This document shows, in pieces, positions 1 through 39,267 of a DNA stretch of 39,267 nucleotides. Within the stretch, counting starts at the first letter, position 1; each line of letters begins with the position of its first letter. Origin of the DNA: a virus (Duplodnaviria > Caudoviricetes). The notes beneath the pieces were generated by a model. The model ran no database searches, was not told where the DNA came from, and saw nothing but the letters and a program-made list of their open reading frames with translations. Made by a program: the position numbers and the translations under genes. The stretch covers positions 1-39,267 of IMG/VR virus record IMGVR_UViG_3300025396_000033. One strand, written 5' to 3'.

Positions 1-732
1 TCCAACAAAGGCGCCACCGGCAATGAATAAGATATCTTTGGTGTTAATCTCATTCATATCACTACCTGGATGCTTACGGCCACCTTGATTAGGAACACGG
101 CAATTAGTACCCTCAACGAGTTTTAGCAATGCTTGTTGAACACCCTCACCTGAAACGTCACGTGTGATACTCGATCCTTCGCTTTTACGTGCAATCTTGT
201 CAATCTCGTCAACAAAGATAATACCTCGCTCTGCTAGTTTAATGTCTCCGCCGGCTGCATTGACCAACATCGCAATCATAGATTCAACATCATCACCTAC
301 ATAACCAGCTTCGGTTAAACTGGTAGCGTCAGCGACTACAAAGGGCACTTTGAGAAATTTGGCTGCTGTCTTGGCAAGCAATGTTTTACCACTACCAGTT
401 GGTCCCACAATAAGAACATTTCCTTTTTGTATCTCTAAATCTTTAGGTGGTGTGTTGATACGTTTATAGTGATTAGCGATAGCAACACTCAACACCATTT
501 TAGCATCATCTTGTCCAATAACATGTTGATCCAAAAACTCTTTGATAGCTTCCGGATCGTAACTTGAATCAGTAGATGTTTCTTCTACCAATGTATCATC
601 TTCAACAAGATCACCGCATAGTTCTATGCAATCGCTACATATTGCGGCATTCTCGCCTACTACTAATTTTTTTACTGACTCTTTACTAGAGCCACAGAAA
701 CTGCAATGGTTAAGTTGTTTTTCATCGGTCAT
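1..732 (-). CDS. clpX: ClpX AAA+ unfoldase subunit (3' partial, runs off window)
   Basis: Not in ORF track; translated manually from ATG at 732. [14 protein letters not shown]...ICSDC (C4 zinc-binding domain), Walker [26 protein letters not shown], Walker [33 protein letters not shown]. Confidence 0.95.
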
Positions 733-744
733 GTATTACTTATC

Positions 745-1773
745 TCAAAGAGTTTTGACTCTTTCATTTTTACAGTACTCGTCACTAACTACCTCTAACT
801 TAAGAGTTTCAGCAAGTCTAATTGCGTCAGCATTCTTGGGGAGCGGTAGCTCGGCAGTCCTGTAAATCGAATATCCAGTTTCATAACGTGATGGATTAGT
901 GATGTTGGGTCCATCTGCTAACCACTCAGGGATTGAACAGTTAATACTGATTGGATTGCCATTTATGTCAGATACAGTAAACATTACAGTAATACCAACA
1001 TCTAGGTAATCTCTAATTTTTGCGGCACGTGAATGGTCACTGAAAAAGAATCTATCTGTTTGACCTAACCACTTGTTACCAGGTGGATAGTATTGAACAA
1101 TAAACTTTTGTTGGTCAGCATAATTATTTTGACCATCTTGCAATATGTTAAGCATTTCCCTAAGCGCAATTGCATAGTTATTGTTCCAACTTAAACTATA
1201 AGAGACAGCGATAACCGGAGTTCGGTTAGCTCTCATTTTGAACTCAGTTGAAGTTCTTTTAACAATAAATGCATTTTTTGGAAAGTCACCCACAACTTCG
1301 TCAATGATTGCATCCCCTGTACTACGATCACGCATATAGGTTACATATTTTGCAGCCAACCTATCGCTTTGCAATGATTGTGCATCGCTCATTTTTCCTA
1401 ACAATCTATTAGCAATACGACTAGACCTAACAGACATGTCCATTTCTAATTCATACATACCATTAACTTGTTTGGTACTTAGAATAGTGTAATTGCTGAT
1501 GTACCCAGAACTATGTTTTAAGATATTGTCACGAATGAGTTTATTATCTTTTACCTCTGTGGTAGCTAGTAACACAGAACCAACTACATTTTCGATTGCT
1601 TTACTAAAGCACATGTCTTTTGCTTCTTCCATAGTAGGACCTTTGCATGTTGAATGCAATACTACGGAATTTACATGAACACCTTCTGTAGTTTTAACAG
1701 CGACTGGTGTTTGGTACGGTGTAGAAGCACATGCTGTAAGAAACAGCACTGCCAAATATGTTAAGTATTTCAT
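745..1773 (-). CDS. Lipoprotein, LPP20/FlgT-N-like domain
   Basis: Lipobox LTAC after a hydrophobic signal; EEAKDMCFSKAIENVVG...ILKHSSGYI resembles LPP20/FlgT-N domains (recognised by eye). Confidence 0.6.
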   Translation of the reverse strand: MKYLTYLAVLFLTACASTPYQTPVAVKTTEGVHVNSVVLHSTCKGPTMEEAKDMCFSKAIENVVGSVLLATTEVKDNKLIRDNILKHSSGYISNYTILSTKQVNGMYELEMDMSVRSSRIANRLLGKMSDAQSLQSDRLAAKYVTYMRDRSTGDAIIDEVVGDFPKNAFIVKRTSTEFKMRANRTPVIAVSYSLSWNNNYAIALREMLNILQDGQNNYADQQKFIVQYYPPGNKWLGQTDRFFFSDHSRAAKIRDYLDVGITVMFTVSDINGNPISINCSIPEWLADGPNITNPSRYETGYSIYRTAELPLPKNADAIRLAETLKLEVVSDEYCKNERVKTL

Positions 1774-2432
1774 CGGAACATGCGTTGTAGTTGTTCACTA
1801 CCACGACCACTGTCTTTGTCCCAACGAATTGTGACTTTAACAGTTTGACGATCAACCACGTCCTCGTCTTTGATGTAAAGACCTCGCAAGATACCTTGTG
1901 CTTGACTACGAATGGTTTCGTTCAATGTGCGAACAGTGTCATTGGTGTTTTCACGAATAGCGATGTTTGCATCTTTATCTGCCTCGTCATCACTCAATTC
2001 AACTGTATCAGTTTTGATTTTTGATTTGATATTGTCGTTGGCTTTTTCAACGTTCTTGGAAATTGTGTTGACCACACTTGTGCTTGAAATATCTTCACTG
2101 ATAAAGTGTCGTAGTTTTGCCTTAGCTTTCATTTCAGCAACTTTGAATGCGGTTTCTCGATTGTTTTCAGTGTTACCGTTACTAGTTGCGTAAGCAGTAA
2201 CTTCAATTGATTTGATATCACCTTTGACACAAACTGCATCAGTGACACCAAACATACCAGTACCAAATGCACAGTCCCATTCGAGTTTGACACCTTGACG
2301 TTTAAAGTTGGTGCTGAGTTTTTGACTTGTGATTGGTGTTAATGCGCCACTAGATTCACCACCTACTTTGGGTGCTGAACTGCAGGCAGTTAACATTACT
2401 GCAACCGCAATAGTTGAAAGGACACGTTTCAT
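1770..2432 (-). CDS. Lipoprotein, LPP20-like
   Basis: Lipobox LTAC; AEMKAKAKL...SQAQGILRG pattern; ATGA-coupled to the downstream lipoprotein. Confidence 0.6.
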   Translation of the reverse strand: MKRVLSTIAVAVMLTACSSAPKVGGESSGALTPITSQKLSTNFKRQGVKLEWDCAFGTGMFGVTDAVCVKGDIKSIEVTAYATSNGNTENNRETAFKVAEMKAKAKLRHFISEDISSTSVVNTISKNVEKANDNIKSKIKTDTVELSDDEADKDANIAIRENTNDTVRTLNETIRSQAQGILRGLYIKDEDVVDRQTVKVTIRWDKDSGRGSEQLQRMFR

Positions 2433-2464
2433 AAAAACCTCTGTGTGAGTTAAACAATGATGAT

Positions 2465-2493
2465 AGTATATGCGATTTTGGATTAATCAGCAA
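2465..2493 (-). promoter_or_regulatory. sigma70-like promoter
   Basis: TTGCTG-17 nt-TATACT upstream of the ATG at 2432. Confidence 0.55.
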
Positions 2494-2507
2494 GTTATTT
2501 TGGGCAA

Positions 2508-4094
2508 TTATTTGGACTGAATGTGATTTCTAATTGCTTCTTGTTCTTGGTCTGTGAGGATTTCAGGGTCATACTCACCTGTACTGATTTTGCCAACTAA
2601 GAAACTTAAGTATTCATCATTAGATAGGTATGCATCAGTTTGTTCTCTGTTTGTTTCAATCCACTGATTACCATTAAACTTAAAGACTTTATTTGGGATA
2701 GAATCAGTACGAATAAAGATATCACCCTTGATTGCGTCTACTGAAAAATTAGATCCAAACGAGACTTTAGGTTCTTTTGGTTGGTCAGCTTTCAAAAACA
2801 ATTCAGGATGCAATCCTTGAAGTGCTTCCATGCTCATGCGTTTACCGTTGTATAAGATATAATCAGAATCCATTGTACCTTGAATAGAAGGATGATCCAA
2901 ATATGCAGGACCAGTTTGTACCCATTCACCTGTTTCTAAATCTTTGATACCTTCAAATGGTGGAGTATCATCATTTTTCTTAGGAGTAATATCAATGATT
3001 TCAGGAATTTCTTCATCATGTAACTCTACTACTTCCATTACATCTTCATGTGGACTAGTTGCGACAACAGGAGTCAATTCTTTAAAATGTACAAAGGGTT
3101 GATTCAAGTATGGATGTAGTTCTAATATAGACTGTTCTTGTTCTTGTTCAGGCTTAGGCTCTAATTCTTTGAATGCTTCTTCCTCTTCATCAGTTACTTC
3201 CAATACTGATACATCTTGTTTGATTGGTTCTGCTAGTGCCTCTTCAAATTCATTAGACAATATATCAATTTCTTCCTGCGTATATGTTGTAGGTACCATA
3301 GTGTCATCTTCAACATCATCTTTGTCCCACTCTTTGCTTTGGTTAGCAGCAATTACTAACATAATCGCAAGAGGATCAAACACAACAACTAGTAAGATAA
3401 TAACCCAACGAACAGCACTTTCAAGCATAGTTTGACTTGCTTGGTCACCGTAAATCAATGCAGCAATGTACTTGATTGGACCCACTTCTGCTTCTGTTTT
3501 TCTAAACTCACTAGCGATAGGTGCTCGTTCTTCATTGAGTTTTTGAATTGTTGTGTTGGACACTTCAATATCTTTGAGAATACGTGCTCGTTCGGGTGCT
3601 TGTTGTTTACGAATAGCAACACTTCGTTCAACACTTCGCTCACTGTCACCCTTTGACATGATATCATTAACTTGCTGATCCATTTGTGACAACATAGCAC
3701 GGTCAGAACTAATGTTGTCTTTTTGTACTTTAATCTTTTCATCAAGCAATTGAACTTTGGCAGCAATGTCACCACTACCAATACCTTGATCCAAGTGTGC
3801 TTTACTTAAGAAACCAAAGATACCCATACTTGTTAATAGTGCGAGTAAAACAACGGCTGGCACTAGATAAATTTTCATAATCAATGCACAACGATGCCAG
3901 TACTTACGCAGCCAAACTGTTGTGGTGATTTTTGCAAGTTCAAGTGCTGAACCCATAATGATAATAGGCATGACTGCACCACTAAAGATTGCAGTCAAAC
4001 CAATAATACTATACCAAGCAGCAATTGTGCTTAGTGTTAATGCTACAAGTAACGCTCCGTTACTTAGTGAGAATATTCTTTTCAGTGTGTTCAT
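2508..4094 (-). CDS. Membrane protein with about 4 TM helices, coiled coil and acidic C-terminal region
   Basis: Three N-terminal hydrophobic helices, heptad-rich segment, fourth TM (VIILLVVVFDPLAIML), E/D-rich tail. Confidence 0.7.
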   Translation of the reverse strand: MNTLKRIFSLSNGALLVALTLSTIAAWYSIIGLTAIFSGAVMPIIIMGSALELAKITTTVWLRKYWHRCALIMKIYLVPAVVLLALLTSMGIFGFLSKAHLDQGIGSGDIAAKVQLLDEKIKVQKDNISSDRAMLSQMDQQVNDIMSKGDSERSVERSVAIRKQQAPERARILKDIEVSNTTIQKLNEERAPIASEFRKTEAEVGPIKYIAALIYGDQASQTMLESAVRWVIILLVVVFDPLAIMLVIAANQSKEWDKDDVEDDTMVPTTYTQEEIDILSNEFEEALAEPIKQDVSVLEVTDEEEEAFKELEPKPEQEQEQSILELHPYLNQPFVHFKELTPVVATSPHEDVMEVVELHDEEIPEIIDITPKKNDDTPPFEGIKDLETGEWVQTGPAYLDHPSIQGTMDSDYILYNGKRMSMEALQGLHPELFLKADQPKEPKVSFGSNFSVDAIKGDIFIRTDSIPNKVFKFNGNQWIETNREQTDAYLSNDEYLSFLVGKISTGEYDPEILTDQEQEAIRNHIQSK

Positions 4095-4100
4095 AATTTA

Positions 4101-4313
4101 TTATCTAAACTTCGGCGGATCACGCAACTCAAATAGATGACCGTATTTGTCCATAAAAATGTGAAGGGGCATTACTGTCTTTCTTGGTATAGATGAACCA
4201 TGAATATGACATGTAATAAATGGTACGTTTTCACGTATTTTAATTTGCATAACTTCTAACTTTACACCATCTGGGAAAGTATAAGTTTTACCTACGATAT
4301 CTGGAATGTCCAT
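4101..4313 (-). CDS. Hypothetical protein
   Basis: 70 aa ORF packed between neighbours. Confidence 0.6.
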   Translation of the reverse strand: MDIPDIVGKTYTFPDGVKLEVMQIKIRENVPFITCHIHGSSIPRKTVMPLHIFMDKYGHLFELRDPPKFR

Positions 4314-4320
4314 CTATTAT

Positions 4321-5826
4321 TTACTCATTTTCATAGACATTGAACTCACCCCATTGTCCACGCCAATTGTCGTGTTCACTATCCATACCCTCGTCATCAA
4401 GTTCAACTCCATCATACTCTAAACGGCTGATGATACAAGCACCCTCAACATCAACAGTTTTGTATCTAAACTTGCGAGGATCAAACTCTTGTCCTTCTTC
4501 AATAACAATCGTGGTTTGAATACAACTACCTTTGCCACCTTGTGTCCAAACAACAAATGTGCCAGTACCTAGATAACGCGGATACATCTCATCAATTTCT
4601 TCACTTGCATCCCAACGACTGTCATCATTACCGTGTGCTTCTGCAACAAAACCAGTAACATCACCGTTGAAGATTTCTACTCCATCTTGGTTAGTAATGG
4701 TCATGACTGTATCATCTTCATCGAAACCCCAAATCTGTTTAATATCATTCATGTCATAATATGGTTCCGTGAATCGTGCGTTTTCTGGAGTTTCATTTTC
4801 ATCATAGTCATAACTATCATTCAGTGCGTCACTCAGGTCATCACTGTGTTCCTCATCGCTCCAATAATCACATTGTGCCTTAGTGATTGTACCTACACCA
4901 ATTTCTCGTGTACGACCCCAAACACGAATTGTATACTCCCCTGTGGGATAGTTAGGAAGTTTTTCTGTTTCAGGTTGAGGACCTTCTTGTGGTCGTTGTG
5001 TTGGAAACGGAAATACTGCTTCTACTTCTTGTTCTTGTAATTCTTCATCACTAAGAGAAGTACCTTCAGATTCAATTAATTCATTAAACTCACGCTTGAG
5101 TTCTTCCAATGCATCTGCTAATTCTTTAGTACGGGTTTCATCATCTTCGCCGTCTTCCTCACGCATATCCATCATTACCCAACCTTCACCGCATGAAGGG
5201 CAATGATATTGACCACTCAATTCAGGCAGTTCGCTTTCTTTGTGTATTTCGCCACAGCTAAAACAAGGTACAGCCTCTTCTCTTTCTAATCTTTCTCTTG
5301 CCCAACGTGCTTCACGCTCTTTGCGTTCTTGTTCGTCTTTGATTCCTTCCTCAGTCAACTCAACATCACTGTCACACATAGGGCAAACATCTTTTTCACT
5401 ATGTGATTCTTCATCGGAAGAATAGTAATCTTCAATTACAGTACCATCTTCACGCAAATATTGAGTCAGTGTTGACCACTTTGATCCGGTCCAACGACAT
5501 TTAGTACACTTATGTGTTGGTTCAGGTTCTTTTTGTGGCTCTACCCAACTATCTTCGTCACCTAGTTCATAAGTAACATCGTATCCGCCTTTACGGTCAG
5601 TCCACCAATCATCGTATTGGCGTTCCCAATCAATGTCAATATCGTTGTTCCATGCTTCATTCATTACATCATCAATATCAACTTCACCATCAATGATTTG
5701 TTGAAGCAATGAAGCAATCTCATCCTCATCTAAGTCTGGATAGATTTCACTTAGTTTATCTTCATCTAGTTCATAAGCAAATTGACTATCAACTTGATGC
5801 CATTCATGTTTAACGATTGTGACCAT
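4321..5826 (-). CDS. Very acidic protein with two putative zinc ribbons
   Basis: CTKC/CPMC and CFSC/CPSC pairs; strongly D/E-rich; AAGGA RBS. Confidence 0.7.
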   Translation of the reverse strand: MVTIVKHEWHQVDSQFAYELDEDKLSEIYPDLDEDEIASLLQQIIDGEVDIDDVMNEAWNNDIDIDWERQYDDWWTDRKGGYDVTYELGDEDSWVEPQKEPEPTHKCTKCRWTGSKWSTLTQYLREDGTVIEDYYSSDEESHSEKDVCPMCDSDVELTEEGIKDEQERKEREARWARERLEREEAVPCFSCGEIHKESELPELSGQYHCPSCGEGWVMMDMREEDGEDDETRTKELADALEELKREFNELIESEGTSLSDEELQEQEVEAVFPFPTQRPQEGPQPETEKLPNYPTGEYTIRVWGRTREIGVGTITKAQCDYWSDEEHSDDLSDALNDSYDYDENETPENARFTEPYYDMNDIKQIWGFDEDDTVMTITNQDGVEIFNGDVTGFVAEAHGNDDSRWDASEEIDEMYPRYLGTGTFVVWTQGGKGSCIQTTIVIEEGQEFDPRKFRYKTVDVEGACIISRLEYDGVELDDEGMDSEHDNWRGQWGEFNVYENE

Positions 5827-5835
5827 AATTATTCC

Positions 5836-5991
5836 TTAGAGTTTGGATTTGACATAAGCAATTACTTCTTTTGCTTCTTTGTACTCACTCAATTCTAACA
5901 GAATATCCATAGCACTGTCAACAGCTTCTTGAAACTCTGGGTAATCTTGTCGCCATGTGATGCGATATAATTCATTTTCATCTGGGTTCAT
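5836..5991 (-). CDS. Hypothetical protein (51 aa)
   Basis: Manual ORF MNPDENELYRITW...VKSKL with AAGGA RBS; fills the gap. Confidence 0.6.
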   Translation of the reverse strand: MNPDENELYRITWRQDYPEFQEAVDSAMDILLELSEYKEAKEVIAYVKSKL

Positions 5992-6011
5992 TTCAAATTC
6001 CTTTTTAGGTT

Positions 6012-6212
6012 TCATTTTGTAAATCTGGGTATTCTTGCTTCAGTGCCAGCGTAGACAAAATTGTCCAACATTGGCAACAGTGATTCCAATTGATCGGATG
6101 GGCATCGCTCTACTAGTTTATGTTCACCTTCAACCAACATGTAGTAGAGAATCACAGTACCTTCTGCAAACTGTGGTTTGAAAATGTGTTCTAAATCTTC
6201 CAGTTGCATCAT
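6012..6212 (-). CDS. Hypothetical protein
   Basis: ATGA-coupled to upstream gene, GGAG RBS. Confidence 0.6.
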   Translation of the reverse strand: MMQLEDLEHIFKPQFAEGTVILYYMLVEGEHKLVERCPSDQLESLLPMLDNFVYAGTEARIPRFTK

Positions 6213-6424
6213 TCAACTCCGAAATGTTTCTTTAATTCAAGTGAATACATCTGTAGCATACGGTCGATATAAAATCGTGTACCGTTACCCGTATAATAAT
6301 GACAGTCACCTGTATGATAAGCCGGAGCCAATAAACCTACTTTTTCAGCAAGTTCTTTGAACTCTTTGTCCAGGTAAGGTTTATCCTGTTCAGCAAGTTG
6401 TCGAAATTTGTTAACATCGTTCAT
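6209..6424 (-). CDS. Small HFGVE-family paralog 1
   Basis: RQLAEQ near N-terminus, ends LKKHFGVE. Confidence 0.65.
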   Translation of the reverse strand: MNDVNKFRQLAEQDKPYLDKEFKELAEKVGLLAPAYHTGDCHYYTGNGTRFYIDRMLQMYSLELKKHFGVE

Positions 6425-6603
6425 TATTCAATTCCAAAATTTGGCGCACCACGATTTAACCGATATTGAATCTCATATAATTCATCAGAAAACGTAGACT
6501 TTTCAGTTTCGTCTTTTGAATTCTTAATCTTATTTTTTAATGAGGTTTCCTTATCTTTAAGTTCACTATAAATTTTAGCAATAGTTTTATCACGCTTGCT
6601 CAT
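6424..6603 (-). CDS. Hypothetical protein (59 aa)
   Basis: Manual ORF MSKRDKTIAK...NFGIE, coupled at both ends. Confidence 0.6.
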   Translation of the reverse strand: MSKRDKTIAKIYSELKDKETSLKNKIKNSKDETEKSTFSDELYEIQYRLNRGAPNFGIE

Positions 6604-6824
6604 TCTTTCACTCCGAAATGTTCTTTAATTAAATCTGAGGAAAGATAAGGTTCAGCCGAATCAGCGATATTAGCGCATTCCAATATAAGCAACTCGGCAA
6701 ACCGTTCAGCAAAGCAATCTGGAATATACATCTTCTGTAATTCCAAATTGGTGTATTCATCATCTCGAATATAGTCAACATCGCTGACGGCCTTGTCAAA
6801 AAGTTCTTGAATTCGTTTGTTCAT
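6600..6824 (-). CDS. Small HFGVE-family paralog 2
   Basis: MNKRIQEL...ERFAELLILECA...IKEHFGVKE. Confidence 0.7.
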   Translation of the reverse strand: MNKRIQELFDKAVSDVDYIRDDEYTNLELQKMYIPDCFAERFAELLILECANIADSAEPYLSSDLIKEHFGVKE

Positions 6825-6937
6825 TTCCCAGCCTTTGCATCATTATAACCAATCAGATAACCCATTACCAATGCAAACATCATACCCGCGATAGCAATCG
6901 CTGTACCAATGACAGGTCCCCAATCAAATTCTTTCAT
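6821..6937 (-). CDS. Small single-TM protein (38 aa)
   Basis: Manual ORF MKEFDWGPVIGTAIAIAGMMFALVMGYLIGYNDAKAGK, coupled at both ends. Confidence 0.55.
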   Translation of the reverse strand: MKEFDWGPVIGTAIAIAGMMFALVMGYLIGYNDAKAGK

Positions 6938-7362
6938 TACCAACACCACCAAAAAATAATTTGTTCATCGTTGGGGAAATGTTCAGTGACTACTTTACGC
7001 ATAGCAGTTACCAAATCATCTGTCCAGTTAGGATCAGTAGGCTTATATACTTGGACTGCCCATTCACGCAACTGTTCTTTACAGTAGTCCCATTCTTCGT
7101 CATCGTCATGTACTGGGAAATACACAGATTGGTAGCTATCGTTGCGTAGGCGTTCACCCCACAACTCTAAGTAGGCATGCCAATAGTTGCGATAGTCATT
7201 TGATTCTAATACACCCACCCACTTACCGTCTAAGAATGTGCCACCATGTAGTTCACGAAGTGGTTCAATACCTTTAGCAACAAGTAGTTCATTTAGATGT
7301 TTAAGTAGTTCTGGCTGAACATATTCCATCCAATCAAATGTGTCAACTGATTTGCTTTTCAT
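6937..7362 (-). CDS. Hypothetical Trp-rich protein
   Basis: 141 aa ORF, coupled, ends FWWCW. Confidence 0.65.
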   Translation of the reverse strand: MKSKSVDTFDWMEYVQPELLKHLNELLVAKGIEPLRELHGGTFLDGKWVGVLESNDYRNYWHAYLELWGERLRNDSYQSVYFPVHDDDEEWDYCKEQLREWAVQVYKPTDPNWTDDLVTAMRKVVTEHFPNDEQIIFWWCW

Positions 7363-7574
7363 TCTTCAACTCCGAAATGTTCTTTAATCGTTCGCACACA
7401 ACCATTAGCGGCACTACGAACATCACTCAAGCGGCTATCTTTGATAATAGCGTCAGCACATTCCCGCACAATCAACTCGGCGAACTTTTCCAATTCTTCT
7501 GAAAAATTGTCATCAGAATCGCCTCCCCACTCTTTCAACTTAGGGGTGAGTAGTTCCTTGATTCGTTCATTCAT
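7359..7574 (-). CDS. Small HFGVE-family paralog 3
   Basis: MNERIKEL...EKFAELIVRECA...IKEHFGVEE. Confidence 0.7.
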   Translation of the reverse strand: MNERIKELLTPKLKEWGGDSDDNFSEELEKFAELIVRECADAIIKDSRLSDVRSAANGCVRTIKEHFGVEE

Positions 7575-7912
7575 TCGTCATCCTCGTTATAAAAAACTTT
7601 TGTATGGTCAGTAATATTGTAGCCACTCAAACTTAGTTTGCTTCGTGTTGGAATATTACCTCGCACATATTCGTACTTGACAAACTTACCCAACTTGGCA
7701 TCAATCTCTGCTACAGTCTTTCCATGCCATCCTCTGCCAAGGATGTATTTGACTTTGACCCATTTGACATTGTTTTCGGGAGCACCTGTATATTGACTTT
7801 GAAAACTGTAATAGTCACTATGTCCACCACTCATTGAAGTGATGCTCAGTGGACGACACCAATCTTCTGGCTCAACAATGTCATCTTGCTCAAGTAGTTG
7901 AATGTTAATCAT
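7571..7912 (-). CDS. Hypothetical protein
   Basis: 113 aa coupled ORF. Confidence 0.65.
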   Translation of the reverse strand: MINIQLLEQDDIVEPEDWCRPLSITSMSGGHSDYYSFQSQYTGAPENNVKWVKVKYILGRGWHGKTVAEIDAKLGKFVKYEYVRGNIPTRSKLSLSGYNITDHTKVFYNEDDE

Positions 7913-8082
7913 ATAACAAATCCAATCAATAACCCTAGACTAAAAGTAACAACACTAACAAGAACTATCGCAAGTATTGCACCAGCATGACTATCCATTA
8001 ACTTCATAAATGGACTAAGTTCATCAAGCCAAGCATTCTCAATCTTAAGTTGTTCTAACTCTTTTTGTTCCCAATAGTTCAT
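7909..8082 (-). CDS. Small C-terminal TM protein (57 aa)
   Basis: Manual ORF MNYWEQKELEQ...AILAIVLVSVVTFSLGLLIGFVI, coupled at both ends. Confidence 0.6.
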   Translation of the reverse strand: MNYWEQKELEQLKIENAWLDELSPFMKLMDSHAGAILAIVLVSVVTFSLGLLIGFVI

Positions 8083-8510
8083 TAGTGTACCTGATGCGCT
8101 AACCGAGCAATTTCATTGATTAGATAAATCTTTGGTGCGAACCAAACCATAATAAAGGTATTAAGATGTGCTCCTGTTGTCACCAAACCTATAATACCGA
8201 TTACAAGTCCCCCGACAAAATATCCCGCTTCGTAATCATCACGATCAGACTTGGGCAACCAACGAAACCACATCAAAAATGCTAGTATTAAAAATGCAAT
8301 ACCAATCACTAGATAGACTGTGTTACTTGCTCGTCCATAAGCAACATATTGCATGGCAATATCGGGCACTTGATCTGCCGCAAATTGCGATGCTTTGTCA
8401 ACTGTTTTGCCTACGCTATCCATGATTGCATCAGCACGACTTAGTAATGCTTGTTGCAATGGTGTCAATGTCTCGGCTACTTGGTTCGCATTATTTTCAA
8501 CTGTACTCAT
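8082..8510 (-). CDS. Membrane protein (2 TM)
   Basis: Two hydrophobic helices; AAGGA RBS. Confidence 0.65.
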   Translation of the reverse strand: MSTVENNANQVAETLTPLQQALLSRADAIMDSVGKTVDKASQFAADQVPDIAMQYVAYGRASNTVYLVIGIAFLILAFLMWFRWLPKSDRDDYEAGYFVGGLVIGIIGLVTTGAHLNTFIMVWFAPKIYLINEIARLAHQVH

Positions 8511-8553
8511 TTTCTTTCCTTATTTGCCAGGGGTAATGTTTTATCTAAAGCCA

Positions 8554-8721
8554 TTATTTTGATTCCTCAAAGACATCACAATCGGCGTAATGATTGGCGG
8601 CGAATGCCCATGCTTCCTCCTCAGTGTCAAACCAAGCCACCGCCGTGCCCGCCCAACGCTCAGGACCAGTGCCATCCACATCGCCACCGTATTCAACTTC
8701 TCTAACAACGAATTGGGTCAT
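8554..8721 (-). CDS. Small early protein (55 aa)
   Basis: Manual ORF MTQFVVREVEYGGDVDG...FDTEEEAWAFA...; GGAG RBS directly behind a consensus promoter. Confidence 0.65.
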   Translation of the reverse strand: MTQFVVREVEYGGDVDGTGPERWAGTAVAWFDTEEEAWAFAANHYADCDVFEESK

Positions 8722-8753
8722 AACAACACTCCGTTTAGTGATTCAATACAAGT

Positions 8754-8782
8754 ATTATAGCACCATATCCATTTATTGTCAA
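8754..8782 (-). promoter_or_regulatory. Consensus sigma70 early promoter
   Basis: TTGACA-17 nt-TATAAT, perfect match. Confidence 0.9.
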
Positions 8783-8867
8783 CTTTTTGGCATAAATAAA
8801 AATGAGGGTCACGATGCGTCAACATCTACCCTCTCTAATGCTAAAGTATTACATAAGGAGCACCAGC

Positions 8868-9551
8868 ATGACTATTTATTATCTTTGTATCAAGACCCAT
8901 AACATTACTGGTTTACGATACCTCTGTCAGACAACAAAGAAAGATCCAATCAAATATTTTGGTTCAGGAAAAGAATGGACTGAACATCTGAATAAGTTTG
9001 GACATGATATTAGGACCGACATATTACTCCAAACATCTAACAAAGAAGAATTGGTTTCCGCGGGTAGATATTACTCTAGACTTTGGAACATAACTACAGC
9101 AATGGATGATTTTGGAAACAAGATATACGCAAATCTTATCCCTGAAACATGCGGTGGTGGATTTTGCTATATTGACCCAAAGATAAACAAAGATATTATT
9201 CAAAAGAAAAGCAACACGGTTCGCAAAAACTACGGTGTAGATTGGCCTATGCAAGATAAGTCTATTATGGACAAAAGTAGAAAAACAATGTTTCAAAAAT
9301 ACGGCGTTGAGCATGTCTCGCAAAACAAAGAATCTATGGATAGAATCCGAAACACCAATAGAGAAAAAGGAAACAGGAATCTAGTTAGAGAGTTAAAGAA
9401 CATCAGAAACAATTTAGGAAGAGTTAAGATAACCAAACTGGGTCTAAATCTAAACCCAGGATGGTATCAACTACCTGATGGTAAACTATCTGAAATGCTA
9501 GAACATCATTTACTTGTCATCGCGGAAAGTCTTAAATCTAGGAAAGCGTAG
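8868..9551 (+). CDS. Free-standing GIY-YIG-like (Seg-type) homing endonuclease
   Basis: TIYYLCIKTHNITGLRYLCQT...YFGSG...ANL N-terminal nuclease pattern; repeated (K/N)YGV(D/E) motifs; AAGGAG RBS before ATG 8868 (more likely start than 8802); only convincing plus-strand gene. Confidence 0.75.
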   Translation: MTIYYLCIKTHNITGLRYLCQTTKKDPIKYFGSGKEWTEHLNKFGHDIRTDILLQTSNKEELVSAGRYYSRLWNITTAMDDFGNKIYANLIPETCGGGFCYIDPKINKDIIQKKSNTVRKNYGVDWPMQDKSIMDKSRKTMFQKYGVEHVSQNKESMDRIRNTNREKGNRNLVRELKNIRNNLGRVKITKLGLNLNPGWYQLPDGKLSEMLEHHLLVIAESLKSRKA

Positions 9552-10853
9552 ACTATAACTACCATCCTGATTTTGAGTAATAGCGTCAGCCATCACCACC
9601 GCAGTCTGACCAATAACACTTTCCTTGTAATCCCAGTATGATTGTCGTTCTACATCCGTATAACCACTACCAACATTGACTGTGATATGCTTACCATCAT
9701 CAATGCCCTCGCACACTAAAGCGCCCATGCGACCTTGATTCTTACCGGTACCTTCTTCAACACCGATTACGGTCAGGTCATAGTCATAAACAGGCTTAAA
9801 TTTCATCCAGAATGTACTACGCTTACATTCGTAAGGTGCATCCATGTCTTTAATCATAATGCCTTCAAAACCTAGATTAACTTGATCCTTAGCATAGCGT
9901 TCTAGTTGATCTTTACCAGCCGCTGTGTCTAAATCAACCATGATATGTGGGAGCAATTCAACATTAGGCATACTGTCAATGACACTTCGCATATCATCTA
10001 AGATTTTGATACGCTTGTCAAGTTGAGCATTCCAATATCCACGGCGAAAATCTTGTAATGGGATAATGTCAAACACATTGTAAACACTATCCTCAGCCTG
10101 TGCGTTTGTTTTACGGCGTGCTTGACGCATAAGTTCTTGGAAGCTATTACCAATCACTTCACCATCCATGACAAAGCCCATGCTTAAATTACTTGTTCCG
10201 GCTTTGCGTACCAATTTGTAAAAGTTGTCACGAACCTGATCTTCAATGTGTGTGAAGTTGTCAAATTGTTTACCATTACGGCTATAGCAAATGGTTGTGA
10301 TTTCACCTGAATTACTATCAGCCGGGATAGCAATCAACAACATACGAACACCATCCAGTTTAGGCTCAAGTCGTTTAATGCCCTTCATTTCAGGACGACC
10401 TTCGCTGTTGGTTGCTAATTGACAACCAAAGATTGGAATTTCATAGTCTGTCTTTTTGCAGATTTTATTGATTGTGGTGCTAGAGACACCACAACGAAGG
10501 TCTCTGCGAATAACAGCGGCACAGAATGTATTCCATTCGTCACTGTCAAATCGTTCACTCATTGCACTGATTGCCTCTAGTGCTTTATTACCAGTCAAGG
10601 CTCGTTGACCTAGTTCATGCAATAGATGATTAAAGTCTTCCCAAGGATTCTCTGCACCAGTGATACCTACTGTATCAGGTACTTTGCGTACACCAAATGT
10701 AACAAAGGGATTGTAACAAATTTTAGCCAATGTCAAAAAGTTGATAGCATTGGTTGAACCAAGAACACACGCCTCAAGTGCTTGTTTGAGTACATCTTCT
10801 TTATGAAGGCGACTATCACTCTCATTTAATTTGTGAATCCATCCTGCTGACAT
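9510..10853 (-). CDS. lig: ATP-dependent DNA ligase
   Basis: Motif I EPKLDG, MDGE, FDII, EGIMIK, WMKFK, OB-fold VGSG...SLRFPRF. Start moved to ATG 10853 because the promoter lies in the 5' extension of the track ORF. Confidence 0.95.
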   Translation of the reverse strand: MSAGWIHKLNESDSRLHKEDVLKQALEACVLGSTNAINFLTLAKICYNPFVTFGVRKVPDTVGITGAENPWEDFNHLLHELGQRALTGNKALEAISAMSERFDSDEWNTFCAAVIRRDLRCGVSSTTINKICKKTDYEIPIFGCQLATNSEGRPEMKGIKRLEPKLDGVRMLLIAIPADSNSGEITTICYSRNGKQFDNFTHIEDQVRDNFYKLVRKAGTSNLSMGFVMDGEVIGNSFQELMRQARRKTNAQAEDSVYNVFDIIPLQDFRRGYWNAQLDKRIKILDDMRSVIDSMPNVELLPHIMVDLDTAAGKDQLERYAKDQVNLGFEGIMIKDMDAPYECKRSTFWMKFKPVYDYDLTVIGVEEGTGKNQGRMGALVCEGIDDGKHITVNVGSGYTDVERQSYWDYKESVIGQTAVVMADAITQNQDGSYSLRFPRFKTFRDDK

Positions 10854-10881
10854 GTTGTTCCTTTGTTCAAAATATGTATCT

Positions 10882-10910
10882 ATTATACAACCGTTATGTA
10901 TTATTGTCAA
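10882..10910 (-). promoter_or_regulatory. Consensus sigma70 promoter for ligase
   Basis: TTGACA-17 nt-TATAAT. Confidence 0.9.
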
Positions 10911-10913
10911 GTA

Positions 10914-11264
10914 CTACTTTTTGAGTACTAACTTTTCGTCACGCAATCGTGCAACCATTTGCATGTTGCGTACATCTTGTTCCTTGCGTTCTCGTTTTTC
11001 TTTGCTGGAAACTTTCAATAGATCATCGTATTGCCGTGCCCACTCAACACCTCGCAACCAAACATTCAATTCTTCAAGTGAACCCAAAAACAATTGAGCA
11101 TCACGACTATAGATAGGAAGTGAATCTGTATCCTTTGGTACAACAGCAATATAATTTAGGTCAGCAGTATTCCAACCATCTTTAGGCTGAGCAAGTTTTA
11201 ACCCAAGTTCATCAAGTTCTTTTTCAATCCTACGCAATCTAACAATTTCGTTGTAACCGGTCAT
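10914..11264 (-). CDS. Hypothetical protein
   Basis: 116 aa ORF with GGAG RBS. Confidence 0.7.
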   Translation of the reverse strand: MTGYNEIVRLRRIEKELDELGLKLAQPKDGWNTADLNYIAVVPKDTDSLPIYSRDAQLFLGSLEELNVWLRGVEWARQYDDLLKVSSKEKRERKEQDVRNMQMVARLRDEKLVLKK

Positions 11265-11475
11265 GTTCTACTCCTTCATAGAAATCCCATTCTTTACCAC
11301 CCAACTTTGCCCACATGTCCCACTTTTCTTGTTCCTCACGGCAACGATTAGGCATACCAATTGATCCTACCACTGCCATGCACAATTCACAACGATAGCC
11401 ATAGCCAGCACCTTCATCAAAGTATGCAGTGCCACCACATGGCAATTTAATTGGGTTATACCATTCCTTAGTCAT
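11239..11475 (-). CDS. Small zinc-ribbon-like protein
   Basis: LPCGG...CELC...C; coupled. Confidence 0.6.
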   Translation of the reverse strand: MTKEWYNPIKLPCGGTAYFDEGAGYGYRCELCMAVVGSIGMPNRCREEQEKWDMWAKLGGKEWDFYEGVEHDRLQRNC

Positions 11476-11729
11476 TGAAACCTCAATAATAACAACATGT
11501 AAAGTTTATCGGACAAATCAAAATATTGGGTAGTAGACCACACTGTAGTAATTTGAATTGCCCCGTTCTTACGCAACCATTTATCTACTTCACTACCACT
11601 AGTGGTAGATACAGTGTGCCATAATTCACCATCAACAACACCTTCATCAACTTTGTGAAAAGGTTTTGTTTTCTTTATGTCCATGGTATGTGGATAAAGA
11701 CTTGAAATATCGTTGTCTGTAATATTCAT
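11472..11729 (-). CDS. Hypothetical protein
   Basis: 85 aa coupled ORF. Confidence 0.6.
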   Translation of the reverse strand: MNITDNDISSLYPHTMDIKKTKPFHKVDEGVVDGELWHTVSTTSGSEVDKWLRKNGAIQITTVWSTTQYFDLSDKLYMLLLLRFQ

Positions 11730-11730
11730 T

Positions 11731-12168
11731 TCACCAACTTGAATGGTATGAAAACTCCCAACCTTTCCACTTGTCAGTAAGTAGATTGGTCAATGTATTT
11801 TTTGTATCTTCAAGGTCTTCAAAATAGTACTTGTCGTAATCGGTTGTACCAAAAAAGAAACCACCTTGAGTTGGCAACAATTCACATGCCCTGCCTCGTT
11901 CCTTAAGAACACATTCAATCAATTCAAGCAACTCGGTTAGTTGTTCTCTGGACACATCGTATGTTCCACAGTCATCTACACTATTTTGTACATTATCAAC
12001 AAACCACTTGTGAATAGCATTTGACTTGCGCCAGTATCCGGCTTCGGCGGTGACTTCTTTAATGCGAACTTCACCTAGTTCAGGAAAATTGTCACTGATA
12101 TTTTTACTCAAGTCATTTTCATTGAACCAAAGAAAACGCTTGGCATCCAAGTACATATCTAAACCCAT
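11731..12168 (-). CDS. Conserved phage protein (MGLDMY...YWRK.NAIH.WF...GFFFG...Y.SSW type)
   Basis: GGAGG RBS before ATG 12168; recognisable phage family of unknown function. Confidence 0.7.
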   Translation of the reverse strand: MGLDMYLDAKRFLWFNENDLSKNISDNFPELGEVRIKEVTAEAGYWRKSNAIHKWFVDNVQNSVDDCGTYDVSREQLTELLELIECVLKERGRACELLPTQGGFFFGTTDYDKYYFEDLEDTKNTLTNLLTDKWKGWEFSYHSSW

Positions 12169-12197
12169 TTTATCCTCCAGTTGTTGTCGTTTGAATT

Positions 12198-12347
12198 TCA
12201 TTTACAAAGTTTGAGAATGTCGTCAGTTGAATAACCTGCATGGATTGCCTCTGTCCGGCATTGTCCTTTAGCATATTCACTTACGCATACTGGAGCAAAC
12301 ATACCACCAATCAAGCCCACAAGGCAGATGCAAATCCATTTATCCAT
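12198..12347 (-). CDS. Small membrane or secreted protein (49 aa)
   Basis: Manual ORF MDKWICICLVGLIGGMFAP...ILKLCK, GGAG RBS. Confidence 0.55.
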   Translation of the reverse strand: MDKWICICLVGLIGGMFAPVCVSEYAKGQCRTEAIHAGYSTDDILKLCK

Positions 12348-12475
12348 TATTTTGCTCCTTCAACTGCGATAGCCTTTGTTTTCTCTACGCCGTTATCAAG
12401 CATTTTAGCAATGCCCGAGAAGCCCACAGTAGAGACAATGATGCCAAAAATTGTTCCAAGAATAAAAGTTTTCAT
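12347..12475 (-). CDS. Small membrane protein (42 aa)
   Basis: Manual ORF MKTFILGTIFGIIVSTVGFSGIAKMLD..., AAGGAG RBS. Confidence 0.6.
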   Translation of the reverse strand: MKTFILGTIFGIIVSTVGFSGIAKMLDNGVEKTKAIAVEGAK

Positions 12476-12484
12476 GTTAACTCC

Positions 12485-12790
12485 TTAAACGATTTGTGCG
12501 AGAATACGATTGTACACATCTTTTTTGCTCATGTAATATTCATAGTCACGCTCACCTTCATGGAAGTTGCGCCACTGATTTTGACCAGCATAGGACAAAA
12601 TGTCACGCTTCAATGATTCACCTGTATAGCTTGCAATGAAACCATACAAGTCATAATGAGCAATGAAGCCCGAGCATTGGTAAATGAAGTTGTACCCAGT
12701 TTTGTTGAGGTTGTCAATACTACGGCATGCTTTGACAATGTTAGAAACAATCAAAGACTTTTGGCGTTCTGTCAGTGGTGTGAGAGACAT
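12485..12790 (-). CDS. Hypothetical protein
   Basis: Start MSLTPLTERQ at 12790 with AAGGA RBS; avoids overlap with the upstream gene. Confidence 0.65.
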   Translation of the reverse strand: MSLTPLTERQKSLIVSNIVKACRSIDNLNKTGYNFIYQCSGFIAHYDLYGFIASYTGESLKRDILSYAGQNQWRNFHEGERDYEYYMSKKDVYNRILAQIV

Positions 12791-12803
12791 TTTCAATTCC
12801 TTA

Positions 12804-13010
12804 TTAAGCAATGAAGTCATAGATATAGCCGTAAGAGCCATCTTTGGAAACTTGAACTTTGTTTTTGTAGTCTTTTGCAAGTTTGTGAAAAATTTTGCGG
12901 GCTTGATTTTCGTCACAAATCACACTCAGTGAACCACAAAAGAAACTAGCAGAATTTTCGTCTTTAAGAACTGTAGCAACTTTAGCGAGAACTTCTTTTT
13001 CAAACGACAT
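12804..13010 (-). CDS. Small early protein
   Basis: AAGGAG RBS directly behind a consensus promoter. Confidence 0.7.
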   Translation of the reverse strand: MSFEKEVLAKVATVLKDENSASFFCGSLSVICDENQARKIFHKLAKDYKNKVQVSKDGSYGYIYDFIA

Positions 13011-13043
13011 TTCAGACTCCTTGTTTCAACTGATTAAGACTCT

Positions 13044-13072
13044 ATTATATGCCCAAAATGATTTATTGTCAA
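13044..13072 (-). promoter_or_regulatory. Consensus sigma70 early promoter
   Basis: TTGACA-17 nt-TATAAT. Confidence 0.9.
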
Positions 13073-13263
13073 GCCTCTTGTTTGGCTTTGCTCAATTCAT
13101 AATCAACTGTTGCTTGGAGGAATTGTGTGAATGAAATAGTACTAATTCCGTTTGCCCGCAACTCACACTCAATCTCGCAATAATTCATATAAGTGTCCAT
13201 GCGTTCTTTGTCAGACACAATACCCAAGGTGTTCATCAAAGTTGTTTGTTTGACTGTAAACAT
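13069..13263 (-). CDS. Small early protein (64 aa)
   Basis: Start MFTVKQTT at 13263 with AAGGA RBS, downstream of promoter. Confidence 0.65.
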   Translation of the reverse strand: MFTVKQTTLMNTLGIVSDKERMDTYMNYCEIECELRANGISTISFTQFLQATVDYELSKAKQEA

Positions 13264-13290
13264 GTTTTTCCTTTTCGTTTCAATACATGT

Positions 13291-13319
13291 ATTGTACAAC
13301 CAAAATGATTTATTGTCAA
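13291..13319 (-). promoter_or_regulatory. sigma70 early promoter
   Basis: TTGACA-17 nt-TACAAT; 20 nt identical to the promoter at 13053-13072. Confidence 0.85.
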
Positions 13320-13326
13320 CAAATGG

Positions 13327-13345
13327 AAAACCCCGCAAGCGGGGG
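13327..13345 (-). terminator. Intrinsic terminator
   Basis: CCCCGC-TT-GCGGGG stem followed by TTTT on minus strand, between the 13377 gene and the next promoter. Confidence 0.6.
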
Positions 13346-13376
13346 TGTTGTAAAAATGTAACAGTATTACTAAGTA

Positions 13377-13649
13377 TTACTTTTTATTACTCTGATTCAC
13401 AAAGCCATACATCTTTTCTGCGGTTTCTATTATCTTGTCCATACCTGGAAACTCTGGCATAGCAACTGTACTAATAACTTGACCATCAACTTTTTTAGCA
13501 GTCATTTCCCATCCTGCGAACTTAACTTGATAATCTTGCATCACAATGTCTTTAGCCATTGCTAGTACATCGGCACGAATCTCGTAACCATTTTTGTTGA
13601 ATTTAACTTCTGGAAGTTTTGGTGTAAATGAATTTTCTTTATCTGACAT
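13377..13649 (-). CDS. Conserved phage protein (KNGYEIR...A..MY.FV type)
   Basis: AAGGAG RBS; 90 aa. Confidence 0.7.
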   Translation of the reverse strand: MSDKENSFTPKLPEVKFNKNGYEIRADVLAMAKDIVMQDYQVKFAGWEMTAKKVDGQVISTVAMPEFPGMDKIIETAEKMYGFVNQSNKK

Positions 13650-13703
13650 TTTATGTCTCCTTGTGTATGTGTTTATTTTATGATTGTTACATTATTGTTT
13701 CAA

Positions 13704-14273
13704 TCATTTTGGTAGTATTGCACTACCCCATAAGTTTGTTAAACGCTTGCGTAGTCTACCAAATTCATGCATGATTTCACTTTGCTCTTTCCAGAGTTGT
13801 GAATTAGTTTCAAAGAATGTTGGTTCAGGAACTTCAATAGCAGCAGTACGCTCACCGTATCCACGCTCTTTTGTTCTTAACTCGTTCTTTGATGCTAGAT
13901 GTTGAATAACCTTGTTATCTTCAATGCAGTGCATGAATACTTCAGGAATCTTGTGAAACTTAGCCCATGTCATCATTTCAACAATAAGTTTGTTACCAAT
14001 ACCTTGTCGTTGATAATCATATTCTACTGATACAGCAAGTTCCCAAGACCCATCATTATTCTTTGCCATGTGTCCCCAACCAACAATCTTATCATCTACT
14101 TTATGATACCACAATTCATGGTCTAATGGATGATAGACCATTTGTAGTACCAATTGGTCAATGACAGTATCATTGACGATGTGACCAAAGCGACTTACTT
14201 TATCCTCTTGTGTGAGATTTTTTAAGTGAGCCGCGTAATCTTTTAGACGATAGATGTTGGTATGGTTGGTCAT
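13704..14273 (-). CDS. GNAT acetyltransferase
   Basis: ELAVSV...YQRQGIG (acetyl-CoA motif A), N..I..LA. Confidence 0.85.
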   Translation of the reverse strand: MTNHTNIYRLKDYAAHLKNLTQEDKVSRFGHIVNDTVIDQLVLQMVYHPLDHELWYHKVDDKIVGWGHMAKNNDGSWELAVSVEYDYQRQGIGNKLIVEMMTWAKFHKIPEVFMHCIEDNKVIQHLASKNELRTKERGYGERTAAIEVPEPTFFETNSQLWKEQSEIMHEFGRLRKRLTNLWGSAILPK

Positions 14274-14353
14274 GATCCACGAATGATTTGTTTTGCCTTA
14301 GCCATACGAGCGGCAATGATTGCCTCTAATAATGCTTTAAAAAACTTTTTCAT
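14270..14353 (-). CDS. Small basic peptide (27 aa)
   Basis: Manual ORF MKKFFKALLEAIIAARMAKAKQIIRGS, ATGA-coupled at both ends, GAGG RBS. Confidence 0.5.
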   Translation of the reverse strand: MKKFFKALLEAIIAARMAKAKQIIRGS

Positions 14354-14535
14354 TGGAAACCTCTTGAAGTTTTCAAGTCATATTCAACAGTTAATCGTTC
14401 TACATCACTTGTAGTTTGTGGGTTATTATCAAGGATATATTGTTCCAAGCTAGACCCATAAGTCTTCTCCTTAAAGAAGCCAACAATCAACCCCGCAGTA
14501 AATACCAAAGCCATAATGACTAGAACGATAAACAT
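14350..14535 (-). CDS. Small membrane-anchored protein
   Basis: N-terminal TM; LEQYILDNNPQTTSDVE.L..EY. Confidence 0.6.
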   Translation of the reverse strand: MFIVLVIMALVFTAGLIVGFFKEKTYGSSLEQYILDNNPQTTSDVERLTVEYDLKTSRGFQ

Positions 14536-14537
14536 GA

Positions 14538-14813
14538 TTATTTACCTTTCTTGGCTACTGGAGCAGTAGAAGGGAAGAAGTTTTGAAAAAACTTTTGTGC
14601 TTCTACATAAGGTGTGCGGTCTGTCAAAACACCTACAAAATCAGTAGCGGTTTTGATACCAGCGTCAATGGCTTTCTTTGTATACTCACTTTGAGCATCT
14701 ACAAATTCATTGCTGATTTTTTTGATTTCTTGTGTTGGAGCGAAAGTATCAACGAATTGTTTCTTTGCTGTTTGAATGGCGTCAACGCCGGAATGTGCGA
14801 ATGTACTAAACAT
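14538..14813 (-). CDS. Phasin-like helical protein
   Basis: Amphipathic VDAIQTAKKQFV...FVDAQSEYTK pattern; AGGAG RBS. The phasin assignment is an inference. Confidence 0.5.
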   Translation of the reverse strand: MFSTFAHSGVDAIQTAKKQFVDTFAPTQEIKKISNEFVDAQSEYTKKAIDAGIKTATDFVGVLTDRTPYVEAQKFFQNFFPSTAPVAKKGK

Positions 14814-14939
14814 TATTTTCTCCTGTGTATGTGTTTAAGTGTATCAGTTTTTGCAGAACTGTAACTGCACAAGTATTTAGTACCTGTGAGACTGTATTAT
14901 ACAATACTTTTTAGTAAAAGTGTAGAGTTTGTTCTCTAA

Positions 14940-15113
14940 TCACTTTTTCTTTGGTTCAGCCTTTTTAGGTGCTTCTGGTTTCTTATCTTTGCTATGATCT
15001 TTTTTCTTAGCAAGCAACATCTTGCCTTCTTTAACTGGACCATTAGTACCTTCTTCTGCCATTGCACACAATGCGAACATTGATGCCAAAATGATTGTTA
15101 GAACTTGTTTCAT
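14940..15113 (-). CDS. Small secreted Lys-rich protein (57 aa)
   Basis: Manual ORF MKQVLTIILASMFALCAMA-EEG...KKAEPKKK; Sec signal (AMA); AAGGAG RBS. Confidence 0.65.
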   Translation of the reverse strand: MKQVLTIILASMFALCAMAEEGTNGPVKEGKMLLAKKKDHSKDKKPEAPKKAEPKKK

Positions 15114-15171
15114 AGGGTTTACTCCTTAATGTTATATAACGCCTTACTAGTCTATTTAGTTGACAATTATA

Positions 15172-15342
15172 TCAACCACCGCGCCCTGTTTTACGCATAA
15201 CACTTGAACCAAAACCTTTTGTTGGTTTAGGACCCTGAGATTTTGGAGCTTTACCTAATCCAGGATGTTGATTTTGATTTTTGTTTTTGGCTTCGTTAGC
15301 CATGTTAATGAATGGGTTTTTGCTTTTCTTTTGTTCGGTCAT
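15172..15342 (-). CDS. Small basic disordered protein (56 aa)
   Basis: Manual ORF MTEQKKSKNPF...MRKTGRGG, ATGA-coupled. Confidence 0.55.
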   Translation of the reverse strand: MTEQKKSKNPFINMANEAKNKNQNQHPGLGKAPKSQGPKPTKGFGSSVMRKTGRGG

Positions 15343-15734
15343 TTTGTTCTCACTGATTGTAAATAACTTTTTAAGTCACCGTATAAGTTTAGCATCATGC
15401 TAATACGATCATCATACAGACGGATATAAGGCTTGTTCCCTACATCATTCTTATTTACGCCTATATAGTATGGACATTTGATTTTCTTGTCAAGGTCCAT
15501 GATGAATTTATAATGACTGTATTCTTTTAAATCTTTGATATCTATAGGATGATCGTGGAATTCTAATGTGGCTAGACGGAAGTTAAGATCACCTATTTGA
15601 GTTAATCTTAAACCCCCGTCACGTCTGGGATTTTGCCACCATTGTTTGTATGCCTGATCCATAGACAAAGAAGAATCACCAAGCTGTTCATATACAGTTT
15701 GTGTAATTTGTTCTTTGTATGTTGGCTTAGTCAT
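15339..15734 (-). CDS. Conserved phage protein
   Basis: WWQNPR..GGLRLT..G...PYY; coupled. Confidence 0.7.
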   Translation of the reverse strand: MTKPTYKEQITQTVYEQLGDSSLSMDQAYKQWWQNPRRDGGLRLTQIGDLNFRLATLEFHDHPIDIKDLKEYSHYKFIMDLDKKIKCPYYIGVNKNDVGNKPYIRLYDDRISMMLNLYGDLKSYLQSVRTK

Positions 15735-16023
15735 CAGGATAAACTTTTGTGCCGTTGTTCATAAACACCACAGTAAATTTATCACTTTTAAATTGCTTGT
15801 TCAGTTTACGACACAGGTTACGAGCGTGACCTGGATTACTAAAACTTGTTTTCTTATATTTAGGCACAGCTTCACTATCCAGGTAGTGTTGGCTCTTTAG
15901 ATTTATAGGTTGTCCGTCAAAGAACACAGCCCATATGCCACTTGCTTCTACAATCTGGTCGCACTTATAAGTTGTTTTGTCTACTATCTCAAGTAGAACT
16001 TTTGGTTGTGTTCTGCTCATCAA
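15727..16023 (-). CDS. Conserved phage protein
   Basis: PKYKKTSFSNPGHA.NL..KLN motif. Confidence 0.7.
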   Translation of the reverse strand: MMSRTQPKVLLEIVDKTTYKCDQIVEASGIWAVFFDGQPINLKSQHYLDSEAVPKYKKTSFSNPGHARNLCRKLNKQFKSDKFTVVFMNNGTKVYPDD

Positions 16024-16209
16024 TTACCACTTGTTTCCTCGCACGACTACTTCTATAACCTCTTCTTTGTTACTAGATTTTTTGTCTAATAGCATGGTCA
16101 TGATTTCATCACGCAATAGTTTGGCATCATTCAAAGTCATAGAAACATCTTTACTGCTTCTAGCTTCTGCCAAAGAGATGCGATCCATAAACTTTTTAAT
16201 TTGGTTCAT
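16024..16209 (-). CDS. Hypothetical protein
   Basis: 61 aa coupled ORF. Confidence 0.6.
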   Translation of the reverse strand: MNQIKKFMDRISLAEARSSKDVSMTLNDAKLLRDEIMTMLLDKKSSNKEEVIEVVVRGNKW

Positions 16210-16673
16210 ACGTTATTTATGCTACTATTTACCTCGTCTTTTGTTTTGAAGGGGCCAATGTATTCATAACGTTGAATAAAAATATACTTTGGACAAAAGA
16301 TTGGTTGGAATTCTTCACCTTGCTTAACTGCAAACCAACCGGCAACATGATAGCATTTACTTTTGGCAGTTTTAGTAAAGATGTGTAGTTTACGTTGCAC
16401 ATCATAGAAACTGTTATAGATGCGATTGCCTTCAGTCGGGAATACTGCAAAAGGTGCCTGAACATCAGTTTTTGCTTTTTTGGCAATCTTTTCAAATTCA
16501 ATATTGATTTTCTTTTCAATCTGTTTAGTAGATGCATAATGTTCAATATTGTTGCCAATCTTAACATCAAAACCACTACCATCACTAAGTACGTTACCGA
16601 TCTTTTTCTCTCCATCAGTAATGACCCAGTATTCTCCGTTTATAATTGGTTTAGCTTTTAAGTTCATTATCAT
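16206..16673 (-). CDS. Conserved phage protein
   Basis: SKCY.AGW...FCPK...RY.Y.GPFKT. Confidence 0.7.
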   Translation of the reverse strand: MIMNLKAKPIINGEYWVITDGEKKIGNVLSDGSGFDVKIGNNIEHYASTKQIEKKINIEFEKIAKKAKTDVQAPFAVFPTEGNRIYNSFYDVQRKLHIFTKTAKSKCYHVAGWFAVKQGEEFQPIFCPKYIFIQRYEYIGPFKTKDEVNSSINNV

Positions 16674-17133
16674 CCTTTGTTAATGCTGCTACAAACATAA
16701 AATATTCGTAGGCTTTTTGTACTGCAGGAACATTTAATAGTTTCTCTGCTTCTTGCTCTAGTGCTTTAGCCGCACGTTGTGCAGCTTCTCTGGCACTAGG
16801 CCATTCTAATTGTTTAGCATCATCTCCAAACACTTCAACTAAGTGTTCCCATGCTAATCTTTGTTCATCTGTTATTGGTGTTGTATTGCCGCGTTGTTGC
16901 CTACGAATCTCTGTAGCATCCATGATAGCTTTACTAATTACATCCTCTGCGACTCTGCTTGCCGCAATTAATGCTACATAGTTAGGCTCAATATTATAAC
17001 GTGTTGATTGCCCACCCGGGTGTACTATAACTAAATGACTTCCTTTAGGCATACTAGCCGTTAGTTCGCTGTCCCACTCACTAACGGCTTCATACTTACG
17101 ACCAACTTTTTTGTAGAATACTTCTTTGGTCAT
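16651..17133 (-). CDS. Hypothetical protein
   Basis: Likely start MTKEVFYKKVGRKY, ATGA-coupled at 17133. Confidence 0.65.
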   Translation of the reverse strand: MTKEVFYKKVGRKYEAVSEWDSELTASMPKGSHLVIVHPGGQSTRYNIEPNYVALIAASRVAEDVISKAIMDATEIRRQQRGNTTPITDEQRLAWEHLVEVFGDDAKQLEWPSAREAAQRAAKALEQEAEKLLNVPAVQKAYEYFMFVAALTKDDNELKS

Positions 17134-17336
17134 GCTGATAGCTTCTCCCAAAATAATTCTTTTTCAGGCACATACGCAACTGCTTGTAGTTCACCGTTAC
17201 TTACAGCATTTAAAATCATACTCTTTAAATAATCAGGACATGATTCTGAAATTTCAATACAGGCACGAGGTACCAACTTGATACCATCTACCATATAAAA
17301 ATCTCTATCACCATGTACAATTTTTACTGTACTCAT
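17130..17336 (-). CDS. Hypothetical protein
   Basis: 68 aa coupled ORF. Confidence 0.6.
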   Translation of the reverse strand: MSTVKIVHGDRDFYMVDGIKLVPRACIEISESCPDYLKSMILNAVSNGELQAVAYVPEKELFWEKLSA

Positions 17337-17560
17337 TTCTTCAACTCATTCCAAACTATTTGTTTAGCCCGAAGGTCTAATTCTGCTTGTTCTTTTTTGT
17401 ACATTTGCGGTGCCATGATTTCTATCCACTGTAACACCGCTTCCTTACCTTCATCAGTTAAATGACAATATTCTGCACCAACTCTGCTATGATAATACAT
17501 TGTATTATCTTTTACAATCTCAAAAAGACCCGAATATAATTGATTAGGTAGTTTCTTCAT
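17333..17560 (-). CDS. Hypothetical protein
   Basis: Likely start MKKLPNQ at 17560, overlapping the RNase H end. Confidence 0.55.
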   Translation of the reverse strand: MKKLPNQLYSGLFEIVKDNTMYYHSRVGAEYCHLTDEGKEAVLQWIEIMAPQMYKKEQAELDLRAKQIVWNELKK

Positions 17561-18563
17561 GTAGTACACCTTGATACGGGCTATTAAGCCACTTGCTATA
17601 ATTCTCAGCATTGTCTGCAATTTTTTTAAGTTCATACTTGCCACAAAATTTTAATAAGTGAATTCCCGCCATTGGGATAGTTGTAGAACGAACATCGTTC
17701 TTAATCATTGCATCAACCTTGTCCTTAATGTCCTGGGGTTGTGCCTTCAAATCAATCAATGTTTTGTTTCGTTCATACGCATCTTTTACACGAACCTCTT
17801 TACCATCATGGTCAGTCCAACGTTGTAACATAAAAGTATTATAATTAAATCCTTGCTTGTGACGATCCGCAAACGCTTCACGAATGCCAACTTTATTCTT
17901 ACTTCCAACCTCACGCACACCTGGATATGCAGTAAAAACGTTGTCGGAAGTATCACCTCTGATAATTTTCTTAAACAATAAGTATTCAGGGTCCTCTAAT
18001 AGTTTAGGCTCGTTAGTTTTCTTGTCAATGATTAGTTTGTCTTTATCATTATAGTAGCCATCAAGTTTAATAAGTTCGTTACTAACACCATTATACTGAT
18101 GAACATTGTTAGCAATTAGTTGTACATAATCGCTGTCTGTACTAATAATATAGTGTGTATCGTTTGGATGCAAGTGGATAAAACGTGCAATCACATCATC
18201 AGCCTCTGCTTCGGGATGACGCAATACGCTACAATTTGTTTTAGTCTTTAAATAATTATCCGTGAATTCTGCGTAAGTGTCCCAAAAAAGTTTGTTTTCA
18301 ATCTGTTCTTCCTCAGTCATTGCTTGCACTGCAACTGCACGATGTGCCTTGTATTGTGGGTAGATAGATTTTCTAAACGATTTCCCCTCCAAGCAAAATA
18401 CAACGTGGTCAATACCAAAACGTTTCACTGCTTGATTGACACTAGCAAGTGTTAAATGTAGGGCCATGCCCACCTTCTCCCATGGATCACTATTGCGTGA
18501 TGCAACGTGACGAGCACGGAAGAAAGTATTAGCAGTATCAATGAGGGCGTAAGTGTGTGACAT
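17544..18563 (-). CDS. rnh: T4-type RNase H / 5'-3' flap exonuclease
   Basis: LID..N, FRK.IYPQYKAHR, EADDVIA, ISTDSDY.QL, GDTSDNV...PGV. Confidence 0.92.
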   Translation of the reverse strand: MSHTYALIDTANTFFRARHVASRNSDPWEKVGMALHLTLASVNQAVKRFGIDHVVFCLEGKSFRKSIYPQYKAHRAVAVQAMTEEEQIENKLFWDTYAEFTDNYLKTKTNCSVLRHPEAEADDVIARFIHLHPNDTHYIISTDSDYVQLIANNVHQYNGVSNELIKLDGYYNDKDKLIIDKKTNEPKLLEDPEYLLFKKIIRGDTSDNVFTAYPGVREVGSKNKVGIREAFADRHKQGFNYNTFMLQRWTDHDGKEVRVKDAYERNKTLIDLKAQPQDIKDKVDAMIKNDVRSTTIPMAGIHLLKFCGKYELKKIADNAENYSKWLNSPYQGVLHEETT

Positions 18564-18577
18564 GATTGTATTATACT

Positions 18578-19012
18578 TCAATAAATCTTTTCAAGATAGA
18601 GTTCTGGGCTGATAGTGATGTTTTTACGAGACAAACGCTTATCACCACTATAAGGTAACCATGCATCTTGTACTCGTTGTGTTTTGAACTTATTACTTAT
18701 AATAAATTCTTCAGCCCATGCCTTAACATCTTCAGCAGACATAGATGATTTTTTTGGATCAATGCCCTCAAGCCTCCATTTTTTGCTCTTACGTTTGATT
18801 TTCTCAATTAGAATCTTGCGATGTTTTTGTTTAAAGGATTCTTCAATATCTTCAATTTCATCGACAGGTCCATAGAACAAAAATTTAAAGCATTGATCCT
18901 CGAGACAGTGGGCAGTGTAGTCATCCACTCTCTCGGGATTTTTAGTAATGCCGAATCCTACTTTGAGATTATGGCTCATGACCATAATGTAGAAAAAGAT
19001 CCATTCTTGCAT
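18578..19012 (-). CDS. GIY-YIG-like small protein
   Basis: FFYIM...KVGFGIT.NPERV..Y...IE resembles the GIY-YIG/T5orf172 core. Confidence 0.45.
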   Translation of the reverse strand: MQEWIFFYIMVMSHNLKVGFGITKNPERVDDYTAHCLEDQCFKFLFYGPVDEIEDIEESFKQKHRKILIEKIKRKSKKWRLEGIDPKKSSMSAEDVKAWAEEFIISNKFKTQRVQDAWLPYSGDKRLSRKNITISPELYLEKIY

Positions 19013-19014
19013 GA

Positions 19015-20355
19015 TTATTTTTTCTTCTTAGGTAAAGCAACAGTACGTTTTGTAATTTGCTTACTAGCAGCTAAATGAGCATTAATCTTTTTGATTTCTT
19101 CTGCTTCTAAGTATTGAATTGCATCAATACCTTTATGGACATGCAAATCTTTCAGTGCTTTAATTACAAATGTGCCGCCTAACTTAACATATACTTGATA
19201 TGCAAAATACAACGACAATGTAAAGCCTGCGCCTTTGCCATCTTTATCAGTAAATTGTTCATAGCGATATTGCTTGAATGCCTTTGAAGCCTTTGTCTTC
19301 AATTGATTCATATTGCGATATACACCATGAACTGTAGCATGTAGATCCTGCAAGAACTGTTGCCAGTCTTTGCTATTCATTTCTACATTTTCTTCAAACG
19401 CAAAATCATACAATGTGCCGTAAAAACCTAATTCCGCATTGTCAACTGGTTTGTTATTCCAGAATGTATCTCGTGTTTTGAACACAAATTTGACTTTGCT
19501 ATAGTCAGCGGTTGGAGCTAGAGTTTCAACACCTGCTAAGTGAGTAATTGCTCCTGGCTCACCTACGTCATCATGGTCTATTGGCAAAGGTGTACAGTTA
19601 CAATCTTTTAAAATTTGAATTAAGTTGTATGTGTGTTTGTAAACAGGATTTGCACTAGAATCCAAACGAACTGAAAGATAGTGTTGTTTCCATTTATCAA
19701 ACACATCAATCTTTTTGCTCATTTCACCGTTCAATAACGCAAACGCCTCACGTGCTTTGCTTCGGTCATCTGTCTCAATATAGATAACTAAAATTTTAAA
19801 CTTTGCCCAATTTTTGGGACTGATACGCTTGCCCTTTTCATCAGTCATCAATCCTGCTTGTACAATTGCCGCAGTTGAACTAGCAGTGTGTTGACCGTTG
19901 ACAATTGTCCACTCGTCTTTGTTTGGAGTTTTGATACAGTAGACTGGTTGAAAGCATTGTTCATCATAACTGGTAAAAATGTCAGTAGCATGTCCAACAT
20001 CAAGTTCACGGTTAATGTCTTCGTCTGATTTTAGTTTACCGATTTCTACCTCAGTAACCTTAGGGTAGAGTTTAACACTAAAAGTTTTTTTAGTTTTTTC
20101 GTAACGCTCAACACCTTTATGGTATGCATCATTAGCTTCGCTTTGAATCATTTCCAACAGTTCAGCTACATACTTTTCACGGTACTCACCGACATCACGT
20201 TCCAAAATATTTTCAATCGGTAAATCATTTTGATTACGTTGAACCGGGGTGAAGGTCAACGGGAAAGTAGATTTTTTTGCTGTAGTCATTTTTGCTTTTG
20301 GGTTACCTTTGATTTCAATAAGACCTGCTGGTTTAGTCTTTGTTACTGTCGCCAT
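19015..20355 (-). CDS. ParB/Srx-like (DGQHR-type) domain protein
   Basis: INREL...IVNGQHT...EAFALLNG pattern typical of ParB-like N-terminal folds. Confidence 0.6.
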   Translation of the reverse strand: MATVTKTKPAGLIEIKGNPKAKMTTAKKSTFPLTFTPVQRNQNDLPIENILERDVGEYREKYVAELLEMIQSEANDAYHKGVERYEKTKKTFSVKLYPKVTEVEIGKLKSDEDINRELDVGHATDIFTSYDEQCFQPVYCIKTPNKDEWTIVNGQHTASSTAAIVQAGLMTDEKGKRISPKNWAKFKILVIYIETDDRSKAREAFALLNGEMSKKIDVFDKWKQHYLSVRLDSSANPVYKHTYNLIQILKDCNCTPLPIDHDDVGEPGAITHLAGVETLAPTADYSKVKFVFKTRDTFWNNKPVDNAELGFYGTLYDFAFEENVEMNSKDWQQFLQDLHATVHGVYRNMNQLKTKASKAFKQYRYEQFTDKDGKGAGFTLSLYFAYQVYVKLGGTFVIKALKDLHVHKGIDAIQYLEAEEIKKINAHLAASKQITKRTVALPKKKK

Positions 20356-20389
20356 GATTTATCCCTTAGAGTTGTTAAAATATGCGTCT

Positions 20390-20418
20390 ATTATACAACC
20401 GTTTTGATTAACTGTCAA
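20390..20418 (-). promoter_or_regulatory. Consensus sigma70 promoter
   Basis: TTGACA-17 nt-TATAAT. Confidence 0.9.
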
Positions 20419-20437
20419 CCTTTTTATTTTACTACTT

Positions 20438-20866
20438 TTAACTAACTTCTGTACGCCCGTTGCCCAAGTCACGATTTATGATTGTACGCATATCAGTCAT
20501 ATCTCTGTTTTCAGGATCAGCTTGAACTTGAGCATAAAGTTCTAATGCAACATTGCGACAAACATCATTGAACCAACGATCCACGATATCCTGATCGGTG
20601 TCTTCCTTCTTTTTCATGTACCCTGCTTTTACAAGTTGAGTAATGAAGATACTGTTCCAATCTAATTCAAAAGAACCTGAATGAACATTAGTAGGATCAA
20701 TATCAAAACTTAGAATACTGACATAAGGTTCACCGGCTTCGGTTGCTATCTCTTTAGCACTTTTAACAGGTTGAACTTTCTTTTCTTTCTTTGCTTTAGG
20801 CGCAGGAGCCGGCTTAGGTGCGTCTTTTGTACCTAGTACATTTTTTATTTTATCAAATAATCCCAT
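20438..20866 (-). CDS. Conserved phage protein
   Basis: Start MGLFDKIK; GEPYV...G.FELDWN..F...L...GY...IVDRWF. Confidence 0.7.
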   Translation of the reverse strand: MGLFDKIKNVLGTKDAPKPAPAPKAKKEKKVQPVKSAKEIATEAGEPYVSILSFDIDPTNVHSGSFELDWNSIFITQLVKAGYMKKKEDTDQDIVDRWFNDVCRNVALELYAQVQADPENRDMTDMRTIINRDLGNGRTEVS

Positions 20867-21881
20867 CTTGTTTTGCTTTCTCATATAGTTTGTAGCTGGC
20901 TAGGTTCTTAGCCTTTGATTCGCACATGATATCAAATTTATCTAAGAATGTCAAAGCCCAATCGTTAACTGCATTGTTCCAGTAGTAATCACTGTGAGCA
21001 CGTAGTTTTTGTTTATTGTAACCTTCAGTTAGTAATTGTGCATGATTGGGTGCAACAGTTGCATCATGTCCAACTAATACGTCCTCACGACTAACAGAAT
21101 AGTGCAATGTTGGGCGAACACCTCGCCATGAATCTTGCACACGCTTAACATCATCACTAGTAACACTAATGTATTCACCCTCACGAATCCAATTGTGATG
21201 AATGTCCAATACAACAGGAACCAAGTCAGACAATGATAAACAGTCAGACAAACCATGTGTGTATTCTTCGTTCTCTAGTGTTAAGCCGTTACGTGCCTCA
21301 GGGCTAAGACGCTGGTATACATCCCTAATGCCTTGCGGACCACGGCGTCCTGAGATATGTACATTGATTTTAATATCTTGGAATGACTTTCCAAAACCCA
21401 TAAAGCGGGCCATGTCTGCATGATACTCAAACTCCTCAATAGATTTGTTTACAACTTCGTCACGATCACTTGCCAATACAACAAACTGATCGGGGTGAAA
21501 ACTAACACGAACATCATTAGCACGAGCAGTCTCACCTAATGGTGCAAACCATTTTGCTAGTAAGTCTTGTGTGTTTTGACTTTGCCAAAAGTCTTTGTAG
21601 TCATCATGTGTATAGAATGATAACATGTCGCTGGTTAGTCGCAACATGCGTAGTTCATTAGGAAGTGTTGCGACCTTCTTAATGAGATTGTGGGTATTGA
21701 CAATGTTTGTTTTTGCAACGTCAATAATCTTTTCCTCCACTACACTACGCTTGTTGCGATTTGCCCATGCCATAGTAGTGCCGCCGGTGTTAAGACCCTC
21801 AGCACTGGCGATTTCGCCTTTTTTATTAATCTCTGCCCATTTACAAGCAAAGCCGATACGTTTGATGGATTGATTAGTCAT
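20853..21881 (-). CDS. uvsE: UV-damage endonuclease UvsE/UVDE
   Basis: IGFAC, LRLTSD, RVSFHPDQF.VL.S, NVHISG, LENEE, LDIHH, HYS, AHSD, DIMCESKAK. Confidence 0.93.
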   Translation of the reverse strand: MTNQSIKRIGFACKWAEINKKGEIASAEGLNTGGTTMAWANRNKRSVVEEKIIDVAKTNIVNTHNLIKKVATLPNELRMLRLTSDMLSFYTHDDYKDFWQSQNTQDLLAKWFAPLGETARANDVRVSFHPDQFVVLASDRDEVVNKSIEEFEYHADMARFMGFGKSFQDIKINVHISGRRGPQGIRDVYQRLSPEARNGLTLENEEYTHGLSDCLSLSDLVPVVLDIHHNWIREGEYISVTSDDVKRVQDSWRGVRPTLHYSVSREDVLVGHDATVAPNHAQLLTEGYNKQKLRAHSDYYWNNAVNDWALTFLDKFDIMCESKAKNLASYKLYEKAKQDGII

Positions 21882-21887
21882 TGCAAT

Positions 21888-21916
21888 ATAGTAGCATATT
21901 TATGCTTTATTGTCAA
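21888..21916 (-). promoter_or_regulatory. sigma70 promoter, probably giving a leaderless uvsE mRNA
   Basis: TTGACA-17 nt-TACTAT, 6 nt before the ATG; the spacer also contains ATAAATA. Confidence 0.75.
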
Positions 21917-22736
21917 CCTTTAGCAAATCTTCCATTGTGTATAGTGATTTCATGTATGGGCTAACATCTTCTAGCACACTACTAGCAATATCTCCCGGTC
22001 TGCGAGGTCCATATTTAATATCAAAGTCTACATTATTGACTTTACAAAACAAATTGACAATCTCTCTAACCGTGTATCCTACACCGTGACCCAAACATTC
22101 TATGCTATTGCTTGGCTTTTCAATTGCAGTCTTCAACGCTTCACATATTTCCATGACATGGACGTAATCTCTTACGCATGTACCATCACCATGAATCGTG
22201 TCATAGTCATTACCGTAGATGGTAAACTCACCCTTTTCAGTAGCCTTCATTAGGTTATAGAACAATCCATCGGGATTGGTTGGTTGATATCCTTCACTAC
22301 CTATTACGTTATAAAATCTAAAACTAGTGTAGGGTATTTCTTTTTTGGTACAGTATTCACGCACAACATCTTCTGCTGCCTTCTTGCTTGTACCATATGC
22401 ACTTTCACATTTTTCAGCAGCACCTGTACTAGCAAGTATAAAACTCTTGTACTTGATATTCTTCAATATATTCAGTGTGCCAATCAAATTTGTTTGGTAA
22501 TAACTTTCAGGATTTGATTCGCTCTCTCCTACATTGACAAGTGCAGCCAAATGTATAACTGCATCATACTCAAATCTACTACCATACAATGAACGAATGT
22601 CTTGTGCATAATGCAAGTTTACATTACGCTGTGGTTGGTTGATATCAAGACCATGAATGTCATAATCTGTTTCTAACAACTTTGTTAAGTGGCTCCCAAT
22701 ATAGCCACTGTTGCCTGTGATTAATATTTTTTTCAT
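21900..22736 (-). CDS. NAD-dependent sugar epimerase/dehydratase (GalE-like)
   Basis: GNSGYIG, HLAA, YGTSK, RFYNV, DGTCVRDYVHV, RRPGD. Confidence 0.9.
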   Translation of the reverse strand: MKKILITGNSGYIGSHLTKLLETDYDIHGLDINQPQRNVNLHYAQDIRSLYGSRFEYDAVIHLAALVNVGESESNPESYYQTNLIGTLNILKNIKYKSFILASTGAAEKCESAYGTSKKAAEDVVREYCTKKEIPYTSFRFYNVIGSEGYQPTNPDGLFYNLMKATEKGEFTIYGNDYDTIHGDGTCVRDYVHVMEICEALKTAIEKPSNSIECLGHGVGYTVREIVNLFCKVNNVDFDIKYGPRRPGDIASSVLEDVSPYMKSLYTMEDLLKVDNKA

Positions 22737-24094
22737 TCAAAACTGAACAGATTTACACCTGCTACTTCCTCCGTTGGTTTGTATGTAGGATCTTTACTTA
22801 AGTATGTGTTGTTGTCGGTATACACAACATTACAAAATTTGTAACGGTTACTCAATACACTTTCGAAATCTTCTCTTGCCAAGTGGTCACGATCTAAGTC
22901 TTTGATGTAATCTTTGTAACATACGGTTTCATATGTATTTACCTTAGCTGCGTTATTATTGCTTCTTTTACCTACAAATTCGTCTAAGAACTTGATCCAA
23001 TCTTGTGCTACTGCTGTGTCTAACCACTGTACATACTTCAATGCACCTGTTTCATAGTGTTCTTGAGGAGTAATATTGTATTCTGATTTAATTGCAATAG
23101 CTACATTATTGATTGAAGTCTTAATGAAATACTTACCATCAAAATTGTCTGACCAGTCTTGTGTATTAAGTACGACACAAGGCATGTGACCTAGACATTC
23201 TAAGAATGCGAATGGATAGTTCTCACGTAGACTTGGCATAAAGAATACACTTGCACTTGTAATGAAGTCTACTTTCTCTTGTCCAGTAATGCCAGCTTTA
23301 ATTTCATAGTCAGTTATACCTGCTTCTTCAAATGCTTTTATAAACTTCTTTTCACCATTTGAGTTAGTCATAACTTTACAAGGAAGACCACACTCTTTCA
23401 TTACTTTAATGTATGCTTCTGGGTTCTTGCCTTCCTCCCAACGACCAATAAACAATACACCTTTACGTGCATTAAAACTAGGTTCAAGTAATCCTCTCTC
23501 GCTCATTGGCATAGGCAACAACTTACAATTTGTTGCACCGTACTTAGTCAGTTCATCAATATTCTTTTGACTCTGTGTACCAATGATGATATCACTAAAC
23601 TCCATGTGCTTGTTGTAGAAATTGTGATAGCTATCCAAGAATACATCACTACCTTGACTTTCACGGAAAATCATACTATGTAAATGTGTATAGAAAACGA
23701 CCGGGATATACTTGTTGACTGTCATAGCATATGCCGCAGTCATTGCTTCTTGTGTATTACACACAATCATGTCGTAGATGTTAGTCTCAAACGCTTTCAA
23801 TATGGCTTTACGAAAGTTGATAATCTTCTCAAAGTTGATTGTATCACTAAATGCAAATGTAGCAGTATGGTCACTATAACGTAATGCATCATTTGGATAT
23901 ACAATGTTTGCACCTGCATTTTTGATTACTTCATCAAATGTACCAGTAGGTTGTTTATCTAAAATAACATCTACTTTCCAACCAATACGACCGCACATTT
24001 CTGTAAAACTTTTACAGAAACTACCAATACCACCGTGAGGAATAAAGTGCTGGTCGCTGATTAAGAATGCAATTCTTTTACTGTACAACTTCAT
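22733..24094 (-). CDS. GT-B (GT4-like) glycosyltransferase
   Basis: GGIG, FIGRWEEGKNP, PSLRENYPFAFLE (EX7E). Confidence 0.85.
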   Translation of the reverse strand: MKLYSKRIAFLISDQHFIPHGGIGSFCKSFTEMCGRIGWKVDVILDKQPTGTFDEVIKNAGANIVYPNDALRYSDHTATFAFSDTINFEKIINFRKAILKAFETNIYDMIVCNTQEAMTAAYAMTVNKYIPVVFYTHLHSMIFRESQGSDVFLDSYHNFYNKHMEFSDIIIGTQSQKNIDELTKYGATNCKLLPMPMSERGLLEPSFNARKGVLFIGRWEEGKNPEAYIKVMKECGLPCKVMTNSNGEKKFIKAFEEAGITDYEIKAGITGQEKVDFITSASVFFMPSLRENYPFAFLECLGHMPCVVLNTQDWSDNFDGKYFIKTSINNVAIAIKSEYNITPQEHYETGALKYVQWLDTAVAQDWIKFLDEFVGKRSNNNAAKVNTYETVCYKDYIKDLDRDHLAREDFESVLSNRYKFCNVVYTDNNTYLSKDPTYKPTEEVAGVNLFSFE

Positions 24095-24314
24095 TGAACT
24101 TATCCTGAATAGACTTTATACATACTGCCTTTGTTGCATTAGCTAGGTCGTAGTCATAAGTAGTGCCACCAAAGGTCATTTTTGCTTCATTAACTGAATC
24201 TATGCATTCATTAACAACTAACTGAATCAAATCATCAAGGCGGTCATAGTAGACCCATTTGCCACTAGTGTCAGTCCCTACTTTGTTTACCAATTCTTTT
24301 GTTTTTTCTTTCAT
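24078..24314 (-). CDS. Small protein, distant HFGVE-family member
   Basis: MKEKTKEL...QLVVNECI...IQDKF mirrors the family architecture. Confidence 0.55.
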   Translation of the reverse strand: MKEKTKELVNKVGTDTSGKWVYYDRLDDLIQLVVNECIDSVNEAKMTFGGTTYDYDLANATKAVCIKSIQDKFNEVVQ

Positions 24315-24538
24315 ACTTTTTCTAACAGTCTCAGTTTAATAAATTCTTCTCTACAAATCCATTTGTAATCAGTAAAAAGTTGCCAATGATGTTTATTGTG
24401 TCCACGATAAGCGCCTTTTAACCATATCCATTTATCAGTCTCTAAACATTTATGTGGTAGAAAACAAAACTTGTATACCCAGTTGCGATTTATGCGTTCC
24501 CATTCAATTAGGGATATTCCCTGGTCGTACTCCATCAG
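24311..24538 (-). CDS. Hypothetical protein
   Basis: Coupled ORF (WVYKFCFLPHKC...WIWLK.AY); exact start uncertain. Confidence 0.55.
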   Translation of the reverse strand: MMEYDQGISLIEWERINRNWVYKFCFLPHKCLETDKWIWLKGAYRGHNKHHWQLFTDYKWICREEFIKLRLLEKV

Positions 24539-25377
24539 GTTCCCCATTCGTTTTTGAAGAGGGGCACTTGTAGTCTATCTGAGTAACGCCATCCTTTTCG
24601 CATTGCCATTTCTGCCACTGCTCTGTTGTTTAGAGCGTACACACTCTCAACCCCACCGCAAGGCATAAGATAAACAGGACCGGTAAAGCCACAGCTACGA
24701 TATTCATTTACAGCCCGTTCTGCTTCCTGTAAGTCTTCTTCTGATGCAACCACGAACTTAAGGTATACAAAGCCCACATTTTGGTATTGACGTATAACAT
24801 CAGGGCGTATTGCTTCATTCCAATCTTCTCCACTTATTGATAGTTTAGGACTTACGCTAAAGGTAAGTGCGTTCTTTTCACGATTTCGTTTCCAGTTTTG
24901 TAAAAACTCAACTAGATCACCGCTCAATTCTTGAGTACCATTTGTTTCAAATGTTAGTTCTTTAAGAGCAGCCATACGATAGTTGCTCAATAAATCAGGA
25001 TAGCTTTTTTGCCAACCTAATAACGGTTCACCGCCTGTGATAACCAAGTGCTCATCCATCCAACGCTTGTGAGGAAGTATATCCATAATGCTATCAACAA
25101 TACCACTTGACTCAATCACAGGACTAAGATCCTTAAAACGAGGGTCCCAACTAGCGTAACTATCGCATCCTGTGCTGACGAGAGGAAGTTCTTTGTATGA
25201 GTTATATTTTTCTGGTTGTACATTAAATCTCTCTACTGACAACTCACCTTTAGGCATTCCAAAGCCATCACACTTGAAGTTGCAACCAAATGTGCGTAAG
25301 AACACACTTGGTACACCCATGTAACGACCTTCACCTTGTATACTGTAAAACAGTTCTGATACTTTAATTTTGCTCAT
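24535..25377 (-). CDS. queE: 7-carboxy-7-deazaguanine synthase (radical SAM)
   Basis: [22 protein letters not shown]...GCDS, ITGGEPL, FETNGT, VSPKL, LKFVV; start MSKIKV at 25377 with GGAG RBS. Confidence 0.92.
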
Positions 25378-25555
25378 TTTTACTCCACAATTCAAGTGCT
25401 TTGGCAGGATAAATCTGAACAGAGCCTTTTTCTGTATCACTTTCAACTGCATAACCTTCTGGAGTTAACTCAGTTGAATATGTACCAACAACTGTTCCGT
25501 GCCACTGTGAACCTGAAACCTTTTTTACTAAATCACCTAATTTAAATTTGCTCAT
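25364..25555 (-). CDS. dfrB: Type II (R67/DfrB-family) dihydrofolate reductase homolog
   Basis: [52 protein letters not shown] matches the R67 core ([52 protein letters not shown], recalled), including catalytic VQIY. Confidence 0.88.
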
Positions 25556-26049
25556 GCGAATAAATCCTCATTCCATTCTCTGTGGCCTTCCCTAAAAGCC
25601 ATGTTACTTTGTGTTTCTCTAACTTCTACCCTATAGCACCAAAGTCGTTCTGCTTCTCCTGGACCCCACATGTCAGGAATGTAAACTCCATTGATATACT
25701 TATAAAGCATATTGCTAAGACCTTCACAACCTAGTTTGGATAGCACAACAATTTTTGCCATGTTTTTTTCTTGTAATAGTTTAAATGTTTCAAGTTCCGG
25801 GTCATCAGAACTGACCAGAAGGGTATGGTCGAACATATCCTCTAACAACTTCTTCAATTCTTTTAGTCCGCCATAGTCTGCGGCCCAATGGCGAACATCA
25901 AGGTCGTTGGTACCAAAGTAGAACTTCATACTGAAGCTGTAACCATGAATTAGATTGCAATGGCTGTCGGCTCGCCATTGACGATAAGCGCATGGAAATG
26001 CGTCATGGTACTCTTTAGTACTTGTATATTTGTATGTTATTGGTTGCAT
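25552..26049 (-). CDS. queD: 6-carboxy-5,6,7,8-tetrahydropterin synthase
   Basis: C.LIHGY zinc-binding motif, D.G.LK...FDH.LL, GCE, V.VRET. Confidence 0.9.
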
Positions 26050-26067
26050 TAATTTTCTCCTATGTTA

Positions 26068-26096
26068 ATTATAGCATAGGCGGCAGAATTTATCAA
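26068..26096 (-). promoter_or_regulatory. sigma70 promoter embedded in structured queD leader
   Basis: TTGATA-17 nt-TATAAT with extended TGn; overlaps inverted repeats (see findings). Confidence 0.6.
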
Positions 26097-26123
26097 GCGG
26101 GTTGACGCCCAAGACCGCTATCT

Positions 26124-26585
26124 TTATTTACCTTTTTGTGCTTCTGCGACCCTTTTTCTTAGTCCACTTGAACTGAATGAATGGTCACGACTATTGAACA
26201 CATGGTTGATACCTTTTTGAGCACCTTGAGCACGACCGGTAAAGTCTTGGCTTTGATACTCTACACCTAAGATACGAACATCAATAGGAAGAATCAATAT
26301 CAAGTCAATCAAATCTTGTTCCGTTTGGTAAACAACGATTTCATCAACATAACGGCATGCCGCCAATTGAATTTGTCTTTCCACCACTGATTGTACAGGT
26401 TTGTTTTTTGTATCTGGTCTATCAATTGTGGGGTCAGTCTGGAGCCCTGCAATAAGATAGTCGCAATGATTTTTAGCCTCAGATAGCATAGCAATATGCC
26501 CCGCATGAAGTAGGTCAAAAGTTGAGAAAGTAATTCCAATTATCTTTCCATCCTGTTTAAGTTTTTTAATTTTATTGAATATCAT
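26124..26585 (-). CDS. TagD-like (glycerol-3-phosphate) cytidylyltransferase
   Basis: FDLLHAGH (HxGH), L..GL.TD, ER...L.ACRYVDE, R.HSFSSS.LR. Confidence 0.88.
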   Translation of the reverse strand: MIFNKIKKLKQDGKIIGITFSTFDLLHAGHIAMLSEAKNHCDYLIAGLQTDPTIDRPDTKNKPVQSVVERQIQLAACRYVDEIVVYQTEQDLIDLILILPIDVRILGVEYQSQDFTGRAQGAQKGINHVFNSRDHSFSSSGLRKRVAEAQKGK

Positions 26586-26848
26586 ATTAACTCGCTAAGT
26601 TCTTCTACTAATGGTTCTGGTTCACCAAATTCACCAAAGCCCCATGTTAATTCGTACTCTTTACCTGCATGAAAATATGTTTCAGTAAAGGTTCGTTGAT
26701 TGTTGCTTGACTCAGCTGGCTCGACTAACGCAAGAAGTGTAAGCATGTGTTCACGCTCAATACCTTCTAATGTCCTACGCTTTTTCATGCCTATACTTTT
26801 AAGAAAGGCAAGTGCTTCTTCTTTTGAACTAAAAGGTGAACGATTCAT
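26582..26848 (-). CDS. Hypothetical protein
   Basis: Likely start MNRSPF, ATGA-coupled. Confidence 0.55.
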   Translation of the reverse strand: MNRSPFSSKEEALAFLKSIGMKKRRTLEGIEREHMLTLLALVEPAESSNNQRTFTETYFHAGKEYELTWGFGEFGEPEPLVEELSELI

Positions 26849-27081
26849 TCTTTTAATGTTCTCCACATTACTCTCTTTTCATTTTCAGTTAAGAATTCTT
26901 GTTCATCAGCAAATGTAGGACTTTCTTTAATGATACTATCAAGTAACCACTTGAGTTTGTACAAGTCTTGTTTAATCATCCATTGTGTGTAGCCATCATT
27001 GTAACGACTATTCAATTCTACACCGCTCATGTAGATTTGATGATGTACTGAATTATAATCCATTGGTTTACGATATCCCAT
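26845..27081 (-). CDS. Hypothetical protein
   Basis: Likely start MGYRKPMD; NDGYTQW.IKQDLY.LK. Confidence 0.6.
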   Translation of the reverse strand: MGYRKPMDYNSVHHQIYMSGVELNSRYNDGYTQWMIKQDLYKLKWLLDSIIKESPTFADEQEFLTENEKRVMWRTLKE

Positions 27082-27238
27082 TTTGTTTATCCAAACATGT
27101 GCAGTTTCTACCTTGATTACAGTCACCGTTACAATTGTTAGTTCGATGCCATGCATTAGTTAAGATAGCTGTTACAATACTGATGAATGGGTTAAGGAAA
27201 TAACCCAGTATCAATCCATAGATGAAGATTTCAACCAT
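27068..27238 (-). CDS. Small TM protein with Cys-rich tail (56 aa)
   Basis: Manual ORF MVEIFIYGLILGYFL...CNGDCNQGRNCTC. Confidence 0.55.
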   Translation of the reverse strand: MVEIFIYGLILGYFLNPFISIVTAILTNAWHRTNNCNGDCNQGRNCTCLDKQNGIS

Positions 27239-27435
27239 CACGCATGACCTTTGTAAATAAGTTGATTGACCATGTCAAGATCAAACTGCAAGTCTGCAAT
27301 GTGATCTTTTAATTTTTGATATTCTTCATTGTGTGGATCACTATTGCTAACAACAATACTCAAGTACATGTTGGCAGCAGCCTCATGTGCTTTGCGTAGT
27401 TCTTGTTCTAACAACAATCTTCTATCTTTTAACAT
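27238..27435 (-). CDS. Small coiled-coil protein
   Basis: Likely start MLKDRR immediately after the folE stop. Confidence 0.55.
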   Translation of the reverse strand: MLKDRRLLLEQELRKAHEAAANMYLSIVVSNSDPHNEEYQKLKDHIADLQFDLDMVNQLIYKGHA

Positions 27436-27436
27436 A

Positions 27437-28114
27437 TCATTTACCCTGACGAGCAATGCTTAAGAACTCTGCTCTGGCAGATGGATCAGTTTTAAAACCA
27501 CCACCTAGACGAACAGTAACAGTTGAACTACCAGTATCTTCTACCCCTCTTGCTGCAACACAGTAGTGTCGGGCGTCAATAAGAACCGCCACATCTTCGG
27601 TTTCAAGAATGTACTGAAGGCTGTGAAAGATTTGCTCAGTGAGCCTCTCTTGAATTTGTGGGCGCTTTGAGAAGTATTCAACGATTCTATTAATTTTTGA
27701 TAAGCCCAAGACTTTCTGTTTGGGCACGTAAGCAACAGTTGCAAGACCGTCGATAACGACAAAATGATGTTCGCAATTGCTTTGTACCGACACATTGCGC
27801 TCAACAACCATTTCGTTGTAATGCATCTTATTATCCACTGTGGTGCATTTTGGGAATGCTTCATAATCTAAACCCCACATCACCTCATTTACAAACATTT
27901 TGGCAACACGCTTAGGTGTTTCAATCAAGCTATCATCGGTTAAATCTAACCCTAGTGCTTGCATTATAGCAGTAAAATGAAGTTCGATCTTTTCAATCTT
28001 TTCTTTACGGTCAAGATTGTTTTGTATTGTAGGTGTTTCAACACCCATTTTGACTAAGTGCTCATGCACTTTAAGACCCAGTTCTGGATCGCATTTTGTT
28101 TTATTAAAACTCAT
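27437..28114 (-). CDS. folE: GTP cyclohydrolase I
   Basis: ETPKRVAKM, SNCEHH, LGLSKINRIV, RPQIQERLT, HYCV..RGV, RAEFL. Confidence 0.97.
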   Translation of the reverse strand: MSFNKTKCDPELGLKVHEHLVKMGVETPTIQNNLDRKEKIEKIELHFTAIMQALGLDLTDDSLIETPKRVAKMFVNEVMWGLDYEAFPKCTTVDNKMHYNEMVVERNVSVQSNCEHHFVVIDGLATVAYVPKQKVLGLSKINRIVEYFSKRPQIQERLTEQIFHSLQYILETEDVAVLIDARHYCVAARGVEDTGSSTVTVRLGGGFKTDPSARAEFLSIARQGK

Positions 28115-28149
28115 AGATAACCCTCCGTTGTGATGGTTTTATTTTGACG

Positions 28150-28181
28150 TTGTGCAACCTTTGTGTTGCACAAGTATTTAT
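28150..28181 (-). promoter_or_regulatory. T4-late-like promoter (ATAAATA) followed by a 9-bp hairpin
   Basis: ATAAATAC then TTGTGCAAC-6 nt-GTTGCACAA, upstream of folE. Confidence 0.55.
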
Positions 28182-28186
28182 CACAA

Positions 28187-28384
28187 TTACTTAGCTGCTG
28201 CTTTTTCTGCGGCACGTGCATTTTTAGTTTCAGTGATTTCGTTACGGCGTGCCTTAACTGCTTTAGCCAATTCACCTAATGCTTTACGAGCACGAGTACC
28301 TGCTGCATTGTTACCTTTTTCAAATTTTTCACTTTCAGCCAAGTATGCTTCCAAGTGTGTGTTAATATCATTGTGTGCGCTCAT
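28187..28384 (-). CDS. Histone H1-like (Hc1-type) nucleoid protein
   Basis: EKFEKGNNAAGTRARKAL.EL.K..K..R.EI; Ala/Lys-rich; AAGGAG RBS. Confidence 0.75.
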   Translation of the reverse strand: MSAHNDINTHLEAYLAESEKFEKGNNAAGTRARKALGELAKAVKARRNEITETKNARAAEKAAAK

Positions 28385-28396
28385 AGTATTCTCCTT

Positions 28397-28843
28397 TTAA
28401 TTTGCGTCTTTTGGATCAGGTTCACCGCTGAACTCTTCACCTGTATCTTCATTTGTAAGAACTAGTGGACCAGTGAACATATATTCAGTGTCATCAAGTG
28501 ACCAACCTAATTCTTCTACACCTTCAAAATAGTTTTCTTCCCATGCTTCGTCAAATTCTTCCAAGTCTTCATCAGTACAATTGCGACCTTTTTCAGAATC
28601 TGCCCAGCAACCATCAATCATGTCTTCCATTTCCCACGATTCATTGGCAATGTCTACCCAACCAAGTTCATACCCGCCTTCGTTTTTCAACTCTTCGGGT
28701 GTGAGTGGGATCGTATCTGATTCAATGTAAAAAGTGGCCCAACGATAACCTTCTTCACGAATGATTTGTTTATCATCTTTGTACCAATATTGTGTTTCAA
28801 TTGCAGACTTTTTATATTTAGGTGATAGTTTCCAAGTAGCCAT
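28397..28843 (-). CDS. Acidic hypothetical protein
   Basis: 148 aa D/E/W-rich ORF. Confidence 0.65.
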   Translation of the reverse strand: MATWKLSPKYKKSAIETQYWYKDDKQIIREEGYRWATFYIESDTIPLTPEELKNEGGYELGWVDIANESWEMEDMIDGCWADSEKGRNCTDEDLEEFDEAWEENYFEGVEELGWSLDDTEYMFTGPLVLTNEDTGEEFSGEPDPKDAN

Positions 28844-28844
28844 T

Positions 28845-30032
28845 TTAGTATTTGCTTTCTTTAGTGTGTTTACGATAGTCAGTGCTCATACGTAGCATTG
28901 TATCACCCTTGCCCTCAAGAATGTCAACGATACGGTCAATCGTACCGTCATTGTAGTCACTGATTTTACCCATTAACTCGCTTGATTTTTCAAGTAACTT
29001 TTCAAGTTTGTCAAGCGCATCTTCAATAGACCAAGGAATATACAAGCGAGTATTATCATTGCTAAAAGTTTCTGGGAAACTACGATAAGCAGGATAAAGC
29101 ACATTACAGCCCAGAGCATCTGCCTCCGAGACAGTATTACTGACCCAATCTTGTAATGCACAGTTAAATACCACGCGGCTATCATTAACAATGTTATAGT
29201 AATCATTCTTGTCTAAGTCCTCATAGATACTCAACATACCAATAGCATGAAGTCGTTTAGTACGATCCATATAGCTATCATTATTGCTTTTGAGTTTTGC
29301 ACCACTACAGATACAGAATTCTACACTTGATCCTGGATGGCGATTATACCATGCTTCAATGATATCCATATAGAAGTCTGGTTGCTTTTCTTGATCCCAT
29401 CTTGCACTAAACACAACACGATGTTTGCGGTCACTGAATGGCTTGATTGAATCAACACGACTCTGTACTTCACTCTTACCGAATGCTAGTCCACTGATAT
29501 TGTAGATTGGGGCTTCCCAACCTGCAATCTTCATGTGCATGACCATTTCTTCATTAGTTGCGAGGATTCCACCTTCACTTTGGCGGACAGCTTCACATAC
29601 CATCTGTTCGTAGGATGCCATAAACTTTGACATGCCCCAGACATGGACAAAGTCATCAGGATCAATTGACTGCGCCAAGCATCGTACAAAAATCTTTGGA
29701 CGATGTGACTGAGGAACTTGATTAAGAATGTAAGGCAAACTCTCAAAGCCCGGTTGAAACATATCTTCAAAGTAGATAACATCATCACTGGTAACTTCTC
29801 CTGCCTTCATCATCTTAACTAAGTTCATCAATTGACTCATGCCAAAGTATGAACGACCATGTGCATCAAGTACTTGCCCGGTAACAATTGCTTGATCGTT
29901 ACTTAGTGTTTCACCACTTACAATTTGATAGTTGATACCACGTTTCTCAAAGACTCGTGTATTCCACTCAGTCAATTGAAGGGTATATCTTGCTTTATAG
30001 GGTTCAAGACCCATGTAGAATAATTTACGCAT
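28845..30032 (-). CDS. GT-B glycosyltransferase-like protein, possibly DNA-modifying
   Basis: FSARWDQEKQP, QDWVSNTVSEA (DX7E), YP..RSFPE; start MRKLFY is TAATG-coupled. Confidence 0.8.
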   Translation of the reverse strand: MRKLFYMGLEPYKARYTLQLTEWNTRVFEKRGINYQIVSGETLSNDQAIVTGQVLDAHGRSYFGMSQLMNLVKMMKAGEVTSDDVIYFEDMFQPGFESLPYILNQVPQSHRPKIFVRCLAQSIDPDDFVHVWGMSKFMASYEQMVCEAVRQSEGGILATNEEMVMHMKIAGWEAPIYNISGLAFGKSEVQSRVDSIKPFSDRKHRVVFSARWDQEKQPDFYMDIIEAWYNRHPGSSVEFCICSGAKLKSNNDSYMDRTKRLHAIGMLSIYEDLDKNDYYNIVNDSRVVFNCALQDWVSNTVSEADALGCNVLYPAYRSFPETFSNDNTRLYIPWSIEDALDKLEKLLEKSSELMGKISDYNDGTIDRIVDILEGKGDTMLRMSTDYRKHTKESKY

Positions 30033-30238
30033 TATCGGATGATGATATCTGCCCAACCATCTTTTGGTTGTTTACCTGCTAACTGTTTTGTATGTTGACG
30101 ATAGACAAATGATCGCATATCATACAATGTTGCTTCATCAAACTTAAACCCATAGTCTACACAAAATTCTTTGTAGGCTTCTAAGTCTTCAAAGATTTGA
30201 CGGACGCGGTGATTAGGTTGAATGTGTGGTTTTGCCAT
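30032..30238 (-). CDS. Conserved small phage protein
   Basis: IFEDLE.Y..FC..YG..FDE..LY; AGGA RBS. Confidence 0.65.
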   Translation of the reverse strand: MAKPHIQPNHRVRQIFEDLEAYKEFCVDYGFKFDEATLYDMRSFVYRQHTKQLAGKQPKDGWADIIIR

Positions 30239-30250
30239 TTTGTTTTCCTA

Positions 30251-30706
30251 TTAAATTTTTAGGTTGTTGTAAGGTTGAGTTGTGTTGTAATGTATCGTAG
30301 CACCATTCTCATTGTCTTCTGAAACAGTGATAGTGATATTACGATCTGGATATCGAGTTGCAATAACCTCATAAAGGTCATCACTAATCATTTCACAACT
30401 TTTGTAATCCAATGCAAGGATGCCTTGAGAATATTGATTCTCTAACCATCGTTTGAATTGAATAAACTCAATATCACGGTCGTTGTGAAATACTTCAATC
30501 GTCACTTCAAAGTGAAAGATGTGACGATGTGGAGTTGCTAAAAAGCTAACGTCATACTCATCACCTGTTGCCAAGTTAGGGTCTGTCGCTGCTGCTGGGT
30601 ATTTGTGAATACCCTCTTTTTGAAATCTTACAAAAATTGTACGAATGGCTTTGTCTTTGATACGTGTACGTTGTTCAAAAAGTGCCTGTTGTCTTTGTTC
30701 TTCCAT
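30251..30706 (-). CDS. dpdL: QueD-paralog T-fold protein, DpdL-like (candidate CDG decarboxylase)
   Basis: LATPHRHIF fits the LxxxHRHxF signature I recall for DpdL; also DRDIEF, SCEM, VSEDNENG. Confidence 0.7.
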   Translation of the reverse strand: MEEQRQQALFEQRTRIKDKAIRTIFVRFQKEGIHKYPAAATDPNLATGDEYDVSFLATPHRHIFHFEVTIEVFHNDRDIEFIQFKRWLENQYSQGILALDYKSCEMISDDLYEVIATRYPDRNITITVSEDNENGATIHYNTTQPYNNLKI

Positions 30707-30709
30707 GAT

Positions 30710-32194
30710 TTACTCAAACTTAAAAAATTCGTTAAACTTTGTTCTAGCGTTAATTGCTTTCTTACCGCTGAACCCCTGACTACCACTAGACATTTGTGTC
30801 CATAATTGACTGTGTGCATCAATGATATCCATACTATCTTTGCGGGTCTTTTGAGCAAACACTTCATTAACAACTTCACGGAATGTTTTACCAGTATCAC
30901 GTTCGTGAATCATTGCAGGTGTAATACCTTGCTCGTATCTACGATTCGCTTCTTGTACAGCATAGATATGTTGATAAACATTATGACTTTGAATCAGTGT
31001 ATAACTCAATGTATCCCAACTAGTTTTAGTTTCTTTACCATGAGCACCGATGAAACCCTGCCCTCTGTAACAAATATCTTTCATAAGTAGTATATCAGTT
31101 ACAGGACTGTCTGTAAACATAGTATGGATACCGTCAGCAATACAAGCATCACTATACTTACGCATATCACCTGCGTATGTAGGTGTGATACCATAATGCT
31201 TGCCTTCTGCTGTTTTAGTCATACTATATGCCCACTTTTTATTATTTTCAATTGTGTTATTAAAGTATGCCAAACCCTTAGCAGCACTAAAGAATGGGCT
31301 TGCACAGTCAAAAGTAATTTGCAAGTTTGGATTGTGATTTGCACGTATTGCTTTTTGGATATCAGTAAACAACACAGCATACTCTAAGATAGATACACCC
31401 AAACAATGAATCAAATCATGTTTGCCTGGTTTTAGTAATCCATCATAGATAATGTCAACCATTCTACGTAGTGTCAAATGAATGTCAATTTTGTTTTGAC
31501 CACCAAATGCCCAACCATTAAAGTGATTGTCTGGATAGATATTTGGATCACAATACTTCTTCATTTCATTATACCACTCATCACTTTCAGTATGATTAGT
31601 ACCTTGAAGAACGTTTAAGAACTTGCAACTACCATTACGATTCTTAATAAAATATTCGTTGTTAATATGTGTAGCGTCAATGGCATCCTGAATGTTAGTA
31701 ATGCCATGAACCTTATGCATTTCTTGATTCAAGAAACTTTGTGATGGGATATCTAAACACATACCATAATCCATATATGTGTCCATCCAGTTCAATACAG
31801 CTTTACGCTTAATCATTGCTTTAGGATCGTTGGGGTCTTTCCAATCAGCAGGCCATTGGCCTTTAAGAATTTGAAAACCACCACTATCACCTAACATGAA
31901 TGTACCTTCTTCACGCTTGCGAATGATACTTTCATTTGGATTATCTTTTGTAGTGTCTAAGTCAGCATGACCTGCACTATACAAACCCCACTTATAAGTG
32001 TATAAGCCTTCTTTGCTGTTTAAGAAGTTTAGTTTTTCTACATCGCCGTTGAAACTTGCAGGGATGCGTTCTTTGGGAAAGTAATCTTCTCCCTCTCGTT
32101 GCTTACCCAAGCCAGCGATATAGAAACTGCTGACTGCGGGTAAGAACAATGCCCATTCTGGGTTATGTTGACTTGATAAATTTACTTGTTCCAT
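30710..32194 (-). CDS. dpdA: TGT-fold base-exchange enzyme (DpdA-like DNA 7-deazaguanine transglycosylase)
   Basis: TGT motifs in order: DSGGFQ, CLDIP, VLQG, WAFGG, HCLG, TFDCASP; lacks the CxCxxC zinc site of tRNA TGT. Confidence 0.8.
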   Translation of the reverse strand: MEQVNLSSQHNPEWALFLPAVSSFYIAGLGKQREGEDYFPKERIPASFNGDVEKLNFLNSKEGLYTYKWGLYSAGHADLDTTKDNPNESIIRKREEGTFMLGDSGGFQILKGQWPADWKDPNDPKAMIKRKAVLNWMDTYMDYGMCLDIPSQSFLNQEMHKVHGITNIQDAIDATHINNEYFIKNRNGSCKFLNVLQGTNHTESDEWYNEMKKYCDPNIYPDNHFNGWAFGGQNKIDIHLTLRRMVDIIYDGLLKPGKHDLIHCLGVSILEYAVLFTDIQKAIRANHNPNLQITFDCASPFFSAAKGLAYFNNTIENNKKWAYSMTKTAEGKHYGITPTYAGDMRKYSDACIADGIHTMFTDSPVTDILLMKDICYRGQGFIGAHGKETKTSWDTLSYTLIQSHNVYQHIYAVQEANRRYEQGITPAMIHERDTGKTFREVVNEVFAQKTRKDSMDIIDAHSQLWTQMSSGSQGFSGKKAINARTKFNEFFKFE

Positions 32195-32583
32195 TAAGGT
32201 ACCATTGAAGGTGTTACATTGTTGCTAGGACTATTCAATAAAGTTTGAACCATTTTGATTTGTTCTTTTCTTTTGTTGATTTCATCAACTAGACTTTTAA
32301 TAGTAGGATGCTCTTGTGCAAGTTTTTCTAATTGTTGTTCTTCTATCATTTTCTTTTCTGCCCAATGCAGTATTGATACTGCTTCAATAGATAAAGAAAC
32401 AGTTGCAGAACCCGATTGTAGAGTAATCCAGTTGTTGCCATCAAACACTTCTGTCTTTTGACTTGCTGTATTGTATCGCATGTTACCTACACATTGCAAT
32501 CCAGCGTACCCATTGATATAGGTACTACCGGAATAACTAGCAACGTTAAGGTAAGCACTACCAGAAAGAATATTATCTATCAT
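32194..32583 (-). CDS. Conserved phage protein
   Basis: G.MRYN.....EVFDG..W followed by coiled coil. Confidence 0.65.
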   Translation of the reverse strand: MIDNILSGSAYLNVASYSGSTYINGYAGLQCVGNMRYNTASQKTEVFDGNNWITLQSGSATVSLSIEAVSILHWAEKKMIEEQQLEKLAQEHPTIKSLVDEINKRKEQIKMVQTLLNSPSNNVTPSMVP

Positions 32584-33314
32584 TTTTGTTGTGCTGGTAA
32601 ACGATATGTGTAAACTGCAAGACCACTATCAACAACAATTTCACTTAAACCTTGATCTGAAATTTTGAAAGTTTTGTCACCTGCTAAACTCAAAATAGCA
32701 AGAACTTGTTTGATAGGCCAGTGCCATTGACGACTTAATGAACCACTAACGCCGGGAGCAAATACAAAGTTACCACTGTGTGTTGAAACATCACCGAAAT
32801 AGATTTTCAAGTCACCGTTTTCAATTTTAGTGACAAATGTAGTTTGTTCACTGTTAGCACTTGCTTGCTTTTTCAAACGTTGAATGCCTGCAACAGTTGG
32901 AACAAATTCAACGTTAAAAGTTGGAGTCACTGCCATAACAGGACGTTTAACTTTTTCTTCAATAACAACTGCTGCCATCAAACGATAATCGTTAACAAAG
33001 TCACCGTTCTTTGTTTCAAAGTGAATTGTGTCTGGAACATCTACACCATCACGATTTTTTGTAACAACATTGATTTTTGCATCAGTATCATATTCTTCAA
33101 AGCCTAAGATAGTGCTTAGTTTACCTAAGTTAGGCATACCAAATGACCCTTTGAATTCAATGTTTGGGTTCTTGAATTCACCTGTAACCATAACACTACG
33201 ATCTTCTGGGAAAGTAATAATTTCAGTTTTTGTGTCTGTACCTGCGATACGAATCAAATCAACACCCTCTAGTGCTCGGGTGTGTTCAATAATGTCTTGT
33301 AAAATGTCTTTCAT
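32580..33314 (-). CDS. Sliding clamp-like protein (gp45/PCNA-like)
   Basis: 244 aa from MKDILQD (AAGGA RBS); next to the polymerase; FGM.NL..L..IL and C-terminal Y.LPA pattern. Inferred from size, context and pattern. Confidence 0.6.
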   Translation of the reverse strand: MKDILQDIIEHTRALEGVDLIRIAGTDTKTEIITFPEDRSVMVTGEFKNPNIEFKGSFGMPNLGKLSTILGFEEYDTDAKINVVTKNRDGVDVPDTIHFETKNGDFVNDYRLMAAVVIEEKVKRPVMAVTPTFNVEFVPTVAGIQRLKKQASANSEQTTFVTKIENGDLKIYFGDVSTHSGNFVFAPGVSGSLSRQWHWPIKQVLAILSLAGDKTFKISDQGLSEIVVDSGLAVYTYRLPAQQK

Positions 33315-33356
33315 GTTTGTCCTTATGTTAAATGTATTTAGGAATACTATGTGTGT

Positions 33357-33385
33357 ATTATAGTGGAAGTTTTTGCGAAAGTAAA
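33357..33385 (-). promoter_or_regulatory. sigma70 promoter, with a downstream TAAATA late-like motif
   Basis: TTTACT-17 nt-TATAAT; TAAATAC at 33334-33340. Confidence 0.65.
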
Positions 33386-33393
33386 CAGTTAGT

Positions 33394-36111
33394 TTACCCG
33401 AACGTAAAGAAGTTGTCAAAGGTTGATTTAGTGTTTGAGTTTTCACGGATCTTCCAATCCAACACACCTAAAAGGTTATCAATCTTTTCATCAACTAATG
33501 TCTTTTCCATTTCTTCGTCATCAAATGGTAACTCAATGAACCATTGCGGTAATCGTAGTTCGTCCGTTGGGTAAGCAACACTATTCATATTCAATGCATT
33601 TGGTTTGAGTTTACATACAACAATCTTCATACCATCTACAATTTTCATTGAGTAGTTGTCGTTATAAAGATTTCGTAAATAGTTATAGTTAATCGCAGCC
33701 ATAGCATGACCAACACCACATTTACCTGTCTTCTCCCAGTTTTGTGTATGCTTAGTCAAATTATTAACTGACTTAGGTGAACCTTTTGTCCAAGGCTTTT
33801 GTTCACTCAACCAACGCTTGAATTCTTTTACGGTTTCGATAACTTCATCTCGTGTTTTACCTTGCTGTATGACCATTTGCAATACGTTCATCAAGAACTC
33901 TTGCACATACTTAGGAGTATCCGCACGTTTCAAGTCAAGACCCATAGCTTTGATATCGCCTAACTTACCATTACTATCTTTACGTTTACCCTCTTTATCA
34001 AAGATGTTGATGGCATAACGTTTTTTAGTAATGAAGATACTGCGATCACCAATTAATTCACGACCAGCTTTAATGATTGCACCATTCTTACGAGGAGCGT
34101 GAAACGCTTTCTCCATGAATGCTGGGAAACTCTCGTTTGCTTCATCAGCAATACTGTCGTATAAGCCAATACAAACATCTTTGTCCCATGACAACTCACC
34201 TGCTTCAACTTGTGCTTTAAGTGCAGGCCACGCCGAGAAATAACAACTATCAGTATCGCCATAAACAATAGAACGACCTTCGTGTGTATATTCACCTTCA
34301 ATACTTTGATTGATTTGGCTCATCATGTGGCGAACAATTTGACGACCACTTAGTGTAACACTTTGACCAATACGTTTGTCATAGAAACGACAATGTTCAT
34401 TCAACAATGCACCATAAGCACTGTTTAACAAAATCTTACGAACTAATTGACGCTTATCATAATAAGCATGTAGTTCTTTATCTCCTGCTGCATCTGCTTC
34501 TTTAGCCTGTTTCTGTGTTGCTTTACGTTCAGTATACCAACGACTTAGTAATCCTGGAACGACACCTTCTTTTTCATAAGTATAGATTGTACCGTTTGCT
34601 GATATCATCCAAGGCTTATGACTGTCAAAGACTAGTTTCCATATCTCGGCTGCACTCATTTCAATACTACGACCATCTTCATAGTCTAGCCATAACATAG
34701 TGCCACGTTCTTGGTTCATAATTGCTGTGTACTCTAGTGCACCAAACAAGTTTTCCCACAAGATAGCACCTTTAACATCTTCATCACCTTCTTTGAAGAA
34801 TTTCTTCTCACGTGCTAATTTAGCACCTTTATCCTTCATGTATTGGTCTGTTAATGTTTGTCTGACTTGAGCAACAATGGTTTCACCTGCCATGTTGAGC
34901 GCCCGAATAACGGATGGATATAGCGAGTTGATGTCAACTGCTCCGACCCAGTCATGCATTCCCTTTTGGGGAGTAGCAACATAGGCACCTGCTGCTTGCT
35001 GTTGTTCTTCATCATTTTCATTCTTCCTTTTCTTATCTGGTACAACTAACCCACGACTGTGAGCCTCGTTCATAACTGCCATTTCAATCATAGCAACTGA
35101 ACCCATAACTGTTGGCATAAGAACTGTGTTCTCATGTGCCAATGCGTTAGCAAGTTCTAAGAACTTTGTTTTGTTATGAATCTTAACCAACAACATAGTA
35201 TCTTGACGGTTATACTCTAAGAACTTTTCCCAGTCCTTGTTGTACAATTGGTCTAGAGTACCTTCATATTGTGTTTTGTTTTCACCGACTTCCATTTCAC
35301 CAATGGCGTCTAGTTTATAACTGTGTCGTGATTCATAGTTATACTTTTTGTACAATTGTAAATAGTCAAGGTGAATACGACCAACCAAATCGTAAGTCAT
35401 TTCTTTCTTACCAAATCGTTCATATTCTCTTGGCTTTGGAAGCTGACCCAATAGACAGAATTTTCTAGTGTCATCCTTACTCATTACTCGTGTTACACGA
35501 TTAACCATGTAGGGTATGTCATAGCCTTCACTGTTCCAACCAGTCACAACATCAGCATCTTCTATCAATTGGAAGAAAACATCAAACATTTCCTTTTCAT
35601 TTTTGAAAAGTAATGTGTTATCAAACTTACTTACAATTTCTTGTGCTGTTTCTTCACTCATGTGCTTAGGTGGAATACACAATGTTACCAATGTGTCTTG
35701 CCAATCTAAGTATAGACTGATTGCTGTTACTGGATTGAATGGGTCACTTGTTGGACTGAACCCTTTAACGGGGTCAAAGTCAACTTCAATGTCAAAGAAA
35801 CAAGTGTGTAGTTTAGGTGGTTCAACACCTAAATAGTTTTCTGATAAGCAACGGAATATAACGTTAACATCACTCTCATACAATGTTTTGTTAGAGTGGA
35901 TACGCTTTTCCTTTTCAAATTCTTGTCTCTTGCGAGTACTGAATCTTGATACAGGAGTACCGTAAATACTTCGTTGTTTGCCTTTAGGGTCGTCATAGTA
36001 AAGCACATAATTTGCTGGAAACTCGTTATATACTCTTTTACCCTCAGGTGATCTTTCTACTACATAGATACGGTCTTCATCACGGGAATGAATAGCATCA
36101 ATGTATGACAT
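33394..36111 (-). CDS. Family B DNA polymerase (gp43-like)
   Basis: ExoI DIE, ExoII N...YD, ExoIII YNRQD, motif A DINSLYPS, motif B KILLNSAYG, motif C YGDTDS, KKRYA; no intein evident. Confidence 0.97.
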   Translation of the reverse strand: MSYIDAIHSRDEDRIYVVERSPEGKRVYNEFPANYVLYYDDPKGKQRSIYGTPVSRFSTRKRQEFEKEKRIHSNKTLYESDVNVIFRCLSENYLGVEPPKLHTCFFDIEVDFDPVKGFSPTSDPFNPVTAISLYLDWQDTLVTLCIPPKHMSEETAQEIVSKFDNTLLFKNEKEMFDVFFQLIEDADVVTGWNSEGYDIPYMVNRVTRVMSKDDTRKFCLLGQLPKPREYERFGKKEMTYDLVGRIHLDYLQLYKKYNYESRHSYKLDAIGEMEVGENKTQYEGTLDQLYNKDWEKFLEYNRQDTMLLVKIHNKTKFLELANALAHENTVLMPTVMGSVAMIEMAVMNEAHSRGLVVPDKKRKNENDEEQQQAAGAYVATPQKGMHDWVGAVDINSLYPSVIRALNMAGETIVAQVRQTLTDQYMKDKGAKLAREKKFFKEGDEDVKGAILWENLFGALEYTAIMNQERGTMLWLDYEDGRSIEMSAAEIWKLVFDSHKPWMISANGTIYTYEKEGVVPGLLSRWYTERKATQKQAKEADAAGDKELHAYYDKRQLVRKILLNSAYGALLNEHCRFYDKRIGQSVTLSGRQIVRHMMSQINQSIEGEYTHEGRSIVYGDTDSCYFSAWPALKAQVEAGELSWDKDVCIGLYDSIADEANESFPAFMEKAFHAPRKNGAIIKAGRELIGDRSIFITKKRYAINIFDKEGKRKDSNGKLGDIKAMGLDLKRADTPKYVQEFLMNVLQMVIQQGKTRDEVIETVKEFKRWLSEQKPWTKGSPKSVNNLTKHTQNWEKTGKCGVGHAMAAINYNYLRNLYNDNYSMKIVDGMKIVVCKLKPNALNMNSVAYPTDELRLPQWFIELPFDDEEMEKTLVDEKIDNLLGVLDWKIRENSNTKSTFDNFFTFG

Positions 36112-36371
36112 TAGACTGTTTTACCTACTGTTTCCAAAATAGTGTTCAAGTCTTCGTGTTCTTGGTTAGTCTGTGTTAGACTTGCTTTGTGTGCGATACG
36201 AATTGCTTTTTTAAGAACAGAAGGTTTCACCTCTAATTCTTCTGCGATAGCTTTAACTGTGTCGTTAAGACCTTCGTTGAGGGTATCAACCTCGTGCATT
36301 ACTGCCATTCCTTCATTTATCAATTGTGTGAGCTTAATTTTTTGGTCACCGCTGAACATTTTTGTTGTCAT
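36111..36371 (-). CDS. Small dsDNA-binding protein (T4 DsbA/GapR-like)
   Basis: Helical ...VKAIAEELEVKPSVLKKAIRIAHK pattern; AGGAG RBS. Confidence 0.6.
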   Translation of the reverse strand: MTTKMFSGDQKIKLTQLINEGMAVMHEVDTLNEGLNDTVKAIAEELEVKPSVLKKAIRIAHKASLTQTNQEHEDLNTILETVGKTV

Positions 36372-36393
36372 AAATTCTCCTGAGAAAGTACTT

Positions 36394-36421
36394 ATTATAA
36401 AGCATTCTGTAGAGAAGTCAA
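36394..36421 (-). promoter_or_regulatory. sigma70 promoter of the replication operon
   Basis: TTGACT-16 nt-TATAAT. Confidence 0.65.
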
Positions 36422-36439
36422 ACTTTTTGCGTAATTAAT

Positions 36440-36844
36440 TTACCCTTTGTAGCCTTTAGGTAAGATGTGTTTAGATTGTCCTGAACGGTTCCATGACTGC
36501 CACATTCTTTCACCTTGGTCGGTTTGCATATCACTAGGAATAATGTCGTTGCCCAACATCTTGGCATACGCATACATGTTAGTTGCAATATTCTGACCTT
36601 GATAGTTTTTATTTACCCAGGTGTTTTGACTAATCAACGCTTTGTCATGTGGTTCTTCTGCAAGTTCGGCTTCAGCAACTACTTTTTTACCATCGTATAC
36701 AGTGATGATAAGTTGGTTACCCCAACCAGTATTGTTTTCTGTTGTAGCAACATATCTAAGCCCATGTATCTCTAATTCATGTTTGAAGTTAGAATGATAG
36801 ATATCTGGGTTTACTGTTTCGTTTATAAATTCACTTGCTCTCAT
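36440..36844 (-). CDS. GNAT-fold protein with MRASEF N-terminus (putative head-internal protein)
   Basis: V..NYQGQNIAT.MY (motif A-like), SD.QT.QG.RMW. Confidence 0.6.
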   Translation of the reverse strand: MRASEFINETVNPDIYHSNFKHELEIHGLRYVATTENNTGWGNQLIITVYDGKKVVAEAELAEEPHDKALISQNTWVNKNYQGQNIATNMYAYAKMLGNDIIPSDMQTDQGERMWQSWNRSGQSKHILPKGYKG

Positions 36845-37377
36845 TTTGTCACCGGGTTTCCAAATACTTGTTCACGAATCTTTCTACCATCTACGATTCG
36901 CTCGTAGTTCCCATTATTATCTAATAGTGTTAGATTACTATTTGGAAACAGTTGTTGTAATGTTTGTTCATCGGTAACAGGATTCAATCCTTGCTTACCT
37001 AATGTCCTTGCCATAGCATCACTTGATTCAATCCAAACACCCGGTTTAGTCAATAGATTTTTAACTCTATTAATAACCTTTTGTTTTGATTCAGTTTTGC
37101 CATCATGACCAATGCCTTGAATCTTGTAACCAGTCCAAGATTCATTTGGTCTTGCTCTACGATAGAATACAGTACAGTCTAAATTTGGATCTGGGTCCCA
37201 ATCTAATGCTACCCAATCACTTGCTGCAACTTGACTACTATTTTGAACAAACGAACCCAAGTTTGTATTCTTATATGCGTTATGAACTAAGTCAATCAAA
37301 TTGTTGGCCCACTCATGTTTCTCATTAGAGGTAACAAGTAGTTGCCAACGATTCTTGACTAGTTCACTTGCTCTCAT
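36841..37377 (-). CDS. Hypothetical protein with MRASEL N-terminus
   Basis: LV.NAY...G, GHDG; coupled. Confidence 0.6.
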   Translation of the reverse strand: MRASELVKNRWQLLVTSNEKHEWANNLIDLVHNAYKNTNLGSFVQNSSQVAASDWVALDWDPDPNLDCTVFYRRARPNESWTGYKIQGIGHDGKTESKQKVINRVKNLLTKPGVWIESSDAMARTLGKQGLNPVTDEQTLQQLFPNSNLTLLDNNGNYERIVDGRKIREQVFGNPVTK

Positions 37378-37931
37378 TTTGATTTTGGCTTTTGATGATG
37401 CTTCTTCATGTTGATAGCAATTGCAGCCTGTTGTGCTAGATTGGCAGCTTCTTCAACACTTTCATTTGGTACACAGTTGTTTACTTTCATACCTGGATGT
37501 GTTGGGCTATTTTTCATTCCTTCTTTGTGCTTACCTGGCCAGCATTTTTCAGCATTGCGTTGTGCTTGTGTGCGTTTCTTTTCAGAGATAAACTGTGTAG
37601 CACTTTCTAGCATTTGTTGCATTTCTTCAACACTCTCACAATGCCATCTACGCAAACTCTTATTGATATTGCTGTTTGGATCATGTGCAGTTTTAGCACC
37701 AGTGCGATGTTTCTTCATACCCTTCATACGAGCACAGAAACTGGCACGGCGTTTAGCGGCTTTACTACCTTTTTTCAATTTGCTTGGTTTTGTAGTTACA
37801 GCAGTTTGAATATGACTACCTGGGTGTTCTCTACGGTAAACACTCACGCTTTTCTTACTCATGCCACCAACACGTTTGTGATTGTGTTTGCTCCAATTTT
37901 CACCTTCTGTGATAACTTCTTGTATTTTCAT
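37374..37931 (-). CDS. Basic modular putative virion protein
   Basis: MKIQEVITE; RRASFCARM.G...SLRRWHC module; CWPG...VNNCVP module; E-rich linkers. Confidence 0.65.
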   Translation of the reverse strand: MKIQEVITEGENWSKHNHKRVGGMSKKSVSVYRREHPGSHIQTAVTTKPSKLKKGSKAAKRRASFCARMKGMKKHRTGAKTAHDPNSNINKSLRRWHCESVEEMQQMLESATQFISEKKRTQAQRNAEKCWPGKHKEGMKNSPTHPGMKVNNCVPNESVEEAANLAQQAAIAINMKKHHQKPKSK

Positions 37932-38566
37932 AATATCCTCAAATAGTCTTTAAAATTTTGATGACGGGCTTGTAAGCCAAGTAATGCCGGGTTAATTGCT
38001 TTGGTAACGCTAGTTGTGTCACCAAAGTTTTGAACGTTTGGCTTAACACGAGTCTTCCAATACCATAATGCAATTTTTGCAGCAACATCTGGCTTTGCTG
38101 CTAGTTCAGGGTGATTGACTAAATCAACACCAATCGCTTCACCTGCCATACGATAGTTGTCACGACCAGTTAACTGAACATAACCTCTACCATGATAACG
38201 TTCACCATCACCTGGCTTGTTGTTACCTAACATTCTTGCTGTTTTAGGAGCATAACGTATATCATATTTATGAGCAAAATAATCTTTGAACTTTGGCTTC
38301 TCAGACATTTTACTAAAGTCCCATGATTCATGTTTCATCTGACCCAAGAACTGAGCAAGTTCACTACCCTTTAATCCATTATGTCTTGCTACTTTTTGTA
38401 ACACAAGTTCATTGTCAGTGTTAGGGCTTAATACATTGTATTCTTCTGGTTGAGGCTTATACTGCATAGCATTAGCACCGGTAGCTGCCATCATACCGGT
38501 AGCGGCAGCACCTTTCATAAAGTTTCTACGACTCATACTCTCAACTAAGAATTCAATTGCTCTCAC
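37928..38566 (-). CDS. GH19 chitinase/lysozyme-like peptidoglycan hydrolase with twin-arginine motif
   Basis: AQFLGQ..HES, LGN...GDG.RY.GRGYVQLTGR.NY, P.L, T..IN; SRRNFMK followed by Ala-rich helix and ANA. Confidence 0.88.
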   Translation of the reverse strand: MRAIEFLVESMSRRNFMKGAAATGMMAATGANAMQYKPQPEEYNVLSPNTDNELVLQKVARHNGLKGSELAQFLGQMKHESWDFSKMSEKPKFKDYFAHKYDIRYAPKTARMLGNNKPGDGERYHGRGYVQLTGRDNYRMAGEAIGVDLVNHPELAAKPDVAAKIALWYWKTRVKPNVQNFGDTTSVTKAINPALLGLQARHQNFKDYLRIL

Positions 38567-39267
38567 TGGAATATCTCCGGATGGTTCTTGCCAAAAATCT
38601 TGATGTACTTACCAGCTAACATATCAGCCATGACTTCAATTGGACTACCTGGATAGCTGTCGCCAGGCTTAATCATACCCAATTGTGCTTGTCTCTCGTG
38701 TACTAACTCATGGAACACTGTACGCATGATATCAACCATGTTTCTTTTACCAGTGTAAATCCAAATTGTATTATCTTCTGGAGTATGTACTCCAGTGTGA
38801 TGACCTTTTTGTGCTTTTTCAGTGTCATCACTAAATATCATTCTTGGAAACGGCTCTTTAAGATGTAGTCGTCTACTAGTCCATTGAATGAACTCTTTCA
38901 TTATAGCATGGTCTTTGCTAGTTTTGATTTCTTCATTTATCTTTTTTTGACCATAATCTTTAAACACATCATCTAGTGATGATTCAAAAATTGATTCAAT
39001 AGTTTTACCTGTAACCTTAGATTCTGCCATTGATGTGCGTCTTTGGTCAGCATAATATTGTGCAGGTTTCATATAAACACCATTGGTTCTAGGTGCTGAA
39101 CCTTGACTAGATGCTCTACGCACTGCATCATAATCTAGTTTAGGTTTTGATTGTGGCTTTTTCTTAAAGTAATCAAAGACTCCTTCTTCCATATCATCTT
39201 CATTGAAGGGCATCATTCCTACATCCGGATCCTCCACTACACCTTTGATAGTATAGTCTGGTCTACT
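38563..39267 (-). CDS. HExxH zinc-metallopeptidase-like protein (5' partial)
   Basis: RT.FHELVH..Q...E..A; frame stays open to the window end. Confidence 0.65.
   Translation of the reverse strand, partial: SRPDYTIKGVVEDPDVGMMPFNEDDMEEGVFDYFKKKPQSKPKLDYDAVRRASSQGSAPRTNGVYMKPAQYYADQRRTSMAESKVTGKTIESIFESSLDDVFKDYGQKKINEEIKTSKDHAIMKEFIQWTSRRLHLKEPFPRMIFSDDTEKAQKGHHTGVHTPEDNTIWIYTGKRNMVDIMRTVFHELVHERQAQLGMIKPGDSYPGSPIEVMADMLAGKYIKIFGKNHPEIFQ

Follow-up and report, generated by a model that had tools for sequence, protein, structure and literature searches.

Gene content of the locus

We analyzed a window of 39,267 nucleotides, which is the whole of contig IMGVR_UViG_3300025396_000033. The contig derives from an uncultured jumbo phage and is about 11% complete. 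The ten genes named in a preliminary description of this DNA were all found where it had placed them, on the minus strand (Table 1), in a block that also contains nine more small open reading frames. The block is co-oriented, as described; this has little significance, as the minus strand holds nearly all of the genes of the contig. The label "island" was not upheld, since the GC content is flat and the block order is kept across the clade: polB-clamp-dpdA-dpdL-GT1-folE-(nucleotidyltransferase)-queD-queE-(GT2-epimerase). The start of GT1 is probably the ATG at 30032, which gives a protein of 395 aa and matches most of its closest relatives.

Table 1. Predicted genes of the block
Product	Position	Strand	Evidence
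Long DpdA (494 aa), predicted DNA-guanine transglycosylase	30710..32194	-	Homology, profiles, motifs
DpdL, proposed CDG decarboxylase	30251..30706	-	Homology and motif
GT1, retaining-type GT-B with QTMAN-related donor domain, core partner of long DpdA	28845..30032	-	
FolE, GTP cyclohydrolase I	27437..28114	-	PF01227 (E 2e-60) and NF006824, above both Pfam and NCBIfam cut-offs
HIGH-family nucleotidyltransferase (RfaE-domain-II/TagD-like), accessory	26124..26585	-	PF01467 passed
QueD, CPH4 synthase	25552..26049	-	PF01242 passed; PHROG 2389
DfrB/R67-like protein, sporadic passenger	25364..25555	-	PF06442, E 7e-22
QueE, CDG synthase	24535..25452 (probable start 25377)	-	PHROG 2076, E 7e-51; NCBIfam QueE models below cut-off
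GT2, second GT-B, GT4-like, optional partner	22733..24094	-	AF2 and Foldseek
GalE-like NDP-sugar epimerase, accessory donor-tuning candidate	21900..22736	-	PF01370 passed

Deazaguanine pathway genes

The window holds the DpdL-type gene set (folE, queD, queE, dpdL, and a dpdA), and this combination without QueC is a published one (Cui 2023, PMC10516641). DpdL is 59% identical to PA5oct QCG76199.1, and DpdA is 35% identical to PA5oct QCG76197.1 (the PA5oct "DpdA3"); Data S1 of the same study lists these proteins as DpdL and DpdA, respectively (Cui 2023, PMC10516641). Further inspection of DpdL revealed the LxxxHRHxF motif defined in that work (L56-x3-H60-R-H62-x-F64), which is the same in phiST DpdL. 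The protein also matches PHROG 17812, a family without an assigned function. Sequence searches against Pfam, PHROG, NCBIfam, PADLOC, and the PDB left both DpdA and DpdL unnamed. Because the contig is about 11% complete, the absence of QueC leans on relatives: queC was matched in none of the four complete IMG/VR relatives, and a search of 26 records returned weak partial matches in 5, one of which exceeds the cut-off only by summing. These results support the QueC-less DpdL-type pathway put forward in the preliminary description.

By profile, the window DpdA is nearer to the DpdA2 type than to the short DpdA3 of phiST. Against DpdA2-type proteins (from ACP17, BUDD, and their kin) hhalign gave 92.5%, and against short DpdA3 it gave 37.6%; the window protein had no phmmer match to phiST DpdA3. 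Its direct match to bacterial TGT is weak (E 9e-4), with the QG, HxLG, and FDC motifs aligned; the link is bridged via DpdA2-type proteins at about 92% each way. DSGG, D148, and D296 are invariant, and the nearest named clusters in the ESM Atlas are TGT/DpdA. No match to the Pfam TGT family, the PDB, or PADLOC was observed.

GT1 has a donor domain related to that of QTMAN

Retaining GT-B enzymes of the GT4-like kind have two Rossmann domains, a donor-binding R and K, and an acid-x7-Glu pair. Both glycosyltransferases of the window show this fold and motif. The AF2 model of GT1 (pLDDT 91.7) is a GT-B fold with donor-site residues R211, K216, and D295-x7-E303; glycogen synthase, BshA, MshA, and PimA are among the best Foldseek matches listed, and the best 50 listed include none of the T4 DNA glucosyltransferases. 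The GT1 family has many members, with at least 7,966 of the 8,000 proteins scored meeting a threshold of E 0.001 and 938 clusters (50% identity) one of E 1e-30, and it is a conserved feature of aquatic jumbo phages.

A GT1 profile scored 52 to 73 bits against 15 of 16 QTMAN_N-bearing bacterial proteins (the 16th had been extracted in the wrong frame) and at most 8.5 bits against 30 ordinary GT4s; the comparison set consisted of bacterial QTMAN-like proteins of predicted function. The QTMAN-type C-terminal donor domain was recognized in GT1 at 53 to 79 bits, versus 9.6 bits or less for ordinary GT4, and GT1 and QTMAN form one branch in a quick tree, with a support of only 92% SH-aLRT. The N-terminal acceptor domain scored 1.1 bits or less against QTMAN (hhalign, 0.1%), and PF12038 (QTMAN_N) had no match anywhere in the window. 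Judged from these sequence comparisons, GT1 has a specific relationship to the QTMAN family in its donor-binding half and none in its acceptor half; full membership in that family was rejected, given the unrelated acceptor half and the absence of PF12038.

GT1 is linked to dpdA and dpdL

Eighty phage loci were picked from IMG/VR by the DpdL motif. GT1 was present in 52, short DpdA3 in 26, neither in 2, and both in none; the Fisher p value (5e-19) overstates independence because the loci are mutually related. Cultured DpdL phages followed the same division: in 8 of 14 records GT1 lies near dpdL (BUCT-ZZ01, ACP17, BUDD, X1, BCSR5, PA5oct, Paride, and Phosso), and the other 6 are all of the short DpdA3 type, with no match from three genome-wide GT1 queries. 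In the reverse direction, all 22 loci gathered from three distant GT1 seeds have DpdL (16/16 once 6 seed-identical copies are removed). GT1 occurs with three different DpdA types, and in bacterial islands it adjoins a long DpdA in 15/15 loci. The preliminary description had proposed co-occurrence of the glycosyltransferase at 28845 with dpdA and dpdL as a check, and these neighborhood analyses show a tight link across unrelated phages. By gene linkage, GT1 is tied to the deazaguanine pathway.

Two further points follow from the distribution. Since none of the 80 loci combines GT1 with short DpdA3, the dDG of phiST is not informative on the base of the GT1 class. In addition, PhiXhv-12 carries GT1 beside Gat-QueC without DpdL, and DpdL is missing from 6 of the 14 bacterial genomes (QueC is missing as well from 4 of these 6). 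DG can therefore not serve as the acceptor in every case.

Expression of ACP17 dpdA and dpdL in Escherichia coli yielded no dDG (Cui 2023, PMC10516641). In ACP17, a glycosyltransferase gene lies between dpdA and dpdL and was omitted from that test; omission of GT1 may explain the failed reconstitution. An uncharacterized family of about 170 aa occurs in 79/332 loci, among them ACP17. Its candidacy for the role of missing partner was rejected, as it is absent from the window; among cultured loci, it was found in ACP17 alone.

GT2 and the accessory genes

The AF2 model of GT2 (pLDDT 88) is likewise a GT-B fold, with R218, K223, and an invariant E291-x7-E299 pair; the protein carries about 70 additional aa at its C terminus and is not QTMAN-like. 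The preliminary description had suggested that both glycosyltransferases may decorate the base. For GT2 the linkage holds in places, namely in BUCT-ZZ01 (a gene between folE and dpdA whose product is 42% identical), in two IMG/VR loci, and in 4 of 15 bacterial islands (L347, L349, L354, and L355), and fails in others, with GT2 in just 1 of 52 distant GT1 loci.

The idea of a dedicated sugar/polyol kit was not borne out. The epimerase, for which TIGR01179 is the best model (under cut-off), is found in 15/52 distant GT1 loci versus 0/26 short-DpdA3 loci, and the nucleotidyltransferase in 51/65 clade loci and 6/52 distant GT1 loci. The "TagD-like" identity of the latter gives way to RfaE domain II (heptose-1-P adenylyltransferase; E 9e-22, below cut-off), which scores higher than glycerol-3-P cytidylyltransferase (E 2e-15; TIGR01518, 56.9 bits versus a cut-off of 165.4). 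CDP-polyol/TagD chemistry was rejected on this basis, and CDP-polyol donors are unsupported. DfrB reaches 88.2 of the 137 bits needed for NF000331 (trimethoprim-resistant dihydrofolate reductase) and has the Pfam R67 domain; present in 17/332 loci, it is a sporadic passenger. We class the epimerase, nucleotidyltransferase, and DfrB as accessory to the pathway; the last two are probably dispensable for modification. Other sugar-tailoring genes in GT1 loci, besides epimerases, encode UDP-sugar dehydrogenase, DegT aminotransferase, and PIG-L deacetylase.

Proposed pathway and alternatives

We propose, with a probability of about 0.6, that the phage DNA carries a glycosylated 7-deazaguanine made by GT1. 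FolE, QueD, and QueE, whose chemistry is established for these enzyme families, would turn GTP into CDG. DpdL would decarboxylate CDG to DG, a role that Cui 2023 proposed and that has never been reconstituted (PMC10516641). The long DpdA would then put the base into replicated DNA in place of part of the guanines, probably at selected positions, with postreplicative insertion suggested by analogy with DpdA2, for which it has been shown. GT1 would move a sugar from an NDP-sugar onto the inserted base with retention, and the sugar-bearing base is predicted to be armor against host nucleases. It is about an even bet that the epimerase sets the sugar donor; that GT2 adds a second sugar is a more tentative suggestion.

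The least secure part of this proposal is the accepting atom, which is hard to assign because DG has no hydroxyl. Position 7 would be the favored attachment, either as a C-glycoside made along with DpdL decarboxylation or through the CDG carboxyl group. We know of little precedent for C-glycoside formation by a retaining GT-B. The complete relatives encode one ordinary ThyA and gave no Tet/JBP match in a search run without a positive control; there is thus no evident hydroxymethyl-pyrimidine acceptor, and action of the glycosyltransferases on hmC or hmU is judged unlikely. In the fullest version, DpdL and GT1 would together yield a C-glycosylated C7 of 7-deazaguanine in DNA, which GT2 would extend to a disaccharide. 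GT1 would then mark a large second DpdL class in phages and bacterial defense islands, with the sugar varying with its tailoring neighbors, and the short DpdA3 class would perform wholesale replacement of G at the nucleotide level. We consider this combination somewhat unlikely as a whole.

GT1 could act in the pathway without any sugar reaching DNA, if it glycosylated the free base or a pterin-like intermediate and the DNA held plain dDG or dCDG. Such a step, serving storage, channeling, or shielding of the base from host TGT, would explain the co-occurrence without an unusual DNA acceptor. It is consistent with the resemblance of the GT1 and GT2 models to small-molecule GT4s (BshA, MshA, and SenB), with a tetrahydrobiopterin glucosyltransferase among the GT2 fold matches, and with a DpdL motif identical to that of the dDG-making phiST. 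The short-DpdA3 class, however, makes dDG without GT1, and diverse sugar-tailoring genes better fit a displayed, diversifying sugar than a disposable one. We regard this reading as unlikely. A less probable one places the sugar on the 7-substituent of host-derived or salvaged preQ0, preQ1, G+, or queuine, giving a glycosylated preQ/Q-type base with DpdL in a side role. The Gat-QueC neighborhood of PhiXhv-12 points this way, as do queuosine being the acceptor of QTMAN and YhhQ/Vut_1 transporter genes near GT1 (with strong matches in a phage cluster and sub-threshold ones in two bacterial islands). Yet phage GT1 almost always accompanies DpdL and lacks QueC, and reliance on salvage would make folE, queD, and queE superfluous to the phage.

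Equally improbable is a kit apart from the deazaguanine pathway, in which the glycosyltransferases, epimerase, and nucleotidyltransferase would modify host surface sugars, virion proteins, or another base and would merely share the replication region. Jumbo phage clusters of glycosyltransferase and NDP-sugar genes are described as thought to change cell surfaces, the nucleotidyltransferase is RfaE-like, and GT2 is located at a distance from the dpd genes in BUDD and X1, with homologues also occurring in Erwinia jumbo phages that gave no DpdL match. For GT2 and the nucleotidyltransferase, a separate kit is plausible. GT1, on the other hand, adjoins dpdA/dpdL in unrelated phage lineages and bacterial islands with varying gene orders and is absent from the short-DpdA3 loci surveyed.

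Comparison with known systems

To our knowledge, the known glycosylated DNA bases are all pyrimidines; a glycosylated purine analogue, if confirmed, would be a new chemical class of phage DNA armor. The preliminary description knew of no characterized example, and none was found in the literature searched. The nearest relative is the dDG system of phiST, which shares the four biosynthetic genes, the absence of QueC, and the DpdL motif (Cui 2023, PMC10516641); dDG has been measured in phiST-type phages only (Cui 2023, PMC10516641). Unlike the window, phiST has a DpdA3 of 259 aa, and its dpdA3 lies beside a kinase-like gene and a MazG gene, with no GT1. A hidden glycosyltransferase between phiST dpdA3 and dpdL was rejected, as the gene there encodes a kinase-like P-loop protein. 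The word "glycosyl" appears once in the supplement of that study, within a chemical synthesis (Cui 2023, PMC10516641).

The DpdA2 systems of Vibrio phages VH7D and nt-1 have a long TGT-like transglycosylase, as the window does, and VH7D DpdA2 shows weak CDG insertion. Unlike the window, these phages encode QueC and make preQ0, preQ1, and G+ derivatives, and three GT1 queries had no match in them. The T4 alpha- and beta-glucosyltransferases and TET-linked phage DNA glycosyltransferases are likewise GT-B enzymes, and the armor predicted for GT1 would also be postreplicative; their substrates are hydroxymethyl-pyrimidines, and the best fold matches listed for GT1 are other GT4/GT5 enzymes. QTMAN/GTDC1, an alpha-mannosyltransferase family (PF12038 plus a GT-B C-terminal domain), is described as transferring mannose from GDP-mannose to queuosine, a 7-deazaguanine of tRNA. 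Its acceptor domain is unmatched by GT1, and GT1 phages cannot make the cyclopentenediol of queuosine. Both are retaining GT-B enzymes with related donor domains, and the acceptor is a 7-deazaguanine in nucleic acid, tRNA for QTMAN and, by prediction, DNA for GT1, which would connect phage DNA chemistry with a tRNA enzyme family.

A conserved gene block downstream of polB

The window, an entire contig of 39,267 b, represents approximately 11% of a jumbo phage genome (CheckV); its complete relatives are 352 to 525 kb. After polB and a clamp-like gene, the minus strand carries dpdA, dpdL, the GT-B gene GT1, folE, a nucleotidyltransferase gene, queD, dfrB, queE, a second GT-B gene (GT2), an epimerase gene and uvdE, with intergenic gaps of -22 to 81 nt and nine small ORFs interleaved. 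The preliminary description regarded this block as an island. This was not borne out: GC content is flat over the window, and the block is kept across a phage clade, of which it is a conserved region. Among 158 close IMG/VR loci (around half selected by GT1, some contigs duplicated, and counts lowered where a locus ends), dpdL and GT1 were present in all 65 that showed both dpdA and queE; the same 65 contained folE (60), queD (60), the nucleotidyltransferase (51), the epimerase (50) and GT2 (46). One 525-kb record (G001) holds two differing cassette copies (L020 and L034), and its assembly may be chimeric.

Features of the window and of the comparison loci (L numbers)
Feature	Location	Strand	Remark
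polB	window 33394-36111		Upstream of block
GT1	window 28845-30032	-	
GT2	window 22733-24094	-	
UvdE UV-damage endonuclease	window 20853-21881	-	18 nt past epimerase; conserved neighbour in clade
Histone H1-like Hc1 protein	window 28187-28384	-	PF07432 above cut-off; inside block, adjoins folE
DfrB/R67-like gene	window 25364-25555	-	In 17 related phage loci at 87-100% conservation; may be a relative, from the environment, of trimethoprim-resistance genes
Homing-endonuclease-like gene	window 8802-9551	+	Alone on plus strand
GNAT-like acetyltransferases (two)	window 13704-14273 and 36440-36844	-	Candidates for a Mom-like role
GH19 endolysin	window 37928-38566	-	TAT-like signal
Bacterial island with GT1	L347:10001-15477		
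PhiXhv-12 Gat-QueC/GT1 row	L173:5735-9821		
phiST short DpdA3 region	L005:20601-22763		
~170-aa family	L293:669-1202		
Third DpdA type	L273:10287-11657		

The window DpdA (494 aa) and DpdL (151 aa) are 35% and 59% identical to PA5oct QCG76197.1 and QCG76199.1, which are entered as DpdA3 and DpdL in Cui et al. 2023 (PMC10516641), where DpdL is proposed to be a CDG decarboxylase. The DpdL motif is intact in the window protein. Motif alignment and profile bridging, rather than a direct family match, suggest that the window DpdA is TGT kin. In profile comparison it was closer to the DpdA2 type, and phmmer found no match between it and the phiST DpdA. QueC was not matched in any of four complete IMG/VR relatives, and complete relatives showed no route to a hydroxymethyl-pyrimidine. 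A search of 26 records gave weak partial QueC matches in five, that of BUDD being its NAD synthase; among the ORFs of the 332 comparison loci, only PhiXhv-12 had QueC.

GT1 and short DpdA3 mark two classes of DpdL system

A GT1 homologue lies near dpdL in 8 of 14 cultured DpdL records, all with a long DpdA (416 to 540 aa), which in Phosso is located elsewhere in the genome, away from dpdL-GT1. The other six (phiST, MA9V-3, D479, Ahp1, RHph_I1_18 and Bakedbeans) have a short DpdA3 of 259 to 326 aa (422 aa in RHph_I1_18 including a fused domain), have mostly nucleotide-kinase or dUTPase/MazG-like neighbours, and yielded no GT1, genome-wide queries included. Eighty IMG/VR loci, selected via the DpdL motif with ranking to phiST, divided into 52 with GT1, 26 with short DpdA3, two with neither and none with both; given the kinship among these loci, the split is a pattern that runs across lineages and does not amount to 80 independent events. 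Of 32 short-type loci, 28 had a dCTP-deaminase/dUTPase-like family, which no GT1 locus contained. Conversely, dpdL was found in 22/22 loci selected with three distant GT1 seeds (16/16 minus seed-identical copies). These counts support a link of GT1 to dpdA/dpdL, for which the preliminary description had proposed a gene-neighbourhood test.

Full dDG replacement was measured in phiST, and E. coli carrying phiST or ACP17 dpdA plus dpdL produced no dDG, with the authors remarking that further enzymes could be required (PMC10516641). We infer that the dDG of phiST is representative of the short class and not necessarily of the GT1 class. Short DpdA3 (~260-300 aa) is accompanied by nucleotide kinases and dUTPase/dCTP-deaminase- or MazG-like genes in phiST, L168, L170, L171 and the short-type loci in L253-L332. 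These neighbours suggest base exchange at the nucleotide level, contrary to the published post-replicative view; short-class dDG is possibly made in this way, which would explain the 100% replacement in phiST. For PA5oct, DNA resistant to five restriction enzymes is reported, the pattern being read as modified G in GA/GG; the LC-MS in the relevant passages concerns only other phages (PMC12191111).

In many GT1 loci, dpdL is directly preceded by a gene of an uncharacterised family of ~170 aa. This family occurs in 79/332 loci, including as ACP17 gp122; it has no Pfam or PADLOC match and is absent from the window. A third DpdA type was seen in smaller phage loci (L412-L416 and L273) with the order folE-dpdL-radical SAM-GT1-DpdA-like.

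GT1 extends beyond DpdL

A GTDB scan with GT1 gave 25 loci, 22 with long DpdA. Fifteen resemble bacterial islands (Alphaproteobacteria); GT1 adjoins DpdA in 15/15, and 4/15 also contain GT2. Integrases or resolvases surround the five island loci that were annotated, in some cases together with defence-type genes, and in two the neighbour of GT1 weakly matches YhhQ/Vut_1. In 14 island genomes (completeness not given), DpdL was found in eight, QueC in three and neither in four. Three islands (L347, L355 and L342) combine GT1, long DpdA, GT2 and a 585-aa uncharacterised protein, with integrases and ABC-3C or STAND genes alongside; they gave no PADLOC match and possibly constitute a new restriction-modification-like system. 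In the Xanthomonas phage PhiXhv-12, which is without DpdL, genes for Gat-QueC, a PIG-L deacetylase, a divergent GT1 homologue and an oxidoreductase are consecutive, and a weakly DpdA2-like gene lies away from this row; an archaeosine-type base bearing an amino sugar is a candidate in this cultured phage. GT1 therefore tracks deazaguanine insertion more broadly than it tracks DpdL; the pathway link gains support from this, but the choice of accepting atom does not.

Accessory genes

Predicted structure and fold search indicate that GT2 is a GT4-like GT-B; by profile scores it is not QTMAN-like. GT2 flanks dpdA in BUCT-ZZ01, abuts GT1 in L426 and L427, is remote in BUDD and X1, and has homologues in 21 Erwinia phage records; it occurs in 1/52 distant GT1 loci. 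The epimerase was present in 15/52 GT1 loci versus 0/26 short-type loci, and the nucleotidyltransferase in 6/52 and 2/26, respectively. Many clade members (L009, L014, L017, L019 and others) have a second nucleotidyltransferase copy between dpdL and GT1. DfrB was found in 17/332 loci.

A putative DNA glycosyltransferase related to QTMAN

What this analysis shows is the genes, their folds and their co-occurrence; conversion of GTP to CDG is established for these enzyme families. DpdL would decarboxylate CDG, as others propose, long DpdA would insert the base after replication, and GT1 would transfer a sugar to the DNA base, most likely at position 7. We put the probability of any GT1-dependent sugar on a DNA base at roughly 0.6. 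The literature searched (subscription papers and preprint supplements being outside its scope) yielded no glycosylated deazaguanine in DNA, including the passages seen of PMC6884629, PMC7824862 (also section 3.4.7), PMC13282480, PMC6892783 and 10.1101/2025.10.29.685425.

The AlphaFold2 model of GT1 is a two-domain GT-B (pLDDT 91.7), and retaining enzymes lead its PDB matches (TM 0.60-0.65); the best named BFVD match is the ACP17 gene, and donor-site residues are conserved. The GT1 profile was compared with 16 bacterial proteins carrying the PF12038 QTMAN_N domain of queuosine-tRNA mannosyltransferases (QTMAN) and with 30 ordinary GT4s. It scored 52-73 bits against 15/16 of the former (the remaining sequence had been taken from an incorrect reading frame) and at most 8.5 against the GT4s; the GT1s of the third-DpdA-type loci had the highest scores against QTMAN-like proteins. 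Because the signal lies entirely within the C-terminal donor domain, and a quick tree grouped GT1 with QTMAN-like proteins at an SH-aLRT of 92%, short of the tool's mark of 95, GT1 is placed by sequence as a sister group of QTMAN, not a member. QTMAN transfers alpha-mannose from GDP-mannose to a hydroxyl of queuosine (10.64898/2026.06.28.735034), and GDP-mannose is a first guess only for the donor of GT1.

Follow-up and report, generated by a model that had tools for sequence, protein, structure and literature searches.

An optional R67/DfrB-type dihydrofolate reductase gene in the 7-deazaguanine cluster of a large phage, with a possible role in folate recycling

Introduction

Why a gene for a dihydrofolate reductase (DHFR) of the R67/DfrB type lies between queD and queE in a phage 7-deazaguanine cluster is the question raised by this locus. 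The gene is located in a stretch of 39,267 nucleotides, hereafter the window, which represents part of a large phage genome whose complete relatives are about 350-367 kb. A reading made previously from the sequence alone described DfrB as known mainly from integrons and took its position as a sign of an ancestral role in reducing dihydropterins. The former description is outdated, as phage DfrB homologs were published in 2023 and 2025 and 20 viral homologs are reported in the available sections of PMC12486381. The same sections propose that viral DfrBs substitute for folA in support of ThyA and describe the native role of DfrB as still open. The native function is also called open in the accessible part of PMC11662351, where clinical-type dfrB is placed in Burkholderiales. 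A term search of PMC10432401 gave no mention of phage. In a search of titles and the beginnings of abstracts that covered few subscription papers, no paper was found that connects dfrB with que or dpd genes; literature searches found no related paper for R67 DHFR with dihydrobiopterin and returned nothing for oxidation of CPH4.

Results and Discussion

The dfrB gene and its junctions

The following features were located at the junctions of dfrB.

25364..25555, minus strand: dfrB, stand-alone R67/DfrB-type dihydrofolate reductase of 63 residues (PF06442, PDB sequence matches, model)
25552..26049, minus strand: queD, CPH4 synthase (PF01242, E 1.9e-14; phrog_2389)
24535..25377, minus strand: queE, radical-SAM CDG synthase (phrog_2076, E 1.3e-50; junction alignment)
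25538..25555, minus strand: repeat copy 1, the first 18 nt of dfrB (imperfect direct repeat, 16/18)
25360..25377, minus strand: repeat copy 2, nt 1-18 of queE, located 178 nt from copy 1
25565..25569, minus strand: GAGGA within the 3' end of queD, likely the dfrB ribosome-binding site from its sequence

The gene is on the minus strand, the plus frame being closed at 25364-25555. As the sequence-only reading had stated, the 63-residue ORF is coupled to queD, with the dfrB ATG overlapping the queD stop codon as ATGA (25552-25555), and it overlaps the start of queE at 25377, into which the last 14 nt of dfrB run. Homologs of QueE begin at the MSK of position 25377; the mechanical ORF call gives 25452. 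The resemblance between the first 18 nt of dfrB and of queE is uncommon, with 16/18 identity reached by 2 of 2415 pairs of starts within the window. Besides the window, the repeat is present only in the loci L081 and L082 (16/18) and, at 14/18, in L083. It was rejected as a general mechanism of insertion since it is absent from the other dfrB slots, and the sequences suggest that a crossover particular to this lineage took place at the start of queE, by which dfrB would probably have been placed in the window lineage through the similar start codons of the two genes.

Elsewhere in the window, the adjacent genes at 36440-36844 and 36841-37377 match at 16 of their first 18 nt, and the ORFs at 6600-6824 and 7359-7574 are small members of a paralogous family with many copies in L550.

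Identity and predicted structure of DfrB

The identity of the protein as DfrB was confirmed by a match to Pfam PF06442 (DHFR_2) that is far beyond chance, with an E value of 7.1e-22 and 77.5 bits against a cut-off of 25, and by a phmmer search of PDB sequences that matched R67 structures with an E value of 2.7e-17. Alignment to plasmid DfrB1, which the sequence-only reading had proposed as a check, gave 57% identity with conservation of K32, W38, Y46, T51 and V66-Q67-I68-Y69, where K32, W38 and VQIY correspond to K12, W18 and V46-Q47-I48-Y49 of the window protein. The VQIY motif, located on strand B4 lining the pore, did not vary among the 23 homologs aligned. According to the available text of PMC9835603, K32 of DfrB1 binds DHF/NADPH and W38 is at the dimer-dimer interface. 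Substitutions relative to DfrB1 include W45 to Thr and H62 to Glu. The available text of PMC9835603 describes W45 as dispensable and does not include H62 among the residues named as kept in all homologs. Glu at the position of H62, a residue of the DfrB1 dimer-dimer interface, is also found in the 68% identical homolog of a Vibrio phage.

The AlphaFold2 monomer model (pLDDT 88) superimposed on 1vie and 2rk1 with an rmsd of 0.9 Å, and the top seven Foldseek matches were all R67 (TM 0.85-0.88, rmsd 0.9 Å), revealing the SH3-like beta-barrel protomer that DfrB1 forms with residues 24-78. The ratio pN/pS was 0.084 over 35 distinct dfrB alleles from 46 loci, with L083 left out for a one-residue insertion, which indicates that the DfrB protein is under selection; the synonymous divergence between alleles was deep (mean pS 0.67). 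The allele left out (L083:6001-6195), that of the complete genome G001, has a single Val inserted in the strand after W38. The results identify the window gene as a real phage DfrB that is likely active; its product probably assembles into the homotetramer typical of the family and probably uses NADPH to reduce dihydrofolate.

The SH3-like core of 55 residues, K32, W38 and VQIY are shared with R67 DHFR/DfrB1 and the clinical DfrB3, B4, B6 and B10, and the clinical DfrBs listed are 61-67% identical to the window protein over the matched core. In contrast to DfrB1, the window protein has no 20-residue N-terminal tail, and its gene is part of a phage operon that lacks an integron. Among phage proteins, identity to the window DfrB was 71% for the R67 DHFR of Manatee Spring phage ctOsX528, 68% for the protein of Vibrio phage 1.030.O and 62% for gp002 of Sinorhizobium phage phiM9. 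The ctOsX528 and phiM9 proteins are also short and stand-alone, their genes adjoin dNMP kinase or DNA polymerase genes, and queD is in neither record. In the phiM9 record (NC_028676.1, 147896-148246 and 417-620), a second, partial thymidylate-synthase-like match (E 1e-13) lies beside the dNMP kinase gene, approximately 1.4 kb from dfrB across the record ends. DfrB-family proteins of two Pseudomonas megaplasmids (NZ_MF144194.1, 44536-44721; NZ_MN961670.1, 175712-175888) are 71-73% identical to the window allele, both closer to it than the named clinical DfrBs listed.

The homologs of Lemay-St-Denis et al. (DfrB-H3 and DfrB-H4, PMC9835603; PMC12486381) are likewise of the VQIY type and borne by Caudoviricetes. 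The window DfrB differs in being stand-alone and not fused, and its 7-deazaguanine-cluster context is not mentioned in the available sections of those papers. The protein of Vibrio phage 1.030.O would be DfrB-H4, which it matches in the context described. The accessible part of PMC9835603 reports that DfrB-H4, from a Vibrio phage, gave resistance to trimethoprim up to 600 ug/ml and that DfrB-H3, from a Pseudomonas phage, did not express and failed in E. coli; the latter result indicates that sequence alone does not guarantee DHFR activity.

The gene cluster surrounding dfrB

The cluster genes of the window are dpdA-like, dpdL-like, a glycosyltransferase, folE, a cytidylyltransferase, queD, queE, a second glycosyltransferase, an epimerase and uvdE. 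Three of them are referred to below.

27437..28114, minus strand: folE, GTP cyclohydrolase I (PF01227, E 2e-60), another slot of dfrB in relatives
30251..30706, minus strand: dpdL-like, predicted CDG decarboxylase (LxxxHRHxF motif as defined in PMC10516641)
30710..32194, minus strand: dpdA-like transglycosylase (DSGGFQ motif), another slot of dfrB in relatives

The dpdL-like protein is 53% identical to a protein of ACP17 and also matches Cellulophaga phages. The dpdA-like protein is 35% identical to a hypothetical protein of the PA5oct group and gave no Pfam or PHROG match; its DSGGFQ motif is one that we take to be characteristic of TGT. No queC above the cut-off was found in five of five complete relatives. 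The folE, queD, queE, dpdL-like and dpdA-like genes are shared with the DpdL/DpdA system for 2'-deoxy-7-deazaguanine of the Cellulophaga phage phiST and the Acidovorax phage ACP17, although the FolE-QueD-QueE-DpdL-DpdA pathway, in the available text of the publication, names neither DfrB nor any other reductase (PMC10516641), dfrB being an optional insert here. The interleaving of the cluster (21900-32194, minus strand) with the two glycosyltransferases, the epimerase and the cytidylyltransferase recurs in relatives, and may mean that the 7-deazaguanine is further modified.

A gene of the Vut_1 family (PF02592), presumably a queuosine-precursor transporter, was located between queD and dfrB in L086 (5122-5841) and also in L085 and L094. 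The 525-kb contig G081 contains two near-equal copies of queD, 470 kb apart on opposite strands, and is possibly a duplicated or chimeric assembly.

Distribution of dfrB among loci

The position of dfrB between queD and queE is real in the window, but a fixed partnership did not hold up, the position being one of several seats. The count of dfrB at queD that the sequence-only reading had called for was 2 of 80 loci (the best 80 of 600, many of them truncated), and among close relatives anchored on the polymerase, 11 clusters were covered all the way between dpdA and queE, 4 of which contained dfrB. The gene was thus not a constant companion of folE, queD, queE, dpdL and dpdA. When 80 viral dfrB loci were examined, 45 were inside the deazaguanine cluster: dfrB was directly behind queD in 13, further along the queD-queE gap in 8, directly behind folE in 9, shortly behind it in 8 and behind dpdA in 7. 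The exact order queD-dfrB-queE was repeated only in L081 and L090 among 47 loci mapped. In the same phage group dfrB was found behind an exonuclease gene (L124, L383, L570) and behind or near a ligase gene (L360), so that at least five slots are used within one group. The small number of queD loci with dfrB, the several slots and the empty junction of L442, where queD joins queE directly, led to rejection of a fixed queD-dfrB-queE module.

The dfrB alleles group by slot, those of the queD, folE and dpdA slots forming three separate lineages. The gene is patchy on a tree of QueD and QueE, with six changes of presence needed on what is a quick tree that does not separate gain from loss. Cluster genes accompanied dfrB in 46 of 94 distinct viral loci, all of them from this one phage group, and no cluster genes were found within up to 6 kb in the other 48. 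The queD gene was found in none of 10 GenBank dfrB phages, picked from 26 records, with G001 as positive control.

Relation of dfrB to thymidylate synthesis

The phage group has a conserved thymidylate-synthase slot that contains folA and thyA, thyA alone, or thyX; thyA, thyX and folA were all absent from the window. Over two subgroups of loci at this slot (L160-L165, L170, L171, L174, L175-L334), folA was found in 75 of 80 in the one and in 38 of 80 in the other, the latter being the loci near the thyA of G001, about half of which lack folA anyway. The whole-record search covered 50/80 and 40/80 thyA loci, for which long contigs were chosen. Among contigs with both queD and a thymidylate-synthase gene, dfrB was present in 2 of the 7 that have thyA without folA (G001, complete, and G006), in 0 of 27 with folA and thyA, and in 0 of 5 with thyX. 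The association of dfrB with slot type gave a Fisher p value of 0.028 in a sample that is neither random nor phylogenetically independent, since G001 and G006 were chosen as dfrB carriers and the sampled lineages are related. Most contigs are fragments, G030 and G031 seem to be the same phage, and G082 ends 2 kb behind queD. The slot that folA occupies in 75 of the 78 other informative loci is without it in G006. Of the 47 contigs of the group with dfrB, only 2 extend as far as the thymidylate-synthase locus.

These findings are consistent with dfrB being an optional substitute for folA that keeps the phage ThyA supplied with tetrahydrofolate in lineages without folA, a reading to which a probability of about 0.6 is assigned. 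DfrB would reduce dihydrofolate with NADPH to tetrahydrofolate for the ThyA thymidylate synthase, and would take the place of FolA in dTMP synthesis where folA is missing. The proposed link between DfrB and ThyA is in agreement with the finding of folA in none of seven records with dfrB and thyA, and with the location of dfrB directly before thyA in L142 (72%) and L411 (78%), which are from other phages. A 90% identical dfrB was found in a different phage between nrdA (plus a 213-residue ORF) and nrdB (L376:7577-11168), a similarity that suggests recent exchange between phage groups.

Strict complementation of folA by dfrB was rejected, as the predicted dfrB is absent from folA-less G030 and G031, both of which cover queD. 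The gene was also absent from folA-less G080, which is complete, G081 and G021. The lack of dfrB in these five of the seven contigs with thyA and no folA indicates that the gene is optional and not required, and host FolA presumably suffices in such phages. Furthermore, thyA is missing from 7 of the 10 GenBank dfrB phages, and in G001 dfrB is 113 kb from thyA. Folate recycling explains the predominant location of dfrB in the group, within the deazaguanine cluster, only as that of a shared operon; the queD-queE seat would be a recombination slot within a co-expressed operon of DNA metabolism.

Alternative explanations

An alternative explanation is that DfrB returns oxidised CPH4 or a different dihydropterin to the reduced state, or buffers the drain on folate by FolE and QueD, and was recruited beside the pathway genes for this reason. 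The part of this proposed pterin link that stood is positional, in that 45 of the 80 viral loci are within the cluster with slots directly 3' of queD, folE and dpdA. Alone of 61 families, DfrB was directly behind all three of these core genes, accounting for 21 of 31 junctions, although loci centred on queD or dfrB inflate the core-gene junctions and dfrB-centred loci were almost the sole source of the dpdA slot. The three allele lineages also favor the explanation, as does occupation of the same queD slot by Vut_1, an accessory gene whose role we presume to be pathway-related. In 2rk1 the pterin ring is the one part of DHF that is resolved, and other pterins might consequently bind. What did not stand is a constant association: the gene is optional, most clusters are without it, and the 26 DfrB records include none of the 15 dpdL-bearing GenBank phages listed. 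Insertion is busiest in the slots 3' of queD and folE, where 25 and 26 different occupants were counted, among them genes for aldolase II, DAHP synthase, an FAD oxidoreductase, HIT and subtilase proteins. The exonuclease and ligase slots of the same group, the lack of queD in the GenBank carriers and the absence of a reductase from the published pathway also argue against recruitment for pterin chemistry, which is considered doubtful. The companions of dfrB in other phages are thyA, nrdA/nrdB or genes for replication; que genes are never among them. The ancestral pterin role that the sequence-only reading had drawn from position is largely unsupported, and such a role for the family is unlikely given that 48 of 94 loci are without cluster genes and queD is in 0 of 10 GenBank dfrB phages. 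It is similarly improbable, and on thin evidence, that the native job of DfrB in these jumbo phages is pterin repair by re-reduction of oxidised CPH4 or another dihydropterin, which would explain three allele lineages coupled to queD, folE and dpdA, respectively. If true, the R67 fold would gain a natural substrate besides dihydrofolate and thus a new function.

The use of at least five slots within one group is also expected of a mobile mini-gene that lands in permissive junctions of early or middle operons and has a function apart from ThyA, either boosting of host folate or binding by a non-catalytic SH3-like tetramer. Homologs 85-93% identical are found in unrelated phages amid small hypothetical genes, the majority of GenBank carriers are without thyA, and another native function for DfrB homologs is argued to be possible in the available sections of PMC12486381. 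The explanation is possible and rather unlikely, as folA was in no dfrB record tested, tandem dfrB-thyA pairs exist, and the active-site residues are under purifying selection too strong for neutral junk. Far less probable is an antibiotic-selected resistance cassette taken from an integron, an origin that is largely refuted. The window gene is of the same family as the integron dfrB genes, and from this the phenotype is likely shared. However, identity to the listed clinical DfrBs is 61-67% over the core, the GC content is 35% for dfrB versus 38% for the window, and the synonymous divergence noted above is deep. An integron cassette contains a gene of 78 residues with attC near intI, whereas dfrB encodes 63 residues and overlaps both neighbours, which leaves no room for an attC site. 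Inverted repeats at dfrB are weak and within the coding sequence, and no integrase was found among the window proteins scanned with Pfam and PHROG.

The group enlarges the environmental pool of DHFRs that, judged by family membership, are likely insensitive to trimethoprim; no link to clinical alleles was found. That the phage might serve as a reservoir of a resistance gene, as the sequence-only reading suggested, is possible. With one thymidylate-synthase slot that contains folA and thyA, thyA or thyX, and a dfrB that comes and goes, the phage group is a natural comparison, and complete genomes could on account of the slot variation and patchy dfrB test the published hypothesis of folA substitution.
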